Source: a virus
Virus record (IMG/VR): IMGVR_UViG_3300029725_000150
Span: 2,142 to 66,141 of that record
DNA length: 64,000 bases
Direction: 5' to 3' (one strand)
The position numbers were made by a program, and so were the translations under genes. Positions within the stretch are counted from its first letter, which is position 1, and each line of letters starts with the position of its first letter. Positions 1-64,000 of the stretch are shown here, piece after piece. Under the pieces are notes generated by a model. That model saw only the letters and a list, made by a program, of their open reading frames with translations. It was not told the origin of the DNA and ran no database searches.

Positions 1-337
1 ATTCATCTTGGGCATCCTCCCAATCGCAGTAATTGCAGTACCATACTGCACATTTTTTCATTATCCCTAATAACATTTCCCGGTCTTCCACAGGATCAAG
101 AGTACAGCTATGATGCAAGGCCATCAACAGCCTCTCGGTTCTTGATCCTTCGTTCCTGAATTTAAATGTCAATACATTCGGATTAAGCCCTATCAAGTCA
201 AAATCCCTATCAAACACCTCAAAAACGGAAGCCGAGCGTACATGCTCGATGATTGTCCTATCTCTCAATAAGTTCCCTTCATGAGAATGGGCATCCCAAA
301 ATACCCACTCCGGTAGATTAAGTTCTATTTGTTTCAT
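1..337 (-). CDS. hypothetical protein, 3' end truncated by the window edge (N-terminus MKQIELNLPEWVFWDAHSHEGNLL)
   Basis: Open frame on the minus strand running off the window start; ATG at 337-335. No recognisable family. Confidence 0.3.
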   Translation of the reverse strand, partial: MKQIELNLPEWVFWDAHSHEGNLLRDRTIIEHVRSASVFEVFDRDFDLIGLNPNVLTFKFRNEGSRTERLLMALHHSCTLDPVEDREMLLGIMKKCAVWYCNYCDWEDAQDE

Positions 338-483
338 AGATTATTGTAGGCCTCTACTATTTTATATAAACTCCTCGTTATTCTTTAGCCGGCTCCATGC
401 CTCCTCTCGGCTGGATTCTTCCGAGCGGGCGTGTACCTCGTCGCCTCCCGATAGATAGACTTTTATTAGATATTCCATAATGA

Positions 484-669
484 TCATTCTATATCTTCTA
501 TCGCATAATCTCCAGATGCAGCAGGAGCAAGCTCATTTACAATACTGTCAATTTTTTCCGCATCTTCATCAGATATTTCTATCTGCATATTTTCATTGCA
601 GATCATATTAATACCATTATTTTCTAAAATCTCCAATAATTCACGATTGTTGCAATATAATGTCTTCAT
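484..669 (-). CDS. small acidic hypothetical protein (61 aa)
   Basis: ORF track; co-oriented with the neighbouring small minus-strand genes. Confidence 0.3.
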   Translation of the reverse strand: MKTLYCNNRELLEILENNGINMICNENMQIEISDEDAEKIDSIVNELAPAASGDYAIEDIE

Positions 670-710
670 TTTTATTTGCCCGTCATGCCGATAGCTCAGC
701 GTTTAATTAT

Positions 711-947
711 TTAAAACGCTAAGTTGGTGTAATATGCGACGCCATTATTCATGTTCACGTTGAATTTTTTGCCATCCTCTAATCTGGCTACTATTTTATA
801 GCATCCCTTCTTCGAGTCATTATATATATGGCTTAACTCGTAATATTCATCTTCGGCAACATGGACAAATTGCTGAAACCGGTTGTAAACTAATTTTAGT
901 TCAACGTCTCTCTTAGAGAATCCATTTTCGTACTTAAAAGTTTTCAT
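711..947 (-). CDS. hypothetical protein (78 aa)
   Basis: ORF track; compact spacing with adjacent minus-strand ORFs. Confidence 0.35.
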   Translation of the reverse strand: MKTFKYENGFSKRDVELKLVYNRFQQFVHVAEDEYYELSHIYNDSKKGCYKIVARLEDGKKFNVNMNNGVAYYTNLAF

Positions 948-1056
948 GATTTTATGCCGCTTATAGGTTGCCGCCCTTTCTATTGTTATTTCTGTATTGC
1001 AAATATACTATCAAATTTGATAGTATGCAAGTTTTTCAATGATTATTTTTTATGCT

Positions 1057-1263
1057 TTATGGCATATTTTCTTTCTCTTTTTCTTCCAGCACTTTTTTAA
1101 GCTGATATAGGCTCAAAATATCATACTCAAATGTCGGATTGTCCCAATTTTTTCGGACAGAGTTCGTTTGGACAGAGATAAATTTTCGTAAGTCAAAGAT
1201 ATATTGACACGGGCTTAGCCTGATCTCATTAAATGTGATTTGATAGTTATCAAACCACTCCAA
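1057..1263 (-). CDS. hypothetical protein (68 aa)
   Basis: ORF track; divergent from the plus-strand block that starts at 1483. Confidence 0.3.
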   Translation of the reverse strand: MEWFDNYQITFNEIRLSPCQYIFDLRKFISVQTNSVRKNWDNPTFEYDILSLYQLKKVLEEKEKENMP

Positions 1264-1482
1264 AAGTTTTTTAAGTTACTCGTTCATGGTTATACAATAA
1301 AATTTGTTCTCGCAAATATACCAATAATGCCTATATGACCGGACCTAACTATGTACGAATGATTCGTAGATGATAGAAAACAGTATAGAATAGTTGATTT
1401 TTTGGTGTCCGATGGGAGATAATGATCAAAGTAACAAACACGAGTCACTTTATTTATCTCTTTTGCGAGAAAACAGTAGATT

Positions 1483-2028
1483 ATGATCGGAGCGATAGTT
1501 GGAGCCGCCAGTTCCTTGGCGAGTGGCATTGCCGGGGGAATAAAGGCAAGGAAGGCGGCTAGAAAAGCGAACGCCGTGTTGGATAAACAGGCAAAGGAGA
1601 ATGAGGATTGGTTTAACCGTAGGTATAACGAGGATTATACCCAAAGCGCGGAGGCGCAAGCCGCCTTGACCAAGGCTAGGGAATTAGCGGATGAGCAGTA
1701 CCGTAAGGCCTCCGGTACCGCCGCGGTCGTAGGAGCTACTGATGAGTCCGTAGCGCAGGCCAAGAAAGCGGCGGGCGAGGTGATATCCGATACCGCCAGT
1801 GGTATAGCCACTAACGCTACCGCACGGAAGGATGCTGTGGAATCCCAATATCTCAACACCAAGAATAATATCAGTAACCAAAGGCTGTCTATCTATAATC
1901 AACAGGCGGCAAACGCCACGCAAGCGGCTAATCAAGGATTACAGGCAGGGATGGGCCTCGTTGGGGCTGATGCGCAAGCCCATCTTGACAAGGGTAAGGG
2001 ATTATTCGAGTCTATATTCAAAAAGTAA
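1483..2028 (+). CDS. hypothetical protein with Gly/Ala-rich N-terminus and Ala/Gln-rich body; possible internal virion protein
   Basis: N-terminus MIGAIVGAASSLASGIAGGIKARKAARK is a glycine-zipper-like segment. First gene of an operon that ends with the giant protein. Confidence 0.5.
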   Translation: MIGAIVGAASSLASGIAGGIKARKAARKANAVLDKQAKENEDWFNRRYNEDYTQSAEAQAALTKARELADEQYRKASGTAAVVGATDESVAQAKKAAGEVISDTASGIATNATARKDAVESQYLNTKNNISNQRLSIYNQQAANATQAANQGLQAGMGLVGADAQAHLDKGKGLFESIFKK

Positions 2029-2033
2029 CAACC

Positions 2034-3083
2034 ATGACATTAGAAGAAAGATATAATAGGAAAAGAACCCCGGTCGTTCAAAGGCGGGAATTGTCCACTA
2101 CGCCATTGGTTGAGCCGGAGGTTGCCGGAAGCCAGAACCCTATAGCTCCAACCGTGGATAATACGGATGAGACCGCTCCGCAAGCGAGCGTTGTCGAGCC
2201 TCAAATGAACGATTACCAATGGAACCAAAGGCTTTATGAGACGCTCTTTCAAAAGCCGATAAGCCAAGAGGAGGAGGAGAGAAGAAAACGGGCCGCTTCC
2301 GTAGCTGCTGGAATCGGACATCTAGGCAATGTGTTGTCTTCCTTCTCCAATTTGGCATTCGCGGGAGAGGCACCTTCGCAGAAATTACCTACCGTAGCTG
2401 ATCCTAAACTACAATCCTATTCTGATAGGCTGGAGGCTATCAGGCAAAGATACGGGGCCGGGTATCTGGCCGCAAGGCAAAACGATATGAATAATTATCA
2501 AAGGGCGTTATCTCTGTATAGACAGGATCAAGCTAGAAAAGCCCAGAATGATTTGGCAAAAGCCAAGATAGCGCAAAGTGCCGCTCAATTCGCAATAAAG
2601 AATGACAGGGAGGAGCGGAAGATGAAACAGGATGCCGCATATAAAGAGAGAGAGTTGGGTATAAGGCAATCCAATCTCCGTAGTCTTGAGCAATATCGTA
2701 CCGCTAAAGCTAATGGATCTGGGGCGGATAAGTCTATTGACATCATCGGCAGAAACGGTAAACGTTTCACTTTGTCCGGTAAGGATAAAGATGGGGTTAT
2801 CGCTTATATGTATAAGAGGATGTTGGAGTATGCGGAGGAAAATAAAGATAAAAACAAGAGCGTATCGGATGTAACGTGGCAGCTTGGTGAAGGTGGAGAC
2901 CAAAAGACCAAACAAGCCGCTATTGTCATGAGTAACATCCAGAATTTCCCGGAATTATACGATGAGTTTGATAGGGTGATCGGATCGGGAGGTTCTTCTA
3001 GTAAGGGCAAGCATATCCCTTTAAACGATGAAGGAGGAACAGAAAATACAAACGAAAAATACAGCTGGATTCATGGATTCTAA
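2034..3083 (+). CDS. hypothetical protein (349 aa), co-transcribed with the giant protein gene
   Basis: Long ORF 6 nt after the previous gene; its 3' end overlaps the start of the giant ORF. Charged, coiled-coil-like central region. Confidence 0.5.
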   Translation: MTLEERYNRKRTPVVQRRELSTTPLVEPEVAGSQNPIAPTVDNTDETAPQASVVEPQMNDYQWNQRLYETLFQKPISQEEEERRKRAASVAAGIGHLGNVLSSFSNLAFAGEAPSQKLPTVADPKLQSYSDRLEAIRQRYGAGYLAARQNDMNNYQRALSLYRQDQARKAQNDLAKAKIAQSAAQFAIKNDREERKMKQDAAYKERELGIRQSNLRSLEQYRTAKANGSGADKSIDIIGRNGKRFTLSGKDKDGVIAYMYKRMLEYAEENKDKNKSVSDVTWQLGEGGDQKTKQAAIVMSNIQNFPELYDEFDRVIGSGGSSSKGKHIPLNDEGGTENTNEKYSWIHGF

Positions 3084-6000
3084 TGTAAAACATTTATATG
3101 ATGCTATGATTAGCCAAGGATATACGGGACTTGGCGATTTCTCTAATTTTGAGGGTAAGATGAAAGACTCTGGAAAGAGGAGAATGGTTTATGATTATTT
3201 GATACAAGATGATTATTTCTCCGAGATAGGCGATTTCTCCAAATTCGAGAGTGCCCTAGGCTATTCGCCCGCAGAGAGGAAAGATTACGTTTCTCAATCA
3301 AGCGTTAATCCTGCACCTATCGCTTTAAGACAAGAGGTTGACGTGCCTATGAAGGATCAATCGGAATACGTTAATCCGTGGACGAACTCACCTGATTACA
3401 ATTTTGAGTCCTTGCGTAAAAAAGGAAAGATTGAGACCGCGACTCCTCCACCTCCTACGGAGTATGAGAAGGATTCTTCTTTAATGAATACTTGGGCTGG
3501 AGACGCCATACAGAAACTTAACGCAGGAGGTGCCGATCTTGGTGCCGGTATCTTTGGGGTCTTGGATAAGGCGGCTAAAGGGTTGGAATCCGCAACGGGA
3601 GGACTGATCCCACGTGGCGGGGCATTCAAGGATATCTCAGATAGATTCAAGGCTGATGCGGAGTTTTCCCGGGCAAGGTCAAACAGATACAATGGCAAGG
3701 ATTTCACCGATCTTTGGAAAGAAGGGAATTATATGGGTGCCATAGGTGATATAGCCTTGCAAGGCGTAGAGTCGCTTCCGATGTCAATCGGGGCCATGGC
3801 CGCTACAATGGCCGGAGCTCCAGCGGCCGGACTCGCTGGTATAGGGTCAATAGTGGCTAGCCAGAAATATGATGATCTCGATCAGAATAACCCAAACATG
3901 GGAGAGTTCGCAAAGGTATCTAACGCTATTCTTACTGGTACGGCAGAATCCTTGTCTGAGATGCTGGGCGCTGGCGTATCCAAGGCTTGGATGTCAACCT
4001 TATTCAAGACGTTAGGAAAGGAAAAGGCGCAAGAGGCTATCAAACGTGGCATAATGGGTAAGATGCAAGAGTTCTATAAAAAATTCGGTATGTTTTTCGA
4101 GCCTGTAAATGAAGGTATCGAAGAGGTGTCTTCCACGCTAGCGGAGAATATAACGGATAAGATAACTGGTGCGGATCCGGAAAGGGATTTGACCGATGGT
4201 GTATTGCAGAGTTTTGTCTATGGTATGGGAGGCGGCGCTTATTTTACTGGAGCCGGAGCGTTGGCTAAAGGTGCGCAATACGTAGCGGATAAAATAGGAG
4301 GCAAACAGGCTCAGCAGCCTATCACCGATTCCAATGTAACAGATCAAGGCGTTGGAACTCCTCCTCTATTAACTAAGTCTAGGTTTGCCGAGGCAGAGGA
4401 AGAAGGTCGAAATATGACTGATCCGGGCAATATACGAACGGCGAGCAAAAAGATGGAAGAGACAAGGCTTTCCCTATCTGAAATGGTACCGGGTTTGGCT
4501 AGTACGATAGAAAGCTATGTGGATGATAAAGCTAGCGAGGCTCAAGTGATGAGCCTTCTTGATGGGGTTAATGCGGATGCCCGTCCGTTAGCCGAGGAAT
4601 TCTACGCTGATTATCTCAGGATATCCGGTTTGCAGGATCGTATAGGCGAGGAAATAGACAATGAGGTTGAAACTTACGTTGCCAATAATATTACTCCTTA
4701 TGTTACCACGAATCCTGATGGTCAGTCTATCGTTACCACGGCTACGCTTAGCGAGGGAAATGTGGAAAGACCTGTGTACGTTAGGAGTATCGAGGGAGAT
4801 AAGGCCGTTATTTCCGATAACGGACAGGATCGGATGGTCTCGGTGAAAAGGTTGAGCGATATAGTAGAGCAAGATGCCGGTTATATGAGACGGACCTATG
4901 AGGATCAATTATTGGCTACCCGCCAGTCCGAGCTTGACATGACCATGCATCATAATCCCAAGACGCAATTACCAAAGCCGGGGTTGATCGTATGGAACGG
5001 GGATAATGCGTTTATCCTTCAAGGACAAGATGAGAACGGTGATTGGATCGCTCAACCTGCGGCTTATGATAGAGAAACCGGGCAGGTGACAGCCAAGAAT
5101 GGCTCTTCTCCAGCAATGCCTATAACAGAGAATGAGATTCTTGATCTTCAAGATGCCATATATGACGCTCAACAAGTTAATGTGGTGTCGCCAAAGGATG
5201 ATAATGTTGCAAGTGCTGATGCCGAGATAACCTCTGCACCTCCCGTGGAAGATGCGATCAACCAGCCAACGAGTGAGATTGAGACGGAAAGTGCCATTGA
5301 TCAGATAGCACAACCTAGCAATGTGGAGAATCCTTCCATGGTCATGCGAGAAGATGGTACACCCGATTTCGTATCATCAGGAACGGATATGGCCTTGGAT
5401 TTCCTCTATGATAAATATGGCGATAAGATGCCAAGGAAGATCGAGGTGACGAGAAAGTCTTTCGATGAAAGCCTTAAAAAAGCGTCTGATGCCTTGGGAA
5501 AGGCGCAAGAGGCATACGATGATGCCCCTATCGGAAAAGAGGATAAGCCTGAGGCCGCATTGATAAAAGCCCGACAAGAATATGAGGCGATCAAGGTCGA
5601 GGCTGATTTCTGGGCTAATCTTGATGATGATATCAAGGAGGCCAGCAAGAAGCCGGGTGATGTCATAGCGAAGGAGATCTCCGTGATAGGTGATCCTATG
5701 AGCGGAGAGGAGCTTGCGGCCATGATGCTGGCTAATGGGGCGATCAAATTGACACGTGACAGTTACAAGAAAGAGACCGGTGCCGGGAATAATGAGACAG
5801 CGAGGATGTTCGGACTGTTCGCCTCTCCGGAGAAAGGCGGTGTTAATATAGAGAGGGCGGGTGAGATATTGGAGCTTGCCGATAGGGAGAATGGCACTAA
5901 CTTCTTCGATGAGAACGATACGAACGCCGGAAGGGACGCTATCATAGAGGTCTTGTCTTCCTCTCATACACGTGGAGACTTGATCGATTATGTCAAGCGG

Positions 6001-9000
6001 AACCGTGAGGCGATCGCTGAGCGTGAGAGACAGGCCGAGTACAACGCTTACGCTGAGTGGTGCGAGGAGAATTATCATATGTCCCCGGAAGAATACGAGG
6101 CGTATGAGGAAAGCATGGTACGTGATTTCTCGGAGAAACAATTGACTGATGAGGAGCGAGGCGAGCTTGATTCGCAAATCGTGGATGAAATACAGGCCAT
6201 AATTGACGAACAAAATGAAATAGACGCTATCTTAGCGCAAAATAAACCGATAGAAAATGAAAACATTGAAGGAAATGACGAAAGCGGAGGCGATGGCTTA
6301 CGCGAGGGAGGCGGCGAGGTACTGCCAAGAGAACAACTTGATCAGACCGGGCGAGCTGGAGAAACTGAGGCAAGAGAACAAGTTGGCACCGGTATTGATC
6401 GCACGGATGGAGCTACACAAGAAGGCGCATCCATTATAGATAAAATACGATATAGTTCTCCTGTAGAGATAACAGGAAATGAGATATCTCCAAGCGAAGA
6501 CTTAAGAGAGTATAAGAAAAATGCTTTGGAGTATGGGAAATCTCTAAGGGGTGAATATATAAACAAGGATTCCGGTAAAACAATATTCTTGGGAAAGAAC
6601 GCTATCAAGGAAGTATTGCACCATGATTATAAGAATGTGGAACAACTTCAAAGTATAGCGGCTATTCCTAAGATAATAGAGAACGCTATTTTTGTGACAT
6701 CACAAGAAAATACGGACTCAAAGGTAAATGCGGAGTCTTTTGATTATTATGTATGCGGATTAAGGATCGGAGACGTTGATTATACGGTTCGTGCGGTTTT
6801 CGTAAAACCTAAAGATGGTGATAGGTATTATGATCATAAATTGACTAGAATAGAAAAAGGGAAATTGATTGATTCACTATTCGGGACAACTCCCGGTTTT
6901 AATCAAACGACTTCCCTCGTTTCTGGAAGCGAAGATAAGAAATTGATTTCTATCTTGCAAGATAAAGTGTTTGAAAAAGATGCGAAAGAGGCTAAATCTT
7001 TTGTCGCTCCTTCCCCAAAGGAGAATGAGAACCCCTTGGACTATGCCGAGCGCATAGTGGAGGCTAAGAGATTGCACGATGAGGAGCTAAAGGTTGACAC
7101 TAACCCTTCCGAGGCGCAGAAAGAGGCCGGGAATTACAAGAAAGGTCATGTAAAGATAAACGGTTTCGATGTTTCCATAGAGCAGCCCGCCGGTTCCGTC
7201 CGTTCCGGTAAGGACGCTAGCGGAAAGGAGTGGTCGCAGGCTATGAATAACACTTACGGTTACATTCGAGGTACTAAAGGTGTGGATGGTGATCATATAG
7301 ACGTATTCCTAGGTCCGGATATGAATAGTGACATGGTGTATGTCGTGGATCAGGTGAATACTGATGGCTCATTCGATGAGCATAAGGTTATGATGGGATT
7401 CTCTTCCTTGGAAGACGCTAGGTCCGCTTACTTGTCAAACTATGAGGAAGGTTGGCAAGGGTTAGGCAACATTACCGGGGTAGCGTTGGATGAGTTCAAG
7501 AAATGGATTGATTCTTCAATCCGGAAGACCAAACCGTTTTCAGACTATAAAATGACCAAAGAAAACCCTAACTTATCATTACGGGATATCGTTGAGTCCA
7601 GTGGAGGTCATATAGTTGTAGGAAATCCGGGACTTACTGTATATAAAAAAGAAACTGTAGCGAAAAAAACTAACGGAAACAAACTTGTTTCCGAAGAGCG
7701 TTATGAGGAACTTAAAAAACGAATGCGGGCAAAACTCGGCGGTCAAATGAATATGGGTATTGATCCTGAGATACTGGCGATAGGTACTGAAATGGCAGTT
7801 TATCATATAGAGAAAGGATTGCGTAAGTTCTCTGATTACTCAAAGGCAATGATCGATGATCTAGGTGACGCTATACGACCGTATCTTAAATCATTCTACA
7901 ATGGAGCGAGGGATTTGCCGGAAGTAGGAGATAACGGATGGGATAAGGATATGACCACTTATGAGGATGTCCGTTCGTTTGATGTAGCTAATTTTGATAA
8001 GCCTGTCCCGGATATAATGGATGCCGCTGAGACCGTGATTAAAGAGACTGAGATTGCCGTACAAGCGAGTGCCGCAGAGAAAAAAATAAAAAATAGCCGG
8101 AAAAAGCGAACGGACAACAAGGACAAACCATTACCTTTGTATGGTAACGATTTATTCACTCCTAATAATATTAAAGACAATGAGCAAGGAAATTCAAGAG
8201 CGGATCAAGGCGTGGGAAGAAAAGCACGGGAAGAGGATCGAGGATCTGAACGCGGAGGAGACCGTGGAGGCGTGCATGGAAGTGATGTGCTTGACACGGA
8301 GCGAGGCCGAGGAATACCTATCAGCGACAGCGACAAGCGGCCTGTTGTAAGGAATCAAAACAATTTCAGCTTCCCGGAGAAAGGGATTGAACTTCCTTCC
8401 GGTGATATATCCAAGCTAAAAGCCAATATTGAGGCGATAGAAACGCTGAAAGACGTAGAGGACGGCCAAGGAAAACCTACCCCGGAACAACAAGCCAAGA
8501 TGTCAAGGTACGTTGGATGGGGAGGTTTGGCCGAAGCCTTGAACGAAGCCAAATACAACGCACGTGACAACAATTGGACTAAGGATCGAAATTGGAATGA
8601 TAAGTATCTACGTTATTATGAGAAACTAAAATCCTTATTAAGTAAAGAAGAGTTCGACAGTGCCGTCCGTTCCACGACAACCTCTCATTATACCCCGTCC
8701 GAGGTCGTGGAAAGCTTATGGGGAATAACGGAGAAACTTGGATTCAAGGGTGGCAATATCAGTGAACCCGCTATGGGTATAGGCAACATAATCGGTATGA
8801 TGCCTAGGTCTATATCTGAAAACTCAAGTATAAGTGGGTTCGAGATAGATAGTTTATCCGGTCGTATGGCAAAGGCTTTATATCCTGACGCTAATATAAA
8901 GGTGCAGGGATATGAGAAAGCGTTTTCTCCAAACTCGAAAGACTTAGTTATCACCAACGTCCCATTCGGGAAAAACGCTCCATATGATAAGGTTTTAGAT

Positions 9001-12000
9001 AAGCAATTCAGGAAAAAACTTGGTTCCTCTTATAATCTCCATAATTATTTTATCCTAAAGGGGCTTCTGGAATTGAAAGAAGGTGGTCTCGGCGTATTCG
9101 TCACGTCCTCGGCTACGATGGATGGGGCCGATAGTAAGTTCCGTGAGTACGTGAGTGGGAACGGTTATGATCTGGTCGGAGCTATCCGATTGCCTAATGA
9201 CGCTTTCCAGAAAGGGGCCGGCACGAGTGTCACGGCCGACATCGTTATATTCCGTAAAAGAAAGTATGGGGAACCTTCGAATGGGATAGGGTTCGCTACT
9301 ACAACGCAAATAGGTGAAGGAACTTATATGGAGGACGGGGATAAAAGGAGCAAGCCTATCATGGTTAACGAGTATTTCTCCAATCATCCCGATATGATGT
9401 TAGGTGATATGATGACCGCTTATGACGCTGGTAGCGGAGGTCTATATAGTGGAGCGTCCCAGACATTGAAAGCCAAACCCGGGGCCGATTTAAGCAAGGA
9501 GCTATTTAACGCTATTGATAACTTACCAAAGAATATCCTATCAGGTGTTGTAGAGACTAAAGGGCCGGAGGTTGTGGGTGACTCCACTTTGAAAGATGGT
9601 ACTATTACCGTCCAGAATGGCAATGTCTTTGTTTTAGATGGAGAGTCGTTAAAACCGATTAAGGCAAATCCTACGTTCGTTCATAATGGTAAGACCCGGA
9701 AAATAGCGGATGCGGTAAATGATTACAATGATATAAAGAAAAATCTATACGATCTTATCCATGATGAGCAAACAAAGGGTGTGGACCCCGAGCCCGCGAG
9801 GAAAAGGCTAAACAAAGTATATGATGCTTTCGTGTCCAAATATGGGACACTTAACAGGAACAAGGCTTTGGACGATATTTTCGCCGAGGATGTTGAGCAT
9901 GGATTACCCTTCTCTTTGGAAACCGTTAGAAGGGTACCTTCCACGACCGGAAAATCTATGGTATGGGAAGTCTCGAAAGCGGATGGTATCTTGAATAAGC
10001 GTGTAAGTTATCCATTCGAGCTACCGACAAAAGCGGATAATGTCTTGGATGCCGTCAATATAAGCAAGTCATATAAAGGTAATATTGATATACCTTATAT
10101 CTCGGAGATAACGGGTATGGATGAGGTGAACGTGACAAACGAGATACTAGAGAAGGGAATTGCTTATAGGGATCCTGTTACCGGAAATATAATAGATAAG
10201 AGCGAATATCTCTCTGGAAACGTAAAAGATAAGTTGGTAGAGGCTAAGGCGGCCTTGGAAGATCATCCGGAGTTTCAAAAAAACGTGGATGACTTGGAAG
10301 CCGTACAGCCAGAACGTATACCCTATGGTGAGATAAGTTATCGACTGGGGACTACATGGATCCCGTCTGAGTTTATAAATAATTTCGCTGATAATGTACT
10401 GGGTATATCTTACGCTAACGCTAATTTTATCCCGGAGATCGGTGAGTATATTCTTGATAAGAGGGCGTTCATAACCGATTACGCTAAAGCCGGTCAATTC
10501 AAGACTGAGAGAATGGACGCTATAGACGTGTTCAAGGCCGCTCTTAACCAACGTAAACCCAAGGTTTATGACGAGATTAAATATTATGAGGACGGTAAGC
10601 AGAAAACGAGAAGGGTCGTAAACGAGCAGGAGACACAGGCCGTTGCCGAGAAAATATCCGACATGTCCGATAAGTTTGTGGAGTATATTGATTCTAAAAC
10701 GATGTTCCATGGTCGTATTGAGGACGTGTATAATGATAAATATAACAACTATGTACTAAAAAAGTATGACAAACCGGTTTTTGAGCATTATCCTAACGCT
10801 AATAAGAATATAACGCTTAGGGATCACCAGAGCAAGGCGGTGCAACGTTGTCTATCCGAGAGCACGTTACTCGCTCACCAAGTCGGTACGGGAAAGACCT
10901 TTACCATGATTACGTCCGCTATGGAAATGAGACGGCTAGGTATAGCGAAGAAACCCATGATCGTTGTCCAAAACGCTACCCTAGAGGATTTCGTCCGTGA
11001 CTTTTATAAACTGTATCCTTCCGCTAAGATTCTATCTCCGACAAAGGAGGAGCGTAATGCCGATAATAGGACAAGGCTGTTCAATCTTATAGCTACCGGA
11101 GATTTTGACGCTATCGTTGTCCCACAGTCATTCATGGCGTTTATCCCGGATAGCGAGGAAAGGAAAAAGGCATATATCCAAAAGCGTATAGATGATTTTG
11201 AGGAGGCTGTCGATCGCATAGAAGACAAGGCTTTACAGGAGAGATTGAAAAGGGAGGCCAAAAGTATGCGTGATTCTCTGGAAGGTATAAAGAAAGGGAA
11301 AAACGTAAAGGGCAAGGCAAAGACTGCGGAGACTATCACGGCCAAGACGGAGCGTATTCTTGACAGGCGGACTGATAATGTCATGACGTTTGAGCAAATG
11401 GGTGTTGACGCTTTGTTCATCGACGAGGCGCATAATTATAAGAAGATCGGGTTTCCAAGCAAGATGTCGAACGTTAAAGGTATCGATACGAGCGCGTCAC
11501 AAAGAGCTAATAGTATGTTGCTAAAAGCCCAATGGATATCTGAGAATAATGGTGGTCGAAACGTGGTTCTGGCAACCGGTACCCCTATCACTAATACAAT
11601 GGCAGAGGTCTGGACTATGATGAATTTCGTGGCACCCGATATCCTAGACGCATATAATATCAATAGCTTTGACGAGTTCGCTACCACTTTTGGAACGGTT
11701 GAGCCATCATTGGAGTTTACCGCTACCGGTAACTTTAAGATAGCCGAGAGGTTCAAGAGCTATACGAATGTCCCGGAGCTTATAAAGGCGTTCAGGAGCC
11801 ATACGGACGTTGTCTTGACTGAGGATGTCAAGGAGTTCAAGGAAGACAAGAATATCCCTAAGTTGAAAGACAATAAGATGACCAATGTCATTGTCGAGAA
11901 GAACGAGGACTTGGAGGATGTCATGCAAACCCTTATCAAGGAATTAGAGGATTATAACAAATTGACAGGAAAAGAGAAGAAGGATAAGAGCGCACTACCC

Positions 12001-15000
12001 TTGGTCGTGTTCAGCAAGGCTAAACAGGCTGCGATTGACCTTCGCTTGCTTAATCCTACATTTCCCGACAATCCTGATAGCAAGACAAACAAGGTGGTCG
12101 ATAACGTGTTGAGATTATATAAGGAGAGCGATAAGGACAAAGGCACGCAACTTATATTCTGTGATAGTTATCAATCCCCTTCTGAAACTCCAAAAATGGA
12201 TTTATTCGATGTCGATTTATCTGTTCCTCAGTTTAATTTGTACAACGATATAAAGGAAAAGCTTATCAAGGGAGGTATTCCGTCTAATCAGATAGCTATC
12301 GTTGGCAATTATGAGGGAGAAAGGAGAAACGCCTTGTTCGATAAGGTCCGTAATGGGGATGTGCGCATTCTTATTGGAAGCACGGAGAAAATGGGAGTGG
12401 GTGTCAACGTGCAAGATCGTCTATTCGCCCTGCATCATATTGACGCTCCAATCAGGCCTATGGATTTTGAGCAACGCAACGGTCGTATCTTACGACAAGG
12501 AAACTTATACGCTACATGGGATAAACCGGTGAACATCGTCACATATGGCGTTAAAGGTACCCTTGACGCTACCGCCTATGACAGGCTTCGTATAAAACAA
12601 AACTTCATCAACCAGATGATGAAAGGCGATATATCGTCTCGTGTCATGGAGGAGCAAGACGATAGTGATCCGTCTGGAATGACCTTTAGTGAGATGGCGG
12701 CGACGTTATCCGGAGATAAGACCGCCCAACTACTGTTTGTGGCACAGAACAAGTTAAAGAAACTGCAAAACTCCAAGAGGAGCGATCTTAACAGTAAGTC
12801 TTCCATGCGTGACTCTATATCTAATTCCAAACTTAGGATACAAGAATACAACAGCCGGAAGGATATCATGGAAAGGAACGCCAATATCGTAAAAGAGAAC
12901 TTCCCTGATGGGGTTGAGTCCGTGACTGTTAAAGGCAATACTTTCAGCGATGGTATATCGAATGAGCTTACGCCCATTATTGATGATTACTATGATAGAT
13001 ATACGCTTGACAGAAACACCCCTCCTCTGAAAATCAGTCTCAATGGAGGAAAAGGCGAGGCAATCGTGCATTTCAATGAAGGAATGATGGTCTATAGCTT
13101 ATATTTAGGAAAGGAAAAACTGGTTGAGAATCGTGATTTTAGCGGCGGCAAGGGTTTGATGGCTAGCATTGACAGGCAGTTGGGGATTCCCGCTAAATCC
13201 GTCTCAGATATAGCCGCTAAAATAAAGGCAGAGGAAAACAAGATAGCGGGATTAGAGGAAGCCGTTAAGAAACCGTGGGGAAAAGAGGATGAACTTAATG
13301 CGGCTCAGGCAGAGGTTAATGATCTGCAGAGACAATTAGTTGAAAAAGCTAAAGCTGAGGATATTCAGTTAGAATCAACTCTTGACGTTGATGGTACGTT
13401 GGTAAAAGAGGAAGGAGAGACTCGATTTCGATTCATGGGAGTAGATACAACTAATAATCAGGATAATGTAAGTTCTATTGAATCCTCAATCAACGATTGG
13501 TCAAACAAGCTTAATACCCCTGTCAGGGTAATCCATGACGTGGACGATATAAACGATACGGATGAGAATATGTTGGCCCGTAAGAGAGATTCCAAAGGCT
13601 GGTATGACACTTCTACTGGGGAGATAGTCATAGTATCACCTAATTCCACGTCCGTAGGTGACGCTCAAAGGACTTTCCTCCATGAGGTGGTAGGGCATCA
13701 TGGGTTACGTGAGCTATTCGGGGATGATTTCGATACTTTCCTTGATAACGTGTATCGGAACGCCAACGAGGATATCCGGAAAAATATCATTGACCGGACT
13801 AAAGGCAATCCTCTTAACTTGCGTGAGGCTACAGAGGAATACATCGCTGAATTAGCGGAACGTGGTTTCGATAACAAGGCCGAGCGTTCGTTATGGGAAA
13901 AGATCAAGGACTCTTTTCTTGATATGTTGAGAAAGGCCGGTATTAGCCTTGATTTCAAGTTATCGGATAATGACCTTCGTTATATCCTCTGGAGAAGCTA
14001 TAAGAACTTGGAGCAAGGAAACTTGATGGATGTAGCCGAGGATATCGTGATGAGAAATAGATTAAGTCTTAACAATATAAATTTGAACGAAAATGGATCA
14101 ATCGCAAGAGATATTGAACCTGAAAAAGGAAAACAACCTTCTGAAACAAAAGGTACTGGAAGGGAACTCGAGACAATCGATGGCGTTGATGAGAACGGAA
14201 ACGAAAGTGAACGAGACCATATCGACAAACCAAGGGGAGTTGAAAACGCTATTGACGGAACTGAAAACGCAACTGACCGAAATGGAAAAAAGACTGACGG
14301 CCAAGTTGACAACGATGGAGACCAACTTGGCGGAGGAGATACGGGCGATAGGAACGGAAGTGTCCGGGATGGAATCGGCGGTGAGCGGACTGTCATCGGA
14401 CGTGCAGGATCTGAAAACAAGGGTAGAGGCGTTGGAGAAAGCGTAAGGGAAAAGACGGATGATTTCGCTTTCGCAGAGAAAACAATCCGTTTTAGGGAGA
14501 ACGCACGGAATGAGTCGGTATTGTTCGCTGATAATGATATCCAAGTAGTAGAGAAACAGGTAGGTTCCGCCAAAGATCAATATGAGCGTACCCTATCTAC
14601 ATCATCCTATCAATTTCAGGAGGCGTTTCAGGATTCTATGCTAGGGCTTAAAACATTGCAGGATGCCGTGGCAAAGGCAACGAGGAGTCGTATATTGGAT
14701 TATGAGAACGCTTATATGGCCGAGAATGCCCTTTCCTCTGTTAATGAAGCTGAGTTCAACGCTTATAGGAAAGCGGCTTTCGAGCCTATCTTAAAAGCGA
14801 TCTCACGTTTGGAAAAGATGGGATCCTCCATTGATGAGATAAGGGATTACCTTATAACCAAGCATGGTATTGAGCGTAACAGGGAAATGGCCGTTAAACG
14901 AGCGTTGTCACAAAACGCGGAAACATATAAATCCCTGCTTGACGAGTATATCGGGAGAAGGAATGAGATACGTGAGAACGGCGGGTCTTGGGAAGAGCAG

Positions 15001-17556
15001 CAATCAGAAATGGATAGGCTTGCCGAGGAATACGGAGCTAATCTTTCTGATGATTTCAGCGGATTCACGTCCATGTATCCTAACGAGGATAACACGGGGT
15101 ATGATCCGGATTCCGCAAGGAGATACGTATTGGATTACGAGTCAAGATATGATACATCGGAATTATCGGCCTCTGTCAAAAGAGCCACTGACGCTATATT
15201 GGCAAAGCAACGGGATAGCGGGCTTATGAGCCAAAATACGTTTGATTCGATCAGCGATATGTATCAGTTCTATGTGCCTTTGCGTGGATGGGAGGAAACT
15301 ACGGCAGATGAGGTTTACGCTTATCTTACATCCGAAAGCCAGACGTTCAACGCCCCTATAAAGACTGTCGTTGGGCGAAAGAGCAAGGCTGACGATCCTA
15401 TAGCGACGATCGCTAATATGGCAGAGAGTGGAATCATGCAAGGGAATAGGAACTTGATGAAGCAAAAGTTTTTGACAATGGTGCAAAACCATAAGACGGA
15501 TCTCGTGAGCGTAAGCGAAATGTGGGTTCGTCTTGACGAGGCTTCCGGTGAGTGGATCGCCGTTTTCCCGGATATACCATCTAACGCCAATCCGGAACAG
15601 GTGGAGTCTATCGTGGAATCTTTCAACAAACGCATGGAGGAGCTATCCAATGAAAAAGGATCTAATGTCAGGCGTTCAAGGGATGCTATAGGGATACCTT
15701 ACAAGATATTGCCAAAGGACTTGAAGGAGCATCAAGTGATCGTAAAGAGAGCTGGCAAAGAATACGTGCTTACCATAAACGGGAACCCAAGGGCCGCTCA
15801 AGCGTTGAACGGGCTTACAAACCCGGATAATACGAAAGGATGGTTCGGTACCTTGGAGAGATACGCCGGATGGCTGAACCGTAACTTGGCGGCTAACTTT
15901 ACGACACGTAACCCGAATTTCATGGTAAGTAACTTCCTCCGTGACGCTCTTTATTCGAATACTACCGTATGGGTCAAGGAAAGTCCTGTTTACGCTTGGA
16001 AGTTCAATAAGAATTTCGCTAAGGTAAACCCGATCAATATGTATCGTCTGGTCAAGGGGTATGAGAACGGTACGTTGGATATGAGCGATCCCTTGAATAA
16101 GGCATACCATGATTTTGTAATGAGAGGAGGAGAGACCGGATACACCAATTTGAGAGACGTGGAAGCCAAGAAGAAGGCGATCCAAAAAGAGCTTCAATAC
16201 TCCAAGCAAAAGGTATCTATCGGAAAGGCTTTGAAAATACTAGGCGAATGGATGGACTTGTTCAATAAGAGCGTCGAGAATTGCGCTAGGTTCGCCGCGT
16301 TCCTTACTTCTAGGGAAATAGGGCGGAGCATGGATAAATCTATTTATGACGCTAAGGAGATATCCGTAAACTTCAATAAGAAAGGGGCGGGTTCAAAATT
16401 CTTGAATACTGAGGGGCAGACCAAGATAGGTAACGCTAGCGCTTTCACGTCCGGATTGTCAAGATCCATGTATGTATTTTGGAACGCTGGTGTACAAGGT
16501 ATGTATAATTTCGGAAGGCTGGCCAAGGATAATCCCAAGAAATTCTTGGGGTTAGCGTCCTCTTTCTATTTACTTGGCACTATCATGCCTATGATCGCTG
16601 CCGTTTTTGGGGATGATGAAGATGATGATTACTACGATCTTCCGGAATACGTGAGACGTAATAATATCTGTTTCCGTAACGGTGGAGGAAATTGGATTAC
16701 AATTCCTATGCCCATAGAGTTAAGGGCTATATATGGACTAGGAGAAATGTCTTCTGGAATAGTTTCCGGAAAGGAGAAGTATACCGATAAAAAGATGGCC
16801 ATGAAGATAGCGGAGCAAATGTCACAGGTTCTTCCTTTGGACATGATGGAGGGAGGTGGAGGATTCTCCGCTTTCGTCCCAAGCTCGGTAAAGCCATTGA
16901 TTGAGGCCGGAGATAACAAGGATTGGACAGGTTTGCCTTTATATAAGGATAACGACTTCAACAAGGGTATGCCGGAATGGACAAAGGCTTTTAAGAGCGT
17001 GGATCCCGCTATATTGGCAATGACTAAATATGCCAATGAACTGACCGGAGGAGATAAATACACTACAGGTACCGTTAACCTAAACCCAGCCATTATAGAA
17101 CATATATTGGACGGCTATTTCGGAGGTATTGAGGCTACGCGTTCCCAGATGGTCAAATCCGCTGAAACCGCTTGGGGTAGTCGTGATTTTGACTGGAGGA
17201 ATATCCCTGTAGGGAACCGTCTTATAAAAAGTGGTGATGAGCGGACGAAAAAGAAAGCCATAGATAACGCTTATTATGAGAATTTGGAAGAAATGGATAA
17301 GATCGGACAAAGATTGAGAGGATATCGTAAAGAATTGTCTAATCCACAGAACGATAGTTTTGATATAGCAGAGTATCAGAAAAAATTGAATGATCTTATG
17401 ATGAGCGATGAATATCGTGGATATGTAGAGTTTAATAATCTTAACAAATTGTATCAATCAATGGGTGAGTATTTGAAGAAGGTAGATGATGAAAGATTGG
17501 AAATGGAGTTATACGATTTGAAAGCAATGATGAATGAGATAGCTAATGGTAAATAG
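3028..17556 (+). CDS. giant multidomain polyvalent protein (4842 aa): pyrophosphatase-like + N6-adenine DNA methyltransferase + SNF2 helicase + HExxH zincin-like domain; likely virion-injected anti-restriction/anti-defence protein
   Basis: A 14.5-kb uninterrupted frame. Methyltransferase motif I EPAMGIGNIIG, motif IV ITNVPFG, and ADIVIFRKRK after it. SNF2 helicase motifs LAHQVGTGKTFTM (Walker A), LFIDEAHNYKK (DEAH-type box) and GSTEKMGVGVNVQ...FEQRNGRILRQGN (motifs V and VI). YGYIRGTKGVDGDHIDVF resembles the family I pyrophosphatase signature. HEVVGHHG is an HExxH motif. The start may instead be the ATG at 3073 (MDSNVKHL...). Confidence 0.85.
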   Translation: MKEEQKIQTKNTAGFMDSNVKHLYDAMISQGYTGLGDFSNFEGKMKDSGKRRMVYDYLIQDDYFSEIGDFSKFESALGYSPAERKDYVSQSSVNPAPIALRQEVDVPMKDQSEYVNPWTNSPDYNFESLRKKGKIETATPPPPTEYEKDSSLMNTWAGDAIQKLNAGGADLGAGIFGVLDKAAKGLESATGGLIPRGGAFKDISDRFKADAEFSRARSNRYNGKDFTDLWKEGNYMGAIGDIALQGVESLPMSIGAMAATMAGAPAAGLAGIGSIVASQKYDDLDQNNPNMGEFAKVSNAILTGTAESLSEMLGAGVSKAWMSTLFKTLGKEKAQEAIKRGIMGKMQEFYKKFGMFFEPVNEGIEEVSSTLAENITDKITGADPERDLTDGVLQSFVYGMGGGAYFTGAGALAKGAQYVADKIGGKQAQQPITDSNVTDQGVGTPPLLTKSRFAEAEEEGRNMTDPGNIRTASKKMEETRLSLSEMVPGLASTIESYVDDKASEAQVMSLLDGVNADARPLAEEFYADYLRISGLQDRIGEEIDNEVETYVANNITPYVTTNPDGQSIVTTATLSEGNVERPVYVRSIEGDKAVISDNGQDRMVSVKRLSDIVEQDAGYMRRTYEDQLLATRQSELDMTMHHNPKTQLPKPGLIVWNGDNAFILQGQDENGDWIAQPAAYDRETGQVTAKNGSSPAMPITENEILDLQDAIYDAQQVNVVSPKDDNVASADAEITSAPPVEDAINQPTSEIETESAIDQIAQPSNVENPSMVMREDGTPDFVSSGTDMALDFLYDKYGDKMPRKIEVTRKSFDESLKKASDALGKAQEAYDDAPIGKEDKPEAALIKARQEYEAIKVEADFWANLDDDIKEASKKPGDVIAKEISVIGDPMSGEELAAMMLANGAIKLTRDSYKKETGAGNNETARMFGLFASPEKGGVNIERAGEILELADRENGTNFFDENDTNAGRDAIIEVLSSSHTRGDLIDYVKRNREAIAERERQAEYNAYAEWCEENYHMSPEEYEAYEESMVRDFSEKQLTDEERGELDSQIVDEIQAIIDEQNEIDAILAQNKPIENENIEGNDESGGDGLREGGGEVLPREQLDQTGRAGETEAREQVGTGIDRTDGATQEGASIIDKIRYSSPVEITGNEISPSEDLREYKKNALEYGKSLRGEYINKDSGKTIFLGKNAIKEVLHHDYKNVEQLQSIAAIPKIIENAIFVTSQENTDSKVNAESFDYYVCGLRIGDVDYTVRAVFVKPKDGDRYYDHKLTRIEKGKLIDSLFGTTPGFNQTTSLVSGSEDKKLISILQDKVFEKDAKEAKSFVAPSPKENENPLDYAERIVEAKRLHDEELKVDTNPSEAQKEAGNYKKGHVKINGFDVSIEQPAGSVRSGKDASGKEWSQAMNNTYGYIRGTKGVDGDHIDVFLGPDMNSDMVYVVDQVNTDGSFDEHKVMMGFSSLEDARSAYLSNYEEGWQGLGNITGVALDEFKKWIDSSIRKTKPFSDYKMTKENPNLSLRDIVESSGGHIVVGNPGLTVYKKETVAKKTNGNKLVSEERYEELKKRMRAKLGGQMNMGIDPEILAIGTEMAVYHIEKGLRKFSDYSKAMIDDLGDAIRPYLKSFYNGARDLPEVGDNGWDKDMTTYEDVRSFDVANFDKPVPDIMDAAETVIKETEIAVQASAAEKKIKNSRKKRTDNKDKPLPLYGNDLFTPNNIKDNEQGNSRADQGVGRKAREEDRGSERGGDRGGVHGSDVLDTERGRGIPISDSDKRPVVRNQNNFSFPEKGIELPSGDISKLKANIEAIETLKDVEDGQGKPTPEQQAKMSRYVGWGGLAEALNEAKYNARDNNWTKDRNWNDKYLRYYEKLKSLLSKEEFDSAVRSTTTSHYTPSEVVESLWGITEKLGFKGGNISEPAMGIGNIIGMMPRSISENSSISGFEIDSLSGRMAKALYPDANIKVQGYEKAFSPNSKDLVITNVPFGKNAPYDKVLDKQFRKKLGSSYNLHNYFILKGLLELKEGGLGVFVTSSATMDGADSKFREYVSGNGYDLVGAIRLPNDAFQKGAGTSVTADIVIFRKRKYGEPSNGIGFATTTQIGEGTYMEDGDKRSKPIMVNEYFSNHPDMMLGDMMTAYDAGSGGLYSGASQTLKAKPGADLSKELFNAIDNLPKNILSGVVETKGPEVVGDSTLKDGTITVQNGNVFVLDGESLKPIKANPTFVHNGKTRKIADAVNDYNDIKKNLYDLIHDEQTKGVDPEPARKRLNKVYDAFVSKYGTLNRNKALDDIFAEDVEHGLPFSLETVRRVPSTTGKSMVWEVSKADGILNKRVSYPFELPTKADNVLDAVNISKSYKGNIDIPYISEITGMDEVNVTNEILEKGIAYRDPVTGNIIDKSEYLSGNVKDKLVEAKAALEDHPEFQKNVDDLEAVQPERIPYGEISYRLGTTWIPSEFINNFADNVLGISYANANFIPEIGEYILDKRAFITDYAKAGQFKTERMDAIDVFKAALNQRKPKVYDEIKYYEDGKQKTRRVVNEQETQAVAEKISDMSDKFVEYIDSKTMFHGRIEDVYNDKYNNYVLKKYDKPVFEHYPNANKNITLRDHQSKAVQRCLSESTLLAHQVGTGKTFTMITSAMEMRRLGIAKKPMIVVQNATLEDFVRDFYKLYPSAKILSPTKEERNADNRTRLFNLIATGDFDAIVVPQSFMAFIPDSEERKKAYIQKRIDDFEEAVDRIEDKALQERLKREAKSMRDSLEGIKKGKNVKGKAKTAETITAKTERILDRRTDNVMTFEQMGVDALFIDEAHNYKKIGFPSKMSNVKGIDTSASQRANSMLLKAQWISENNGGRNVVLATGTPITNTMAEVWTMMNFVAPDILDAYNINSFDEFATTFGTVEPSLEFTATGNFKIAERFKSYTNVPELIKAFRSHTDVVLTEDVKEFKEDKNIPKLKDNKMTNVIVEKNEDLEDVMQTLIKELEDYNKLTGKEKKDKSALPLVVFSKAKQAAIDLRLLNPTFPDNPDSKTNKVVDNVLRLYKESDKDKGTQLIFCDSYQSPSETPKMDLFDVDLSVPQFNLYNDIKEKLIKGGIPSNQIAIVGNYEGERRNALFDKVRNGDVRILIGSTEKMGVGVNVQDRLFALHHIDAPIRPMDFEQRNGRILRQGNLYATWDKPVNIVTYGVKGTLDATAYDRLRIKQNFINQMMKGDISSRVMEEQDDSDPSGMTFSEMAATLSGDKTAQLLFVAQNKLKKLQNSKRSDLNSKSSMRDSISNSKLRIQEYNSRKDIMERNANIVKENFPDGVESVTVKGNTFSDGISNELTPIIDDYYDRYTLDRNTPPLKISLNGGKGEAIVHFNEGMMVYSLYLGKEKLVENRDFSGGKGLMASIDRQLGIPAKSVSDIAAKIKAEENKIAGLEEAVKKPWGKEDELNAAQAEVNDLQRQLVEKAKAEDIQLESTLDVDGTLVKEEGETRFRFMGVDTTNNQDNVSSIESSINDWSNKLNTPVRVIHDVDDINDTDENMLARKRDSKGWYDTSTGEIVIVSPNSTSVGDAQRTFLHEVVGHHGLRELFGDDFDTFLDNVYRNANEDIRKNIIDRTKGNPLNLREATEEYIAELAERGFDNKAERSLWEKIKDSFLDMLRKAGISLDFKLSDNDLRYILWRSYKNLEQGNLMDVAEDIVMRNRLSLNNINLNENGSIARDIEPEKGKQPSETKGTGRELETIDGVDENGNESERDHIDKPRGVENAIDGTENATDRNGKKTDGQVDNDGDQLGGGDTGDRNGSVRDGIGGERTVIGRAGSENKGRGVGESVREKTDDFAFAEKTIRFRENARNESVLFADNDIQVVEKQVGSAKDQYERTLSTSSYQFQEAFQDSMLGLKTLQDAVAKATRSRILDYENAYMAENALSSVNEAEFNAYRKAAFEPILKAISRLEKMGSSIDEIRDYLITKHGIERNREMAVKRALSQNAETYKSLLDEYIGRRNEIRENGGSWEEQQSEMDRLAEEYGANLSDDFSGFTSMYPNEDNTGYDPDSARRYVLDYESRYDTSELSASVKRATDAILAKQRDSGLMSQNTFDSISDMYQFYVPLRGWEETTADEVYAYLTSESQTFNAPIKTVVGRKSKADDPIATIANMAESGIMQGNRNLMKQKFLTMVQNHKTDLVSVSEMWVRLDEASGEWIAVFPDIPSNANPEQVESIVESFNKRMEELSNEKGSNVRRSRDAIGIPYKILPKDLKEHQVIVKRAGKEYVLTINGNPRAAQALNGLTNPDNTKGWFGTLERYAGWLNRNLAANFTTRNPNFMVSNFLRDALYSNTTVWVKESPVYAWKFNKNFAKVNPINMYRLVKGYENGTLDMSDPLNKAYHDFVMRGGETGYTNLRDVEAKKKAIQKELQYSKQKVSIGKALKILGEWMDLFNKSVENCARFAAFLTSREIGRSMDKSIYDAKEISVNFNKKGAGSKFLNTEGQTKIGNASAFTSGLSRSMYVFWNAGVQGMYNFGRLAKDNPKKFLGLASSFYLLGTIMPMIAAVFGDDEDDDYYDLPEYVRRNNICFRNGGGNWITIPMPIELRAIYGLGEMSSGIVSGKEKYTDKKMAMKIAEQMSQVLPLDMMEGGGGFSAFVPSSVKPLIEAGDNKDWTGLPLYKDNDFNKGMPEWTKAFKSVDPAILAMTKYANELTGGDKYTTGTVNLNPAIIEHILDGYFGGIEATRSQMVKSAETAWGSRDFDWRNIPVGNRLIKSGDERTKKKAIDNAYYENLEEMDKIGQRLRGYRKELSNPQNDSFDIAEYQKKLNDLMMSDEYRGYVEFNNLNKLYQSMGEYLKKVDDERLEMELYDLKAMMNEIANGK
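7138..7515 (+). other. inorganic-pyrophosphatase-like domain inside the giant protein
   Basis: TYGYIRGTKGVDGDHIDVFLGP versus the family I pyrophosphatase core NYGYI.HT...DGDP.DVLV; the three Asp residues are conserved. Confidence 0.4.
8683..9264 (+). other. gamma-class N6-adenine DNA methyltransferase domain inside the giant protein
   Basis: EPAMGIGNI (AdoMet-binding motif I), NVPFG (NPPY/F-type catalytic motif), and ADIVIFRKRK at the end of the domain. Confidence 0.7.
10822..12620 (+). other. SNF2/SF2 helicase domain inside the giant protein
   Basis: DHQSKAV...GTGKTFTM, FIDEAH, and the C-terminal helicase motif QRNGRILRQGN. Confidence 0.75.
13599..13740 (+). other. HExxH zincin-like metallopeptidase motif region inside the giant protein
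   Basis: GWYDTSTGEIVIVSP...TFLHEVVGHHGLRELFGDD. Confidence 0.4.
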
Positions 17557-17564
17557 GTGAAGTG

Positions 17565-17593
17565 GCGGATGGCGTTGGTGCCATCCGCTTTAT
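17565..17593 (+). terminator. rho-independent terminator after the giant gene
   Basis: GCGGATGGC-gttggt-GCCATCCGC followed by TTTAT, 9 nt after the stop codon. Confidence 0.6.
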
Positions 17594-17597
17594 AGTA

Positions 17598-18008
17598 TTA
17601 ATCTTCATTTACATTGAATAGTGCTACGATTATAGATATGAATGTAATTAGTACTAATATGTTTAGACTGATTGCTAATATCCATTGTAATACACTGAAA
17701 TCGCCATTTATGCTATACGGTAATTTTAAGGAAGACCAACAACCGAAGTATAATATAAATGGTATTGATGCGTATTTAGCTATTTTGCATCCTTTAGATA
17801 CTAATATTAAAGGATAAGCTATAAAAGTAGCTACACTTCCGATCATAGTAGTCATGAGTCCACCGGCTATTAATATATATACAATAAAGAGCATCCATCC
17901 CACGCCCATAATGTAGGGTGTCAAATAATAGAATAATAACCATAGCAAATATGCTGTTATGTGACTTAGCAATATGGATCCTATTGTTCTTAAAAATGTA
18001 ATAATCAT
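17598..18008 (-). CDS. multi-pass membrane protein (136 aa) in a 27%-GC island
   Basis: Four hydrophobic helices. Its start overlaps the stop of the upstream gene (ATGA). GC content is far below that of the flanking DNA. Confidence 0.5.
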   Translation of the reverse strand: MIITFLRTIGSILLSHITAYLLWLLFYYLTPYIMGVGWMLFIVYILIAGGLMTTMIGSVATFIAYPLILVSKGCKIAKYASIPFILYFGCWSSLKLPYSINGDFSVLQWILAISLNILVLITFISIIVALFNVNED

Positions 18009-19015
18009 AATATTGTCTTGTCTTTATAAAATGAAAAATATGCTTTAGTTTTATTTTGTACTATACGCCAATATGTAAGAGATCTTTTAATGTCTGTTTT
18101 TGAAATGTCTATAACAGGTTCTTCTGCTGGATTTAACAAGGTGTATATAATACCATTTGGCAAGAATGTTTTGAAACTTAGTTCTTGTCTGAAATAGGAT
18201 ATCATTTTCCTTATTCTATCTTCGGATTCTAGTCTGTCATTCCATGATAATTTAAAATATTCAACTAATGGCGTTTTTATACGACTAATAAATCTATAGT
18301 CATATGTTTTATCATATTCTAATAGCGTATATACTAAAGATGCTCTATCTATAATAGCCCATGCGATGTTGTTATTAAGTATTTTGAATGTATTTAAGTC
18401 GTTTTCTGACACTAAAAAAAGGCAGTCTGTTTTCAATATTTCATTTGCGCAAAGTAACATTTTATCAAATCTATTCCATCCATAATCTTTTTTTACAAAA
18501 GGTTCATATTGAATGCCTACAGGGTTTATTTCTTTATCTGCTAACCTAAAATATATATCATATTTTTTTCTATGTATTTTTAAAATTCCTTTATTACATT
18601 TTGGACAAACCCAAAAATCTTTTATTATATCCTTATATATAAGATTTGTGCTACCGCACTCTATACATGAGTCTACAGTGCTGCATTTAATTAGTTCTTT
18701 AAATTTAACGTATAGATTTATTTTATTAATTAATGATTGTGCATCTTGCTTGTCTTTATTGAATTTGAATATCTTTCTATTCAGTCTCTCTAATTTCTTA
18801 TTTTCTATGCTTATTGTGTTTTTTATATCGTTAATGTTTATGCCTTTTTGTATAGGTACAAATGTTTTGCAATTTATGCACCAAGCGTGCCTTATTTCTG
18901 GGTATGGCAAGTCTTCCAACCCATAAATCCTAGGGTATATGTATTTATAATTAGTTGGATTATATTCTTGTTCATAATCACATGTATCACATTTAGCATA
19001 ATTATATATTGGCAT
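18005..19015 (-). CDS. Cys-rich protein with two zinc-ribbon motifs (336 aa) in a 27%-GC island
   Basis: CDTCDY...CINC and CIECGS...CPKC motifs. Translationally coupled to the downstream membrane protein. Confidence 0.55.
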   Translation of the reverse strand: MPIYNYAKCDTCDYEQEYNPTNYKYIYPRIYGLEDLPYPEIRHAWCINCKTFVPIQKGININDIKNTISIENKKLERLNRKIFKFNKDKQDAQSLINKINLYVKFKELIKCSTVDSCIECGSTNLIYKDIIKDFWVCPKCNKGILKIHRKKYDIYFRLADKEINPVGIQYEPFVKKDYGWNRFDKMLLCANEILKTDCLFLVSENDLNTFKILNNNIAWAIIDRASLVYTLLEYDKTYDYRFISRIKTPLVEYFKLSWNDRLESEDRIRKMISYFRQELSFKTFLPNGIIYTLLNPAEEPVIDISKTDIKRSLTYWRIVQNKTKAYFSFYKDKTIL

Positions 19016-19137
19016 AACTTTATTTTAATTTGGATTTTTTACAAAATTATCCAATCTTCACATCCGTTATCCCGCAGGAGGCATGTTTTGCAGCATATTT
19101 TACTTTTAGTGTTATCCCGAGGAATAGTAAAAAATAG

Positions 19138-19173
19138 AAAACTCCCCAAATCCTCACGGACAAGGGAGTTTTT
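19138..19173 (+). terminator. hairpin GAAAACTCCC/GGGAGTTTTT with a TCCTCACGGAC loop, followed by a T-rich run
   Basis: 10-bp inverted repeat with a 17-nt loop, then TTTATTATTT. Confidence 0.4.
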
Positions 19174-19265
19174 ATTATTTAACATAATCTATATGAATGG
19201 TTTTCAGACAACCTTAAACGATCCGATTCTCACGGACAGGAACGTTATAATATCTAAATCCATAT

Positions 19266-19523
19266 CTAAACAAAGACATACTTAATCATCATTGCCGATC
19301 CTCCCGGAATAGCAACGGTGGGTATATCCGTATTAAAATGCTTCCCAATACCACCCAAGGGAAGCGGGAAATATTTATTCAAACTATATTTTATGCCAAT
19401 TGGCATAAATATACCTCTGGTTCTCACGAAAGAGCGGTATGACTTTGATAAAGTTATTTTATGAATACAACCTAGTGTAATATCTTTAAGTAATGACTCC
19501 AGTCCATCACGGATGAGAGCCAT
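19266..19523 (-). CDS. hypothetical protein (85 aa)
   Basis: ORF track; downstream of the terminase gene on the minus strand. Confidence 0.35.
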   Translation of the reverse strand: MALIRDGLESLLKDITLGCIHKITLSKSYRSFVRTRGIFMPIGIKYSLNKYFPLPLGGIGKHFNTDIPTVAIPGGSAMMIKYVFV

Positions 19524-19882
19524 AAGGGGTTATAAATATATAACATATACACATGAAAAAACGTGGCACCGTCACAACTACCAAGACCCGGCGTCCCCAC
19601 GCCAACATAACAGGTAGTAAGCAACGGCCCACGTCTTATATATAGATTATATATACAAATAACGTGGGCGTATTGTTGCTATCGGCTCCCTGTTATGTTT
19701 ATAAATTTGGGGAATTTAGGTCTTTATAGGAGACGATATCTTTAACGCCACAATGTGTGTCACGTCTTACATTCTAATCAGTGACTACGCGAATATACTC
19801 TCTTTATTTTATATTAGTAAAAAATAAGTCGTATTTTATTTATCTAATATTGATTTTTACAGGGAAAACGTTCATGCGCAAG

Positions 19883-21997
19883 CTATAAACTCGACTCATT
19901 TTTTGGATATGAATCGAGATATCCCGTTGATTCTTCTTTGATTATAGAAGGCTTAGGCATATCCTCTGATATGAGCGCTCCTATCATGTCTGTCATCAAT
20001 ATATCGTCGTGATTGCCACGACCGGGAATATTCCCGTAACTACCGTCCGGACGTTGCTCGTATTTGGATGCCTCCTTATACATGCGCTCATCCGGGTCTA
20101 TGAACATATCGTCCTCGAACGCCACTATGAAATTATCCACCATGTCCTGCTTGGTCTTCTTGTTGGTCTGGAAGCCTATCTTCTTGTATATGCCGTTCCT
20201 TATGTCCTCGGGATCCGTCGCCGCACGCATGTAAAGATTGGGGTAGATATCCTCTATCTTTTTCAGTATGCCACGAATATGATCGCCTTCCTCCACGAAC
20301 TCGGATGCCTCTGATTTTTTCTTATCAAACGTATTGCTCTCGAAGGCGAGAAGGGCGTTCTTGTAGTATCTGGCGATCTTGACGGCTTTGTAGGCGAGCC
20401 AGTCATATCGTATATGACCGTGCCATCTGGCTACCACCTCCGGCTTTCCTCCGCTGAATCGTAAATTCCACCTGTTTATAACCGTTATACATGACGGGTC
20501 TGAGTTCTTGCTACGTCCACCGACATCGACGATGACAAGATACTCGTTGGATGTCCTTGTATCATCGGGCCTCTTCCAGATTCTCAACAGGCCGTTCGGA
20601 TTCTTGGTGAGAATTATCCTCTTGGTCTTCTCTGATTGGGATATGTCGCCAATGAACTCCGGGGGTGATACGTATCTTTCCCGCATCACCTCGATCGTAT
20701 AGATATTGAACACGAGATTACCGGAATACTTGAAACACTCGACATCATCGGATGGTGCCTCGGATGCCATCGATGCGTGATCATGGAACGAGGCCCTTTT
20801 CTTGATATACCATTTGATGTGCTCCAGCGTAGCTCCTTTTTCCCATAGAGACCATAGATACTGTCCCGGCTCGCTATTGTCATTAGGGGAGGTCGTGACA
20901 TCCCTTCCCTCTAATAGATCCAGTATGAAAAGCCGGGTCTCTTTCTTGTCCTTGAATCTTATCATGTCGTTCTCGATAAAGAAGAACGGTATGAATATCG
21001 CCTTACGGGATGACGTGCCCTCCTTGGCCATTTGGTACTCATCATAGAAATAACCGGCCATGCCATTAGCTGTAGACTCGGAGATCTCCATGGTCAACGG
21101 TCTCTCCAATATATTCGAGTCTATGTTTGTTATAACCTGCTCCGCCGATTTGCCATCCGTTGTTTTCCAGTAGGCTACCTCCGAGAAGTGGGCCATGGCA
21201 TAGTCCATACCACGTGTTGACTCGAAATTCTCATAAGATGCCACGGTTATCACGTTATCACGTACCTTGTTCCCGGACGGGTCGGTGATTATGGAGTCGG
21301 ACGCCGAATGCTCGTAAGGGGCGAATTGTAGCTTGTCAACACCATATATAAATCCCGGGATATTATCGAGAACCTTTTTATACATGGCCTTGATACGTTT
21401 GGCGGTATCTTTCGTCTGGGCTATAATTACGGAATACCATCCTTCCATGACGAATAGCTGTATCCACGCCATATAGAGCTGTACCAAGGTGGAACCTCCC
21501 CATTGCCGGGCTTTCAATAATATTATACGGATCGGGACTCCCTTATGCCTCATTTCCTCCAGAACGGATAGCACGTAACGTTGGGCGTAATTAAGCTCGA
21601 AGGGGATCATTTCTCCCGCCTCTTTCGACTTGATCTTAAATAACGAGAAAAAGGCGAAGGACGGGTCTCTCGAGCAACGAGCCCAAAATAGCATGTTGGC
21701 CACGTCCTCCTCATTTATCCCATCTGAATCCGGGTACAGCTCGTTGAACCTTATCGTGTAGTCCTTTATGGAACCAGCTTTCAGAACATCTTGATACAGA
21801 TCGTTCTTGAAAACCTCCTCGGTAAGCCACTGCACCCTTATGGGGTAATCATCTATGACAACCCTATGGATATGCCCCTCCATTCCACGCCCCGTGAATT
21901 GGTCGTGCGTGCCGAATATATTTTTCAGCCTCTTGTTATTCTCGGCCAATATAGACTCAACCTCTTCCGTGAACGCTAATTTTCTGTATGACTCCAT
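19883..21997 (-). CDS. terL: terminase large subunit
   Basis: 704 aa. KARQWGGST is a Walker-A-like P-loop. The C-terminal YLVIVDVGGRSKNSDPSCITV looks like an RNaseH-fold nuclease motif. Acidic stretches typical of TerL. Confidence 0.6.
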   Translation of the reverse strand: MESYRKLAFTEEVESILAENNKRLKNIFGTHDQFTGRGMEGHIHRVVIDDYPIRVQWLTEEVFKNDLYQDVLKAGSIKDYTIRFNELYPDSDGINEEDVANMLFWARCSRDPSFAFFSLFKIKSKEAGEMIPFELNYAQRYVLSVLEEMRHKGVPIRIILLKARQWGGSTLVQLYMAWIQLFVMEGWYSVIIAQTKDTAKRIKAMYKKVLDNIPGFIYGVDKLQFAPYEHSASDSIITDPSGNKVRDNVITVASYENFESTRGMDYAMAHFSEVAYWKTTDGKSAEQVITNIDSNILERPLTMEISESTANGMAGYFYDEYQMAKEGTSSRKAIFIPFFFIENDMIRFKDKKETRLFILDLLEGRDVTTSPNDNSEPGQYLWSLWEKGATLEHIKWYIKKRASFHDHASMASEAPSDDVECFKYSGNLVFNIYTIEVMRERYVSPPEFIGDISQSEKTKRIILTKNPNGLLRIWKRPDDTRTSNEYLVIVDVGGRSKNSDPSCITVINRWNLRFSGGKPEVVARWHGHIRYDWLAYKAVKIARYYKNALLAFESNTFDKKKSEASEFVEEGDHIRGILKKIEDIYPNLYMRAATDPEDIRNGIYKKIGFQTNKKTKQDMVDNFIVAFEDDMFIDPDERMYKEASKYEQRPDGSYGNIPGRGNHDDILMTDMIGALISEDMPKPSIIKEESTGYLDSYPKNESSL

Positions 21998-22430
21998 AGA
22001 TGATATAGGCTATTAGGAATGACAGCAAGTGTATCCTCCAGTTGAATAAGGGGATAAACGCCATGACGATATTGCTCAATATTATTCTCCAAAGGCTTAG
22101 TTTATAGGCGTGATATCTGCGGGCGTAACATCCCATGATAAATCCGGACATGCCGCATGTAGGAACCGGCAATGAGGCTAGTGGTACGAACGAGGCCAAG
22201 ACGCAAGACACGTAACCGATCAGGCATGTTTTCACACGAGGCTTAAACTGGAATAAGGCGATAAGATTTAATGATAAATGAAAGATGTTTGCGTGGGTGA
22301 ACGTGTAAAGGAAATGGTCGTATGGTATGGAATTGGTATCGAAATAGAAATGTTTACCTGCGAGTTGGAGTATGACGCTTGTCAAGGCGATTATTAATGA
22401 AGGAATCAGTCTTTTTAGCTTACCTTCCAT
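21957..22430 (-). CDS. compact rhomboid-family intramembrane serine protease-like protein (157 aa, 6 TM)
   Basis: FTHANIFHLSLNL matches the rhomboid TM2 H-x4-H-x3-N motif. GMSGFIMG matches the GxSG motif with the catalytic Ser. TM6 RIHLLSFLIAY carries the catalytic His. Overlaps the terminase start and the end of the upstream ORF. Confidence 0.6.
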   Translation of the reverse strand: MEGKLKRLIPSLIIALTSVILQLAGKHFYFDTNSIPYDHFLYTFTHANIFHLSLNLIALFQFKPRVKTCLIGYVSCVLASFVPLASLPVPTCGMSGFIMGCYARRYHAYKLSLWRIILSNIVMAFIPLFNWRIHLLSFLIAYIIYGVIQKISVHGRG

Positions 22431-22857
22431 TTTTCCTTTCCCGGTTGATGCGTTGTATTATCGCCAACGCCCGTGAATAGGATATGTAAAAACAGGGGGC
22501 CGTTTGGTAGACCGCGAAAGAGGTGATGAAATAAACGGAGCTTCCCTTGAATTCTCTCTTTTTCTCCAGCTCTTTGTAAATCTCATAAATGTCATCGATC
22601 ATCTTGTTCCTGATCGATCGACCCTTTTCCTTGGTCTTCCCCTTCCTGATCAGCAGGATTCCCCTATACGCTTGAAGGGTGGAGATCCAGAACCTAGAGG
22701 CATGGGAGGATATAGCCCTCATTACCGCCTCTCGGTGGGATTTCACTTCCCTCATCTTCAAAGCACGTCTATAAGCTTCGTAAAGCTCCATGTCCCGCTC
22801 TGGGATGAAATCTACGCCATTAACCATAAAGAACGCTTGTTTTGGTGAACATCGCAA
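22420..22857 (-). CDS. hypothetical protein; small terminase subunit is possible from position only
   Basis: First gene of the minus-strand packaging operon; basic and helical. No motif recognised. Confidence 0.35.
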   Translation of the reverse strand: MRCSPKQAFFMVNGVDFIPERDMELYEAYRRALKMREVKSHREAVMRAISSHASRFWISTLQAYRGILLIRKGKTKEKGRSIRNKMIDDIYEIYKELEKKREFKGSSVYFITSFAVYQTAPCFYISYSRALAIIQRINRERKNGR

Positions 22858-22980
22858 AGATAAAAAATAGATTCACATGTTTGATTATTCTTAGGGTTCA
22901 TGGGGTAAATAAAATAATCAAAATAACAAAACGGATATACCTTATTATTTTCCTTTGCCTAAAACAAAATCGATTAAGGT

Positions 22981-23685
22981 ATGGCAGATATATCTAACAA
23001 AGAGAGATTCAGACAAAGATACGCCAAACGGAATCCGGATCTTAACATGGATGACGAGGAGGCTTACTACGGCTCGGTCAACCAGTTCATGGACGAGTAT
23101 GAGGGTTACGAGGGTAACTCTAAGAAAATGCGGGAGAACCTATCCAAGAGTCCAGCTTTCGCCGAGTTGATGGTAGCCGCTAGGGATCAGGATGATTTCG
23201 ATCCCGTGGTGTGGATGGTACAGAATAAGGGGCTTGACTTAAAAGCCTTGGCCGATGATCCCGATTATTCGCAAAAGCTGGCCGACGCTCATAACGCTTA
23301 CTTGGAGAAACTGGCGAAACAGGACGAGATCGAGAAACAAATGTCGGAGAATATGCCGGCTAGCGTGGAAGGGATAAAGGCGAAAGCCTCGGAGATGGGC
23401 CTTTCCGATGATCAAGCGGAGGAGGTTATAGGCAAGATGTATCAAGTCATGGATGATTTGATCGTCGGTAAATTGGACCCGTCTATTTTCGAGATGATGG
23501 CCAAGGGAATGAATTATAACCAAGACGTGGAGGCCGCTCGGGAGGAAGGCGTTGCGGAAGGGATCAACAAGAAAGTTACCGACAAGTTAAAGGATCTTAG
23601 CGGTAAGCAGGAAAGGCCGAGAGGAAGACAAGGAGCACGGCAGGAGAAGCCGGTTACGCAAGACGTGAACAATCCTTTTTTATAA
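22981..23685 (+). CDS. acidic coiled-coil protein, putative scaffolding protein
   Basis: 234 aa, Asp/Glu-rich, immediately upstream of the putative capsid gene. Confidence 0.45.
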   Translation: MADISNKERFRQRYAKRNPDLNMDDEEAYYGSVNQFMDEYEGYEGNSKKMRENLSKSPAFAELMVAARDQDDFDPVVWMVQNKGLDLKALADDPDYSQKLADAHNAYLEKLAKQDEIEKQMSENMPASVEGIKAKASEMGLSDDQAEEVIGKMYQVMDDLIVGKLDPSIFEMMAKGMNYNQDVEAAREEGVAEGINKKVTDKLKDLSGKQERPRGRQGARQEKPVTQDVNNPFL

Positions 23686-23688
23686 TAA

Positions 23689-23714
23689 GAATAATAACAA
23701 TTAATACTTTTGCG
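23689..23714 (+). promoter_or_regulatory. Bacteroidales-type promoter -7 element (TAnnTTTG) upstream of the putative capsid gene
   Basis: TAATACTTTTGCG lies immediately 5' of the ATG at 23715. Confidence 0.4.
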
Positions 23715-25316
23715 ATGAATAAATTATTTAAAGACAAGATGTTTTGGGTCAAGGCTTTGTTCTTTGTCTTGGCGGTATTGACCGGTGGAGCGGCTATGGC
23801 CGTGGAGATCGGGGGGAATGGAAGTGATACGGATCCCAATGATGGCAAGCCGTTGGAGAACGCGACCCCGGACGCGGCGGGTAAGGGTATTGACCAGCAG
23901 GGGCAGGGGGCTACCGGATCCGCGGTCACCGACGCTGATCTGGCCGAGAACAAGGTAGAGGATTACGTCAGTAAATTCCAGGCGTACAAATATCCCATGC
24001 ACACGGATTTCCTCAAGCTCGCCAAGCAAGTCCATGTCAACACGAAGGAACCGGAGCATTACAATATTGGCGAGGCTATAATGGATTGCGTTACCAAGGC
24101 GGATGTGACCAACACGGACAAGGACGCTGAGGTAAAGCTTAGCTTGTACAAGAATGACGAGAAGTTATTCGCCGAGTGCAACACCGTCTTGGTGGACGGG
24201 GTGACCGGATATGATGAGGCGGGCAATTCAGACGGAAGTCCGTTGGTTCTCTATGTCGTATCGGCGGATAAGGCTAACGGTATTATGGTTGCCGCCCTTA
24301 ACGGCCCGTTGGATGATAGCGGGAACATGTATGTGCCGGACTTGAAAGCGGGCACCGGATTGCATATCATGGCACCGGCAATGAGCGAGAGCGAGGTTGA
24401 GATCGCCCCGGATTCCGCTTATCCCAAGAAAGAGATCGCCTACTTGCAGAAGAAGGTATGCCCGATCACGTGGACGGAATTCTTCGAGCGTATCAACAAG
24501 AAGGCGAAGTGGAACGTGCAAGACTTGAAGGATTGGACTTTGTCTAATTTCCGCAAGAAATGCACGCGCACGATGTTGATCGGCGTAGGAACTAAGTCCT
24601 TGAAGTATGGCTCCAAGAAAACAGGTACAGAATACGTGTATTTCCAAAAAGGAGTGTTGAGACAATTACGGCTGGGTTACCAGATCGGTTCGACATTGGA
24701 GTTCGCCGACCTTATCGGTATCACCCGTATGCTTTTCGGGAAGTACTCGAACACGAACGAGATGGACGTGTATTGCGGTACCAAGTTCATCGAGAAGTTG
24801 CTGAACATCGATTTCACGAAACATAAGGATATCTCATTCGTCAAGAAACAGAATATCGGTATCGATATCTCCTCTTTCGAGACCACTTTCGGAAAGCTGA
24901 ACTTCAAGGTCGAGCACGCCCTTGACGATCTTGGATATGAGGAATGCGCCGTCGCTTTCCCGATGTCCGAGGCCAAGCGTTATTACTACCAGAAAGGAAA
25001 GACTCTTACCGTGGATCATTCCAAGGGGGAAGGCGGTGAGGTGCGGGAGGCCAAATCCCAATATTATATTCAGGATGACTGCTTGATGCTTACGGGTTAT
25101 AACTCGATGCTGATCGGTCCGGACGTGACAGTGAGCGGATATAAGCTGTCTATGCTTGACACGGTCGTTTCCAGCGTGGCTTCCCTGAGTTCCGTATCTA
25201 CACCGAAAAAGGACGATGTGGTTTACTTGACCGTAGCGGACGATACGCACGCCGTCGGATTATATGTATATGACGGTACGGCATGGAAACCATACAAGGG
25301 AGAGATCAACGTGTAA
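23715..25316 (+). CDS. putative major capsid protein
   Basis: 533 aa, follows the scaffold-like gene. Strong hairpin right after its stop. Assignment rests on position and size only. Confidence 0.45.
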   Translation: MNKLFKDKMFWVKALFFVLAVLTGGAAMAVEIGGNGSDTDPNDGKPLENATPDAAGKGIDQQGQGATGSAVTDADLAENKVEDYVSKFQAYKYPMHTDFLKLAKQVHVNTKEPEHYNIGEAIMDCVTKADVTNTDKDAEVKLSLYKNDEKLFAECNTVLVDGVTGYDEAGNSDGSPLVLYVVSADKANGIMVAALNGPLDDSGNMYVPDLKAGTGLHIMAPAMSESEVEIAPDSAYPKKEIAYLQKKVCPITWTEFFERINKKAKWNVQDLKDWTLSNFRKKCTRTMLIGVGTKSLKYGSKKTGTEYVYFQKGVLRQLRLGYQIGSTLEFADLIGITRMLFGKYSNTNEMDVYCGTKFIEKLLNIDFTKHKDISFVKKQNIGIDISSFETTFGKLNFKVEHALDDLGYEECAVAFPMSEAKRYYYQKGKTLTVDHSKGEGGEVREAKSQYYIQDDCLMLTGYNSMLIGPDVTVSGYKLSMLDTVVSSVASLSSVSTPKKDDVVYLTVADDTHAVGLYVYDGTAWKPYKGEINV

Positions 25317-25335
25317 ACTGTAATATTGTCAAACA

Positions 25336-25366
25336 AGACCCACCGGAGCAAACGCACGGTGGGTCT
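25336..25366 (+). terminator. perfect 10-bp stem hairpin after the capsid gene (AGACCCACCG...CGGTGGGTCT)
   Basis: Inverted repeat 20 nt after the stop, followed by an A/T-rich stretch. Terminator or attenuator. Confidence 0.5.
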
Positions 25367-25381
25367 AATAAAATCAATCGA

Positions 25382-25786
25382 ATGATCACGAAAACATATG
25401 AGTTGGTAGGCAAGGATAATTGCATGCTCCGTACTATATACTGCGGCACAAGGGTCAGCATGGAGTTCAAGGGCGGTAATTTCATCAATGGTAAGAACGC
25501 CTTACTACGGACTAGCAACCCTTTCGTACAAGACGCTATCGAGAATGATTGCCGATTTGGTACGTCTATCCGGCTCGTCTCTACGTTAAAAGACGATGAT
25601 GTGTCTGGTGTCTCGGTCATGAGGAACTCGAGAGGCCGGGAAAAACAAGTGAAAGAGGTCAAGACCGTAAAGAACGTGAATGATGCTATTGACTATTTCG
25701 CCAAGATGGGCTATAAAGTGGAGAACGATGATATGCTTGAGGAGTTAAAGGATAAATTAAGTGTCTCGTTCCCGAACATGAAATGA
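25382..25786 (+). CDS. hypothetical structural-module protein (~135 aa; start MITKTYELVG)
   Basis: The ORF-track ORF at 25283 overlaps the capsid gene; the internal ATG at 25382 is the likelier start. Confidence 0.4.
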   Translation: MITKTYELVGKDNCMLRTIYCGTRVSMEFKGGNFINGKNALLRTSNPFVQDAIENDCRFGTSIRLVSTLKDDDVSGVSVMRNSRGREKQVKEVKTVKNVNDAIDYFAKMGYKVENDDMLEELKDKLSVSFPNMK

Positions 25787-25787
25787 T

Positions 25788-26426
25788 ATGGATATTAGCG
25801 TGAGCGACATAGTGAGTGAGGTCAAGATCTGCATAGACGAGATCGGGCTTAATGACGCTGAGTTCCTAGGAACGCAGGATAACGAGGAAATGGACACGAT
25901 TATCAAGTCCAAGATATCGGAGGCGTTGCGCTTCGTAAACGGTAACGCGGACTGGGGCCTGCTGGAACCGAACAAGATAATAACGGACGGAACCATAGAG
26001 GAAGATCTTGTCGCTCATGTAAGCTTGCCGGAGAACTACTCTCGGATTTGTTACGCTAGGCTATCATCATGGCCTTTATTTATTTCAGATCCTATCTATT
26101 GGAACGATAAGGAATACGCCACGCTGTCGGATCCATACGCAACTGGGACATGGGAAAGACCTAAACTGGCGTTGACCATGAGGCCGGGTAAGACATTGGA
26201 GCTATATAAGGCGAAGGATAAATCCGACACGTTCGAGATCGGGATCATAACGGACGAGGATATAACGGATAGCTTGGAGGTAAGCCCCAAGCTGAAAAAG
26301 GCGCTGATCTATTATATATCCGGCCTCACGTTGCTTACTTACAGGGATCAGCACGCGGACAGTATGTTTAATCAAGCGTTGGTTCTTATGGGTGTCAATC
26401 CATCCGGGGCCAACTCCAATCAATAA
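25788..26426 (+). CDS. hypothetical structural-module protein (212 aa), possible head-tail adaptor
   Basis: Sits between the capsid and tail-fibre genes. No motif recognised. Confidence 0.45.
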   Translation: MDISVSDIVSEVKICIDEIGLNDAEFLGTQDNEEMDTIIKSKISEALRFVNGNADWGLLEPNKIITDGTIEEDLVAHVSLPENYSRICYARLSSWPLFISDPIYWNDKEYATLSDPYATGTWERPKLALTMRPGKTLELYKAKDKSDTFEIGIITDEDITDSLEVSPKLKKALIYYISGLTLLTYRDQHADSMFNQALVLMGVNPSGANSNQ

Positions 26427-26441
26427 CAAGACTATAGAATC

Positions 26442-29400
26442 ATGGTATACATATTCAAGGACAGGTTAATTCGGGTAGAGTGGACTATTTACAAGGGGAT
26501 AAGCCCGGTGAAAGAGGATTTCTCCCGATCTAATGTAAAGGTTTTTCTATTAGGCAACCGGGAGAAATATCTACTTCAAGCGAGAGCGGACAAAGGTACG
26601 CTTTATGTAGACATTCCTTCAGGGTTGGAAGAAGGAACTTACTCTATCGAGGCGATATGGGTCAAGAATATGGATCATGTCTTTGATACACGAAGCGTAT
26701 GCCGCTCCAAGAAAGAGGATCTTTTCTCTATTACCGAATTTGAGGACGAGGCTACGAATATCGGAGAAGGCGTCGTCGTGCTGAAAGTAAAGACCTCTAC
26801 CGCCACTTATGGCTATGATGGTTTGTCCTCATACGAGCTGGCCGTATTACGTGGGGACTGGAACGGTACGGAAGGAGAGTGGCTGAAGCATGAGCGTTAC
26901 GTAAGCGTACTCAATTCCCGTGGTGATAGCGAGGTTGATACCATGAGCCAAAAGGCCATTACCGATGAGTTGGAGGCACAAGACAATGCCATAGAGGATA
27001 TTCGGGAAGATACGGAAAAACTTGATAATCGTGTAGAGAAAGCGGAGGACAAGGTTAATAATATGGGGGATGTCGTTGATGAGATCAAGAGCCATGCCCC
27101 GGTATCAGCCCATCCCGCCGGTTTCAAGCCGGACATCGACCTTACCCCGGAGATCACGGTAGACCGTGCTTGGAGAGACCATGAGGGTAACGTTATCCGT
27201 GATACGTATATCACCCGGAGAGGATTGCGGAACGAGATAATCGACATCACCAACCAGCAGGTAACGGACTTGAAGCCCGGTTCCGTCGATCCGGACGATC
27301 TTTCCGAGGCTACCAAGCAATTGATCGGTAACAAGAGCATAACCAACCTTCCGGACGAGGAGGATATAACCGTGACGGATAACCAGACCTTGAAGTTGAA
27401 AGACAAGGAATACGCCCCGAAGGATTACTCCGGTATGGGACGTGTGTATCTCCGGAAGCATTACGTGAACGGCGTGAACACGCTCACGCAGCACATGATG
27501 AGAAAGCCTAATACCATCTACATCATCCAGTACGACTACTGCCTAGCCGGTCAGACGATCGAGGTGCCGGAGAATTGCGTATTGCGGTTCGAGGGGGGAT
27601 CGTTGAGAAATGGTACACTAGTGGGTCATGATTCTTATATTGATTCCAGTTTGTCAACAATATTTCATTCGTTGGAAATAAATGGATCTTTTCTAAATAG
27701 AGAATCAAATGTATCATGGTTTACTAATGAAGAATTAACAACCAAAATATTTAAAAGTTTATCTAATATTTCAAGAAATGTAAATTTAAATAAATGTACA
27801 TTATGGTGTAGTAGGATTGATATAAAGGATATACAAAAGATTCACAATGGAAGGCTACAATCCAAGAATATAAATGAAAATCAATCTGTCAATATCCTAT
27901 ATATTCATGATACAAATTCTGATGTATTGATAGAGAATGTGATTTTTGACGGTATGGCTCATACTTATGCCATGAAAGAACACAACCCGGAGAACTTGTT
28001 AAGAATAGAAAATTGTTTTAATGTAACTGTCAAACAATGCGAGTTTTTAAATTATTCTCAATGTCAATCCATAAAGGAACCAGTGGAAGAATGGGGATTA
28101 TATTATCAATCAGCCGTGAATATTAATAATAATCATAATGTTGTATTTGATTCGAATATCGCCCACGATAATCATTTTGAACAATTTATTTTTTATGATC
28201 CTACACTTAAATATTCTTTGCGTGTTACAAATTGTATTACTTATGGTAATTATCAAGCTTATGGTACTTTTATAAACTATGGTTTTAAGAGCACTTTGTA
28301 TGATGGCAACTATTTGACTCAAGGCGTTGCTTCTTTTATAGCTACTCAATCGGATAACTGTATATATACTAATAACTATTTTGAAGACTGTTCCTATTTT
28401 GCTATATCAACAGAATGGACTGGTGGATGCTATATGAATAAAAGTCAATTGATTAAAGGTAATATTGCCAAGAACTGCCGGTATGGCGCTTTTAATGTTG
28501 GAGTATACGATATAATTATTAGTGATAATATAATAGAAAGCTGTGGGGGGAGGTATGGCAGTATCTATTGTAAAGGTAAAACATATGGAAATCATCCATA
28601 TGCTATACAAAGTGCCAAATCATTACCTTATGATACAAAAGAGTTTTCCCCAGCTTATAATATTGTTATATCCGATAATATTATACTTAATGATCTAGGT
28701 AATGATGCTATTTGCATAAAATCTCATTCACATTTTTTAGATGTAACTACTATTGATAAATTTGGAGTAATTAATAATATATTAATATCGAATAATCAAA
28801 TAGAGAGCAAATCTAGGCCTTTTCGAATATTGGACTCTGATATAGAGGGTCTTAAAATCATAAATAATACCTTTACAATCAAAGGGAAGGATGTCTCTAT
28901 ATATATTAAAGATGATGCTACTAGTTTGACATCATTAAAAAATAGTATAAAAGGTTTAACTATAAAAGGGAACAATTTTAAGACGGATAAAATATTTGGA
29001 AATTATATAGTATATAGTCTTATAAGGGGAGGGGTTTCGGATCTTGTCTTTGAGGATAATAATATAGAAGCTATAACAACTGCTGAATCAGTAATAAATT
29101 TTGGAGGAAATGCTGGAACCGTCACCGTCAAAAGTGTTAAAAATAACAACTTTCCTTATTGTGTTCCGATATTAAAACAGGCAGGATATTTATATAAAGG
29201 AAACTCTGTTCCGATTACACAGAATGAATACCTTCTGAATGGAAGTGTTACTTTTTTTCCTGTCAATTGTATGGAAGGTGATGTTTTAATTACTAATTCA
29301 AAACAAGATTGTAGTAGATTTTTGGTTGTGGAAAGAGGAACCACGAATTTGTCTAAAATTCCTGTATCTACCACATCAAACTCTCCTGTGATTGTTGTTT

Positions 29401-29615
29401 CCGGGGATCCCTCCAGTCTTACGCTTGGAGGACTTGTAAACATATCTGAGGATATTCAGGAGGCGGTCATTCTGGAGATATATACAGAGGATGAGATTAA
29501 TTATGCGAGGTTAAATAAGCCTTGTAAAACTAGCGGTAGCCATACATTGAGTTTTAAATACCCGATACTAAAAAATATAGATGTAACTCTAACTAATAAA
29601 GTTGTGATAATTTAA
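26442..29615 (+). CDS. tail fibre/tailspike protein 1 with C-terminal right-handed beta-helix (pectate-lyase-like) domain
   Basis: 1057 aa. Repetitive N...I.DN..E.C beta-helix-like repeats from about aa 390. The N-terminal part shares a TEVMSQKA-type motif with tail fibre 2. GC content drops sharply at about 27600. Confidence 0.7.
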   Translation: MVYIFKDRLIRVEWTIYKGISPVKEDFSRSNVKVFLLGNREKYLLQARADKGTLYVDIPSGLEEGTYSIEAIWVKNMDHVFDTRSVCRSKKEDLFSITEFEDEATNIGEGVVVLKVKTSTATYGYDGLSSYELAVLRGDWNGTEGEWLKHERYVSVLNSRGDSEVDTMSQKAITDELEAQDNAIEDIREDTEKLDNRVEKAEDKVNNMGDVVDEIKSHAPVSAHPAGFKPDIDLTPEITVDRAWRDHEGNVIRDTYITRRGLRNEIIDITNQQVTDLKPGSVDPDDLSEATKQLIGNKSITNLPDEEDITVTDNQTLKLKDKEYAPKDYSGMGRVYLRKHYVNGVNTLTQHMMRKPNTIYIIQYDYCLAGQTIEVPENCVLRFEGGSLRNGTLVGHDSYIDSSLSTIFHSLEINGSFLNRESNVSWFTNEELTTKIFKSLSNISRNVNLNKCTLWCSRIDIKDIQKIHNGRLQSKNINENQSVNILYIHDTNSDVLIENVIFDGMAHTYAMKEHNPENLLRIENCFNVTVKQCEFLNYSQCQSIKEPVEEWGLYYQSAVNINNNHNVVFDSNIAHDNHFEQFIFYDPTLKYSLRVTNCITYGNYQAYGTFINYGFKSTLYDGNYLTQGVASFIATQSDNCIYTNNYFEDCSYFAISTEWTGGCYMNKSQLIKGNIAKNCRYGAFNVGVYDIIISDNIIESCGGRYGSIYCKGKTYGNHPYAIQSAKSLPYDTKEFSPAYNIVISDNIILNDLGNDAICIKSHSHFLDVTTIDKFGVINNILISNNQIESKSRPFRILDSDIEGLKIINNTFTIKGKDVSIYIKDDATSLTSLKNSIKGLTIKGNNFKTDKIFGNYIVYSLIRGGVSDLVFEDNNIEAITTAESVINFGGNAGTVTVKSVKNNNFPYCVPILKQAGYLYKGNSVPITQNEYLLNGSVTFFPVNCMEGDVLITNSKQDCSRFLVVERGTTNLSKIPVSTTSNSPVIVVSGDPSSLTLGGLVNISEDIQEAVILEIYTEDEINYARLNKPCKTSGSHTLSFKYPILKNIDVTLTNKVVII

Positions 29616-29622
29616 AGTAATA

Positions 29623-29949
29623 ATGAATATGACACTTGCTGATATAAAAGTTAAGTTTAATGTAGAAGATACAGTCTTTGAGATTACGCAAGATATAGAT
29701 TTGGAGGGTTCCGAATTGAATATGAGATCAGGATGTAGTCTATCTTTTAAAGGAGGTTCTATAATAAATGGGATATTGACTCTTAATAAAACTAAGATAC
29801 TACCAAATGGTTGTATAATATCGGATTATATCACAGCTGAAATTCAGGGTACATACGCAAAAGGTCAATGCCTCTATGACACAACATTGAATAAACCGAA
29901 ATGGTGGAATGGCACGAACTGGATCGATGCCACTGGAGCTACCGTATAA
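29623..29949 (+). CDS. orphan beta-helix N-terminal-like fragment (108 aa)
   Basis: SFKGGSIINGILTL resembles RFEGGSLRNGTLVG at the domain junction of tail fibre 1. AT-rich. Confidence 0.4.
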   Translation: MNMTLADIKVKFNVEDTVFEITQDIDLEGSELNMRSGCSLSFKGGSIINGILTLNKTKILPNGCIISDYITAEIQGTYAKGQCLYDTTLNKPKWWNGTNWIDATGATV

Positions 29950-29968
29950 CCATTAAAACATTATAATC

Positions 29969-30274
29969 ATGAGACAATTCATATACACGATCATCAGAAA
30001 GATATTCAAGCTTGTATTCTCTGTTTACAAGCCGAAGGTAAGGACATTGTACAAAGGCCGTAAGAACATCGATCTTACGGAGAACGGCGATCAGCGTATA
30101 AGGGTAGATAAGCCTTTCTATCTGGCCGGGAATACCTATAAATTAGATCAGTTGGATAATAAGAGCGTATTCAAGCTAGCCCTTTACAAGAAGGAAGGCG
30201 AGGATTGGTCAAAGGCTAACGACCTTGATTTGATCTTGAGACTTAACGCCGGCTACAACATATTTTACGTATAA
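29969..30274 (+). CDS. hypothetical protein (101 aa)
   Basis: ORF track; lies between the two tail-fibre genes. Confidence 0.4.
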   Translation: MRQFIYTIIRKIFKLVFSVYKPKVRTLYKGRKNIDLTENGDQRIRVDKPFYLAGNTYKLDQLDNKSVFKLALYKKEGEDWSKANDLDLILRLNAGYNIFYV

Positions 30275-30295
30275 CGAACTAAAGCACGATACATC

Positions 30296-33200
30296 ATGGA
30301 AGAGCGAAAAGATATTTGCGAGGGTTACGAGAGGGATAGCGTACAGCAGCTAGACAAGCTGGCCAAGGATAAGAACGAGCGTTTTCCGATCTATCCGTTG
30401 ACATACATTCAGGCCGTATATGACGCTAGGACGAAAGAGAGGCTTGATTCCATATTGTGGAAATGCAACAACGTGTATTTGCCTTGGATGGGATCGGCGG
30501 GGGATACCCGTATACAATTGCCTTTCTGGATGAGAAGGAAGGGTATCATAATCACTTACAAGAACCTTGAGGATGAGACGATAACGGAGAAGCTCACCTA
30601 TGATCTTTGTATCGCCGATGATTTCTTCCGTCTTGACTCCTCTTGGACTAGGATAACGGACGCCCTTCCGGTCGGGGGTAACATAACCATAGGCTCTAAC
30701 GGAAATTGGTTTCAAGATGGCGTTGATACCGGCTTCAAGGCACAGGGACCTAAAGGGGACAACGGGCTTACCCCCATGCTTCGCACGGTTAATAACAAGC
30801 TTCAATACTCGTATGATGGAGAGGTATGGAATGAGATCTCTGAGTATATCGCCGCTTGGTTCCGCTTTCAAGACAATAAGATCCAGATATCACGGGATCA
30901 GAAAACATGGTCTGACCTGTCAAAGCCGTTCACTCAAGACCTGTATATAAAGGGGTATGTCGCTACCTCGTCAGCCCTGCCCTCTACGGGCGTGAAACAG
31001 GGTGATATCTACATGGTAGGCCCTACGTACGCGGCTGAGGACACGGAACATAAGAATCCTATATACCGGATGTACGTGTATAACGATTCAGGATGGAGGG
31101 ATAACGGGGTTTTCCAAAGCATAGCCGCCGGTGTGGTTCAGACGATCGGGAATAGCGAGACGGAGGTCATGAGCCAAAAGGCTGTTTCATCCATCGTCGG
31201 CCTAGACACGTACCCAGTCTTCTCCGATACCAAGCCCTACGTAAAAGGCGAGATCGTTAATTACGGCGGTCTCTTGTACGAGTTCACGGCTGATCATGAG
31301 GCGGGGGCGTGGATTGGCACGGACGCAAGGGAGACTAGCTTGAGGGGGGAGGTTAGAAATATTGATAATTCAATCATGGAGTACAATGTTTCAATGCATA
31401 ATGGCTGGTCAAAGTACACTCTTGTGGAAGCTATAGCTCTTGTTCCTAATAGGTTAAGAAGATTAGGGCAAAAAGTGAGTTTTATAAATTCTTTAACAGG
31501 ATTAGCCGAAACTTGGATGTATATAGGGACAGATTCCAACGAATGGGGGATTACAAATTTTGTTGCATCTGACGCTGGATTCTATGGTCAAATATTTGAT
31601 ACTATAGAATCTCCCTATAATATCGACAATATAAAATCTACAGGTTTTTATATTAAAAAAAATGGAAATCCTTATATACTAATTGTTAAAGCAGAAAAAG
31701 GTGCTGAGATATATCAAGTTAGATTTTATGTCCCTGATTTTACGGACAAAGTTGTCTTGGGAAAAAGAAAATATTCTACTTCTACTAATTCATGGACCTC
31801 TTGGGTAAATCAAGAAATTATTACACAAGATTTACTTGATGCACTATCATCAACAATTTATTCATTTGATGGTTTTATTGAAACTAATGATTCAGATGCA
31901 GACAATTTTATAGATAAAGTTACTACTACAGGAGTTTATAAGAGAGCAAAGAATGGGTATCCTATTATTTACTTTGTTAAAACTGTAAATGGAATTGTTT
32001 ACCAGACTCAGTTATACTATAATGATAGTTTAACATTAGTATTTAAGGTAAGGCGACTTAATAGTGGTGTGTGGACTGAATGGAGTAATCAAACATTTGT
32101 TTTTGATATAGGCACTTTTAAGTTTAGTGAACTTGATAACTTAAATAGTTATGGAACTTATATATCAAGTGAAACTTATAATAATGGCATATTATATGTT
32201 ATGAAATCCTCTCCATATCTCCTTGGTTATGATATGACCCAGATACTCTTCTTAAATGATGTGAATAGTGGGAGATTAAAGAAAGGAGTAAGACATCATG
32301 AAACTGGCGCTAATTGGATGGACTGGGGATGGGAGGAAGTAGATGATACTACTTTACAGAAGCAGATTGCTAAGACTGGAATATCATTTAATCTTACCAA
32401 TTATAATCAATATCAAGGTTATATCTCTCAAAGAGATTTGACTGTAAATGCTAATGAAGGTTATAGGACTATATCTATACCATTAACAGATATACCAGAA
32501 GGTCAAAAGTACCTTACTATCCCTTGCCAAGGAGGTGCAATTCTTCTTGTTGGATATTGGAAAGGTGATTATAATGATTCCTCTAATTATCTTGGAAGAG
32601 ATAGTATAACAGCTTTCTCACAAGCAGGGTCGCAAATGTATGAAAATGTCCCATTACATAACCTTATACCTGATGGTGCAACGCACATGACATTATGCTG
32701 GAATATAGTTGGTTATCCAAAACTTACTATATATAATCCTGATTTAAATCCTTCTTCTGGAGGTGGTAATGTAAGAGGTATTATACTCCCTTCTACTTAT
32801 CTTGGACAGAGAGAGGTTGTTTATGGTGGAATGAATAATGCCTATCTATACAAGAGAGGTGCATTGCTAAATATAGCTGGGAACCATGATGATTTAATTA
32901 TTGTAGCAGGTCAAAGCAATGCTGATGGTAGAGCTGATAAATCTGAGGCTCCACAATGGTTGATTGACATGAACTATAAGATAGAGAACTATATGATGTG
33001 GAATCCTATAGCAGAGCAATTCCAACCTTGGGAGTTAGGTGTCAATACAGGAAGTGAGGATAATGCAAGCAACCAATTTGGATTTGATATTTATTTCGCA
33101 AAAAAATATTTGGAGGCAAATCCAGCAAAGAAACTTTATGTAGTAAAGCAAAGTATTGGTGGATCTCCTATTTCCCCTTTAAGAGCAAGTGGAGAAACCA

Positions 33201-33739
33201 GAGCCTATTGTTGGACCCCTATGCCAGAACTTATCACAGATGGTGGCACAAGTATGTGTAACCTACTTATTGAGAAGATTAGAAAGGCTTATCTGTATGC
33301 TTCAAGTAATAATATAAACTTGGCTATTCAGGCCCTATTATGGCATCAAGGTGAAGCTGACATGACTGAAATTAGAGCATCTTACTTTGAGGATAATTTG
33401 AAAGGATTGCTTTCTTGGATGAGAGGTATTTGGGCAGCTCCTGCATTACCAATCATAAATGGTCAGATTTCATCATATTATGATACAGAATTTCAACCAA
33501 CTTATAGCGCAAACAAAACTTTTGCAACCTTGAATGGCATTGACCCTTACTTCAAGACTGTAAATATGGAAGGTCAGGCTATGCAACCTGATAATGTTCA
33601 CTTCGCTGCTGGAGGTTATGAGCATATGGGTTATGGAATGTGGAATTATTACTTGGAATTTAATCCTATATATAAACCAAATTCCTATTCGATGATTTTA
33701 AGTAATGTAGTCTATAAAGATTCTATTCCTACAGATTAA
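30296..33739 (+). CDS. tail fibre protein 2 with C-terminal SGNH/SASA-type carbohydrate esterase domain
   Basis: 1147 aa. IIVAGQSNADGRAD matches the GQSN block of the sialate-O-acetylesterase/SGNH family. Shares the N-terminal MSQKA motif with tail fibre 1. GC content drops at about 31340. Confidence 0.7.
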   Translation: MEERKDICEGYERDSVQQLDKLAKDKNERFPIYPLTYIQAVYDARTKERLDSILWKCNNVYLPWMGSAGDTRIQLPFWMRRKGIIITYKNLEDETITEKLTYDLCIADDFFRLDSSWTRITDALPVGGNITIGSNGNWFQDGVDTGFKAQGPKGDNGLTPMLRTVNNKLQYSYDGEVWNEISEYIAAWFRFQDNKIQISRDQKTWSDLSKPFTQDLYIKGYVATSSALPSTGVKQGDIYMVGPTYAAEDTEHKNPIYRMYVYNDSGWRDNGVFQSIAAGVVQTIGNSETEVMSQKAVSSIVGLDTYPVFSDTKPYVKGEIVNYGGLLYEFTADHEAGAWIGTDARETSLRGEVRNIDNSIMEYNVSMHNGWSKYTLVEAIALVPNRLRRLGQKVSFINSLTGLAETWMYIGTDSNEWGITNFVASDAGFYGQIFDTIESPYNIDNIKSTGFYIKKNGNPYILIVKAEKGAEIYQVRFYVPDFTDKVVLGKRKYSTSTNSWTSWVNQEIITQDLLDALSSTIYSFDGFIETNDSDADNFIDKVTTTGVYKRAKNGYPIIYFVKTVNGIVYQTQLYYNDSLTLVFKVRRLNSGVWTEWSNQTFVFDIGTFKFSELDNLNSYGTYISSETYNNGILYVMKSSPYLLGYDMTQILFLNDVNSGRLKKGVRHHETGANWMDWGWEEVDDTTLQKQIAKTGISFNLTNYNQYQGYISQRDLTVNANEGYRTISIPLTDIPEGQKYLTIPCQGGAILLVGYWKGDYNDSSNYLGRDSITAFSQAGSQMYENVPLHNLIPDGATHMTLCWNIVGYPKLTIYNPDLNPSSGGGNVRGIILPSTYLGQREVVYGGMNNAYLYKRGALLNIAGNHDDLIIVAGQSNADGRADKSEAPQWLIDMNYKIENYMMWNPIAEQFQPWELGVNTGSEDNASNQFGFDIYFAKKYLEANPAKKLYVVKQSIGGSPISPLRASGETRAYCWTPMPELITDGGTSMCNLLIEKIRKAYLYASSNNINLAIQALLWHQGEADMTEIRASYFEDNLKGLLSWMRGIWAAPALPIINGQISSYYDTEFQPTYSANKTFATLNGIDPYFKTVNMEGQAMQPDNVHFAAGGYEHMGYGMWNYYLEFNPIYKPNSYSMILSNVVYKDSIPTD

Positions 33740-33767
33740 TGGATTTATGTAATAATAGGCAAACCTT

Positions 33768-34259
33768 ATGTACCGCTACCTCTCCTACATATCAGACCTC
33801 GCCAACTGGTTAAAGTCCATTGCCATAGCCGCCGTAGTCACGGCGATGGACTTCGTGTCACCGATCGAGAACTTCTTGGTGGTGATCCTGTCGCTGGCCT
33901 TCATCGATACGTTTTGGGGGCTGGCTGCGGATCACGGAGATTTCCGGAAGAGCAAGTTTATCCGTAGCTGGGTGTACATGCTAGTCTATTTCCTGATAAT
34001 TATCATTTCGTTTTGGATAGGCGTGATGATGGATATATCGGAGGATAACGCCAAGGCTTTCGTGTCTTGGATCACGTGGGCGATGATATGGTTTTACGGG
34101 ACCAATGTCTTGAAGAACATGGGCAAGGTATTCCCGGATAACAAGGTGATAGCCTTCTTGTATTGGGTTGCCGCCGTAAAATTCATTAGTAAGGTCAATT
34201 TCTTGGATGAGTATAACAAGACAAAGAATAAAAAAGGCTCCCCAGATCCAAAAGGATAG
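33768..34259 (+). CDS. holin-like multi-TM membrane protein
   Basis: 163 aa with four or five hydrophobic helices, directly upstream of the endolysin. Confidence 0.45.
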   Translation: MYRYLSYISDLANWLKSIAIAAVVTAMDFVSPIENFLVVILSLAFIDTFWGLAADHGDFRKSKFIRSWVYMLVYFLIIIISFWIGVMMDISEDNAKAFVSWITWAMIWFYGTNVLKNMGKVFPDNKVIAFLYWVAAVKFISKVNFLDEYNKTKNKKGSPDPKG

Positions 34260-34347
34260 GGGAGCCGGATAAATTTTAGCTTCCTGTCTTTCGCAAGGGA
34301 GGATAGCAAGGTTAACAAAGCGCATAAAAGTATAAAAAATAATTGAT

Positions 34348-34809
34348 ATGAGAACGATTAACAGGAAAATCAACTTGATCGTGATCCATTGTTCGGCCAC
34401 TAGGGTAGATAAGGATTATACCCCTGAGCAATTAGAGAGAGACCACAAGGCGAGAGGATTCAACTCCGCAGGTTATAACTATTATATCCGGAAGAGCGGG
34501 GAGATAGTATCTATGCGTCCATTGGAATTGATTCCGGCTCATGTGACCGGATATAACAAGAACAGTATAGGAATATGCTATGAGGGTGGTCTTGATCCGG
34601 ACGGGAATCCGGATGATACACGTACGGAGGCACAGAGACAGTCGATTATAAGGCTGTTGTTGGATTTGGTCGTACAGTTCCCGGATAGTAGGATATGCGG
34701 TCATCGTGACCTATCCCCGGATCTTAACGGTAACGGTAAGATTGAACCGGACGAGTGGATGAAGATGTGTCCATGTTTTAATGCCGAGGAGGAGTATCGC
34801 AATATATGA
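34348..34809 (+). CDS. N-acetylmuramoyl-L-alanine amidase (amidase_2/PGRP-type) endolysin
   Basis: LIVIHCSAT, GYNYYI, SIGICYEGG and GHRDLSP...CPCF zinc-ligand pattern. Confidence 0.85.
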   Translation: MRTINRKINLIVIHCSATRVDKDYTPEQLERDHKARGFNSAGYNYYIRKSGEIVSMRPLELIPAHVTGYNKNSIGICYEGGLDPDGNPDDTRTEAQRQSIIRLLLDLVVQFPDSRICGHRDLSPDLNGNGKIEPDEWMKMCPCFNAEEEYRNI

Positions 34810-35273
34810 AACCTTGGCAAGTAATATTAATACTAGTGTGCTTGGTAGCCAGTTTCACGGCTGGCTACCATATCCGGGGGGATGTGGCTAGTGATTCGAT
34901 ATCCAAGACCGACACGTCCGCCAAGGTGGATACGATACATGACAGCATCCCGTACCCGGTCTATGAGACACTGGTACAAACAATACCTGAGCCGTTCCCT
35001 GTTTATATCACGTTGGACGGTGACACGGTAAAGGAACCTGTATATGTTCCGGTACCCATAACTCAAAAGGAGTACAAGACGGATGATTACCGGCTGTCAA
35101 TATCCGGCTATAAGCCTAATCTTGACTACATCGAGGTTTATAGAAGGACTGAGTATATAACCAAGACGATCTCCCCCCGTAGATGGGGAATCGGCGCGAT
35201 AGCCGGTTATGGGATCGGAAAGCATGGACTATCACCTTATGTAGGTATAGGAGGATTCTATAGGATCTGGTGA
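34806..35273 (+). CDS. membrane-anchored lysis-associated protein (spanin-like)
   Basis: N-terminal TM helix, Pro-rich periplasmic part. Start overlaps the endolysin stop. Confidence 0.3.
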   Translation: MKPWQVILILVCLVASFTAGYHIRGDVASDSISKTDTSAKVDTIHDSIPYPVYETLVQTIPEPFPVYITLDGDTVKEPVYVPVPITQKEYKTDDYRLSISGYKPNLDYIEVYRRTEYITKTISPRRWGIGAIAGYGIGKHGLSPYVGIGGFYRIW

Positions 35274-35345
35274 GTAATACCCATAGGGGCGGGTATTGAA
35301 TAAAGCCCCTATTCCTCCAACTCTTCTACCTTCCGGAGGAAAGAC

Positions 35346-35400
35346 ATAACTCCATGTATGTTTTTCGGGGCTTGTACCTATAAAACATACGTGGAGTTAT
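35346..35400 (+). promoter_or_regulatory. 18-bp imperfect inverted repeat (ATAACTCCATGTATGTTT...AAACATACGTGGAGTTAT) ending 1 nt before the ATG at 35402
   Basis: One mismatch; about 19-nt loop. Confidence 0.4.
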
Positions 35401-35401
35401 T

Positions 35402-35722
35402 TTGTTTAACAAAATCTATAAAAAAGTTATGAGTAAGGTAGAGGAATTTTACAGAAGGGTTATTTCTATCGCCTGTGAGGTGTGTGGGGTTGATCCTATA
35501 ATGATGTTCTCATGTAAAAGAGAAAAGTACGTTGACGCACGGAATCTTGTCATAATGAATCTAACGATGAAAGGCTACACGGATACCGTAATATCGGAGC
35601 TTACGGGATTGACGAGACAGGCTGTCAATTACGTAAGGAATACTTTCCCTAGCAAATACAATCGTAGCTGGATGCTCATAACTTATCAGCAACAAATTAG
35701 CAATGAATTAGCAAAGGACTAG
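35402..35722 (+). CDS. DnaA domain IV-like helix-turn-helix DNA-binding protein
   Basis: KREKYVDARNLVIMNLTMKGYTDTVISELTGLTRQAVNYV parallels the DnaA C-terminal R.IAMYL.R..T..SL.EIG...GRDHTTV segment. Confidence 0.5.
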   Translation: MFNKIYKKVMSKVEEFYRRVISIACEVCGVDPIMMFSCKREKYVDARNLVIMNLTMKGYTDTVISELTGLTRQAVNYVRNTFPSKYNRSWMLITYQQQISNELAKD

Positions 35723-35809
35723 CAAATCATTATTTTAGGAGCAAAGCCCTTCTCATGATTTTTGTCGTGTCCGGTAATGGTGCCGGATTAACGACAAAAA
35801 TTAAAGATA

Positions 35810-36784
35810 ATGGATAGAAATTATTTTATCGGTACTCCCGAAGGAGGTAATTCCGGTGGAAGTAAGTTTGACATCATGGCCTTTCTCCCGAGCTTGATGG
35901 GTGGCGGTGGAAAATCATTGGACCCCAATTTGGTAGCGGCTTTGATGAACAATAAGGGCAATCAAGACGCTTGGGGCGGTGGTGGTTGCTGGTGGATCTG
36001 GATCATCCTCCTGTTCTTCGTATGGGGAGGCTGGGGTGGCAACGGCTTCGGCAACAACGGGGCTAACGGATTACCGGCTCAATTGAACAATGACGCTGGT
36101 CGTGAATTGTTGATGAACGCTATCCAAGGAAACGGAACGGCTATCAGCCAATTGTCATCTTCCTTGAATTGCTCAACCCAACAATTACAAAACGCTATCT
36201 GCCAGATCCAAGGACAGATCCAGAGCGTGGGTAACCAAGTAGGCATGAGTTCCCAACAAATCATTAACGCCGTCCAAAGTGGAAACAATCAATTATTGAG
36301 CCAGATCGCCGAGTGCTGCTGCACGGTTAACAACAACATCACTAAGATGGGCTACGAGAACCAATTGGCTAGCTGCAACCAGACAAACACGCTGGTGAAT
36401 ACGATGAACAACAACACGTTGACTCTCCGTGACTCAGGTCTGCAGAACACCCGTGATATCATCAACGAGGTTCGTGATTTCAAGAACTTGTATCAACAAG
36501 ACAAGATGGATCGCTTGACGGCGGAGAACCTAGCCTTGAAAGGACAGATCTCCCAAAGCAACCAGAACGCCTATTTCGCCGCTACTCTACAGGCGCAGAC
36601 CGCCCCTCTAGGTAACGCCTTGGGTGATTTGAGCTCAAGATTGGCCAAGATCGAGTGTAACCAGCCGGAGGTGGCAAAGGTTCCTTACTCCCCCGTGGTA
36701 GGCATACCCACTTGCGTGGCCGCCCAGTACGGATTAGGCCTAGGTCTCGGTAACTGGGGAAACTTCGGCAACGGATGGGGATAA
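35810..36784 (+). CDS. Gly/Asn/Gln-rich protein with glycine-zipper TM segment (324 aa)
   Basis: GGGGCWWIWIILLFFVWGGWGGNGFG TM segment; long Q/N-rich low-complexity body; C-terminal GLGLGLGNWGNFGNGWG. Confidence 0.55.
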   Translation: MDRNYFIGTPEGGNSGGSKFDIMAFLPSLMGGGGKSLDPNLVAALMNNKGNQDAWGGGGCWWIWIILLFFVWGGWGGNGFGNNGANGLPAQLNNDAGRELLMNAIQGNGTAISQLSSSLNCSTQQLQNAICQIQGQIQSVGNQVGMSSQQIINAVQSGNNQLLSQIAECCCTVNNNITKMGYENQLASCNQTNTLVNTMNNNTLTLRDSGLQNTRDIINEVRDFKNLYQQDKMDRLTAENLALKGQISQSNQNAYFAATLQAQTAPLGNALGDLSSRLAKIECNQPEVAKVPYSPVVGIPTCVAAQYGLGLGLGNWGNFGNGWG

Positions 36785-36812
36785 TGAGTTAATAACCTAA
36801 AAATAAAGAGTT

Positions 36813-37157
36813 ATGGCATTCATTAGTCCTTTCATAATGGCGAACAAGAACGGTATCCCACGTTTGGAGAGCACGGGCGTTACGGTCGGGACGACCAACG
36901 TTCGTTTCTCCTTCCGCAATCACCCGTTCCTGTCAGCCCCGTTTAGCGGGTTGATCTTGTTCCGTCTGGCCCAGCCTATCCCGGCTGGTACTACCGGGAC
37001 GTTGCCGGTAGTGTTTGACACGAACGGCTCCACGCAGGCGCTAACGACCATTAACGGCGCAGATGTCACGGCATCCGATATAACCGGCACCGGAATCTAC
37101 TTGTGTTACTATGAGTCGGGCAATAATACGCTCCAGATAATGACGGGAGTGGTGTGA
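36813..37157 (+). CDS. hypothetical protein (114 aa)
   Basis: ORF track; Thr/Gly-rich. Confidence 0.4.
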   Translation: MAFISPFIMANKNGIPRLESTGVTVGTTNVRFSFRNHPFLSAPFSGLILFRLAQPIPAGTTGTLPVVFDTNGSTQALTTINGADVTASDITGTGIYLCYYESGNNTLQIMTGVV

Positions 37158-37210
37158 TAGAGTATCAACGAGAGACCGGAGCGATCCGGCTCTCATAAAA
37201 AACAAGAAAT

Positions 37211-37756
37211 ATGTTCAAGAATCAGAGACAAGGGAATCCTTTATATATCCTTCATAAGGGGAATACGCCTTTTTGTGAGGTTGGAAGCATAGTCAGCGTG
37301 TCCCCTCCGAGACCGGAGAATCCAAATTTCAATATGTATGGTCCGCAAGCTAAAATCGTGGTGGACATAAAGGCCAAGGTAGGTGAGGACAACGTCAGCT
37401 TCTCTAACGTCTTGTCCGACGTTACCATTACGGATTACCCCACTACAAATGGGGAGAAACTGGTTGTGTCATGCGATCTAGGTGCCCTGAATACGGAGAT
37501 CAACGCCATGATGCAGCAAAGCCGACAGGCACTTGACAGCATCGATTACCATAAATCCGTGATTGAGGGGTGCGAGAAGATGCTGGTAATACTGAACCCT
37601 GAGTTTGCCCGGGAGAAGGAGAGGGAGAGTGAGATCGCTAACATGAGAAACGAGATGTCCGATCTGAAGGAGGCTAACGCAAGGTTGGTTGCCATGATGG
37701 AGCAACTTGTCGGTTCCGTGAACGGTAATAATAACAATAATAAAAAAACAGAGTGA
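37211..37756 (+). CDS. hypothetical protein with C-terminal coiled coil and poly-Asn tail
   Basis: ORF track; ends NGNNNNNKKTE. Confidence 0.45.
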   Translation: MFKNQRQGNPLYILHKGNTPFCEVGSIVSVSPPRPENPNFNMYGPQAKIVVDIKAKVGEDNVSFSNVLSDVTITDYPTTNGEKLVVSCDLGALNTEINAMMQQSRQALDSIDYHKSVIEGCEKMLVILNPEFAREKERESEIANMRNEMSDLKEANARLVAMMEQLVGSVNGNNNNNKKTE

Positions 37757-37757
37757 T

Positions 37758-38063
37758 ATGGGAACATATAGCAGAAAACTGAAGGAGCTGATCGAGGAAT
37801 TCGACGCCATGGAAGACGAGGATATGTTGGAACTGGCTAAGGAGGCCTATAAGCTTGGCTGTAAGGAAGGAAAGCGGAAGGCCATGGAAGGCTATGGCAA
37901 CCGTATGGAGGAAGACGATGACGATGAGTTCGAGGACGACGATGAGTTCCGTGAGATGTGGGAACGTGGCGGTTACGGCAACCGTGGCGGCGGTCGTGGA
38001 TCATCCGGGGGAGGCTATGGCAATCGCCGGGGAGTAAGAGGATCCGGACGTGGACGTAGGTAA
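37758..38063 (+). CDS. acidic protein with C-terminal RGG/RG-repeat tail, possible nucleic-acid binder
   Basis: EEDDDDEFEDDDEF followed by GYGNRGGGRGSSGGGYGNRRGVRGSGRGRR. Confidence 0.45.
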   Translation: MGTYSRKLKELIEEFDAMEDEDMLELAKEAYKLGCKEGKRKAMEGYGNRMEEDDDDEFEDDDEFREMWERGGYGNRGGGRGSSGGGYGNRRGVRGSGRGRR

Positions 38064-38071
38064 TAATAACC

Positions 38072-38521
38072 ATGGGAGGGGCGAAAGTCCCTCTCTTAAA
38101 TCAGCAGATCATGAGATTGGACGCATACGATAAGTTCCCTACGGGAATGAGAGAATATTTAAAGGCGTATGGCTGGCATTTCTCCAAGGCCATGTGCGAT
38201 TTCGCCGTTTCCCGGATGTGGACGGTAGACGATTCCGGAGATAAAAAAGAGACTAGGAGTTATACCAAGGAGGACGTGGATAAGATACTGAAGCAATATG
38301 GCGTTAAGTTAAGTAAGTCAGAAGGATATGACTATGTCTATGTCGCTAATATGTGCCTGTTCGATTTTCAATCGAGATTGCCATTGAATGAGCAAGGGCT
38401 AGCTAGGTATATCAAGGCCGTGATAGATGATCCAGATGGCTATGATGGCATGGTGTTCACAAGGTATTACGCTGATTGCATAGGGTCTGGCACGCCTATA
38501 ATCTGGGAGGAGATGATGTGA
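38072..38521 (+). CDS. hypothetical protein (149 aa)
   Basis: ORF track; its stop overlaps the next start (TGATG). Confidence 0.45.
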   Translation: MGGAKVPLLNQQIMRLDAYDKFPTGMREYLKAYGWHFSKAMCDFAVSRMWTVDDSGDKKETRSYTKEDVDKILKQYGVKLSKSEGYDYVYVANMCLFDFQSRLPLNEQGLARYIKAVIDDPDGYDGMVFTRYYADCIGSGTPIIWEEMM

Positions 38522-38703
38522 TGGGAGGCTGGGGCTACATACTGAGGATCTTGAAGGGAGAGTCCCCCAAGGACGTGCTGGCGAGTATGCCGGAGAAGGA
38601 TTTTGACAAGGTATCCGAGGTGGTGGGCAATCTCAAGGCTACCAATCTCACCCGGCAACAAAGGAGGAGGATAGAGCGGGAGTTCAAGACGGTAAGGAGA
38701 TGA
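38521..38703 (+). CDS. small basic hypothetical protein (60 aa)
   Basis: In-frame ATG at 38521 overlapping the upstream stop. Ends RQQRRRIEREFKTVRR. Confidence 0.3.
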   Translation: MGGWGYILRILKGESPKDVLASMPEKDFDKVSEVVGNLKATNLTRQQRRRIEREFKTVRR

Positions 38704-39155
38704 TACGACGGGATTACCATATCAAGAGATACGATTGGGTGATCCACGTACTGTATAACGTCACCTGTTCGAGGACATCCGATATCATAGCCCTATTGAG
38801 GAGGGTCGGTTGCCCGGAAAGCAAGATACGGGAGGCTTATGGCAATATGGGGTCGTGCAATCTGGACGTGGGACTGACCTATTCGAATTACCGCAGCCGG
38901 GAATCCGTCATGGTGATAGGCCGGACCTCGTCTTACAGGGAGTTCTCCAATTCGTTGTTCCACGAGTGCCGGCACTTGACCGATCACATGGCTATAGCCT
39001 TAAATATGGATGTGGGTGGAGAAGAGATAGCTTACCTAAGCGGGTACATAGGAGGAAAGCTAGCTCCCGATATCCAGCTGTTCATTTGTGATTGCAATTG
39101 TCATAAAAACGAGATAAACAGACATATTTATCAACAAAAAAAAAGAAAATGGTAA
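38700..39155 (+). CDS. hypothetical protein (151 aa), His/Cys-containing
   Basis: ORF track; overlaps the upstream stop. Confidence 0.45.
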   Translation: MIRRDYHIKRYDWVIHVLYNVTCSRTSDIIALLRRVGCPESKIREAYGNMGSCNLDVGLTYSNYRSRESVMVIGRTSSYREFSNSLFHECRHLTDHMAIALNMDVGGEEIAYLSGYIGGKLAPDIQLFICDCNCHKNEINRHIYQQKKRKW

Positions 39156-39430
39156 CAAAAGCAGATTTAAAAATTGAGGCCGCTCGTCTTGCGACGGAAT
39201 CCGTAAATGAGGCGCGCGAAAAAGGGGAAAAATTGGAGTTTACTCCTTTAGCGGAAGAAATATATAACTTTCTTCAAAAGGATTTGGATTTGAAGGACAC
39301 GGATGATCCTCAAGGTATGGTTTCGCAAGTGGCTTCTATGATTGGGGGAATGAATTGGAACAATATATCACCTAAACAAACAGAAGATGGATCAGACACG
39401 AAAGAGAATGTTGCTGGCGAAACGGCTTAA
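39149..39430 (+). CDS. acidic hypothetical protein (93 aa)
   Basis: ORF track. Confidence 0.4.
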   Translation: MVTKADLKIEAARLATESVNEAREKGEKLEFTPLAEEIYNFLQKDLDLKDTDDPQGMVSQVASMIGGMNWNNISPKQTEDGSDTKENVAGETA

Positions 39431-39709
39431 ACGATCATCCTCGCATTTGGTTAGACCTCTCCCTTATCAAAGGGACACAACAGGTACAGGGTATATGTGG
39501 ATAATCTTATTGTTTTTCTTATGGTGTCCACTCGTTAATAATGAAAAAAGGTAAGCAACATACAGAAAAGAGAGAATCCTCCAAATGCGAACTAGATCGG
39601 TTGGTTGATTCTCTCGATTTCGAGCCTGTCAACTTTCATGAGGTCAAGGCTAGGATAAGGCACCTGATGAGCATAGAAGGGAAAAGAAAGTGATATTACA
39701 CTTTATCCT

Positions 39710-41692
39710 CTATGCTGACATCAAGGCTTGTCGTGCCTTATTGAGCGCATCTTGATTAACCTGTCCGTTGATTGCGTTCATTTGATCAGCTGGGACAGCT
39801 TGGATATTTCCACCTTGCTCAACCGCTTGTTTGTTGGATTGAATGGACTGAAGTATCTGGTCTGATCCGGGGTAATATGATAGTGATAACATTTGCTCCG
39901 CGGAAATGGCTCCGGCCATCCATAATTCCTTCACCAAGTCGTTTAACATCATTCTCGCTACCGGAGATTCAGCGGATTCCTTGATGTTGACCTTGAAATC
40001 TATATCTTGGACTGTCTTCGGGTCATACTCATTATAAGTGGCATAACCCGCGGATCTCTCCATCGATATGTTCCTTGGGGATTGATAGTATTGATGGATC
40101 GTTTTCATCTTTTTACGAGCGATCTCGGCCTCGAACGTGGAGAACTTGGTTAGTAACGTAGCGATAGATGTAGTGGAGTTCTGTGTTTCCATGGCGTATC
40201 TGCTAGCTGCCGTTGATCCCGACGGGGTTTTCCCTTGCAAGGCTTCCGACACGGACGTTATATCGTTTATGAAACTCAATTGTAATTGCAATAGCTCCGT
40301 GGTACCGATATTGGTAGAGTTCGATGTTATGACCTCCGGTTTGTTCCCGCTCTTGGACGGCTCGTAAAAAATGAATGATCCGATCTCAACGAATTGCTCG
40401 GCGAACTCACGATTGGACATCCCGTCCGGAACGGAGTCTTTAGGGATCATCTTTACTCCCTTTACCGCTGATTGGATAGCCAAGTCGTTAAGCATGATCA
40501 GCCGGTTGATGTATCGTTGCTGATCTATGATAACGGAAATAAAAGGAACTGTCCTCCCATTCACCAAATAGTGTAACTTATAAACATAGGGGTGAGACTT
40601 ATACTCATAAGGCGTGTCATACTCGGTAAGTACACGTCCGTCCGGTGATAGCATCTGGAAATGCCAATATTGATCTATTATATAGGTGTATTCTATCAAT
40701 GGGACCTCCTCCGGTGGTAATCCCTGAGATATTCCCATACGCATACGATCCTCGTTCTCTCTCTTGATAACAGGAAGATCGCTAAGCTCTATCCTGTATA
40801 TAGGATCATCGGTATCCATGATATCCACGCAACGGTATCTAGGCTTGTTCTCCAGTGTCCAAACATGGTAGGTCCGGCACAGGTCGGCGGCGGGAGGCGT
40901 GTCAAAAGACTCGTCCATGAAACGATCCGTCTGCTGGGTTCCCAGATTTTCCATACGATTGAGCCAAGGTGAGTAAATCTCCTCCAATTGCCTGTAATCA
41001 TACTCGGACTCCGCTAATACCGAGGCCAGCTCGCCTAATGTATAGTCACGGATCTCCCCGATCAAGGAATCATCCCAGTGCCTTGGATCATTGGCTTTCG
41101 ACTCATAGAAGAAATAGGAAGGGTTGACCACGTAGGTGTAGCTGTCCTCTATATCGTCATGGCTAGACCATTCCTCCGTTACCACGGCGCATCCACCGCA
41201 AATAAACTCTATCATCTCAGAGGTGAGGACATCTTTCATAAGGTTATTTTCCCAGTTGGTCTGTAAAGCGTCCGTCATCATCTGTGACTTGGTATCCGCG
41301 TCTTTCTGCCGGGCGAAACATACGGGAAGGGTAGCGGTCTTTGCGTATAACCCCGCCAAAGTATTTACGATCTTGAAAAGATGATTGTTCTGCAAAGCGA
41401 CCCCTCCCGTACGCCTCGCTATCTTATCGCGTTCCTTCATTCTTTCCCCGTCCTTGTCCACCACGATATCACCCCATTGGTCACCGAACACGTAACGGAA
41501 ATTACGAAGACGGGTGGCCCTGAAATCGCTAAGGTTTTCCCAAGCGTTTTGGCACCTAGACAGTAAAGGTATGTTGGTCTTGTCCGTGCCTGATATCTTG
41601 ACGCGGTGCTTGACGCTATCAACCGTCGTGGGGCGTCGGGAAAACCGTGATTTAGGAATAAGTCGTTTCATGATTGATCTTTTTAATCGCAA
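39710..41692 (-). CDS. putative portal or head-morphogenesis protein (660 aa)
   Basis: Size and placement in the structural region. No diagnostic motif recognised, so the call is weak. Confidence 0.35.
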   Translation of the reverse strand: MRLKRSIMKRLIPKSRFSRRPTTVDSVKHRVKISGTDKTNIPLLSRCQNAWENLSDFRATRLRNFRYVFGDQWGDIVVDKDGERMKERDKIARRTGGVALQNNHLFKIVNTLAGLYAKTATLPVCFARQKDADTKSQMMTDALQTNWENNLMKDVLTSEMIEFICGGCAVVTEEWSSHDDIEDSYTYVVNPSYFFYESKANDPRHWDDSLIGEIRDYTLGELASVLAESEYDYRQLEEIYSPWLNRMENLGTQQTDRFMDESFDTPPAADLCRTYHVWTLENKPRYRCVDIMDTDDPIYRIELSDLPVIKRENEDRMRMGISQGLPPEEVPLIEYTYIIDQYWHFQMLSPDGRVLTEYDTPYEYKSHPYVYKLHYLVNGRTVPFISVIIDQQRYINRLIMLNDLAIQSAVKGVKMIPKDSVPDGMSNREFAEQFVEIGSFIFYEPSKSGNKPEVITSNSTNIGTTELLQLQLSFINDITSVSEALQGKTPSGSTAASRYAMETQNSTTSIATLLTKFSTFEAEIARKKMKTIHQYYQSPRNISMERSAGYATYNEYDPKTVQDIDFKVNIKESAESPVARMMLNDLVKELWMAGAISAEQMLSLSYYPGSDQILQSIQSNKQAVEQGGNIQAVPADQMNAINGQVNQDALNKARQALMSA

Positions 41693-41786
41693 ATAAATCG
41701 AATAAAAGCACTTGGTTTTGTCAGAATAACCAAAATAACAAAATAATCATACCTAAAGCCCTATTTTTGCCAGAAAAGGATCACAA

Positions 41787-42230
41787 ATGACATATGAGTT
41801 TGAATATATAAAGGCGATAAATAAATGCGAAATGCTATCCAGCTTCGAGGGACGTGATCTCTTCGGGGATAGCGGGGAAAGCCTATATCTAAAGATAAAG
41901 ATAACGGAACAGGACAGGCCTCTTATAAGGACATATCTGGAACAAGCGGCAAGGTCGCTGGAGGAAGGCATGTCCAAAATCATAACCTCTTCCGCTTACT
42001 CGGAAGAAGGGTTCGTATGGGAGGTCAGGACGGAGGATACACGTTGGAACGTCAACAGGAAATTGGACGAGAACCTGTTGGACGCTCTGGTTGGTTATTC
42101 CATGATGAGTTGGCTTTCCGATCGGAAGCCTGATAGGATAGGGGTTTATAAATCTTTGTGGGAGGATATGTCCGTCATGTGCGTGAAGAACATATACAGG
42201 AAGAATCCCCCGCTATTAAAAAAAGCATGA
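41787..42230 (+). CDS. hypothetical protein (147 aa)
   Basis: ORF track; first of four tightly packed plus-strand ORFs. Confidence 0.45.
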   Translation: MTYEFEYIKAINKCEMLSSFEGRDLFGDSGESLYLKIKITEQDRPLIRTYLEQAARSLEEGMSKIITSSAYSEEGFVWEVRTEDTRWNVNRKLDENLLDALVGYSMMSWLSDRKPDRIGVYKSLWEDMSVMCVKNIYRKNPPLLKKA

Positions 42231-42231
42231 T

Positions 42232-42759
42232 ATGGACATAAATCTAGGTTGGACATATTTAAAGCATGACATAGACCAGTGGACGTGGAGGCTGGGAGAT
42301 ATGAGAAAGGAGGATCCCGGTAAAAGATTCTCCTCGCAGTCCGATGATAACGAGGCCGATGATACTTTTATAAGACGCAAGATAGAGGAGGCGGTGGCGA
42401 CCTTGAGGGTATCCTTGTCCGGTATCTTGGAGGATATACCCGGCGATTCGGATGACTCATTGGATACTGATGCCGTGAATTGGGTGTTGCGCATGAAGGA
42501 TCGTCGTGGAGGATATGATAGCGAGTCATTGGCGACCTTGGCCCATAAATACGTGGTGTGGTTCGTCCTTTGGAATTGGTGCCTGATTTACTTTGAGGAA
42601 CTAGCCGGAAAGCTAGAGGAGGAGTTAAAGGGTATAGCGTCCATGATAGAGGAAACCGCCTATTCAAGGAAAGCCCCGCGAAAGTGCAAGAGGAAGCCGT
42701 TTAAGGATATCGATGATGTCATTGTTGATGATGTCATTATAGAAACAGGAGAAATATGA
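42232..42759 (+). CDS. hypothetical protein (175 aa)
   Basis: ORF track; 2-nt spacing from the previous gene. Confidence 0.45.
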   Translation: MDINLGWTYLKHDIDQWTWRLGDMRKEDPGKRFSSQSDDNEADDTFIRRKIEEAVATLRVSLSGILEDIPGDSDDSLDTDAVNWVLRMKDRRGGYDSESLATLAHKYVVWFVLWNWCLIYFEELAGKLEEELKGIASMIEETAYSRKAPRKCKRKPFKDIDDVIVDDVIIETGEI

Positions 42760-43271
42760 GAGACAGGAAAATCATACAGCCACGTGTCGATATGCGTGGA
42801 TTTGAGTTAACGATAACGCTATTGAGGTGCGAGATTGAGTATGACGTGGATTTCGAGACATGGAAGGTTGGGGATGTATCGGGCCTTCCCGGAAAGGAAA
42901 GAGCTGGGCTGGAGACCTCAGAGGAAACGGCGGATTGGATGTTTCGTCAAGTGAATGACGCGTTGTCGGAGGCTACCGGCCATTTACGGGCGTTTTCACC
43001 TTGGGTTCAGAGCCGTGCCGTAATGGACGAGGTGAAGGATGATAGGGAATGGATCATAAACTTGGTGATGGAAAGAGGATGGCGTGGGGATCCGAGGAGA
43101 TTGGCCGTTTATATCCACCGTTTCGTGGTTGATAGCGTATTATCTTTTTGGTATAGGATGGTAGATCCATCTAGGGTGCAGATGTACGCCTCTCAAAAGG
43201 AGGTGGATAGAAGAAATATCATAAACGAGGCAAGGGAGACACAGGTTAAGGATGTTTATTTCAGATTATAG
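42756..43271 (+). CDS. hypothetical protein (171 aa)
   Basis: ORF track; overlaps the previous stop. Confidence 0.45.
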   Translation: MRDRKIIQPRVDMRGFELTITLLRCEIEYDVDFETWKVGDVSGLPGKERAGLETSEETADWMFRQVNDALSEATGHLRAFSPWVQSRAVMDEVKDDREWIINLVMERGWRGDPRRLAVYIHRFVVDSVLSFWYRMVDPSRVQMYASQKEVDRRNIINEARETQVKDVYFRL

Positions 43272-43274
43272 ATC

Positions 43275-43565
43275 ATGGGAAAAGGTTTTGAGAATGGTCA
43301 CATGAAGATGGGAGGAAGGGAGAAGGGAACCCGGAATAAGAACACGGAGATAAAGAATTTTTTCCGTGATTTCGTAATCGACAATCAGGAAGAGTTCAAG
43401 AAAGCTTTCCTCAAGCTAAAGGATAAGGATAAATGCGCTGTTTATTTAAAGGCTAGTGAGTTCGTGGTACCAAAGGTATCCTCTATAAAGTTCGAGGATG
43501 CCAAAAACACTAATTCCGCTATTGAGTTGTTGAAGGTAGCGGCCAGTTACAAGCAAAAAAAATGA
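43275..43565 (+). CDS. hypothetical protein (96 aa)
   Basis: ORF track. Confidence 0.4.
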   Translation: MGKGFENGHMKMGGREKGTRNKNTEIKNFFRDFVIDNQEEFKKAFLKLKDKDKCAVYLKASEFVVPKVSSIKFEDAKNTNSAIELLKVAASYKQKK

Positions 43566-43595
43566 CATATACCCCCGGCTAGGCCGAGGGGTACT

Positions 43596-46142
43596 TTAAC
43601 GCATCCTCCAATCCCTTCTAGTCTCGAATCTTACTCTGGTTCCTGATAATGTATCTAAATCATATAGGTTTGAGAAATAAACGAGCCGATAGTATTTAAA
43701 AGCCCTTTGCCTAAGAGATTTAAGCCGAGACCAATTTTTCCTATCCGCACTTACGAATACGGCTATCTTGATTTTTGAGGACTCATCCTTTCGTAAACCC
43801 AACGTCCTAAGATCGACTAGTACCTTTAAAGAGAAAGGATCTCCTAACGTCAAGGCACGTGTGATCGCTATGCCTTTTCTGGTATCTTCAGAGACATATT
43901 TTTCCAGTGAGTACAAAACGTTACCTATTTGCACTACCGAGCTTGGATAATCTTGCGCCATGGCCTTGACCTCTTCCCCTACGAAAGTGGAGAATTCCCC
44001 GGTGTCCAAAGAATATACATAATGCTTTCTAGTCCCTTTGGGATAAATATGCAATAGGGAATTCGTATAATCATAGGCAATCTTACAAGTTCGCAATGTC
44101 TCTACGAAAGTTTCCGTGTCCGGGATGAACAGATCGCTAAAATCCGGGTTGACATTAAAGAATGTCTCATCAATATTTACTCCTTCCAACGATGACGATA
44201 AAAGGCTGATATCGGAGCCTTGCAATAATTTAAGGCCACGCTCGGTACTGAATACTATCGAGGAATCCAGTTGCGTGATACTATCCGGATTATTGCAAAT
44301 ATCCCTGCTTATAGGTTGGATGGAGGAATATAATCCCGCATCCGATAATTGCAAGGCCCATATCCCATCGGAAGAGAAAGCGTATAAGGGAAACTGCCCG
44401 AATTGCCCTTGGGACAGCGCTTTCGTGGTGGATCGGATACCTATGATCTCACCGGTTCCCACCGTGTTTATTCCCGCTAACGGAAAATAAAACGGGTTGT
44501 TGACCTCGGACGTATATATCTTGTTTGGCATATTGACCGACTTGTCCGTTGATATTGGTGTGCTATCGCTGCCCGGTTTAAATATGATCGGGGCGTATGA
44601 GTCGAAATAGTAAGACCCGTTCAGCGTGTTATGCGGAGAGAGGGTAACGATCGCTTGGTATCCGTCCGAATTCCGTGTTATCACCATCTTGTATGCGTTA
44701 GCGTTGGGGTAATATAGGTAATGCAAATTGATACCAAGGTTATATGAGGAGGATGTTTGAACGACGATATCCTTTTCTCCTTCTCTTATGAAAACCTTTA
44801 TGCTCAACGTGCTGCTACCGTCGTTGTACGCTACCATAGACTCCGGAGGATAACCATCAAATAGTATCCTTTTTATATTAGCTATATTTAACCGCTGGTT
44901 ATAAGTATAGGAATAATCAGGTATTAGCCAATCTAAATTCTGGTACGCATCCGCATCAACAAGTTGCTCTCGATTTTGCAACGATTCCAGCACATTATTC
45001 TCTAAAGTGAGAGAGTGTCTTTCACCCCCGTTATAACCGCACAAGTCCTCATACGCTATGCTTGCTACTTTGTAAAACAATGAATTATCCGGCACCTTAT
45101 TATCCATGGCCTTTCCGGGTAAGACGAATTGATCGGTATAACCTGATCCCGGCAGGGCTATGGATAAGGCTTCCTCGAATGTATGCCTATTGTAATATCC
45201 TCCACCTATAGAGTACACCCCGAAACCGTTATCGTCTGATATCTTTTGCGCCCCATTAATCTCCCCATAATAATCAAAGGTGTATATTGGAGGCGTTATG
45301 AATATATCAAGGCTTTTAACTATGTCCTTCCACCATTCCCTTTGATTTCCCATTCCGCTGACTTTGTAATTAATGGAGCATACCACTGAGGATATAATGA
45401 AGTTTACAATGATCTTTGCGTCAAAATCGTCTGTGTCCACATCAATAGTAAATGGAACGTGAGGAGTTACTCCAGACGATGGTATCATCAGTATCGGGGC
45501 TGATTGCATGTAAGACGTTCCGTCATATAGTCTATAAGCGTAACGAATAAAGAACGGATATATAAACATGCCTCTATCCACGCTTCTCTCCCTGATAAAT
45601 TTTGAGACATATCCCATCACGGAATTACTGATAGTTGATAGTTGATCTTCCGTAAAGGCTCCATCATAGGGAGGATCAACGGATACGGACAATTGTTCGG
45701 TCTTATCCAATGATCCTACCAATCCAAATGACAGGATAGGGAAGGGGGGCTTATCTCCTAATTCCTTATAAAACTCCCCATCCCAAAGTAAATATCTTAT
45801 AGGATCTTCGCTTATTACAATCAAGGTGTTTCCTATGGACGTGATAGCTTTGGGTATTTTGTCATATTGGTTCGCTCCAATAAGATGGGTCGTTCCGTCC
45901 GTATCCGCATAACGTAAAACATTCGTCTGGAAAAAGATATAGTGAAGGAAATCCTTTGTCCGATGCACGTACATAAGTACCGATCCTTCCGGAAGGGTTA
46001 TGCCTAATTCTTTCGGAGGCTGTATATTCACCAACTCACCATTCTTGGGTATCAAATTTACACATTCTGATAATTCCCCCTCGTTTCCGATAGATGGAGA
46101 ACGGTGTATCCCGTAGGATAATGAAATATCTTGCTGTTCCAT
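43596..46142 (-). CDS. large structural protein (848 aa), likely tail or baseplate
   Basis: Long uninterrupted frame. Composition rich in beta-strand-forming residues (Tyr/Ser/Gly/Asn). No motif recognised. Confidence 0.45.
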   Translation of the reverse strand: MEQQDISLSYGIHRSPSIGNEGELSECVNLIPKNGELVNIQPPKELGITLPEGSVLMYVHRTKDFLHYIFFQTNVLRYADTDGTTHLIGANQYDKIPKAITSIGNTLIVISEDPIRYLLWDGEFYKELGDKPPFPILSFGLVGSLDKTEQLSVSVDPPYDGAFTEDQLSTISNSVMGYVSKFIRERSVDRGMFIYPFFIRYAYRLYDGTSYMQSAPILMIPSSGVTPHVPFTIDVDTDDFDAKIIVNFIISSVVCSINYKVSGMGNQREWWKDIVKSLDIFITPPIYTFDYYGEINGAQKISDDNGFGVYSIGGGYYNRHTFEEALSIALPGSGYTDQFVLPGKAMDNKVPDNSLFYKVASIAYEDLCGYNGGERHSLTLENNVLESLQNREQLVDADAYQNLDWLIPDYSYTYNQRLNIANIKRILFDGYPPESMVAYNDGSSTLSIKVFIREGEKDIVVQTSSSYNLGINLHYLYYPNANAYKMVITRNSDGYQAIVTLSPHNTLNGSYYFDSYAPIIFKPGSDSTPISTDKSVNMPNKIYTSEVNNPFYFPLAGINTVGTGEIIGIRSTTKALSQGQFGQFPLYAFSSDGIWALQLSDAGLYSSIQPISRDICNNPDSITQLDSSIVFSTERGLKLLQGSDISLLSSSLEGVNIDETFFNVNPDFSDLFIPDTETFVETLRTCKIAYDYTNSLLHIYPKGTRKHYVYSLDTGEFSTFVGEEVKAMAQDYPSSVVQIGNVLYSLEKYVSEDTRKGIAITRALTLGDPFSLKVLVDLRTLGLRKDESSKIKIAVFVSADRKNWSRLKSLRQRAFKYYRLVYFSNLYDLDTLSGTRVRFETRRDWRMR

Positions 46143-46229
46143 TTTTTGCGATAAAATTATATGATATAAGTAATAGGTTTTGACATATTGATCAAAACCT
46201 ATTGCATTTAGATGGCCTTGATGTGCCTG

Positions 46230-47444
46230 TTATGATTTGGTTTCTTGCGCCTTAAAGTTATAGACTGGTCTTATAACATCTATAATTTCGACAGTACCCG
46301 TAATTGCATCCATGATCTCTTCCATGGACTTGTACGCTTGTGGGGCCTCGTCTATTGTGGCCTTGCTTACAGAAGTTGTGTATATTCCATTCATAGATTC
46401 TTGGTATTCCTCCATGCTGAGTAACTCCTTTGCCTTGTTCCGACTCATCAAACGTCCGGCCCCGTGCGGCGCTGAATAGTTCCAGTCGGGATTTCCTTTC
46501 CCGATACAGATGAGCGATCCATCACGCATATTAATAGGAATAAGTAGCTTTTCTCCAAGCTCAGCACTTACAGCTCCTTTTCTAAGGATCATACGGCTAA
46601 AATCAATGTAGTTGTGTATGGTTTCAAATCTATTTACCTCAGTAAATCCCATCCCCTTAATGATAATCGCTGCCATAGTAGCACGATTAAGTACAGCAAA
46701 ACGTTGTACTACTGCCATGTCATTAATATAGTCGTGAAAATCACTACCTGAAAGATGCGCTAGCTCTTTGTCCTTACCGGGAATAGAAATGTTCTTAATC
46801 GCTTCCTGAATATCCCTTTCCCTACCTTCTGCTTTCAATCTAGCAATAGTATTACGTACCTCTATCGCCCGATCACTTTCTGTATTTGCAGCCAAATTTT
46901 GATAGTGCTTACAAACATCGCCTCCCAGCTTTCTACTGCCAGAGTGAATAACCAAATAGTACCTATGGTTTCTTTCTGAATAGTCCACCTCTATAAAATG
47001 ATTACCGCCTCCAAGCGTACCGAGTGATAGATAAGCCCTATTTAAATCTACTTGCTTCGCACATCGTAGGTTTGAAAAATCAAAATTCTCCTTTTGGGTG
47101 TCATGTATATCAAACCCATTGGGAACCATTTCCCTTATAACGGAATCCAATTTCTCACAGTCTATGGATTGATCTGCCAATTCCACGGTAAGCATACCGC
47201 AACCAATATCCACCCCAACTAAATTTGGGGTTACCTTATCGGTTATTGTCATTGTAGTACCGACAGTACATCCCTTACCAGCATGGCTATCTGGCATTAT
47301 TCTAATAATTGAATTCTGATAAGCCTCATAGTTTGCGAGTCTTTTAACTTGCTCATAAGCTTCATATTCAAATGTCTCGGCGAATACTTTCACCTCGTTT
47401 CCTGTGTCCGATTTTATAATTCTCATAAAAAATATTTTTTGCAA
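46230..47444 (-). CDS. rtcB: RtcB-family RNA ligase
   Basis: MPDSHAGKG, GVDIGCGM and YSAPHGAGR match the conserved RtcB metal- and GTP-binding blocks. 404 aa. Confidence 0.85.
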   Translation of the reverse strand: MQKIFFMRIIKSDTGNEVKVFAETFEYEAYEQVKRLANYEAYQNSIIRIMPDSHAGKGCTVGTTMTITDKVTPNLVGVDIGCGMLTVELADQSIDCEKLDSVIREMVPNGFDIHDTQKENFDFSNLRCAKQVDLNRAYLSLGTLGGGNHFIEVDYSERNHRYYLVIHSGSRKLGGDVCKHYQNLAANTESDRAIEVRNTIARLKAEGRERDIQEAIKNISIPGKDKELAHLSGSDFHDYINDMAVVQRFAVLNRATMAAIIIKGMGFTEVNRFETIHNYIDFSRMILRKGAVSAELGEKLLIPINMRDGSLICIGKGNPDWNYSAPHGAGRLMSRNKAKELLSMEEYQESMNGIYTTSVSKATIDEAPQAYKSMEEIMDAITGTVEIIDVIRPVYNFKAQETKS

Positions 47445-47469
47445 ATAAACAATAAAAGTTTAAATAAAC

Positions 47470-47905
47470 TCATGGATTCTTTGATTTGATTAACCCATTA
47501 AGTATCTTGGTCGCCAATAACGGATCTTTATCCATTAAAATGTTCCATACTTTTATTCCGGGTTTCACCCTAGAATAATGATGTAGCACTATATTGTTGG
47601 CTTTATCCAGTCTTCCGGTTCCATATATCCATAACATCCCGGGATATAACTGGAAGTTTTTCATTATCTTCTTGGCTTGTCTTAATCTCATGATTTCAAT
47701 TTATTTATTATTTAATGATTATATAGTCCCCGCAATCTTCAATATACTTTATTCCGGCACTATCAAGAGTATTCTCAATGTCTTTGATACCGTGGACTAT
47801 CAAGGAGGCCCACGGTTGTTTGATGGTTATTGCTTTCATTTTTAACCTCCTTTTACCAACCATTCTCAACCAATACAACGACCCGTTGATGGTTATTGCT
47901 TTCAT
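47470..47905 (-). pseudogene. disrupted ASCH-domain gene split into two ORFs (47708-47905 N-terminal part, 47470-47691 C-terminal part), with a tandemly duplicated start region
   Basis: MKAITIKQPWASLIVHGIKDIENT matches the ASCH N-terminal block but the frame stops after about 43 aa. The downstream ORF carries a WIYGTGRLD segment. A 39-bp direct repeat at 47821-47859 and 47887-47925 duplicates the RBS and ATG. Confidence 0.4.
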
Positions 47906-47907
47906 TT

Positions 47908-48360
47908 TTAACCTCCTTTTACCAATTCTAGATTATCATAAACATTACCTATTACTTTAATTTCTCTTTTATAATCAGTCCACCAGCAAGGACTAACTTG
48001 CTGCCAATAACTAGTTTTAAGATCACAGTCCAAATCCGTAAGATTAGCCAAGCAATAACTCGCCCATTCATCTATGTACCTAATCAATTTAGGATATTTG
48101 CCATTCACGCTGATAATGTCCCCCTCGTAAATCTCCTTTCTGCTCTTGTCTTTTAAGCCTGTGAACTGGCCTATAGTTGTTTCATCGCACATAACTCCAG
48201 ACAATTGAAAGAAGTGAGTATCACCTCTAAAATTATACTCTCTCTCAACATACAGTTCATTCTGCTGGTCTATAATGCAATAGTCGTCGGCTTGAACCAA
48301 TCCACCATACGCCCATTTATCATTATCAATACGCTTCGCTCTGAATTTAATCTCACGCAT
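47908..48360 (-). CDS. YopX-family protein
   Basis: N-terminal MREIKFRA and C-terminal IGNVYDNLELV match the YopX hallmark ends. Strong Shine-Dalgarno sequence AAAGGAGGA upstream. Confidence 0.65.
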   Translation of the reverse strand: MREIKFRAKRIDNDKWAYGGLVQADDYCIIDQQNELYVEREYNFRGDTHFFQLSGVMCDETTIGQFTGLKDKSRKEIYEGDIISVNGKYPKLIRYIDEWASYCLANLTDLDCDLKTSYWQQVSPCWWTDYKREIKVIGNVYDNLELVKGG

Positions 48361-48784
48361 TTGATCCTCCTTTCTCTGTTAAATAGTTATTATTCAAGTG
48401 ACCTCTCTTGATGAGCCACTCGATAGCGTCAACCACATTGTCCATCAGATTCTCTTTGTCGAAGGATTTTGCGCAATTGTAAGTATTGTCACCTTCCCCG
48501 TCCTTGATCCAGTCCGATGCGTACATTAACTCAACGAAATTTCCGGATAGGTAATAAACCATCCCGTCAATATCATCTTGGTATGATTTAGGCATCATGT
48601 CTATCAGCTTGGATAGAGACCAAGCCGGGAATGCCATATCTTGACCCACGTGCCCTTCAATCCTTCTATATTCAAATGCGACCGGCAATTCAAACTCATC
48701 CAAATACATGTCTGCCGTATCCAGTCTCACCCCGGCCTCTAATAGCCGGGATGATTGTTCTTTATTCGTGCAAATTTGATTCAT
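48353..48784 (-). CDS. hypothetical protein (143 aa)
   Basis: ORF track. Confidence 0.45.
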   Translation of the reverse strand: MNQICTNKEQSSRLLEAGVRLDTADMYLDEFELPVAFEYRRIEGHVGQDMAFPAWSLSKLIDMMPKSYQDDIDGMVYYLSGNFVELMYASDWIKDGEGDNTYNCAKSFDKENLMDNVVDAIEWLIKRGHLNNNYLTEKGGSNA

Positions 48785-48785
48785 A

Positions 48786-49409
48786 TTATCTAAAACTAGG
48801 CATTAATATTACATTTATCCCATTCTCGAACCTAAACAGGTTAGGTCCAGATGAAGGGTTCGAAACAAGAACACAAGAGGTGATATCAATAAGCTTCATG
48901 AGATTTATCATTTTAAGCACACGCCCGGATTTAAAAGGATTCCCGTGTATGTCAATGTCATATTGGGGATCTTTTATCATTTCCCCGGTCTCGCATAAAT
49001 GACCCTCTCCACGACATACGGGGCATTCCTCCTCTTCCGTATAGATTATATCATCAAAACAAAACTCATAATCAACCATCCCGGTACCTGCGCAAGCCTC
49101 GCACTTATACGTTTCATTTATCATCGGAACGTCATCGTACAATTCCTTCAACCAAGACAATTCTATGATCTCATGGCATTCTTTCCTTATATTCAACACA
49201 GATGATACATCTGGCTTGTCTTGATACGGATACCTAAGACCTATCAAGGATATAGGTATTGTTATAAGCGTGATAGCGTCAGTGGCACATACCATGTCTC
49301 CTTGTTTGAACGCTTGGTTTAATGCTGGTCTATACTTGTCGTTACCGACAAATAAATTGAGGATTTTTGTTTCATTTTTCATATTTATCCCTCCTGAATA
49401 ATTACGCAT
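48786..49409 (-). CDS. protein with DnaJ-type CxxCxGxG zinc-finger pair
   Basis: CEACAGTG and CPVCRGEG. Shine-Dalgarno sequence AGGAGGGA upstream. Confidence 0.5.
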   Translation of the reverse strand: MRNYSGGINMKNETKILNLFVGNDKYRPALNQAFKQGDMVCATDAITLITIPISLIGLRYPYQDKPDVSSVLNIRKECHEIIELSWLKELYDDVPMINETYKCEACAGTGMVDYEFCFDDIIYTEEEECPVCRGEGHLCETGEMIKDPQYDIDIHGNPFKSGRVLKMINLMKLIDITSCVLVSNPSSGPNLFRFENGINVILMPSFR

Positions 49410-49534
49410 TCAATTTGCTCGTCCCATGTTACATCCACCGGATCGTACTCATACTCTCCATCGGACGTGCGGATCATTACCTCCGCTTCCGGATCTTGCT
49501 CTTGTAATAGAGCGATTAGTTCTTTATTTCTCAT
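49385..49534 (-). CDS. small hypothetical protein (49 aa; MRNKELIALLQEQDPEAEVMIRTSDGEYEYDPVDVTWDEQIECVIIQEG)
   Basis: Below the ORF-track size cutoff. GGAGGTGA Shine-Dalgarno sequence 3 nt upstream. Start overlaps the upstream stop (ATGA). Confidence 0.3.
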   Translation of the reverse strand: MRNKELIALLQEQDPEAEVMIRTSDGEYEYDPVDVTWDEQIECVIIQEG

Positions 49535-49875
49535 GATTCACCTCCTTCCTTCAATTTAGCTATGAGCGCATCGGCAAAAGCTACGGCATATTCTGCTTGT
49601 GTTTTAAAAGCGCCTTCATAGACTTCTCTGCTTGAATTACTAAGAAACGCTGCCATCATTTCTTTTGCAATCTCATATCTGCGTTGTTCCCAATCAACGG
49701 CTTTATTCTCCGTCTTATCTATAACTTCTAGATTCTCTAGAGCGTTGAGTTCCTGTATGAGATCAAGCCCCTCGGAATCCACATAGCGCACCCAATCCTT
49801 TTCAGGACAGGCTTCAGAAGATTTGAAGGCGATAACATCAACGATCTCCCCAGTCTTTCTTATTTTCGCTTTCAT
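49531..49875 (-). CDS. hypothetical protein (114 aa)
   Basis: ORF track. Confidence 0.45.
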   Translation of the reverse strand: MKAKIRKTGEIVDVIAFKSSEACPEKDWVRYVDSEGLDLIQELNALENLEVIDKTENKAVDWEQRRYEIAKEMMAAFLSNSSREVYEGAFKTQAEYAVAFADALIAKLKEGGES

Positions 49876-49876
49876 A

Positions 49877-50704
49877 TCAAAACAATGTTTTCTCTAAATC
49901 ATAATTAATCCAAATCACCTCCTGTACCTCACTGCTCCGGATGTTATTCTTCTTGACCGGGAACTTTATCATGTTCCAATCCCCGTACAACTCCCGCATC
50001 AACGGACAGTCATAACTACTTATCATGGCCTTGCCTTTGATCGAATGCAAACGATCGGAAAGTTCACGATGCTTATCGTCAGAGAACTCGTACTTGTAAT
50101 CATTCGAAGAGGCCCGGCACTCAAGCGGATAGGGTGGGTCGGCGTAAAAGAAAGCGTTTGGGAAATCAAGCCGATCAATGCAATCCTTATAGTCCAGATT
50201 GGTGATCTGGAAATTGCCCCTGATCACCTCTGCGACCTCATGCAGTTTCTCTATCGCGTTGTTCCATCGGGATACGGTCTCACCACCTCTAGCGTTAACA
50301 TGGCTCTTGGCGCAATGCCATCCCTTGTTTTTTCGTTGCGCTCCCAGCCCGAAGAATGATTGCCGGATACGGACGTAAAACCTCCTTGCACGCTCTATCT
50401 TATCCCCGGAAGGTTCCCATGAGTTATTATACTCCAGTTCGGAGCATGGGGTTAACAGCAATAACCTTGTCAACTCCGGCTCATGATCCCTTAATACCTC
50501 GAAGAAGTTGGTTATATCCCCGTTTATCTCGTTTGCTGTCTTAATGATCCTTCCCGGATAATTGAGAGAAACGGCCATGCTTCCGGCGAACAGATCGACC
50601 AGATGGGTGAAATCTCTTGGAAAGTTGGCGTACAAATACTCTAACCAAGTGAATTTACCTCCAAAGTAATTGAAGGCTATAAGTTTATTTCTGTTTCCGC
50701 TCAT
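49877..50704 (-). CDS. Dam-like N6-adenine DNA methyltransferase
   Basis: N-terminal NYFGGKF (AdoMet-binding motif) and FFYADPPYPLE (DPPY catalytic motif). Confidence 0.8.
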   Translation of the reverse strand: MSGNRNKLIAFNYFGGKFTWLEYLYANFPRDFTHLVDLFAGSMAVSLNYPGRIIKTANEINGDITNFFEVLRDHEPELTRLLLLTPCSELEYNNSWEPSGDKIERARRFYVRIRQSFFGLGAQRKNKGWHCAKSHVNARGGETVSRWNNAIEKLHEVAEVIRGNFQITNLDYKDCIDRLDFPNAFFYADPPYPLECRASSNDYKYEFSDDKHRELSDRLHSIKGKAMISSYDCPLMRELYGDWNMIKFPVKKNNIRSSEVQEVIWINYDLEKTLF

Positions 50705-50743
50705 GATTATTTGATCTTGATTACTCTCATCATAGATGAATGA

Positions 50744-50980
50744 TTAAACCTTATTTGTTTTAGCAAAAACTACGCTCTCATGATCCGGCCTCAGATGGGC
50801 CATGCAAGCCTTGCTGTACTCGCAAAATCTCGCATCCTCGTCCCGGAAGACGCATCCCCTGCACGGGATATTGTTCTGCCCGTTGTAGTACGGGCTGTAT
50901 TTTTCCACGACAATTTTCATGTCTCCTACCAACACGATCAAACCGATAGGGGTGTTTCTCAATCTCTCTGTTATTTCCAT
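50744..50980 (-). CDS. small Cys-containing hypothetical protein (78 aa)
   Basis: ORF track; CRGC...C pattern. Confidence 0.4.
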   Translation of the reverse strand: MEITERLRNTPIGLIVLVGDMKIVVEKYSPYYNGQNNIPCRGCVFRDEDARFCEYSKACMAHLRPDHESVVFAKTNKV

Positions 50981-50981
50981 G

Positions 50982-51770
50982 TTATCTTCTCCTGCTTTCT
51001 CCGTTTAGGACTATCACGTTAAAACTTTTGAACCTGTCTACCAGCCTATCTCCGAAGCGATTCTTGAAATCCGTGACGGATAGGTTGGAAGTGATATGAT
51101 ACTTCTTCTGATGGGACTGGTATATCTCGTACCTCGCGTATAGGAACTCGTTTATTACGCTGTCAAGGCTGGTGCCGTAGCTTTTCTGGTTCTCCGTCTC
51201 AAGACCGATATCGTTAAGGCAGATATCGAACGGGTTCCCTTCCATGCTCCCTTTCCCGGCCTCCTCGTTGTACGTGAACCTGTCTATGTGACCATGGATC
51301 TTGTAATAGTTCATCATCTGGGTCACGGATAGGTTCACGAAGCGTTTGGGGTTATCCGTCAATTTCAGGTAATCGGCGAATATCTGCATCATGAGCGTTT
51401 TGCCCGTTCCCGGATCTCCCACGATAAGGAGGTTCTTGTGCAGCTTATAGTTCTCCTCCGGGAATACGGACTCGGCCAACGGGCAATCGTTGAAATAATA
51501 CAACAGGAATCTCAAAACCTTGTCATTCCCCCTGTCTGTCTCGAATTGCCGCCTCTCGATCCCTAGGTAATTACAACCGAGCGCCTTTATCATCCGGGCG
51601 TGGCTGATGTACTCCGTATCGTCCGAGAGATCGTACCTAGAAACGTTCTGTATAGTCCTTGCGTGCTTCTTCACTAGGTTGAACACCTGTTTTTGCTGGA
51701 GCCTCTCTTTTTCCGTAGGCCCCCGCATGGCTTGTATAGCCTCCGAAAGTTTCTTTTCTTGTTCCTCCAT
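50982..51770 (-). CDS. DnaC/IstB-like AAA+ helicase loader
   Basis: Walker A LLIVGDPGTGKTLMM. Located next to the replication-initiator-like gene. Confidence 0.7.
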   Translation of the reverse strand: MEEQEKKLSEAIQAMRGPTEKERLQQKQVFNLVKKHARTIQNVSRYDLSDDTEYISHARMIKALGCNYLGIERRQFETDRGNDKVLRFLLYYFNDCPLAESVFPEENYKLHKNLLIVGDPGTGKTLMMQIFADYLKLTDNPKRFVNLSVTQMMNYYKIHGHIDRFTYNEEAGKGSMEGNPFDICLNDIGLETENQKSYGTSLDSVINEFLYARYEIYQSHQKKYHITSNLSVTDFKNRFGDRLVDRFKSFNVIVLNGESRRR

Positions 51771-52515
51771 ATCTTTGATTATAAGCCCTTAGTCCTGTTC
51801 CTTGCCACCAATAGGTGAATCGTCTCTTAACGTCATCTATCGTTTTTAGCGTATCGCCCTCCCCGGTGGATACCATCCAAGCTAGGAAGTTATCCAGCTC
51901 GCCGGGAATGAGGTCATTGAAAGCGACGCTCAATCCCGATATCTGGCAAGCGTATCTGCGCCATTCCTCGTCCCCCAATAACTCATTCTTGAAATTCTCG
52001 AAAAGCGTCTCACGCGTATTAAGACTCTCTCTTAAAGTATTATCTTTATTATTATTTGGGTTATCGCTGGGTTGGCACTGGGTTGTTCTATGGGATATCA
52101 ATTGAGTTATCAAACTCTCTAAGTCGTTTATTGAAAGGTTGTTTACTGGGTTGCTTTGTGGGTTGCTTGTTGGGATATTACCATTGTATTCGTTGTATTT
52201 AACAAGAGTTATGACATTCATCCCTTGGCTTTTATCCGTAGTTATCATTCCTTTCCGTTTTAACTTGGCAAGAAATGTCTTGACTTTTTGTTCTCCCCAT
52301 TTCCATTTACCAGCGAGGAAACGGTTTGAAGCCGGATATTGTCCTCTCCCATATGTTATTTCTCTACCTCCGATACATTCAATCGTGTCGGTTGCCTCAA
52401 ATCGTGCCGATTGTATTAGATCAAGCCACGCTTCGCACTCCGAGAATGTCCGGGCTGCTTCCCACATTTCATTAGAAAAAAACTTACGAGAGAGCATAAT
52501 GAAACCCTTATCCAT
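51637..52515 (-). CDS. putative replication initiator / replisome organiser
   Basis: The N-terminal winged-helix-like region (FSNEMWEAARTFSECEAWLDLI...) is characteristic of phage replication proteins that pair with a DnaC-like loader. Pro/Asn-rich linker. Confidence 0.5.
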   Translation of the reverse strand: MDKGFIMLSRKFFSNEMWEAARTFSECEAWLDLIQSARFEATDTIECIGGREITYGRGQYPASNRFLAGKWKWGEQKVKTFLAKLKRKGMITTDKSQGMNVITLVKYNEYNGNIPTSNPQSNPVNNLSINDLESLITQLISHRTTQCQPSDNPNNNKDNTLRESLNTRETLFENFKNELLGDEEWRRYACQISGLSVAFNDLIPGELDNFLAWMVSTGEGDTLKTIDDVKRRFTYWWQGTGLRAYNQRYGGTRKETFGGYTSHAGAYGKREAPAKTGVQPSEEARKDYTERF

Positions 52516-52518
52516 ATA

Positions 52519-52959
52519 TTAAAAATCAAAATCCGGAGACTCTCCGCTCTGCAAGGACTTTAGTTTCTGGTCTACAAGGTGGTTTACATCCCATATGTTT
52601 ACAGGTTGTATTTGCAGGTTCTCCGCCATTTGCCTTGCTACTTCCTCGGAGACAGGATTTATAGCGTATATGGCCCCCGATGAGAGAAAGCGGGTGAAAC
52701 CGGGCTGGTTACTTGTATCTGGAACGTCTACCCGAAGCATATTGGTACCGGCCACGTTCTGTTCCGTACATCTTCCCGCTATCCTTGAATGGCCGAATAA
52801 CTCGACCACGCACCATAAATCAAATTTCTCTTGTTCCATATTATCTTCTCTTTTTAAAAGTGTTACAAAATCTCGTGGAGTTAGCGACTCTTCCAGCATC
52901 ATGTATGATGCACCAAACGCATAGCCCCTTGTGAGGATGTCCGTTGGCGCAATCGCCAC
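52519..52959 (-). CDS. hypothetical protein (146 aa)
   Basis: ORF track. Confidence 0.45.
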   Translation of the reverse strand: MAIAPTDILTRGYAFGASYMMLEESLTPRDFVTLLKREDNMEQEKFDLWCVVELFGHSRIAGRCTEQNVAGTNMLRVDVPDTSNQPGFTRFLSSGAIYAINPVSEEVARQMAENLQIQPVNIWDVNHLVDQKLKSLQSGESPDFDF

Positions 52960-52997
52960 ATTTCACCTTTTCTTGCTCGTCTTTCTTCTTCGCCATA

Positions 52998-53495
52998 TCA
53001 CCAAGTCTTTATTTTTATTGGTAGATCGGCGTACCACCAAGCCAGAATCGTAGCGTCACGTTGGTCTTGGTTCGTTCTCTTAGGCAAGGGACCGACTATG
53101 TAGGAGAGTTCCTCATGGGTTATCTTGCCCTCGTCCCCTTTCCAATGCTTGGTCAAAGGCTTTACCTCCTCGCAGGGAATCCCTATGTGCTCGCACATCT
53201 GGAGAAGCAATATCCCGGTTTGCTGGTTACGACCTACATACTTGGCTATCCTCTCGCCGGATTTACCCCTAGCCTTATGGAAGTTGCTTTTTTCGTTAAG
53301 CCATCCGGCCTCGACAATGACCACTATGTCTATCCCCTTGTATCTCTCTCTTGCCTCCTTTATGAAATCGACCAACACAGGGAAGGGGAGGCTCTTTAGA
53401 ATTAGCTGTCTCGTTGAAGGAGACAGTACGCATATACCGGATTTATCTATGTCCGGGTCAACGGCTATCACTAAATCATGTTTTTTCTTTCCCAC
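52998..53495 (-). CDS. RuvC-like Holliday junction resolvase
   Basis: N-terminal LVIAVDPDIDKSGICVL resembles the RuvC catalytic Asp block. 165 aa. Confidence 0.6.
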   Translation of the reverse strand: MGKKKHDLVIAVDPDIDKSGICVLSPSTRQLILKSLPFPVLVDFIKEARERYKGIDIVVIVEAGWLNEKSNFHKARGKSGERIAKYVGRNQQTGILLLQMCEHIGIPCEEVKPLTKHWKGDEGKITHEELSYIVGPLPKRTNQDQRDATILAWWYADLPIKIKTW

Positions 53496-53721
53496 GAATT
53501 CCTCCTTTCTTTATCGTTTATTAGTAAGAATACGGCCAATATCAATGCGATCAGTCCTAGTATCGCGGTGATAAGGTATATGGCCATTGTCAAGTGATCT
53601 AAATTCTGTATTGTTTCCATAATTATATGTTTGTTATTCGTGGACGGTGCCGGGATCGAACCGGCCTCTTTACGTCATGCGCACTCCGTAACGTTTCATC
53701 CCGGAATACTTACCGCCCGAA

Positions 53722-53752
53722 ATCCCCGCGTATCCTCACGGACGGCGGGGAT
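53722..53752 (+). repeat. hairpin ATCCCCGC/GCGGGGAT with TCCTCACGGAC loop motif
   Basis: Same loop motif as the hairpins at 19138-19173 and 59851-59879. Confidence 0.4.
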
Positions 53753-53800
53753 AAAAACTAAATCTAATACCATGAAAAACACACTCTAATATTAATATCC

Positions 53801-54613
53801 TTAGTTCTGAATCTTTATTAAATCGGGTATCGCTCCATAAATGGGGGTACGACCATCCCATTTGTCGATAAACTGCTTATAAAGAATTTCTTTAGTCAAT
53901 CCTCTCGAGGTGATTAACGCTTGTTCCGTTTTCAATTGCTCCAACTCGTTGCGTTTCCGTTGCTCCGCTATCTGCTGGTCTAAAACCGAAATATTGGTGT
54001 TAACTTCATTCCTACTATCAATTTTCTCGCGAACCGCCTTGGAAAACTCTAATTGCGCCGAGAATGTGAGTAATTGAAGACCTCTTTTCTCGAATTCCTT
54101 ATCTACAATCTGCTCAAGGCGTTTCTCAAAAAGAAGCGAACCTCCATCAGCCATTAAGCTGTCGGTCTTATGTTTACGGCTTTCCTCCTTGATCAGGTCA
54201 TAGATGCGAGGTTCTAGTATGTTATCCTCCAATGATTGCATGAAACCGTCTTTGCCTGATTCCGTATCGGCCTTGTCTATGTGCTTGTTATCGAAAACAA
54301 CGTCTATTGCCCTGTTTTTGATAACCTTGTAGGAGTAAGTGGGGCGTGCGTTAAACTCCGTATTGTCTGCGGCTTTTAACGTGACAGGGCTTCCGAACTC
54401 GCCTCGTTGGTCGAATAGCGGGACTTGAAATAATTCCGTGCCCCATTCCCAAGTTGAAACCCTGCCTGATACGACCTTGAAATCCTCCTTCCCTTGTTTC
54501 CCGTAATTTTCCATCAATACCCCAGCGTAATTAGGTGCTACACGTTCACAAGAGGATAAAAATACCATAGCGATTATCGCTATAGTAAAAAACTTAAAAC
54601 TTGTCCTTTTCAT
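53801..54613 (-). CDS. SPFH/band-7-like lipoprotein
   Basis: Signal peptide with lipobox FLSSC. The body resembles an SPFH domain followed by a coiled coil. Confidence 0.5.
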   Translation of the reverse strand: MKRTSFKFFTIAIIAMVFLSSCERVAPNYAGVLMENYGKQGKEDFKVVSGRVSTWEWGTELFQVPLFDQRGEFGSPVTLKAADNTEFNARPTYSYKVIKNRAIDVVFDNKHIDKADTESGKDGFMQSLEDNILEPRIYDLIKEESRKHKTDSLMADGGSLLFEKRLEQIVDKEFEKRGLQLLTFSAQLEFSKAVREKIDSRNEVNTNISVLDQQIAEQRKRNELEQLKTEQALITSRGLTKEILYKQFIDKWDGRTPIYGAIPDLIKIQN

Positions 54614-54769
54614 TCTTGATAAAATTAAATAGTTTGTAAATTATAAATAATGAACTAGTTAACATAATGACTATTCCTAGCCATGCGTCAACATGGTTAA
54701 AAACTCTGTTCCCTGCCGGAATAAAGGCTATGGCCAATATCAATACCCAATGTTTGTTGATAAAATTTC

Positions 54770-55423
54770 TCATATTTGTTGGTTTAGTGCCTCATTGTAT
54801 AAAGGCATGATTAATCCGATACTGCTTACGTCTTCTACCATGCTGTCAAAAATGATGGCATCGTTAACGCCCTTGAAAGTAGCCGTGCATCGTTCGCATT
54901 CATATAAAGCTTTCCTCATTATGTCGAATAAGCCCATGTTAAAGGATATTTGAGGAAGCGGAACGCTGGGTTTTGCCTGATAATTTTGTATCACTTTCTC
55001 TGCGTCTGGATATTTTAAGTTCTCATCCGCGAAATAGAAGAACGCCTTGTCATTCTTCTTATGGCACTCTATTCCGTCATCAGAGATAAGGATGTCATCA
55101 TATTTCAACATGTCCTTAAAAAATAGACTATGCAGTAATTTGCCGTCTAACGCCTGTATCATGGCTTCGTCAAGGTTTGAGCATTCGGATATCCTGTTTT
55201 TAACGATAATATGTCCGTCACTGGCGTAGGCCCAATCTCCCTTGAAATATACGCATTCCATAGCGGGACGGTTATCGTCCTTTGCGCAAGCCAAAAACAT
55301 TTGTACGTTCTTGTCAAAGTTGTAAGAACCTTCTTTTCTCTTTCCCATATCATTAATATTTAATATTATATTTTCTTCTTTCGTATTGTGGGACATACCC
55401 TTTGCAAGGAGTATTCCCGTCAA
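54770..55423 (-). CDS. hypothetical protein (217 aa)
   Basis: ORF track. Confidence 0.45.
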   Translation of the reverse strand: MTGILLAKGMSHNTKEENIILNINDMGKRKEGSYNFDKNVQMFLACAKDDNRPAMECVYFKGDWAYASDGHIIVKNRISECSNLDEAMIQALDGKLLHSLFFKDMLKYDDILISDDGIECHKKNDKAFFYFADENLKYPDAEKVIQNYQAKPSVPLPQISFNMGLFDIMRKALYECERCTATFKGVNDAIIFDSMVEDVSSIGLIMPLYNEALNQQI

Positions 55424-55524
55424 GTAAGGCCGATTCCGGCCTCACAGTTTCCCCTTCTTTTTTAGACGGGTCTGTCCAATGCCTCTGCCGTTGATGGCAA
55501 AGGCAATGTCTTTTAGAACATGCC

Positions 55525-55713
55525 TCATTGAGGCAGAATATCAGTTCTTTCATCTTGGATTATTTTCTCGAGTTTCTTTAGATCCTTTTTGGCTAATCTT
55601 ACGGTATCGGCTATCCTTGGTCTTCCCTTGGAATCCACGTGTTCTAGGATAACTGATAGATGGCGGGACAGTGTTTTAATGAAAGACTCGGATAGCTGGT
55701 ACCTTTTAACCAT
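55525..55713 (-). CDS. small hypothetical protein (62 aa)
   Basis: ORF track; immediately upstream of the FtsK-like gene. Confidence 0.35.
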   Translation of the reverse strand: MVKRYQLSESFIKTLSRHLSVILEHVDSKGRPRIADTVRLAKKDLKKLEKIIQDERTDILPQ

Positions 55714-55718
55714 GGCCG

Positions 55719-57812
55719 TTATTTTTTATAAAAACCTTGGAACCTCACGATACCTAGATACTCGGGAGATTTCATTAGTCCGTCCCCCATGCCGCCCAAC
55801 GTCTCGGCTCCCGGCTCGTCAAGGACAACCTTGGAGTCAATCTCCTTAGGTACACGGAAGCATATCTGTACGGGGAAATTCACCTTAGCGTCTCCCGTGA
55901 TCACGTTAACCGACGCTCTTTGCGTAGCCGCCATGATCCGGAACCCAAGCGATCGTCCCTTTTGTAGCAACATCTTCAGATTCTCCTCCAATGACTTTTC
56001 ACGACCGACCGTGCGTAGTTCCATTTTAGGCTCGAGGAACCCGAAGGCGTTCTTTCGCTGGCCAACCTCGACCATTTCCTTTATGTCAAGTTCCGTTCCC
56101 GATCGGGAGGACGCTACCGCGTCGGCGAACTCATCGAACACCACCAGCGTTTTCCATGATGCCCTCGATTTAGCCCTTTCCTGCATATCCTGTACGAGTT
56201 CTTTCATCTTGGCCTCTATTTCTTCTATATCATTATAGACCTTTATGTATTTCTCGGAGGAATAATTACAGAACTCGTATTTCGGATCGAAAATTACGAT
56301 GTCCCGGATACCGGCTAAGCGGGCGTATTCTATCGTGGATATGATACACACGGATTTACCGCTACCGGTAGCTCCGCAAATCAAGGCGTGAGGCGTGGAG
56401 TTGTTATCGAGATCCCACACCACGAGCCTTCCGAAGTTATCCGTTCCTATGGGAATCCTCATGCCGTCGATATACTTCTTGTCCCAGTACAAGGACTTGG
56501 TTCTTTTCTTCGGTGATTCTATGGAGAGGTAGGATTTTCCCTCATACACCATAAGCTCGTTACCCATCCTTATGGATGGCACGTCCAGTGCGTTCGCTAT
56601 GTCTAGCTTGTATTTCATCACTGTCGTGATCTTTGTTCCAGCGGATACCTCTAGCAGATACGTGTCTGACGAGTACCCGTTAATCTCCTTGGCTACGTTC
56701 ACGATCACCCCGAATGTCCGTAGGATATGTTCTATTTTCTCGCTGTTTGTCATATTACTATTGGATAAATCATATTGAATGAATGAGGAAGCGTTCCTCT
56801 TGAACTCGGATATTACCTTGGGGTTTACCGATCCAAGGGAAGCGTCCCGTATTTTTTTCTGTCTCTTCGATATCAATTCCTTCTTTGACTCGGGCACGTT
56901 GAAATCATCGACCTCCGCTATCAGCGTCTTGGCCCAGAAATTATAAAGCTCGGCCCTGTCCACGAAGTTGTCGCTATCGTTGATCATGTACACGTAATCC
57001 GGATCGGACACGGCCTCTATCATCCTTTTTAGCGGCTCGTACAATATGGCCTCGTAAAGCTTCCTCGTGTCGTTATCGAGATTGATTACGAATTTCTTCA
57101 ACTGGGAGGAGCCGTCCTTGTTTTTCGAGATCTTGTTCTCCACGAACCATACCTCGTCAACATTCTCCCCGAAGCGGGACTCATAGCACTTGACGTAGGT
57201 CATTGCCTGTTTCCCGCAGATAAACGTTAGCTCCTCGTCATCGGTGAACTTGGCCCTTGACTTATGGTCTATGATGACCGTCCGACCGCTTTCCGTCCTT
57301 ATCGCCAAGTCTAGCCTAGCGTGGCAGGGTAGGGGGATGTCCACCCCGTTTATCGTTACCCATTCCTCGCACCTTGATTCCACGGCGATTATCTCCTTGA
57401 TACCGGAAAGATAGATATCCTTCTCCCCGTAGAAGTTATTGATAAGCCTCGTGGCGTTCTTGGTGGCCTCGATCTTGCATTCCTCTACGGTAGGTGTCGT
57501 TTTCTGTATCTTCCAATCATTCGGGTGTACCTCCTCTATGTATGAGAACGCTACCCTCTCCATTTCCGTGATCGGTATTATCTGCCCCTTGCGCTGTAGC
57601 TCCATGAAGAAATACTCCAAGGCCGAATGATAGGCGTTACCCGCTACCGTGCTGGAGGATGATCTGGATCTTTCCCGGTAAATCTCCCGTTTCTCGAACT
57701 CCTTCTCGTTCCGGGAGAAAGAGGCTACCTTGCTGTAACTCCAAGAGTCAATAAGGTAGTTTGATAAATGCTCCTCCAGCTCGGCGTTGGTATAGGATGA
57801 GTACTTGTTCAT
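55719..57812 (-). CDS. PD-(D/E)xK nuclease-like N-terminal domain fused to FtsK/SpoIIIE-like DNA translocase ATPase
   Basis: Walker A ICGATGSGKSV and Walker B LVVFDEFADA. N-terminal LDLAI...IIDHKS resembles a PD-(D/E)xK nuclease motif. Confidence 0.65.
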   Translation of the reverse strand: MNKYSSYTNAELEEHLSNYLIDSWSYSKVASFSRNEKEFEKREIYRERSRSSSSTVAGNAYHSALEYFFMELQRKGQIIPITEMERVAFSYIEEVHPNDWKIQKTTPTVEECKIEATKNATRLINNFYGEKDIYLSGIKEIIAVESRCEEWVTINGVDIPLPCHARLDLAIRTESGRTVIIDHKSRAKFTDDEELTFICGKQAMTYVKCYESRFGENVDEVWFVENKISKNKDGSSQLKKFVINLDNDTRKLYEAILYEPLKRMIEAVSDPDYVYMINDSDNFVDRAELYNFWAKTLIAEVDDFNVPESKKELISKRQKKIRDASLGSVNPKVISEFKRNASSFIQYDLSNSNMTNSEKIEHILRTFGVIVNVAKEINGYSSDTYLLEVSAGTKITTVMKYKLDIANALDVPSIRMGNELMVYEGKSYLSIESPKKRTKSLYWDKKYIDGMRIPIGTDNFGRLVVWDLDNNSTPHALICGATGSGKSVCIISTIEYARLAGIRDIVIFDPKYEFCNYSSEKYIKVYNDIEEIEAKMKELVQDMQERAKSRASWKTLVVFDEFADAVASSRSGTELDIKEMVEVGQRKNAFGFLEPKMELRTVGREKSLEENLKMLLQKGRSLGFRIMAATQRASVNVITGDAKVNFPVQICFRVPKEIDSKVVLDEPGAETLGGMGDGLMKSPEYLGIVRFQGFYKK

Positions 57813-58645
57813 GGCATGTCCTCTTTGTTTTTGCCCTTAGACTGTCTCATCGCCTCCTTTTTTTGATCGACATCTTTCTTTGTCTCACGAATTGGAAGGA
57901 TTAGATCGTTTACCGTGGTATCCCCGTCCTTTAACGCTTGTATGATCCCGATCAGCATGGCGATCTCGTCGGGGCCTATCTGATTGCTGGTCTGTTTGCC
58001 GCATAGCTTAATGACCTCCTCTTCCGTTATGGCGTATTCGTTCTTGAACTTGTTGATGATATTAGTTCTCGTTTTTAATATCTTGTCAGCGTCGGATAGA
58101 TCCCCCGTGATGAATTTTTGGGCGGCTTGATAGACCCTGTCCACTATGGCCTTGGGGATAACGGCGAATACGGAATTGCGATAAGCTATGGAGTTGGCGG
58201 CGTTTCCCGTTACGGTAATCATGTCGTCTGAGTAACGTTTCCCCTTGCTATCCACTATGCTCCTGCGAACCTCGAACGCGGACGCTACGTTTGTCTCCAG
58301 ATCCCAGCATGTACCCCTGCTGATGATCTGCTTGTCCGTTATCTGGATAACCTTGGCCTCAGTCCTGATATTACCCCAATTGGATACGATTATCTTGGCG
58401 AGGTGTACGGATGGCCCAGTAATAGGTTTCCCTCCTCTTGGCAAGGCATAACTGCATGACCTTGCCGTGTCTTGATTCATCGTGGCCATTACCACGGAAT
58501 TATCAATACTCCTTCTGATATCCCTAGGATATCTTTTCGCGGTCGCAACTTGTGAGTCCACGTTTGCTCTCTCAACCGCATCTACCTGTAAAATTTGTAC
58601 TTCATGGCTTTCTGCTGGAAGTACCTCGTAACTTCTTGATTCCAT
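57809..58645 (-). CDS. hypothetical protein (278 aa); recombination or ssDNA-binding role is possible from context only
   Basis: Start overlaps the stop of the FtsK-like gene. No motif recognised. Confidence 0.4.
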   Translation of the reverse strand: MESRSYEVLPAESHEVQILQVDAVERANVDSQVATAKRYPRDIRRSIDNSVVMATMNQDTARSCSYALPRGGKPITGPSVHLAKIIVSNWGNIRTEAKVIQITDKQIISRGTCWDLETNVASAFEVRRSIVDSKGKRYSDDMITVTGNAANSIAYRNSVFAVIPKAIVDRVYQAAQKFITGDLSDADKILKTRTNIINKFKNEYAITEEEVIKLCGKQTSNQIGPDEIAMLIGIIQALKDGDTTVNDLILPIRETKKDVDQKKEAMRQSKGKNKEDMP

Positions 58646-58819
58646 GATTATTTATTTTGAATGATTTTCTTTACCAATATAAAGTGCTGGTTTCCCAATC
58701 TCGTTGATACCGATCGTCCTCGGATTCTGTTTCCTCCTCCCCGTCGTACTCCGGTTCGCCGTCGGGGTCTTTGATGTAGATGTCTCTCATGCGATCCTCC
58801 GATAAGCAATGCCTTGGGG

Positions 58820-59443
58820 CTATTGCATTTCTTTAAATACCCCTCCATCTAATTTGTAATATGTATCCGCCTTTATCTTCTCCCTGTCAACAAATTCCGT
58901 TTTTACGCAAACGGGGATATATCTTTGCTTTTTATCCGAATAAGACCATTCGGATAGTGTTATCCATGATCCTTTTGAGGCTTTTGCTACTGAGTTAATA
59001 CCTGCGCACATGATAACACTGTCTTCTCCTGTGCTGTCTATCTTGGCATAGTTGCCGGACGAACCAATCTGGGCACCGTTGCCGGACGAATTATCCTTTA
59101 TGCTTGTTTTCATTTTTTTAGGTGATGTGATCTCTTTTAGCCATTCGACTCCAAGATTGATCATGTCAGCCAATTTTAACTCTGCTTTTATTTTTATTTT
59201 CGAGGAGCAAATCTTTGTCCCTCTATCCTCCTTGGATATATTTCCGTCTTGCTCTACTTCGCAAAACCTAGAGTCTATCATAGTATAGTGATCAAAAACA
59301 TCAAACGGGCTTTCGCAAGCGTGAAACCCTCTGCTACACACCTTGATCTCTCCATCCATCTCATATTCCTTGCCTATTTTATATTGAAAATCCCGGCATT
59401 TTAAATTTTTGTCAAATCCCTTGTAAGATTTTATAGCAGCCAT
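58820..59443 (-). CDS. hypothetical protein (207 aa)
   Basis: ORF track; N-terminus YKGFDKNLKCRDFQY...CSRGFHACE. Confidence 0.45.
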   Translation of the reverse strand: MAAIKSYKGFDKNLKCRDFQYKIGKEYEMDGEIKVCSRGFHACESPFDVFDHYTMIDSRFCEVEQDGNISKEDRGTKICSSKIKIKAELKLADMINLGVEWLKEITSPKKMKTSIKDNSSGNGAQIGSSGNYAKIDSTGEDSVIMCAGINSVAKASKGSWITLSEWSYSDKKQRYIPVCVKTEFVDREKIKADTYYKLDGGVFKEMQ

Positions 59444-59589
59444 TTTATTTATCGTTTATTAGTTCTACAATGTCTTTTCTTATCTCTATCAATTCTTCTT
59501 TGCTAAGTGTCTTTAATTCGTCTAGGATATCGTCCTTCCTCGATCGATTCGGTCTTGATGGGGCTTGTACCACGTACAACACCCCGAAA

Positions 59590-59859
59590 TCATTTTTCTG
59601 ACTCATAAGTCATTATTACGATTTGATTTATCACAACAAATACTGATACTATGCCAAATATCAGTAAATGGATATGAGAAGGTTTTTCATTCCATTCGAA
59701 GATTGCGACTATTGAGGCCAGTCCCAATATTGTAGCTAAGACTATCCTAAAAGTAAAGATGATAATGCTCTTTATGGCCCGGAATATCTTCCAGAACCAT
59801 GCTTGGTTTCTCTTTATCATATATATTGTTGTTTTTAAAATTCGGAAGAAAGGCCTCAT
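59590..59859 (-). CDS. small membrane protein (89 aa, 2 TM)
   Basis: Two hydrophobic helices. GAGGA lies 4 nt upstream of the ATG, inside a CACGGAC-motif hairpin. Confidence 0.4.
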   Translation of the reverse strand: MRPFFRILKTTIYMIKRNQAWFWKIFRAIKSIIIFTFRIVLATILGLASIVAIFEWNEKPSHIHLLIFGIVSVFVVINQIVIMTYESEK

Positions 59860-59939
59860 ATCCTCACGGACGGAGACCTGCTTTGTAAAAATTGTAACTT
59901 TGATTTTCTGATTGAATAAGCACCCCTAGGGGTGAAACG

Positions 59940-60013
59940 TGCTCCCTGCCGGGCTTGAACCGGCGACCCTAACATTATGAGTGTTGCGCTCTAACCAACT
60001 GAGCTAAGGGAGC
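59940..60013 (-). tRNA. tRNA-Met (anticodon CAU), elongator-like; could be tRNA-Ile2 if lysidinylated
   Basis: Minus-strand sequence GCTCCCT-TA-GCTC...GAGC-G-CAACA-CTCATAA-TGTTA-GGGTC-GCCGG-TTCAAGC-CCGGC-AGGGAGC-A. 7-bp acceptor stem, D stem GCTC/GAGC, T arm GCCGG/CCGGC with a TTCAAGC loop. 74 nt, no encoded CCA. Confidence 0.75.
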
Positions 60014-60871
60014 GTTTGCCCGTCTTTCCGGGCCGCCAACATTATGAACCGCCATGTCATCACCGTCACATTCCACATGATTTCGTGGAACCTCCACCTC
60101 GATAAATACTCTTTGGACTCATTTCGGATTTACCATACCATTTTTATCTACTACTCTATCGGCTTTCCCATCTTCGGACAGGCCCGACATCCGTCCTCGA
60201 TTCGGATAGAGTGGTGCGTTCATTGATACAAGATTGTGGATGGGAGGGGATTCCAACCCCTATGCGTCTATTACGCTGGCTCAATGTCTACCCATCCGTT
60301 TGCCGGGGAATTCCACCCCGGCGAGTTCTTAATCATCTAAAATTCTTTCTTTCCTGCCTCACGGCGGTATATTAAGGTCTTGGTTGAGAAGTGTATAATA
60401 ATTAGCAATGTGATTTAATTGTGGTAGCCGGGGGAATTCGCACCCCCACAACCTCCAACGGTTTCGAACCCGAATCATAGACGGGTAGGGGAGTGTATCT
60501 TATGCGTTAGATAGACAGTTTGACACCGATACGGAAATATCCGTACTTCACTGACACGACGTAATATCTAACCTTTGTATATACATTATTAAATATGTAG
60601 ACTCCAACACCAGAACCGATCAAACTACATCGGGAGCGGGGATCATCATCCCTCCCGGTATCTTCGCCTATCATAACCTTATCACCATACCTATATCTCT
60701 TACGTATATCCTCTTATGGGGATAAGGATTTATTCACTAAGTCAAAGAACTCTTTTTAGTAGGCATCCGGGAATCGAACCCGGAGCGGGGTGAAGGATTT
60801 GCAATAGCCTTTAGTCTTTAAAATGATCCGCTTCCAGCCGTGACGCTTCACTGGCCATGCCCTTATGCTAT

Positions 60872-61051
60872 TTATCGGCTTTGTTTTGATCCCCTGTAAA
60901 ATTCCATCGCTCTTTTTCTTATCATGTAAGCGTTTGGGGAACTTGTTACACCTTTTAATGCGTTTCTGACCGTTATCTCTGTGAATCCCGTGTCCTTAGC
61001 CAAGGCTCTTATTGAGCCATGCGGCACTATGATCTCTTCTAATCTTGCCAT
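60872..61051 (-). CDS. small helix-turn-helix protein (59 aa; MARLEEIIVPHGSIRALAKDTGFTEITVRNALKG...)
   Basis: Just under the ORF-track cutoff. Classic HTH sequence pattern. Adjacent to the excisionase-like gene. Confidence 0.35.
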   Translation of the reverse strand: MARLEEIIVPHGSIRALAKDTGFTEITVRNALKGVTSSPNAYMIRKRAMEFYRGSKQSR

Positions 61052-61061
61052 ATCTTTTTAT

Positions 61062-61319
61062 TTATCTGTTCATATACGCTATAAGGCCGGCCTTGCTAAA
61101 CACCCTTTTCCGGCCTTTATGAGCGTGAGGTATTTCCTTTATATGTTCCCTCAGATATCGGATAGATAGCTTGGTGATCTTGGAGGCTTCATCGAAGCCA
61201 ACGAACTCGTCCTCTTTCTGGGCCTCTTTCTCCAAAACGGACTCCACGATCCTTTTTACCTCCTTTCGCATGAGGGGAATCAATTCCTCGGCTATAAGCC
61301 TTGCGTCGTTCCTTGTCAT
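61062..61319 (-). CDS. excisionase-like / MerR-type HTH DNA-binding protein
   Basis: FVGFDEASKITKLSIRYLREHIKE..IPH..GRKRVFSKAGLIAYM resembles the excisionase-family HTH. Confidence 0.5.
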   Translation of the reverse strand: MTRNDARLIAEELIPLMRKEVKRIVESVLEKEAQKEDEFVGFDEASKITKLSIRYLREHIKEIPHAHKGRKRVFSKAGLIAYMNR

Positions 61320-61324
61320 AGCGT

Positions 61325-61534
61325 TTACTTTAATCTCGTTACAATCACGTCATCAATGCGTCCCGCTGTTTGTATCGTAAAATCATATCCTTTAGTCTTC
61401 AAGTAATCCACACCCCTTTTTACCTTTAAGTATGGTATGGTCTTGTTTTTTATGATTGTGGGTTCTCCTATATTGAATCCCAATAATGTCTCACTAGTCG
61501 AGATTTTTGTCTTTACATTTGTAAGATTCTTCAT
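61325..61534 (-). CDS. hypothetical protein (69 aa)
   Basis: ORF track. Confidence 0.3.
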   Translation of the reverse strand: MKNLTNVKTKISTSETLLGFNIGEPTIIKNKTIPYLKVKRGVDYLKTKGYDFTIQTAGRIDDVIVTRLK

Positions 61535-61658
61535 TTTTTATACTACTTTTGTTTATTACTCTTTTTTAGTACGCTGTGATAGTACTTTTGTTCTATCACA
61601 ATGCAAATATACTTCAATATGAAGTATTGATCAAATTTTTATTGTTAAAAACTTCATT

Positions 61659-62087
61659 TTGAAGTTATTTATACTGATTCTAAATAATATTTTTATGGAA
61701 AATTCTGTTATTCAAAGACTTAAAATGTATTTTAAGGATTCTTCTTTAAGAAATAGAGATGTGGCTAATAAAATAAATATGCCAGAGAAGACATTTAATA
61801 ATAAAATGAACGGTTTGAGAGGTCTTGATTTAGATACTCTAACGTCAGTTCTACTTCATTATGGGGATATCTCAGCGGAATGGCTCTTGCGTGGAGAAGG
61901 TAACATGAATAAGTCGGAAGAGAAGAATAGTGATATACATATAATGTATGAGACTAGTAGAAAACAAATACTATTACGAGACGAAAGGATTAGGGATCTG
62001 GAGATAGAGTTGGAGTTGGCTAATACTCGCTGTGAGGAATTAAAGAAGGAGGTTCTGGCGTTAAAGAGAATGTCTAAAAGTAGTTGA
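61659..62087 (+). CDS. XRE-like HTH transcriptional regulator with C-terminal coiled coil
   Basis: VANKINMPEKTFNNKMNG...ISAEWLLRGEGNM is an HTH_XRE-like pattern. The start may be the ATG at 61698. Confidence 0.5.
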   Translation: MKLFILILNNIFMENSVIQRLKMYFKDSSLRNRDVANKINMPEKTFNNKMNGLRGLDLDTLTSVLLHYGDISAEWLLRGEGNMNKSEEKNSDIHIMYETSRKQILLRDERIRDLEIELELANTRCEELKKEVLALKRMSKSS

Positions 62088-62193
62088 TAGTGTTAAAAGG
62101 TCCCTTTTATGTTCTTAAACATTGAATATTAATATCTGAATCTATTTTGCTTTTGTTTTAAAAGTAATTATTCGTTTTTAATTACACTGTATT

Positions 62194-62427
62194 ATGCCTA
62201 CGGAAATAGATGTTTATATTGAACATGTGATTAGTCTGTCAAAAGATTACAGCATCCTTTTTGACAAGTATATTAAATTGGAAGAAAAGTGCAGGATTTT
62301 AGAAGAAAGGATTCTCTTGTTGGAAGGAAAGAGAACAGCTTCTCCCGCCCTTCAAATCTCTTTTGCTAGAGATCTGTTAAATGATGTTAACGGGGGGGTG
62401 AATCCTTATTCTATAATTAATGCCTAG
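62194..62427 (+). CDS. hypothetical coiled-coil protein (77 aa)
   Basis: ORF track. Confidence 0.3.
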   Translation: MPTEIDVYIEHVISLSKDYSILFDKYIKLEEKCRILEERILLLEGKRTASPALQISFARDLLNDVNGGVNPYSIINA

Positions 62428-62553
62428 GCATTAACGAAGTGGTTACAATTTTCAAGTATTTTCTATTTGTGATACCAATATACAAACAATTAAATTAATT
62501 AATCTGTGTATCAGATTATTGAAGAACGAGATATAACCCCAGCCCGATCACGA

Positions 62554-62582
62554 GGGAGATTCTAAAAGAGTCTCCCTTTTTT
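62554..62582 (+). terminator. rho-independent terminator
   Basis: GGGAGATTC-taaaa-GAGTCTCCC followed by TTTTTT. Confidence 0.5.
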
Positions 62583-62738
62583 GTGTCATAACTTCGTTGG
62601 CAAAGTATCTTAGGTGCGTGAGCCGATGTACTTAAGATACTTTTTTGGGGGGAGGGATCGACAAGAGGTTCTTTCTTTTTCCGACTGTGTCTTGTCCTGA
62701 AATAGCTTGACACTTTTAAGGGGCTAAAAAGTATAGAA

Positions 62739-63119
62739 ATGATCAAAAGAAAGCCCAAAAGAGTGTTCACGGAACCCTTTAAATTATCCGTGTTACGCGA
62801 GTATTACAGTAGCGGAATGAGCAAGTATGCGATAACGAAGAAATATTCTTTGAGCCCTCCTTGCATATATAGATGGCTAAAAGAATACCCAGTGGGATCG
62901 GACCAGTTACCTTTGCCATCAGAAACAAAAGAGAGGTTACAGATGGTTCCCAAGCAATCGGATTTGACAGATATGGAGTCCCTTCAAAAGCGCATAGAGG
63001 AATTGCGTCGTTCTTTGGAGCTGGAGAAGATGCGTAGCCGTGCCTTCGAGAAGATGATAGAGATAGCGGAAGAGGAAGAAGGCATCAGTATATTCAGAAA
63101 AGATGGTGCCAAACAGTAA
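62739..63119 (+). CDS. IS3-family transposase OrfA (HTH)
   Basis: FKLSVLREYYSSGMSKYAITKKYSLSPPCIYRWLKEY HTH, followed by a leucine-zipper-like region. Confidence 0.8.
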   Translation: MIKRKPKRVFTEPFKLSVLREYYSSGMSKYAITKKYSLSPPCIYRWLKEYPVGSDQLPLPSETKERLQMVPKQSDLTDMESLQKRIEELRRSLELEKMRSRAFEKMIEIAEEEEGISIFRKDGAKQ

Positions 63120-63151
63120 CGGCGTTACGTGAGGAGTATCCCCATGAGAGT

Positions 63152-64000
63152 GTGGCTACCCTTTGCGGGCTGTTTGGAAAGAAACGCCAATGGTATTACG
63201 CGAACATGAAGGCGGATGTATCGGAGAGACAACGCGTCAAGCTTCTTGCTGACATGATAGGCTATTATCGTCTTTGTTGTCCCCGTATCGGAGGTTTCAA
63301 GCTGTTCCATTTACTGGAAAAGGATTTGGGACATGCTGTGACCCTCGGGCGAGACTCGTTCTTAAAGGTTTATGAATCAAAAGGCTTTAAGCTCAATCCC
63401 AACAAACGTAGGCGTACGACAGACTCCAATCATGTCTATAAAAGGTACCCCAATCTTATCAAGGGAAAAGACGCGCGGTATTCCAACCATATATGGGTGT
63501 CGGACATCACGTACGTGTGGATATTGGGGGACGTGTTGTACTTGCATCTTGTCACCGACGCCTATTCGCACGCCGTATTGGGCTGGTGCCTATCCGACAG
63601 TCTCAGCGCCTCGCATACGACAGAGGCCTTGCGCATGGCGATCCGGATCGCCGGAGGCGGCAACCTTTGCGGTACCATACACCACTCGGACAGGGGGTCA
63701 CAATACGCCAGCGAGGCTTACGTCAGCTGCCTCATGGAGCATCACATACGGATAAGCATGACAGAAGGATATGAGCCGACAGACAACGCCATGGCGGAAA
63801 GACAGAACGGGATCTTCAAGGTCGAATGGATATACGAGCAGGAAATGTACAGGGATAAAGAACAGGCGATCAATGAGATCAATCGTATGATTGACTTTTA
63901 TAACAACCGAAGACCTCATATGAGCATCGGAATGGAGTGCCCGATGGAGGTGTATAAAGGCAAACTGCCGGGGAAAAATCTTTGGCGAAAAAGACCCTGA
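63152..64000 (+). CDS. IS3-family transposase OrfB (DDE integrase core), 3' end truncated by the window edge
   Basis: WVSDITYV, HSDRGSQY and DNAMAERQNG. The frame continues past position 64000. Confidence 0.8.
   Translation: MATLCGLFGKKRQWYYANMKADVSERQRVKLLADMIGYYRLCCPRIGGFKLFHLLEKDLGHAVTLGRDSFLKVYESKGFKLNPNKRRRTTDSNHVYKRYPNLIKGKDARYSNHIWVSDITYVWILGDVLYLHLVTDAYSHAVLGWCLSDSLSASHTTEALRMAIRIAGGGNLCGTIHHSDRGSQYASEAYVSCLMEHHIRISMTEGYEPTDNAMAERQNGIFKVEWIYEQEMYRDKEQAINEINRMIDFYNNRRPHMSIGMECPMEVYKGKLPGKNLWRKRP

Follow-up and report, generated by a model that had tools for sequence, protein, structure and literature searches.

The locus raises the question of what is encoded by a single open reading frame of 14.5 kb, about 23% of a phage genome, and how its product would serve the phage. 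The window, that is, the whole 64-kb stretch of viral DNA analysed here, carries this frame behind two smaller genes and alongside structural genes:

1483..2028, plus strand, upstream gene 1, 181 aa, 41% identity to BF1-TP2 gp70
2034..3083, plus strand, upstream gene 2, 349 aa, 26% identity to BF1-TP2 gp69
3028..17556, plus strand, giant polyvalent protein gene, 4842 codons (4827 aa with a start at Met16, nt 3073)
17564..17589, plus strand, hairpin resembling an intrinsic terminator, between convergent genes
19883-21997, terminase
39710-41692, portal

The preliminary description had claimed a single 4842-aa frame and named stop codons in reads as a sign of an assembly chimera. The frame proved to be uninterrupted, with no internal stops in 14.5 kb, and the identical 4842-aa product is encoded by eight independent metagenome contigs of 20–200 kb, which makes a chimera unlikely. 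The start codon is ambiguous as judged from the sequence: the alignment with the BF1-TP2 homologue begins at Met16, and a start there would shrink the overlap with upstream gene 2 from 56 to 11 nt. The two preceding genes are indeed on the same strand, separated from each other by 5 nt, with the second one overlapping the giant frame, and this arrangement suggests the co-transcription that had been asserted for them. The terminator described after the giant gene is supported by direct folding of the hairpin, which has a 10-bp GC-rich stem and a 6-nt loop followed by UUUAU (TTTAT in DNA), with dG of -19.7 kcal/mol and z of -3.5; a simple consensus terminator scan did not list it.

Besides the terminase and portal genes, the window contains SU10-like capsid, tail and replication genes. 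The record closest to it is that of BF1-TP2, a temperate Bacteroides phage with the same three-gene arrangement. The window is a roughly 60-kb temperate Bacteroides phage and not a conjugative element; thus, of the phages and conjugative elements to which this architecture had been ascribed, the former apply and the latter do not.

The product of upstream gene 1 has a Gly/Ala-rich hydrophobic N-terminal segment followed by a helical Q/A/K-rich body, and about 50 viral contigs of IMG/VR, mostly 30–68 kb long, carry near-identical copies of it. It matches Pfam T7_gp14 weakly over the full length (E 7.5e-6, 26.4 bits, cut-off 27), and might function inside the virion or in ejection. However, an hhalign comparison of its family with T7 gp14 gives nothing (probability <1%), and no T7_gp14 match was found by Pfam for BF1-TP2 gp70 or for the genes at equivalent upstream positions in BF1-TP2, JC1 and 933W. 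Upstream gene 2 has no match in Pfam, PHROG or PDB, and the PDB sequence search gave no match for either of the two proteins. The position of upstream gene 2 is that of the virion-associated JC1 gp68 (PMC9144972), and no sequence link between the two was found.

Three low-complexity linkers divide the giant protein into four blocks; the Gly/Asp/Glu/Arg-rich linkers noticed earlier are thus confirmed at defined positions. The layout of the protein is as follows:

3028..6231, plus strand, N-terminal block (aa 1-1068), a conserved module without a name, 71% identity to BF1-TP2 gp68
6229..6444, plus strand, low-complexity linker 1 (aa 1068-1139)
6499..6831, plus strand, LPD3 (aa 1158-1268), Pfam PF18798, E 8.3e-21
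7111..7509, plus strand, InPase, a family-I inorganic-pyrophosphatase-like domain (aa 1362-1494), Pfam PF18823, E 1.2e-59
8068..8415, plus strand, low-complexity linker 2 (aa 1681-1796)
8425..9777, plus strand, LPD36-like helical domain and gamma-class N6-adenine DNA methyltransferase (aa ~1800-2250), by motif alignment and BLASTP
10810..12627, plus strand, SNF2-type SF2 helicase/translocase (aa ~2595-3200), by Pfam, PDB matches and motifs
13447..14067, plus strand, zincin-like metallopeptidase-type domain (aa ~3474-3680), HEVVGH at aa 3552
14047..14469, plus strand, low-complexity linker 3 (aa 3674-3814), with a 21-nt tandem repeat at 14241-14289
14470..17553, plus strand, C-terminal block (aa 3815-4842), mostly alpha-helical, phrog_14770
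16543-16608, plus strand, conserved hydrophobic helix (aa 4506-4527), single, seen family-wide
16621-17211, plus strand, LPD38 (aa 4532-4728), Pfam PF18857, E 1.9e-37, 129.7 bits (cut-off 27)

Hence LPD3, InPase, the methylase, SNF2, the HExxxH domain and LPD38 all lie in one 4842-aa frame, and the three Pfam families PF18798, PF18823 and PF18857 score far above their cut-offs.

The InPase domain bears out the pyrophosphatase-like module of the preliminary description. Its sequence contains SIEQP, YGYI, DGDHID and FDEHK, the latter two, candidates for the acidic metal-binding residues, resembling the DxDxxD and D..K motifs of the E. coli PPase. The match to PF18823 scores 200.5 bits (cut-off 26.8) and covers profile positions 1-134 of 135. 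The domain also matches the C-terminus (residues 636-763) of a phage portal protein of solved structure (PDB 9b41_L, E 2e-37), so InPase does occur inside virions.

The N6A-methyltransferase and the SNF2 helicase, both proposed earlier, are recovered as a unit shared with P1 DarB. In the methylase region, GWGG (aa 1830), YTP, EPAMGIG (motif I, aa 1913) and NVPF (motif IV, aa 1977) align with both DarB and JC1 gp69, and BLASTP matches residues 72-275 of DarB with E 8.5e-19, while the Pfam Eco57I score, 25.0 bits, falls 0.3 bit under the cut-off of 25.3. LPD36 has no Pfam match in the giant protein; its GxG[GAS] motif reads GWGG here, GEGG in DarB and GWGA in JC1. The helicase exceeds the cut-off for SNF2-rel_dom (35.8 bits against 24.9), has 30 bits with ResIII, and is under the cut-off for Helicase_C (21.7 bits against 23.5). 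The motifs GTGKT, DEAH, TGTP and QRNGRxxRQG are present, motifs I, II, III and VI align with DarB, and the PDB matches are the ISWI, Snf2 and INO80 ATPases. The BLASTP matches to DarB are collinear across the methylase and the helicase (the one already given, then E 2e-14 and 3e-7), and the PHROGs family annotated as DarB-like antirestriction covers aa 1715-3679 with a score of 2009. Together with the likeness to JC1 gp69 given below, this supports the DarB-type polyvalent reading.

The peptidase-like domain differs from what had been described. A regular-expression search over the full length of the giant protein finds no strict HExxH anywhere; at aa 3552 there is instead HEVVGH(H), an HExxxH variant. 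At the aligned position, 933W p72 and JC1 gp69 have HEIIH and HEAFH, respectively. An invariant or near-invariant ATEEY..AE follows on a helix about 50 residues downstream. The domain has no match at E<=1 to Pfam MPTase-PolyVal or other peptidase models, and none among PDB sequences, with either the single sequence or the profile as a query; hhalign against 933W p72 gives a probability of 93.8%. The zincin-like MPTase of polyvalent proteins is described as including an HEXXXH variant, and a role in processing was proposed for it (PMC5512222).

Both ends of the protein had been considered unrecognisable and possibly novel. This holds in part for the first ~1070 aa, which have no Pfam or PHROG match. 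The profile of this block yields just three chance-level matches in the PDB (E 0.23-4.1), and hhalign probabilities against T7 gp14, gp15 and gp16 are below 1%, as they are for the C-terminal block. A Pfam search with ten tiles of the unannotated regions (aa 1-1160, 3440-3760 and 3700-4550) at E<=1 returned nothing credible. The N-terminal block, which has a Gly/Ala-rich hydrophobic stretch around aa 254-272, nevertheless forms a conserved family: an exhaustive profile search found 592 cluster representatives, mostly with the block at the N-terminus of 3000–5600-aa proteins. A view of this block as rare, based on nine matches in a word-indexed protein search, was overturned by that result.

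The last ~1000 aa, on the other hand, are already known as an LPD38-bearing module, present in 342 phage records including Stx, Bcep22-like, Ralstonia, Vibrio and Pelagibacter phages. At least 212 metagenome homologues were found, with varied N-terminal payloads, and more than 100 columns are invariant among 28 sequences. The block is collinear with 933W p72, JC1 gp69 and BF1-TP2 gp68, in each case after the HExx(x)H domain. Its AF2 model has pLDDT of 69; profile and fold searches found no relative in the PDB, and the fold searches no phage core protein. Since there is no such structural relative, it is the distribution alone that suggests a role as carrier or conduit. A candidate case of the LPD38 block as a separate gene, at locus L006, was rejected: the upstream frame ends within the HExxxH domain, and because this domain carries on in another frame (a frameshift), the split is not a natural one.

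The earlier view of the combination of modules as unusual and perhaps new is not supported. Iyer 2017 (PMC5512222) describes InPase, the zincin-like MPTase, LPD36-methylase-SNF2 and LPD38 as regular components of phage-type polyvalent proteins, with InPase and LPD38 listed as phage-type only, and the other named domain of the giant protein, LPD3, is recorded for them too. At least seven cluster representatives are collinear with the giant protein. Of the best 149 representatives carrying the N-terminal block, the HExxxH domain was present in 87, the C-terminal block in 84, InPase in 72 and the methylase-helicase in 12. Thus, among those listed, at least 12 have a methylase-helicase payload and at least seven the collinear architecture: P0162, P0169, P0185, P0219, P0239 and P0288 have the complete order of N-terminal block, InPase, methylase-helicase, HExxxH domain and C-terminal block, and P0175 has the same order without InPase. 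By its domain content, the giant protein joins an already described polyvalent family.

The family also shows exchange of the middle part. In P0154, the N-terminal block is 93% identical to that of the giant protein, InPase 90%, and the HExxxH domain with the C-terminal block 98%, with LPD13 and ART-PolyVal in place of LPD3 and the methylase-helicase. P0153 and BF1-TP2 gp68 have PBECR5, with or without ART. In P0162, P0185 and P0288, the payload from InPase to the HExxxH domain is 61% identical, and the end modules just 30–54%. Near-identical relatives keep the end modules and have the payload swapped for ART, PBECR5 or LPD13.

The closest cultured relative is BF1-TP2 gp68 (XPO94596.1, 3633 aa), annotated as a hypothetical protein. 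Its identity to the giant protein is 71% in the N-terminal block, 93% in InPase, 89% in the HExxxH domain and 32% in the LPD38 C-terminal block. The phage is temperate and shares both upstream genes; we found no paper on it in the literature. Unlike the giant protein, gp68 has an ART-PolyVal and PBECR5 payload instead of LPD3 and the methylase-helicase, and it is 1200 aa shorter.

JC1 gp69 (4515 aa), a giant protein associated with the virion, comes from a short-tailed temperate-type phage of ~60 kb. Over about 1700 aa, its methylase-SNF2 unit has 30% identity to that of the giant protein, and the HExxH domain and the LPD38-type C-terminal block follow in the same order, the latter with 21.6% identity. 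The gene comes after two virion-protein genes and before two reverse-strand genes, an arrangement shared with the window. JC1 gp69 was detected in virions by mass spectrometry, and gp67, gp68 and gp69 are all virion-associated (PMC9144972). The differences are the canonical HEAFH peptidase motif and the proteobacterial host; BLASTP detected no relative of the Bacteroides N-terminal block in gp69.

The giant proteins of the Stx phages (933W p72, 2806 aa; phi24B gp47, 2811 aa; LPD5/LPD1/MuF-C/LPD38) have in common with the giant protein the HExx(x)H domain and, after it, the LPD38 C-terminal block, the match of 933W p72, the counterpart of phi24B gp47, to the latter having E 1e-38. They lack the methylase-helicase and InPase and have other N-terminal domains (LPD5, LPD1). 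The phi24B protein is abundant in virions and invisible in cryo-EM, and its authors propose that it is an ejection protein (bioRxiv 10.64898/2026.04.10.717836). Another LPD38 protein, PTXU04_00025, is required for efficient infection (bioRxiv 10.1101/2023.09.18.558157).

P1 DarB (2255 aa) shares the unit of LPD36, gamma-class N6A methylase and SF2 helicase, with all catalytic motifs aligned. However, it consists of that unit alone, with neither InPase, peptidase, LPD38 block nor N-terminal block, and the identity is 23–27%. It is established from P1 genetics, as cited in PMC9144972 and PMC5512222, that virions contain DarB and that it shields the incoming DNA in cis against type I restriction. 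In P1, a myovirus, its packaging depends on DarA, Hdf and DdrA (as summarised in PMC9144972). None of these three was recognised among the neighbour genes scanned in the window, and they are absent from the Bcep22-like phages too (PMC9144972).

Two further comparisons concern general organisation. The phage-type polyvalent proteins of Iyer, Burroughs, Anand, de Souza and Aravind (Iyer 2017, PMC5512222) are single polypeptides with multiple effectors encoded near structural genes, as here, although none of the Pfam models that came out of that study matches the N-terminal ~1070 aa of the giant protein. T7 gp14, gp15 and gp16 and the N4 virion RNA polymerase gp50 are functional analogues, being capsid-internal and ejected into the host before the DNA; T7 gp16 and N4 gp50 are both large and multi-domain, and an MPTase is part of the latter. 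However, these analogues have no detectable sequence or fold similarity to the giant protein, the sole trace being the sub-threshold T7_gp14 match of upstream gene 1.

Taken with its homologues, the giant gene quite probably encodes a phage-type polyvalent protein of a ~60-kb temperate Bacteroides phage, acting in the following way. The protein would be synthesised late and packaged inside the capsid, as its homologues are, and at infection it would leave the virion through the tail, ahead of the DNA or with it. The N-terminal block, the LPD38 C-terminal block with its hydrophobic helix and the zincin-like domain would form a carrier by which the protein enters the virion and is ejected or crosses the envelope. 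The middle would be a swappable payload, here LPD3, the pyrophosphatase-like domain and the DarB-type LPD36, N6-adenine methylase and SNF2 translocase. By analogy with P1 DarB and type I systems, the methylase-translocase would protect the DNA with which it enters, in cis, from host restriction. The pyrophosphatase would remove pyrophosphate or a signal derived from nucleotides. Finally, the HExxxH domain might cleave the polyprotein in or close to the three low-complexity linkers, freeing its parts; both the cleavage and its sites are purely inferred. Packaging is suggested by the experiments on homologues, and the remaining steps by domain homology, P1 DarB genetics and proposals in the literature.

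Several other explanations should be weighed against this one. Giant frames in metagenome assemblies may be chimeras or fused neighbouring genes, and one relative, at locus L006, does have a gene-splitting frameshift; but the 14.5 kb without a stop, the eight contigs with an identical product, the same module order in dozens of 3000–5600-aa representatives and the homologous genes of 3633–4515 aa in cultured phages reduce the chance of such an artefact to practically nil. A polyvalent protein of a conjugative element, moved by a type IV secretion system together with single-stranded DNA, is hardly more credible: no T4SS, relaxase or ArdC-N was seen in the window, which has the phage genes listed above, the closest record is a cultured Bacteroides phage, and the relatives sit on IMG/VR viral contigs. 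Local matches to DrmD, ZorD and type II MTase models (NCBIfam; PADLOC) could indicate a host or prophage defence protein akin to DISARM DrmD/DrmMI, Zorya ZorD or a BREX methylase-helicase, aimed at other phages, and capture of polyvalent proteins by hosts was noted as possible (Iyer 2017, PMC5512222). However, these matches score 27–52 bits against family cut-offs of 610–1500 and reflect generic SNF2 or methylase motifs only; moreover, no partner genes of DISARM, Zorya or BREX are adjacent, and the gene adjoins structural genes and has virion proteins as homologues, so we regard a defence function as very unlikely.

A different emphasis would make the giant protein foremost an essential ejectosome component that, with the two upstream products, builds the trans-envelope conduit of a short-tailed phage, like that of T7 gp14, gp15 and gp16, the enzymes being accessory passengers and anti-restriction a secondary task. 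The gene order is suggestive, with a small protein with a hydrophobic N-terminus, the one matching T7_gp14, then a mid-size and a giant one, and JC1 gp67, gp68 and gp69 come in the same order and are all found in virions. The ejection role proposed for phi24B gp47, the need of PTXU04 for its LPD38 protein and the hydrophobic helix seen across the C-terminal block family point the same way, and the payloads are dispensable insofar as close relatives exchange them. Yet neither terminal block has sequence or fold similarity to T7 gp14, gp15, gp16 or solved ejection proteins, and the gp14 match is below the cut-off and disappears in BF1-TP2 gp70 and in hhalign. We consider this emphasis unlikely; it overlaps with the polyvalent injection reading and does not exclude it.

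A broader reading, which we put forward tentatively and with some doubt, is that the N-terminal and LPD38 blocks form an uncharacterised ejection or carrier scaffold of many Bacteroidales phages, with effector cassettes recombined at the linkers and freed by the HExxxH peptidase. The cassettes would be the methylase-helicase, ART, PBECR nucleases, LPD13 and others. If so, this would be a natural plug-and-play system for protein injection, with payload polymorphism even within one phage species.

The giant gene does not reveal a new principle. It does indicate that giant injected polyvalent proteins, known from phages of Burkholderia and Ralstonia and from Stx phages, are also common among phages of gut Bacteroidales, and that payload sets vary among otherwise near-identical phages. 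Bacteroides, dominant among gut bacteria, carry a wealth of restriction and other defence systems, while their temperate phages are little studied. The finding can serve annotation, as the nearest homologue in GenBank still goes by the label hypothetical; it may also help to predict which host defences a gut phage overcomes, and could guide the engineering of protein-delivering phages.

An NCBIfam scan of the giant protein gave sub-threshold SNF2-type matches only and no PLxRFG model. The motif resembling PLxRFG reads PLRGW in the giant protein and IPLRGF in the family consensus.

The analysis supports the description of the giant protein, the 4842-aa product of 3028-17556 (+), as a DarB-type polyvalent protein of a phage. 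Three long stretches rich in Gly, Asp, Glu, Arg and Asn (aa 1068-1139, 1681-1796 and 3674-3814), seen in composition analysis, divide it into four blocks, A to D:

aa 1-1068: block A, the N-terminal module
aa 1158-1268: LPD3, block B (Pfam, E 8e-21)
aa 1362-1494: InPase, block B (Pfam, E 1.2e-59, profile covered end to end)
aa 1830: GWGG, the LPD36 GxGU motif, start of the DarB-type unit of block C; then YTP, motif I EPAMGIG (aa 1913) and motif IV NVPF (aa 1977)
aa 2620: GTGKT of the SNF2-type ATPase, block C; then DEAH (aa 2799), TGTP and QRNGRILRQG
aa 3815-4842: block D, phrog_14770 across the full length
aa 4532-4728: LPD38, block D (Pfam, E 1.9e-37)

The catalytic motifs are intact, and each block C motif from GWGG to QRNGRILRQG was aligned with its equivalents in P1 DarB and in gp69 of Burkholderia phage JC1. 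BLASTP matches to DarB are collinear (1868-2078 vs 72-275, E 8.5e-19; 2386-2959 vs 614-1212, E 2e-14; 3115-3253 vs 1474-1603, E 3e-7), and aa 1715-3679 correspond to phrog_10089, "DarB-like antirestriction", with the score 2009. These results support the DarB-type reading of the preliminary description. In Pfam, SNF2-rel_dom exceeds its cut-off, and Eco57I (25.0 vs 25.3 bits) and Helicase_C (21.7 vs 23.5) are slightly under theirs. The precomputed annotation places the newer Pfam families PF28553 WH_1, PF28554 DUF8437 and PF28555 Helicase_dom in the same region, thus the domains of the methylase-helicase unit have been recently curated. Polyvalent proteins were defined by Iyer et al. 2017, where the LPD36-methylase-SNF2 unit is described with DarB as the archetype, and InPase, LPD38 and lysozyme are listed as phage-type only (PMC5512222). 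Another match of the InPase segment is to a phage portal protein of solved structure (PDB 9b41_L, residues 636-763, E 2e-37). Identity with a defence system was rejected, as the DrmD, ZorD and type II MTase models match generic motifs only, far under the cut-offs.

Both termini had been considered unrecognised. The last ~1000 aa are in fact the known LPD38 module, while the first ~1070 aa form a conserved module without a name, block A having no match in Pfam, PHROG and PDB searches. The third linker contains a 21-nt tandem repeat (2.3 copies, window 14241-14289), which suggests that low-complexity linkers grow through short duplications.

The HExxH motif proposed earlier is absent, as a regular-expression scan of the whole protein finds none. 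The actual motif is HEVVGHH, that is, HExxxH, around aa 3552, in a ~200-aa domain closing block C. Among 15 homologues, LHExVAHHGLRELFG, a downstream ATEEYLAxLAE helix and DLRYILWRSY are conserved. The AF2 model (pLDDT 81.6) consists of a helix, three strands, the HExxxH helix and more helices, including a Glu-bearing one; this order resembles the topology given by Iyer et al. for the zincin-like MPTase of polyvalent proteins, with the HEXXXH variant mentioned (PMC5512222). In profile comparison the HEIIH region of 933W p72, the Stx-phage counterpart of phi24B gp47, aligns with the domain at 93.8% probability (E 1.7e-7); the alignment with the HEAFH region of JC1 gp69 is weaker. Both regions are situated just upstream of the LPD38 block. 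Sequence and profile searches of Pfam and PDB gave no match to this domain. Since independent support for the peptidase fold is weak, we consider the domain to be probably zincin-like, rather than proven.

The giant gene has 4842 uninterrupted codons, as follows from ORF calling and translation of the window, and eight metagenome contigs encode the identical protein, which argues against an assembly chimera. One of them is ENA ERZ827117 NODE_70 (156,669 bp); the element sits within a longer bacterial contig and hence is a prophage. Two same-strand genes precede it, as had been noted:

1483-2028 (+): upstream gene 1, 181 aa
2034-3083 (+): upstream gene 2, 349 aa

The gap between them is 5 nt, the second overlaps the giant gene, and the pair is preceded by a ~0.5-kb region separating divergent genes. 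The exact start of the giant gene is uncertain, 3028 or 3073, because the alignment of the homologue from the temperate Bacteroides fragilis phage BF1-TP2, which itself starts at the equivalent position, begins at Met16 (nt 3073), and the overlap with the upstream gene is then 11 nt rather than 56 nt. The terminator is also present: right after the stop codon, a hairpin at 17564-17589 has a 10-bp GC-rich stem followed by UUUAU (dG -19.7 kcal/mol; 0 of 200 shuffles fold as well), although it is missing from the list of a generic terminator scan.

The window belongs to a phage. Its genes include:

19883-21997 (-): terminase-like gene
23715-25316: SU10-MCP-like gene
30296-33739 (+): tail protein with a SASA esterase domain
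39710-41692 (-): portal gene

It also encodes DnaC/DnaD-type helicase loaders, a DNA methylase, RtcB and an FtsK-like/exonuclease fusion. Phages and conjugative elements had both been named as the setting; the latter was dismissed because no T4SS or relaxase gene is seen in the window. The only close phage record is BF1-TP2, whose gp70, gp69 and gp68 match the two upstream genes and the giant gene. The 181-aa protein recurs in near-identical form on some 50 IMG/VR viral contigs, mostly 30-68 kb long, thus the phage is common and about 60 kb in size.

Comparison with library cluster representatives demonstrates swapping of the middle domains, the payload. P0154 is close to the giant protein in block A (93% identity), InPase (90%) and everything from the HExxxH domain onwards (98%), with LPD13 and ART-PolyVal replacing LPD3 and the methylase-helicase. 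P0153, 97% identical in block A, carries PBECR5, and the payload of BF1-TP2 gp68 is ART and PBECR5. The reverse is seen in P0162, P0185 and P0288, where the stretch from InPase to HExxxH is 61% identical over its whole length and the end blocks just 30–54%. Judging by these identities, the modules differ in history, and the pattern fits a constant carrier (the end blocks with the HExxxH domain) whose payload is exchanged by recombination at the linkers. In P0153 (3353 aa), residues 2202-3353 (~1150 aa) show neither a BLAST match to the LPD38 block nor Pfam LPD38; the carrier may thus be replaceable at its C-terminal end as well.

The end modules are conserved. The C-terminal block retrieves 342 phage records, including Stx-converting phages (933W p72 is annotated "LPD5 domain-containing protein") and a Pelagibacter podophage, and more than 212 metagenome proteins with varied N-terminal parts (MuF_C, LPD3, PBECR3, RadC or helicase); an alignment of 28 members has over 100 invariant columns. 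The N-terminal block initially seemed rare (9 matches in a word-indexed search), but when 1.84 billion representatives were searched exhaustively with a profile, 592 matched (133 of them at E<=1e-30), and in these the block mostly forms the N-terminus of 3000–5600-aa proteins. The methylase-helicase segment retrieves 141 phage records, with at least 80% of it covered in 59; these include P1 and Bcep22-like Burkholderia, Ralstonia, Klebsiella, Vibrio and Sinorhizobium phages.

When the best 149 of the 592 N-terminal-block representatives were compared with the giant protein by BLASTP, 87 showed the HExxxH domain, 84 the C-terminal block, 72 InPase, 24 LPD3 and 12 the methylase-helicase unit. 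The full collinear layout (N-terminal block, InPase, methylase-helicase, HExxxH, C-terminal block) recurs in P0162, P0169, P0185, P0219, P0239 and P0288, and without InPase in P0175; hence the combination, previously suggested to be unusual and possibly new, is not new. The giant protein is of modest interest, mainly for gut-phage annotation and as a clear payload-cassette polymorphism. One relative's locus, L006, seemed to have an autonomous LPD38 gene; this was rejected, as the HExxxH domain is interrupted by the end of the upstream ORF and resumes in another frame, and L006 was left out of the evidence. The frameshift (9800-10100), possibly real and possibly introduced in assembly, splits a ~5600-aa gene into two called products (4580 and 1014 aa), and such cases could mislead domain-architecture censuses.

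By analogy with homologues, for which virion presence and importance for infection were shown, the giant protein would be packaged and then ejected along with the DNA. Mass spectrometry of purified virions detected JC1 gp69 (4515 aa) and the two proteins encoded immediately upstream; its gene, with two virion-protein genes before and two reverse-strand genes after, is arranged as the giant gene is (PMC9144972). The phi24B gp47 protein (2811 aa; LPD5, LPD1, MuF-C, LPD38) is abundant in virions and not visible in cryo-EM; its proposed role is that of an ejection protein carried inside the capsid (bioRxiv 10.64898/2026.04.10.717836). Efficient infection by phage PTXU04 requires a 2198-aa LPD38 protein (bioRxiv 10.1101/2023.09.18.558157). 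The methylase-translocase would shield the entering DNA from restriction, like DarB; InPase may remove PPi or a nucleotide signal; the HExxxH domain may cleave at the linkers, the MPTase having been proposed to process the polyprotein (Iyer et al. 2017, PMC5512222); and the end modules would be responsible for packaging and envelope passage.

An attractive possibility is that the giant protein and the upstream gene products build an ejectosome analogous to T7 gp14/15/16, given the similar gene order and a sub-threshold match of the 181-aa protein to T7_gp14 (26.4 vs 27 bits). However, BF1-TP2 gp70, 41% identical to the 181-aa protein, does not match this model, hhalign comparisons with T7 gp14/15/16 are negative, and fold searches with the C-terminal model (pLDDT 69) return no phage protein; the ejectosome is not substantiated.

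Directly after the giant gene, 17598-19015 (-) contains two reverse-strand genes (136 and 336 aa) of markedly low GC content, about 31%, with neither PHROG nor Pfam matches. JC1 and relatives also have a pair of reverse-strand genes of unknown function here; those are far shorter, at 79 and 98 aa, and BLAST detects no similarity between the two pairs. The 1147-aa tail-type protein (30296-33739) has the SASA (sialate O-acetylesterase-like) domain at E 8.5e-23 and a weak CBM5/12 match; the phi24B virion likewise has a NanS-like esterase. The 697-aa protein at 55719-57812 (-) combines an exonuclease-like N-terminal part and an FtsK/SpoIIIE-like ATPase C-terminal part (PHROG matches 2.6e-10 and 3e-43). 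A tRNA-Met gene is located at 59939-60013 (-). The RtcB-type RNA ligase at 46230-47444 (-) (phrog_1075, E 7e-139) could repair tRNAs cleaved by host anticodon nucleases.

What the first reader, a model, noticed from the sequence alone, without database searches (positions are those of the whole stretch)
17557..19300. 27%-GC island with a translationally coupled zinc-ribbon protein and membrane protein: candidate accessory (moron) or exclusion module
GC content drops from about 45% to about 27% exactly between the terminator of the giant gene (17565-17593) and the hairpin at 19138-19173. The island carries a minus-strand two-gene operon. One gene is a 336-aa protein with two CxxC...CxxC zinc ribbons and no recognisable enzymatic motif. 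The other is a 136-aa four-helix membrane protein whose start overlaps the first gene's stop. A cytoplasmic sensor paired with a small membrane effector is a recurring layout of abortive-infection and superinfection-exclusion systems. The compositional break argues for recent horizontal acquisition. The upstream region also holds two direct repeats, GTTATCCCG(C/A)GGA at 19056-19071 and 19111-19126, and two copies of the CACGGAC motif.
Basis: partly seen in the sequence, partly recalled or inferred. Interest (0 to 1): 0.65.

Follow-up and report, generated by a model that had tools for sequence, protein, structure and literature searches.

The report
Swappable accessory cassette in Bacteroides phage
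The AT-rich island is a real, dispensable two-gene cargo cassette (a double zinc-ribbon protein plus a small four-helix membrane protein) plugged into a hypervariable slot of a Bacteroides phage behind a fixed promoter. The zinc-ribbon protein belongs to a rare, unnamed family that elsewhere sits right behind prophage repressors, which makes a role in excluding other phages plausible but unproven.

Summary
Window 17598-19015 (minus strand) carries two overlapping genes, a 336-aa protein (ZnR) and a 136-aa protein (TM136), at 25-30% GC against about 45% in the flanks.

- **The slot.** In 62 related IMG/VR phage contigs the same position holds at least 8 unrelated low-GC cassettes. All sit behind the same conserved promoter block, and none of the 62 carries these two genes.
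- **ZnR was added later.** Relatives L003-L008 have the TM136 homologue starting where ZnR starts here. ZnR is therefore an exact gene-sized insertion into an older cassette.
- **ZnR.**
  - It has no Pfam, PHROG, NCBIfam or PADLOC match and no convincing fold match.
  - Exhaustive HMMER finds 32 other cluster representatives, at 25-45% identity over the matched stretches.
  - These genes are always AT-rich and lie beside a small membrane protein in 7 of 8 contexts.
  - In five of the eight they lie in the operon of a CI- or LexA-type prophage repressor.
- **TM136.** Its family co-occurs with ZnR in one unrelated prophage, but each gene also occurs without the other.

Best reading: a moron-type accessory cassette, probably envelope-directed phage exclusion or abortive infection. 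The layout resembles lambda cI-rexA-rexB, but the genes are not Rex family members. The function is inferred, not shown.

Side finding: a roughly 700-nt conserved, strongly folding non-coding element lies just upstream.

The parts
17565..17593 (.). GC-rich hairpin between the convergent giant gene (stop at 17556) and the cassette. It is a terminator for the giant gene on the plus strand and marks the 3' boundary of the cassette.
   Evidence: -19.7 kcal/mol (z -3.65) on the plus strand, followed by a U-rich tail. On the minus strand it gives -18.5 kcal/mol (z -5.75) with no U-tract, so termination of the cassette transcript here is inferred only.
17598..18008 (-). TM136: a 136-aa protein with four transmembrane helices, the second gene of the cassette.
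   Evidence: - ORF.
- Hydropathy.
- AlphaFold model with four helices, pLDDT 78.
- Homologues at 40-92% identity.
- Same slot, without ZnR, in L003-L008.
- In prophage lysogeny regions L144-L147 and L012.
- No family hits.
18005..19015 (-). ZnR: a 336-aa cytoplasmic protein. It has zinc ribbon 1 (C9, C12, C46, C49), a helical hairpin (61-109), zinc ribbon 2 (C117, C120, C137, C140) and a C-terminal all-alpha domain (178-330). It is the first gene of the cassette.
   Evidence: - ORF.
- Family of 33 cluster representatives.
- Conserved cysteines.
- AlphaFold model, pLDDT 87.9.
- No family hits.
- No convincing fold match.
- Exact gene-sized insertion relative to L003-L008.
19016..19126 (-). Leader plus the conserved promoter platform. 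It contains a Bacteroides-type -7 box, TAATTTTG, at 19049-19042, which is 26 nt upstream of the ATG. It also contains the two GTTATCCCG copies (19066-19074 and 19111-19119; CGGGATAAC on the coding strand).
   Evidence: - Motif match: (consensus match only).
- Repeat uniqueness.
- The block ...CATGCCTCCTGCGGGATAACGGATGTGAAGATTGGxTAATTTTG... is conserved in front of seven different cassette types, and homology ends 8-18 nt before each ATG.
- 63 nt (19034-19096) are 92% identical even in L005-L008.
19138..19173 (-). Hairpin with a U-tract upstream of the promoter platform. On the minus strand it looks like an intrinsic terminator that insulates the cassette from upstream transcription. It is also the 3' end of the conserved non-coding element.
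   Evidence: -21.1 kcal/mol, z -4.1, followed by CUAUUUUUU. It is conserved in all 36 aligned relatives.
19130..19830 (-). Adjacent conserved non-coding element of about 700 nt. It is a candidate structured RNA or a long structured 3'UTR of the terminase operon. It forms the fixed left flank of the cargo slot and is not part of the low-GC cargo.
   Evidence: - 92-99% identical in 38 unique copies. Neighbouring terminase proteins fall to 42% identity.
- Minus strand folds at -210.5 kcal/mol (z -6.9) against -181.8 on the plus strand.
- 8 of 7247 pair cells are broken on the minus strand against 844 on the plus strand.
- No compensatory changes.
- No Rfam hit.
- The 85-aa ORF inside it is intact in only 9 of 38 copies.

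Best explanation
**Shown**
- The island is a moron-type cargo cassette in a hypervariable slot of a Bacteroides podovirus-like phage. The slot lies between the 3' end of the giant polyvalent-protein gene and a fixed expression platform made of a conserved non-coding element, a terminator hairpin and a conserved promoter block.
- Related phages carry at least eight unrelated AT-rich cassettes at the same place. Each begins 8-18 nt after the conserved block.
- In this lineage the slot first held the four-helix membrane protein TM136. The ZnR gene was later inserted exactly between the leader and the TM136 start codon. This created an ATGA stop/start overlap, so the two genes now form one operon.
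- ZnR belongs to a rare, AT-rich, unnamed family. In five of the eight context types its members lie in the operon of a CI- or LexA-like prophage repressor. In 7 of 8 they lie next to a small membrane protein, and often next to a Cys-rich lipoprotein.

**Inferred**
- The cassette is expressed independently of the structural genes and acts at the cell envelope to interfere with other phages, either by superinfection exclusion or by abortive infection.
- The cytoplasmic ZnR would use its zinc ribbons and helical domain to sense an infection cue or to regulate or chaperone its partner. The small membrane protein would be the effector.
- This is the same operon logic as lambda cI-rexA-rexB, without homology to Rex.
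For: **Composition and anatomy**
- GC profile, ORFs and overlap.
- Hairpins.
- Promoter-like box.
- The same platform precedes all cassette types.

**Dispensability and slot variability**
- 62 IMG/VR relatives share the upstream element.
- They carry other cassettes: J-domain membrane protein plus a 158-aa membrane protein, a 161-aa Cys-lipoprotein, a 57+201+69 aa set, a 441-aa protein, a 385-aa protein, and a pair that looks HicA/HicB-like by eye.
- Slot GC has a median of 0.34 against 0.46 for the rest of each locus.
- None carries ZnR, TM136 or TM172.

**Insertion of ZnR**
- Window 18015-19033 is missing in L003-L008, and both flanks are homologous.

**ZnR family is real**
- 33 representatives.
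- Conserved cysteines.
- Confident model.

**Contexts**
- L010, L018, L148 and L155: an HTH repressor-like gene is followed directly by ZnR (start and stop overlap in all four), then a membrane protein 16-30 nt downstream or overlapping.
- L016: S24 repressor, then ZnR, then a single-helix membrane protein, then a Cys-lipoprotein.
- L012: S24 repressor, then a TM136-family protein, then a Cys-lipoprotein, then ZnR, then integrase.
- Sources.
- ZnR genes are AT-rich whatever the host GC, for example 0.30 against 0.56 in L010.
- The L012 membrane protein is a true TM136-family member (profile E 1.3e-17).

**Comparison with Rex**
- Rex layout and mechanism are taken from PMC12894663.
Against: - No sequence or fold similarity to any known defence, exclusion or Rex protein.
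- The pair is not obligate.
  - TM136 occurs without ZnR, with a 172-aa membrane protein in L003-L008 and with a J-domain protein in L144-L147.
  - ZnR occurs with at least two other unrelated membrane-protein families and once alone between two IS copies.
- In the window no repressor lies next to the cassette. No integrase was found among ORFs of at least 250 aa. Expression from a prophage is therefore not established for this phage.
- Neighbours of homologues gave only one weak hit to a candidate defence model.
- Small membrane proteins are common in phage accessory regions, so adjacency is weak evidence.
- The promoter is a consensus match that is not enriched in the window.
Confidence: 0.5

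Rival explanations
1. ZnR and TM136 are two independent morons that happen to share one transcript. TM136 would be a stand-alone envelope protein, for example a Sie-type injection blocker like P22 SieA or T4 Imm. ZnR would be a separate regulator of the lysis-lysogeny switch or of induction. Precedents are 434 Hex and the second role of RexA at PRM.
For: - TM136 sat in the slot before ZnR and functions there without it.
- In five of the eight context types ZnR lies in a repressor-headed operon, and in four of them its start overlaps the repressor's stop.
- ZnR's membrane neighbours belong to unrelated families.
- Hex-type genes co-transcribed with a repressor exist (PMC3564112, listed).
- RexA also modulates the switch.
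Against: - ZnR is kept in this phage with no adjacent repressor, so its role cannot depend on a cognate repressor.
- The ATGA overlap with TM136 and the close spacing or overlaps with membrane genes in homologous loci suggest coupled expression.
- The ZnR and TM136 families co-occur in two unrelated contexts at about 25-30% identity.
Confidence: 0.22
2. The cassette is counter-defence or host-takeover cargo. It would help this phage overcome host immunity or remodel the host envelope during its own infection, rather than exclude other phages.
For: - The slot lies next to the giant polyvalent protein (InPase, SNF2 helicase, ART and LPD domains). PMC5512222 interprets this class as injected counter-defence weaponry.
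- Hypervariable AT-rich accessory regions of lytic phages often carry anti-defence genes (general knowledge).
- No integrase was found in the window.
- The nearest cultured relative, BF1-TP2, is a sewage isolate on B. fragilis.
Against: - ZnR homologues lie on the repressor strand, divergent from the early replication and recombination genes. That points to expression in lysogens rather than during lytic takeover.
- Other cassettes in the slot include a pair that looks HicAB-like by eye, together with membrane proteins and lipoproteins. This is more typical of defence or exclusion cargo.
Confidence: 0.13
3. The pair is an addiction or toxin-antitoxin-like module. TM136 would be a membrane-damaging toxin held in check by ZnR, serving to stabilise the element rather than to protect against phages.
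For: - The layout is a tight two-gene operon with translational overlap.
- The second product is a small, very hydrophobic protein.
- A pair that looks HicAB-like by eye occupies the same slot in L172.
Against: - TM136 homologues exist without ZnR in many contigs (P0003 is listed in 79 blocks of the collection, of which 24 contigs were read), so it is not lethal on its own.
- ZnR at 336 aa is large for an antitoxin and pairs with unrelated membrane proteins.
Confidence: 0.1
4. The genes are core phage functions, such as a holin-type lysis protein with a regulator, or virion assembly proteins, that merely have odd base composition.
For: TM136 is small with several membrane helices, as holins are.
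Against: - Both genes are absent from all 62 related IMG/VR loci, of which 42 retain terminase and 32 retain the giant-gene 3' end.
- No endolysin gene is adjacent.
- There are no PHROG or Pfam structural hits.
Confidence: 0.03

Closest known systems
Lambda cI-rexA-rexB immunity operon (RexAB abortive infection), including the RexAB-type system of Pseudomonas putida prophage P1 (PMC12894663)
   Same: - A cytoplasmic protein of roughly 280-340 aa is followed by a membrane protein of roughly 140 aa with four helices, in one operon.
- In homologous loci that operon is headed by the prophage CI-type repressor.
- The genes are dispensable, horizontally mobile accessory genes.
   Different: - No sequence similarity to RexA or RexB: Pfam and PADLOC give no hits.
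- ZnR has two zinc ribbons, which RexA lacks.
- The membrane partner varies between unrelated families.
- In the window the cassette is not next to a repressor.
- No phenotype is known.
Phage morons (independent transcription units of foreign composition inserted between conserved phage genes; PMC3594210)
   Same: - It has its own promoter-like block and flanking hairpins.
- Its GC content is about 17 points below the flanks.
- Close relatives show presence/absence polymorphism.
- It lies between two conserved genes.
   Different: - The promoter is not carried by the moron. It is a fixed part of the phage backbone, shared by all alternative cassettes, so the slot works more like an expression dock.
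- Transcription has not been measured.
Hotspots of variable anti-phage cargo in phage and satellite genomes (P2/P4-type defence hotspots; general knowledge, not read here)
   Same: One position, flanked by conserved sequence, carries many mutually exclusive, unrelated cassettes. These include a pair that looks like a toxin-antitoxin system.
   Different: - The host is a Bacteroides podovirus-like phage with a giant polyvalent protein.
- No cassette here matches a known defence system.
Membrane and lipoprotein superinfection-exclusion proteins (P22 SieA, PMC10883804; T4 Imm/Sp; TP-J34 Ltp; T5 Llp; the last three from general knowledge)
   Same: They are small inner-membrane proteins or lipoproteins encoded by phages, dispensable for growth and expressed apart from the structural genes. 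ZnR neighbourhoods are rich in such proteins.
   Different: - No sequence similarity was detected.
- Those systems do not need a 330-aa cytoplasmic zinc-ribbon partner.

Membership tests
Moron (phage accessory transcription unit) | Present in some, absent from other, closely related phage genomes at the same position | tested here: met
   - ZnR, TM136 and TM172 are absent from 62 IMG/VR relatives.
- At least 8 alternative cassettes occupy the position.
- ZnR is an exact insertion relative to L003-L008.
Moron (phage accessory transcription unit) | Nucleotide composition distinct from the surrounding genome | tested here: met
   GC is 0.25-0.30 against about 0.45 in the flanks. Across relatives the slot median is 0.34 against 0.46.
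Moron (phage accessory transcription unit) | Own promoter and terminator | tested here: inconclusive
   - A conserved TAATTTTG box lies 26 nt upstream of the ATG, and a conserved block precedes every cassette.
- Hairpins lie on both sides.
- The downstream hairpin has no U-tract on the cassette strand.
- No transcript data are available.
RexAB (lambda-type abortive infection) | RexA homology by sequence or fold | tested here: not met
   - No Pfam or PADLOC hit.
- A PDB profile search finds only generic zinc ribbons.
RexAB (lambda-type abortive infection) | RexB homology | tested here: not met
   - No Pfam or PADLOC hit for TM136.
RexAB (lambda-type abortive infection) | Cytoplasmic protein plus four-helix membrane protein in one operon downstream of the CI repressor | tested here: inconclusive
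   - The window has the two-gene layout but no repressor.
- In homologous loci L010, L012, L016, L018, L148 and L155 ZnR lies in the operon headed by the repressor.
RexAB (lambda-type abortive infection) | Abortive-infection phenotype with membrane depolarisation | not testable with these tools
   This needs expression in Bacteroides and phage challenge.
Any defence system in PADLOC-DB v2.0.0 | HMM match of at least one component | tested here: not met
   - ZnR and TM136 give no families at E up to 1.
- Among neighbours of homologues there is only a weak PDC-M09B hit (E 2e-4) for a 514-aa protein in L154.
Holin / lysis cassette | Conserved in all members of the phage group and linked to an endolysin | tested here: not met
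   It is absent from the 62 relatives. No endolysin-like neighbour was found.
Rfam RNA families (for the adjacent non-coding element) | Covariance-model match | tested here: not met
   No match at E up to 1 in 17000-20500.

The most novel reading that the evidence does not exclude
ZnR-family proteins, together with their interchangeable small membrane or lipoprotein partners, form a previously unrecognised class of immunity-operon phage-exclusion or abortive-infection systems in (pro)phages from gut-type metagenomes (only the window-type phage is tied to Bacteroides). They would be functional analogues of lambda RexAB built on a new double zinc-ribbon fold. In this phage group they are delivered through a dedicated cargo dock: a conserved structured RNA, a terminator and a fixed promoter, which lets any cassette be expressed on arrival.
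Probability: 0.25. Interest if true: 0.65.

Novelty: new variant of a known kind. Interest (0 to 1): 0.5.

Why it matters
- **Little-known territory.** Few phage-encoded exclusion or defence functions have been characterised in Bacteroides, a dominant gut genus. Standard defence catalogues miss this cassette entirely.
- **A concrete candidate.** The analysis gives a testable pair of genes. It also gives a small family with unusually consistent placement behind prophage repressors, and a map of a cargo hot spot with a fixed promoter. Mining that hot spot could yield further accessory functions in gut phages.
- **If ZnR proves to be a sensor for a membrane effector.** It would add a new fold to the Rex-type logic.
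- **If not.** The slot still documents how AT-rich cassettes are exchanged at the level of single ORFs.

Tried and rejected
1. **Family scans.** Pfam, PHROG, PADLOC and NCBIfam scans of both proteins gave nothing above noise.
2. **Word-indexed protein searches.**
   - ZnR as a single sequence found only itself.
   - ZnR as a profile found only itself and P0032.
   - Only the exhaustive HMMER search found the family.
3. **Isolated phages.** tblastn of both proteins against 50,697 phage records gave no match.
4. **Fold searches.**
   - BFVD gave nothing.
   - The afdb50 library was unavailable.
6. **First DNA pattern.** A pattern on zinc ribbon 2 alone hit 120 or more unrelated zinc-ribbon genes in IMG/VR and no family member.
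7. **Specific two-ribbon pattern.**
   - It matches 16 of 16 known loci.
   - It found none in 185,579 species-representative genomes and none in IMG/VR.
   - It found 7 stretches in metagenome contigs, of which 4 are true members.
8. **The 85-aa form of TM136 (P0004).** I suspected a truncation or phase variant. The DNA is identical, so it is a gene-caller artefact.
9. **The 85-aa ORF at 19266-19523.** Rejected as a gene. It is intact in 9 of 38 copies, shows no third-position bias and has no Pfam hit.
10. **Covariation in the non-coding element.** No compensatory pairs were found.
11. **The Cys-rich lipoprotein domain.** No PDB or Pfam match.
12. **Literature.** A search for BF1-TP2 returned no paper.
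Full report

Yes.
- **ORFs.** The minus strand carries ORFs at 18005-19015 (336 aa, called ZnR here) and 17598-18008 (136 aa, called TM136). Their stop and start codons overlap as ATGA at 18005-18008.
- **GC content.** GC in 300-nt windows is 0.25-0.30 from 17600 to 19100. It is 0.42-0.49 in windows upstream of 17300 and downstream of 19850.
- **Boundaries.** The left boundary coincides with the hairpin at 17565-17593.
- **Hairpins.** Both hairpins fold much better than shuffles. The hairpin at 19173-19138 is followed by a U-tract on the minus strand. The hairpin at 17565-17593 has a U-rich tail only on the plus strand, which is the giant gene's strand.
- **Repeats.** GTTATCCCG occurs exactly twice in 64 kb, at 19066 and 19111. 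CTCACGGACA occurs exactly twice, at 19153 and 19229.

**2. What kind of genome is this?**

- **Gene content.**
  - A 4842-aa polyvalent protein at 3028-17556. Near-identical and related copies carry InPase, SNF2, LPD and ART-PolyVal domains.
  - A 704-aa ORF at 19883-21997, labelled terminase-like from synteny and a BF1-TP2 annotation note; it has no Pfam hit of its own.
  - A P22-type portal, a weak SU10-like capsid hit below Pfam's cut-off, and RtcB.
  - A Dam methylase and an FtsK/nuclease protein.
  - An IS3-type transposase at the right end.
- **Closest isolate.** The only isolated relative at the DNA level is Bacteroides phage BF1-TP2.
- **Lifestyle.** No integrase was found among ORFs of at least 250 aa.

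**3. The slot.**

- **Conserved left flank.** A stretch of about 700 nt upstream of the cassette (19130-19830) is 92-99% identical in 38 unique copies. The adjacent terminase proteins diverge to 42% identity.
- **Relatives.** A 20-mer from this stretch retrieved 62 IMG/VR contigs of 11-68 kb.
- **Conserved promoter block.** Immediately downstream of the element's terminator, every contig examined except L172 has the same promoter-like block. Its consensus is ...CATGCCTCCTGCGGGATAACGGATGTGAAGATTGGGTAATTTTGCAAAAAA (the window has GGA and GT at two positions), and it includes a Bacteroides-type -7 box, TAnnTTTG. Homology ends 8-18 nt before the first ATG of the cargo.
- **Alternative cargo.**
  - A 330-aa J-domain membrane protein plus a 158-aa membrane protein.
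  - A 161-aa Cys-lipoprotein.
  - A 57 + 201 + 69 aa set.
  - A 441-aa secreted protein.
  - A 385-aa secreted protein.
  - A pair that looks HicA/HicB-like by eye.
  - An HTH protein, among others.
  - BF1-TP2 carries a 210-aa J-domain membrane protein at this position.
- **Composition.** The slot is AT-rich whatever it holds, with a median GC of 0.34 against 0.46.
- **Dispensability.** None of the 62 loci encodes ZnR, TM136 or the 172-aa partner found in L003. The two genes are therefore dispensable cargo in a hot spot.

**4. History of this cassette.**

- In L003-L008 the TM136 homologue (64% aa, 77% nt identity) starts exactly where ZnR starts in the window. It is followed by a 172-aa membrane protein.
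- Window 18015-19033 has no counterpart in those loci, while both flanks align. ZnR is therefore an exact ORF-sized insertion between the leader and the TM136 ATG.
- The ZnR reading frame runs through the old leader (AATATTATGA) to end on the TGA that overlaps the TM136 ATG.
- The ZnR+TM136 arrangement recurs unchanged in at least 24 metagenomic contigs, including phages whose giant protein has a different domain set.

**5. What are the proteins?**

*ZnR*
- It has no hit in Pfam, PHROGs, PADLOC or NCBIfam.
- Exhaustive HMMER against 1.84 billion representatives finds 32 other cluster representatives at 25-45% identity over the matched stretches; the near-full-length ones are about 320-340 aa.
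- Of the eight cysteines, three are invariant, four are kept in at least 90% of the aligned relatives, and the eighth (C137) in most. Also conserved are Y25, Y27, P39, K128, W135, P138, C189, R224 and an N295-P296 pair: P296 in at least 90% of all 23 sequences, N295 invariant in an 8-sequence subset. No catalytic-looking motif is present.
- The AlphaFold model is confident (pLDDT 87.9, pTM 0.85). It shows ribbon 1, a helical hairpin, ribbon 2 and a C-terminal all-alpha domain.
- BFVD gives nothing, and a PDB profile search sees only generic zinc ribbons.

*TM136*
- It is a four-helix bundle with only generic fold matches.
- Its family has about ten clusters.

**6. Where do the relatives live?**

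*ZnR contexts*
- **L010, L018, L148 and L155.** An HTH repressor-like gene, divergent from the early genes where flanking sequence is available (SSB/AAA_24 in L010, RecT in L148), is followed by ZnR, whose start overlaps the repressor's stop. A small membrane protein follows.
- **L016.** S24 (LexA/CI-type) repressor, then ZnR, then an overlapping single-helix membrane protein, then a Cys-rich lipoprotein.
- **L012.** S24 repressor, then a 137-aa membrane protein, then a Cys-rich lipoprotein, then ZnR, then integrase.
- **L152.** ZnR, then a four-helix membrane protein, then a Cys-lipoprotein.
- **L014.** A single-helix membrane protein, then ZnR.
- **L154.** ZnR lies between two DDE transposase copies.

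*Links between the families*
- The L012 membrane protein is a genuine TM136-family member (profile E 1.3e-17). The L018-type membrane proteins are unrelated.
- TM136 relatives also sit in prophage lysogeny regions next to a Cys-lipoprotein and a J-domain membrane protein, near an integrase.

*Composition and rarity*
- ZnR genes are AT-rich (0.26-0.35) irrespective of the host locus. In L010 the gene is 0.30 against 0.56 for the locus.
- A family-specific DNA pattern matches 16 of 16 known loci. It finds none in 185,579 species-representative genomes or in IMG/VR and only four true members in the metagenome collection. The family is rare.

**7. Interpretation.**

*Shown*
- This is a dispensable, horizontally exchanged cassette in a hot spot behind a fixed promoter block.
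- ZnR is a later insertion.
- The ZnR family is tied to prophage repressor operons and to small envelope proteins.

*Inferred*
- The function is interference with other phages at the envelope, by exclusion or abortive infection, with ZnR as the cytoplasmic partner.
- The operon logic copies lambda cI-rexA-rexB. In that system RexA is a DNA-binding cytoplasmic sensor, RexB is a four-helix membrane channel, and both lie downstream of CI (PMC12894663).

*Limits*
- Membership in the Rex family fails on every homology test.
- The pair is not obligate. The window shows no adjacent repressor or integrase. No known defence genes cluster around the homologues apart from one weak hit.
- The rival readings are independent morons with ZnR as a switch modulator, counter-defence cargo next to the polyvalent protein (PMC5512222), a toxin-antitoxin-like addiction module, and a core lysis or structural role. 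The last is effectively excluded.

**8. Side finding: the non-coding element at 19130-19830.**

- **Not a protein gene.** The 85-aa ORF that gene callers place inside the element is intact in only 9 of 38 copies and shows no codon-position bias.
- **Strand preference.** The minus strand folds at -210.5 kcal/mol (z -6.9) against -181.8 on the plus strand. The consensus fold gives -175.8 against -142.9.
- **Stems are conserved.** Predicted stems hold 20 of 115 variable columns although they cover 382 of 801 columns. This comparison is partly circular, because the consensus fold favours conserved columns.
- **Wobble pairing.** 13 of the 20 variable pairs keep pairing through G-U. 8 of 7247 pair cells are broken on the minus strand against 844 on the plus strand.
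- **Loop insertion.** A 39-nt insertion present in most copies falls in a hairpin loop.
- **Missing evidence.** No compensatory double substitution exists in this shallow alignment and no Rfam family matches.
- **Conclusion.** A structured RNA, possibly a long 3'UTR of the terminase operon ending at the terminator at 19138, is likely but unproven.

**9. Verdict.**

- The moron reading is well supported.
- The exclusion reading is reasonable and now has contextual support, but it rests on guilt by association.
- This is a new variant of a known kind of system and is of moderate interest.

Noticed in passing
window 19130-19830 (minus strand): A non-coding element of about 700 nt is conserved at 92-99% identity in 38 unique copies, while neighbouring proteins diverge to 42%. 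It folds far better on the minus strand and tolerates only G-U-preserving changes in its stems. It carries three C-GUGA-G tetraloop hairpins and ends in an intrinsic terminator. It has no Rfam match and shows no compensatory covariation yet. It is a candidate large phage RNA or a structured 3'UTR of the terminase operon.
   Followed up: partly
window 19266-19523 (minus strand): Gene callers annotate an 85-aa ORF here in several metagenomic contigs, but it is almost certainly spurious. It is interrupted in 29 of 38 copies by a 39-nt insertion that sits in a hairpin loop. Its variable sites are spread 5/7/5 over the codon positions, and it has no Pfam hit.
   Followed up: yes
L012 5729-5983; L144 7716-7958; L016 3941-4114; L152 21-233; L010 7325-7510: A small secreted or lipoprotein domain recurs next to ZnR and TM136 homologues in prophage lysogeny regions. 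Its invariant motif is YICTG..(5)..YH....C.GL..C, and it often ends in GR..C..C. It has no Pfam or PDB sequence match and is absent from the window.
   Followed up: partly
L158 (first cassette ORF, 330 aa), L144 8436-9350, L001 (BF1-TP2) 5189-5821: J-domain (DnaJ) proteins with a membrane segment are another recurrent cargo. They occupy the same slot in relatives and lie next to TM136 homologues in prophages L144-L147. The 330-aa (L158) and 304-aa (L144) forms share a C-terminal domain; the 210-aa BF1-TP2 protein does not. Their function is unknown.
   Followed up: no
L172, cassette ORFs of 85 and 112 aa: A pair that looks HicA/HicB-like by eye (a toxin-antitoxin type) occupies the cargo slot in one IMG/VR relative. 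The identification is by eye only and was not scanned against family libraries.
   Followed up: no
L154 7135-12704: One ZnR homologue (328 aa, GC 0.26) lies between two near-identical DDE_Tnp_1_3 transposase genes, which suggests mobilisation as part of a composite transposon. A neighbouring 514-aa protein weakly matches the PADLOC candidate PDC-M09B (E 2e-4).
   Followed up: partly
window 28001-29000 and 32001-33000: There are two more low-GC stretches, 0.29 and 0.35. They lie inside the long ORFs 26442-29615 and 30296-33739. The second ORF has a SASA sialate-O-acetylesterase domain at its C-terminus. These are probably exchanged receptor-binding or depolymerase modules of tail proteins.
   Followed up: no
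window 62739-64000 and 59939-60013: An IS3-family transposase pair (HTH_Tnp_1 plus rve) runs off the right end of the window, and a tRNA-Met gene lies at 59939-60013. A small HTH protein at 61659-62087 resembles the N-termini of the repressor-like proteins in L010 and L016.
   Followed up: no
window 3028-17556 compared with L003, L139-L143: The giant polyvalent protein varies strongly in length and domain content between otherwise near-identical phages. The range runs from 3062 to 4842 aa, and SNF2 helicase versions alternate with ART-PolyVal/PBECR versions. The cassette next to it stays the same.
   Followed up: no
window 46230-47444 (minus strand): The phage encodes an RtcB-type RNA ligase (Pfam E 9e-62), which may counter host tRNA- or RNA-cleaving defences.
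   Followed up: no
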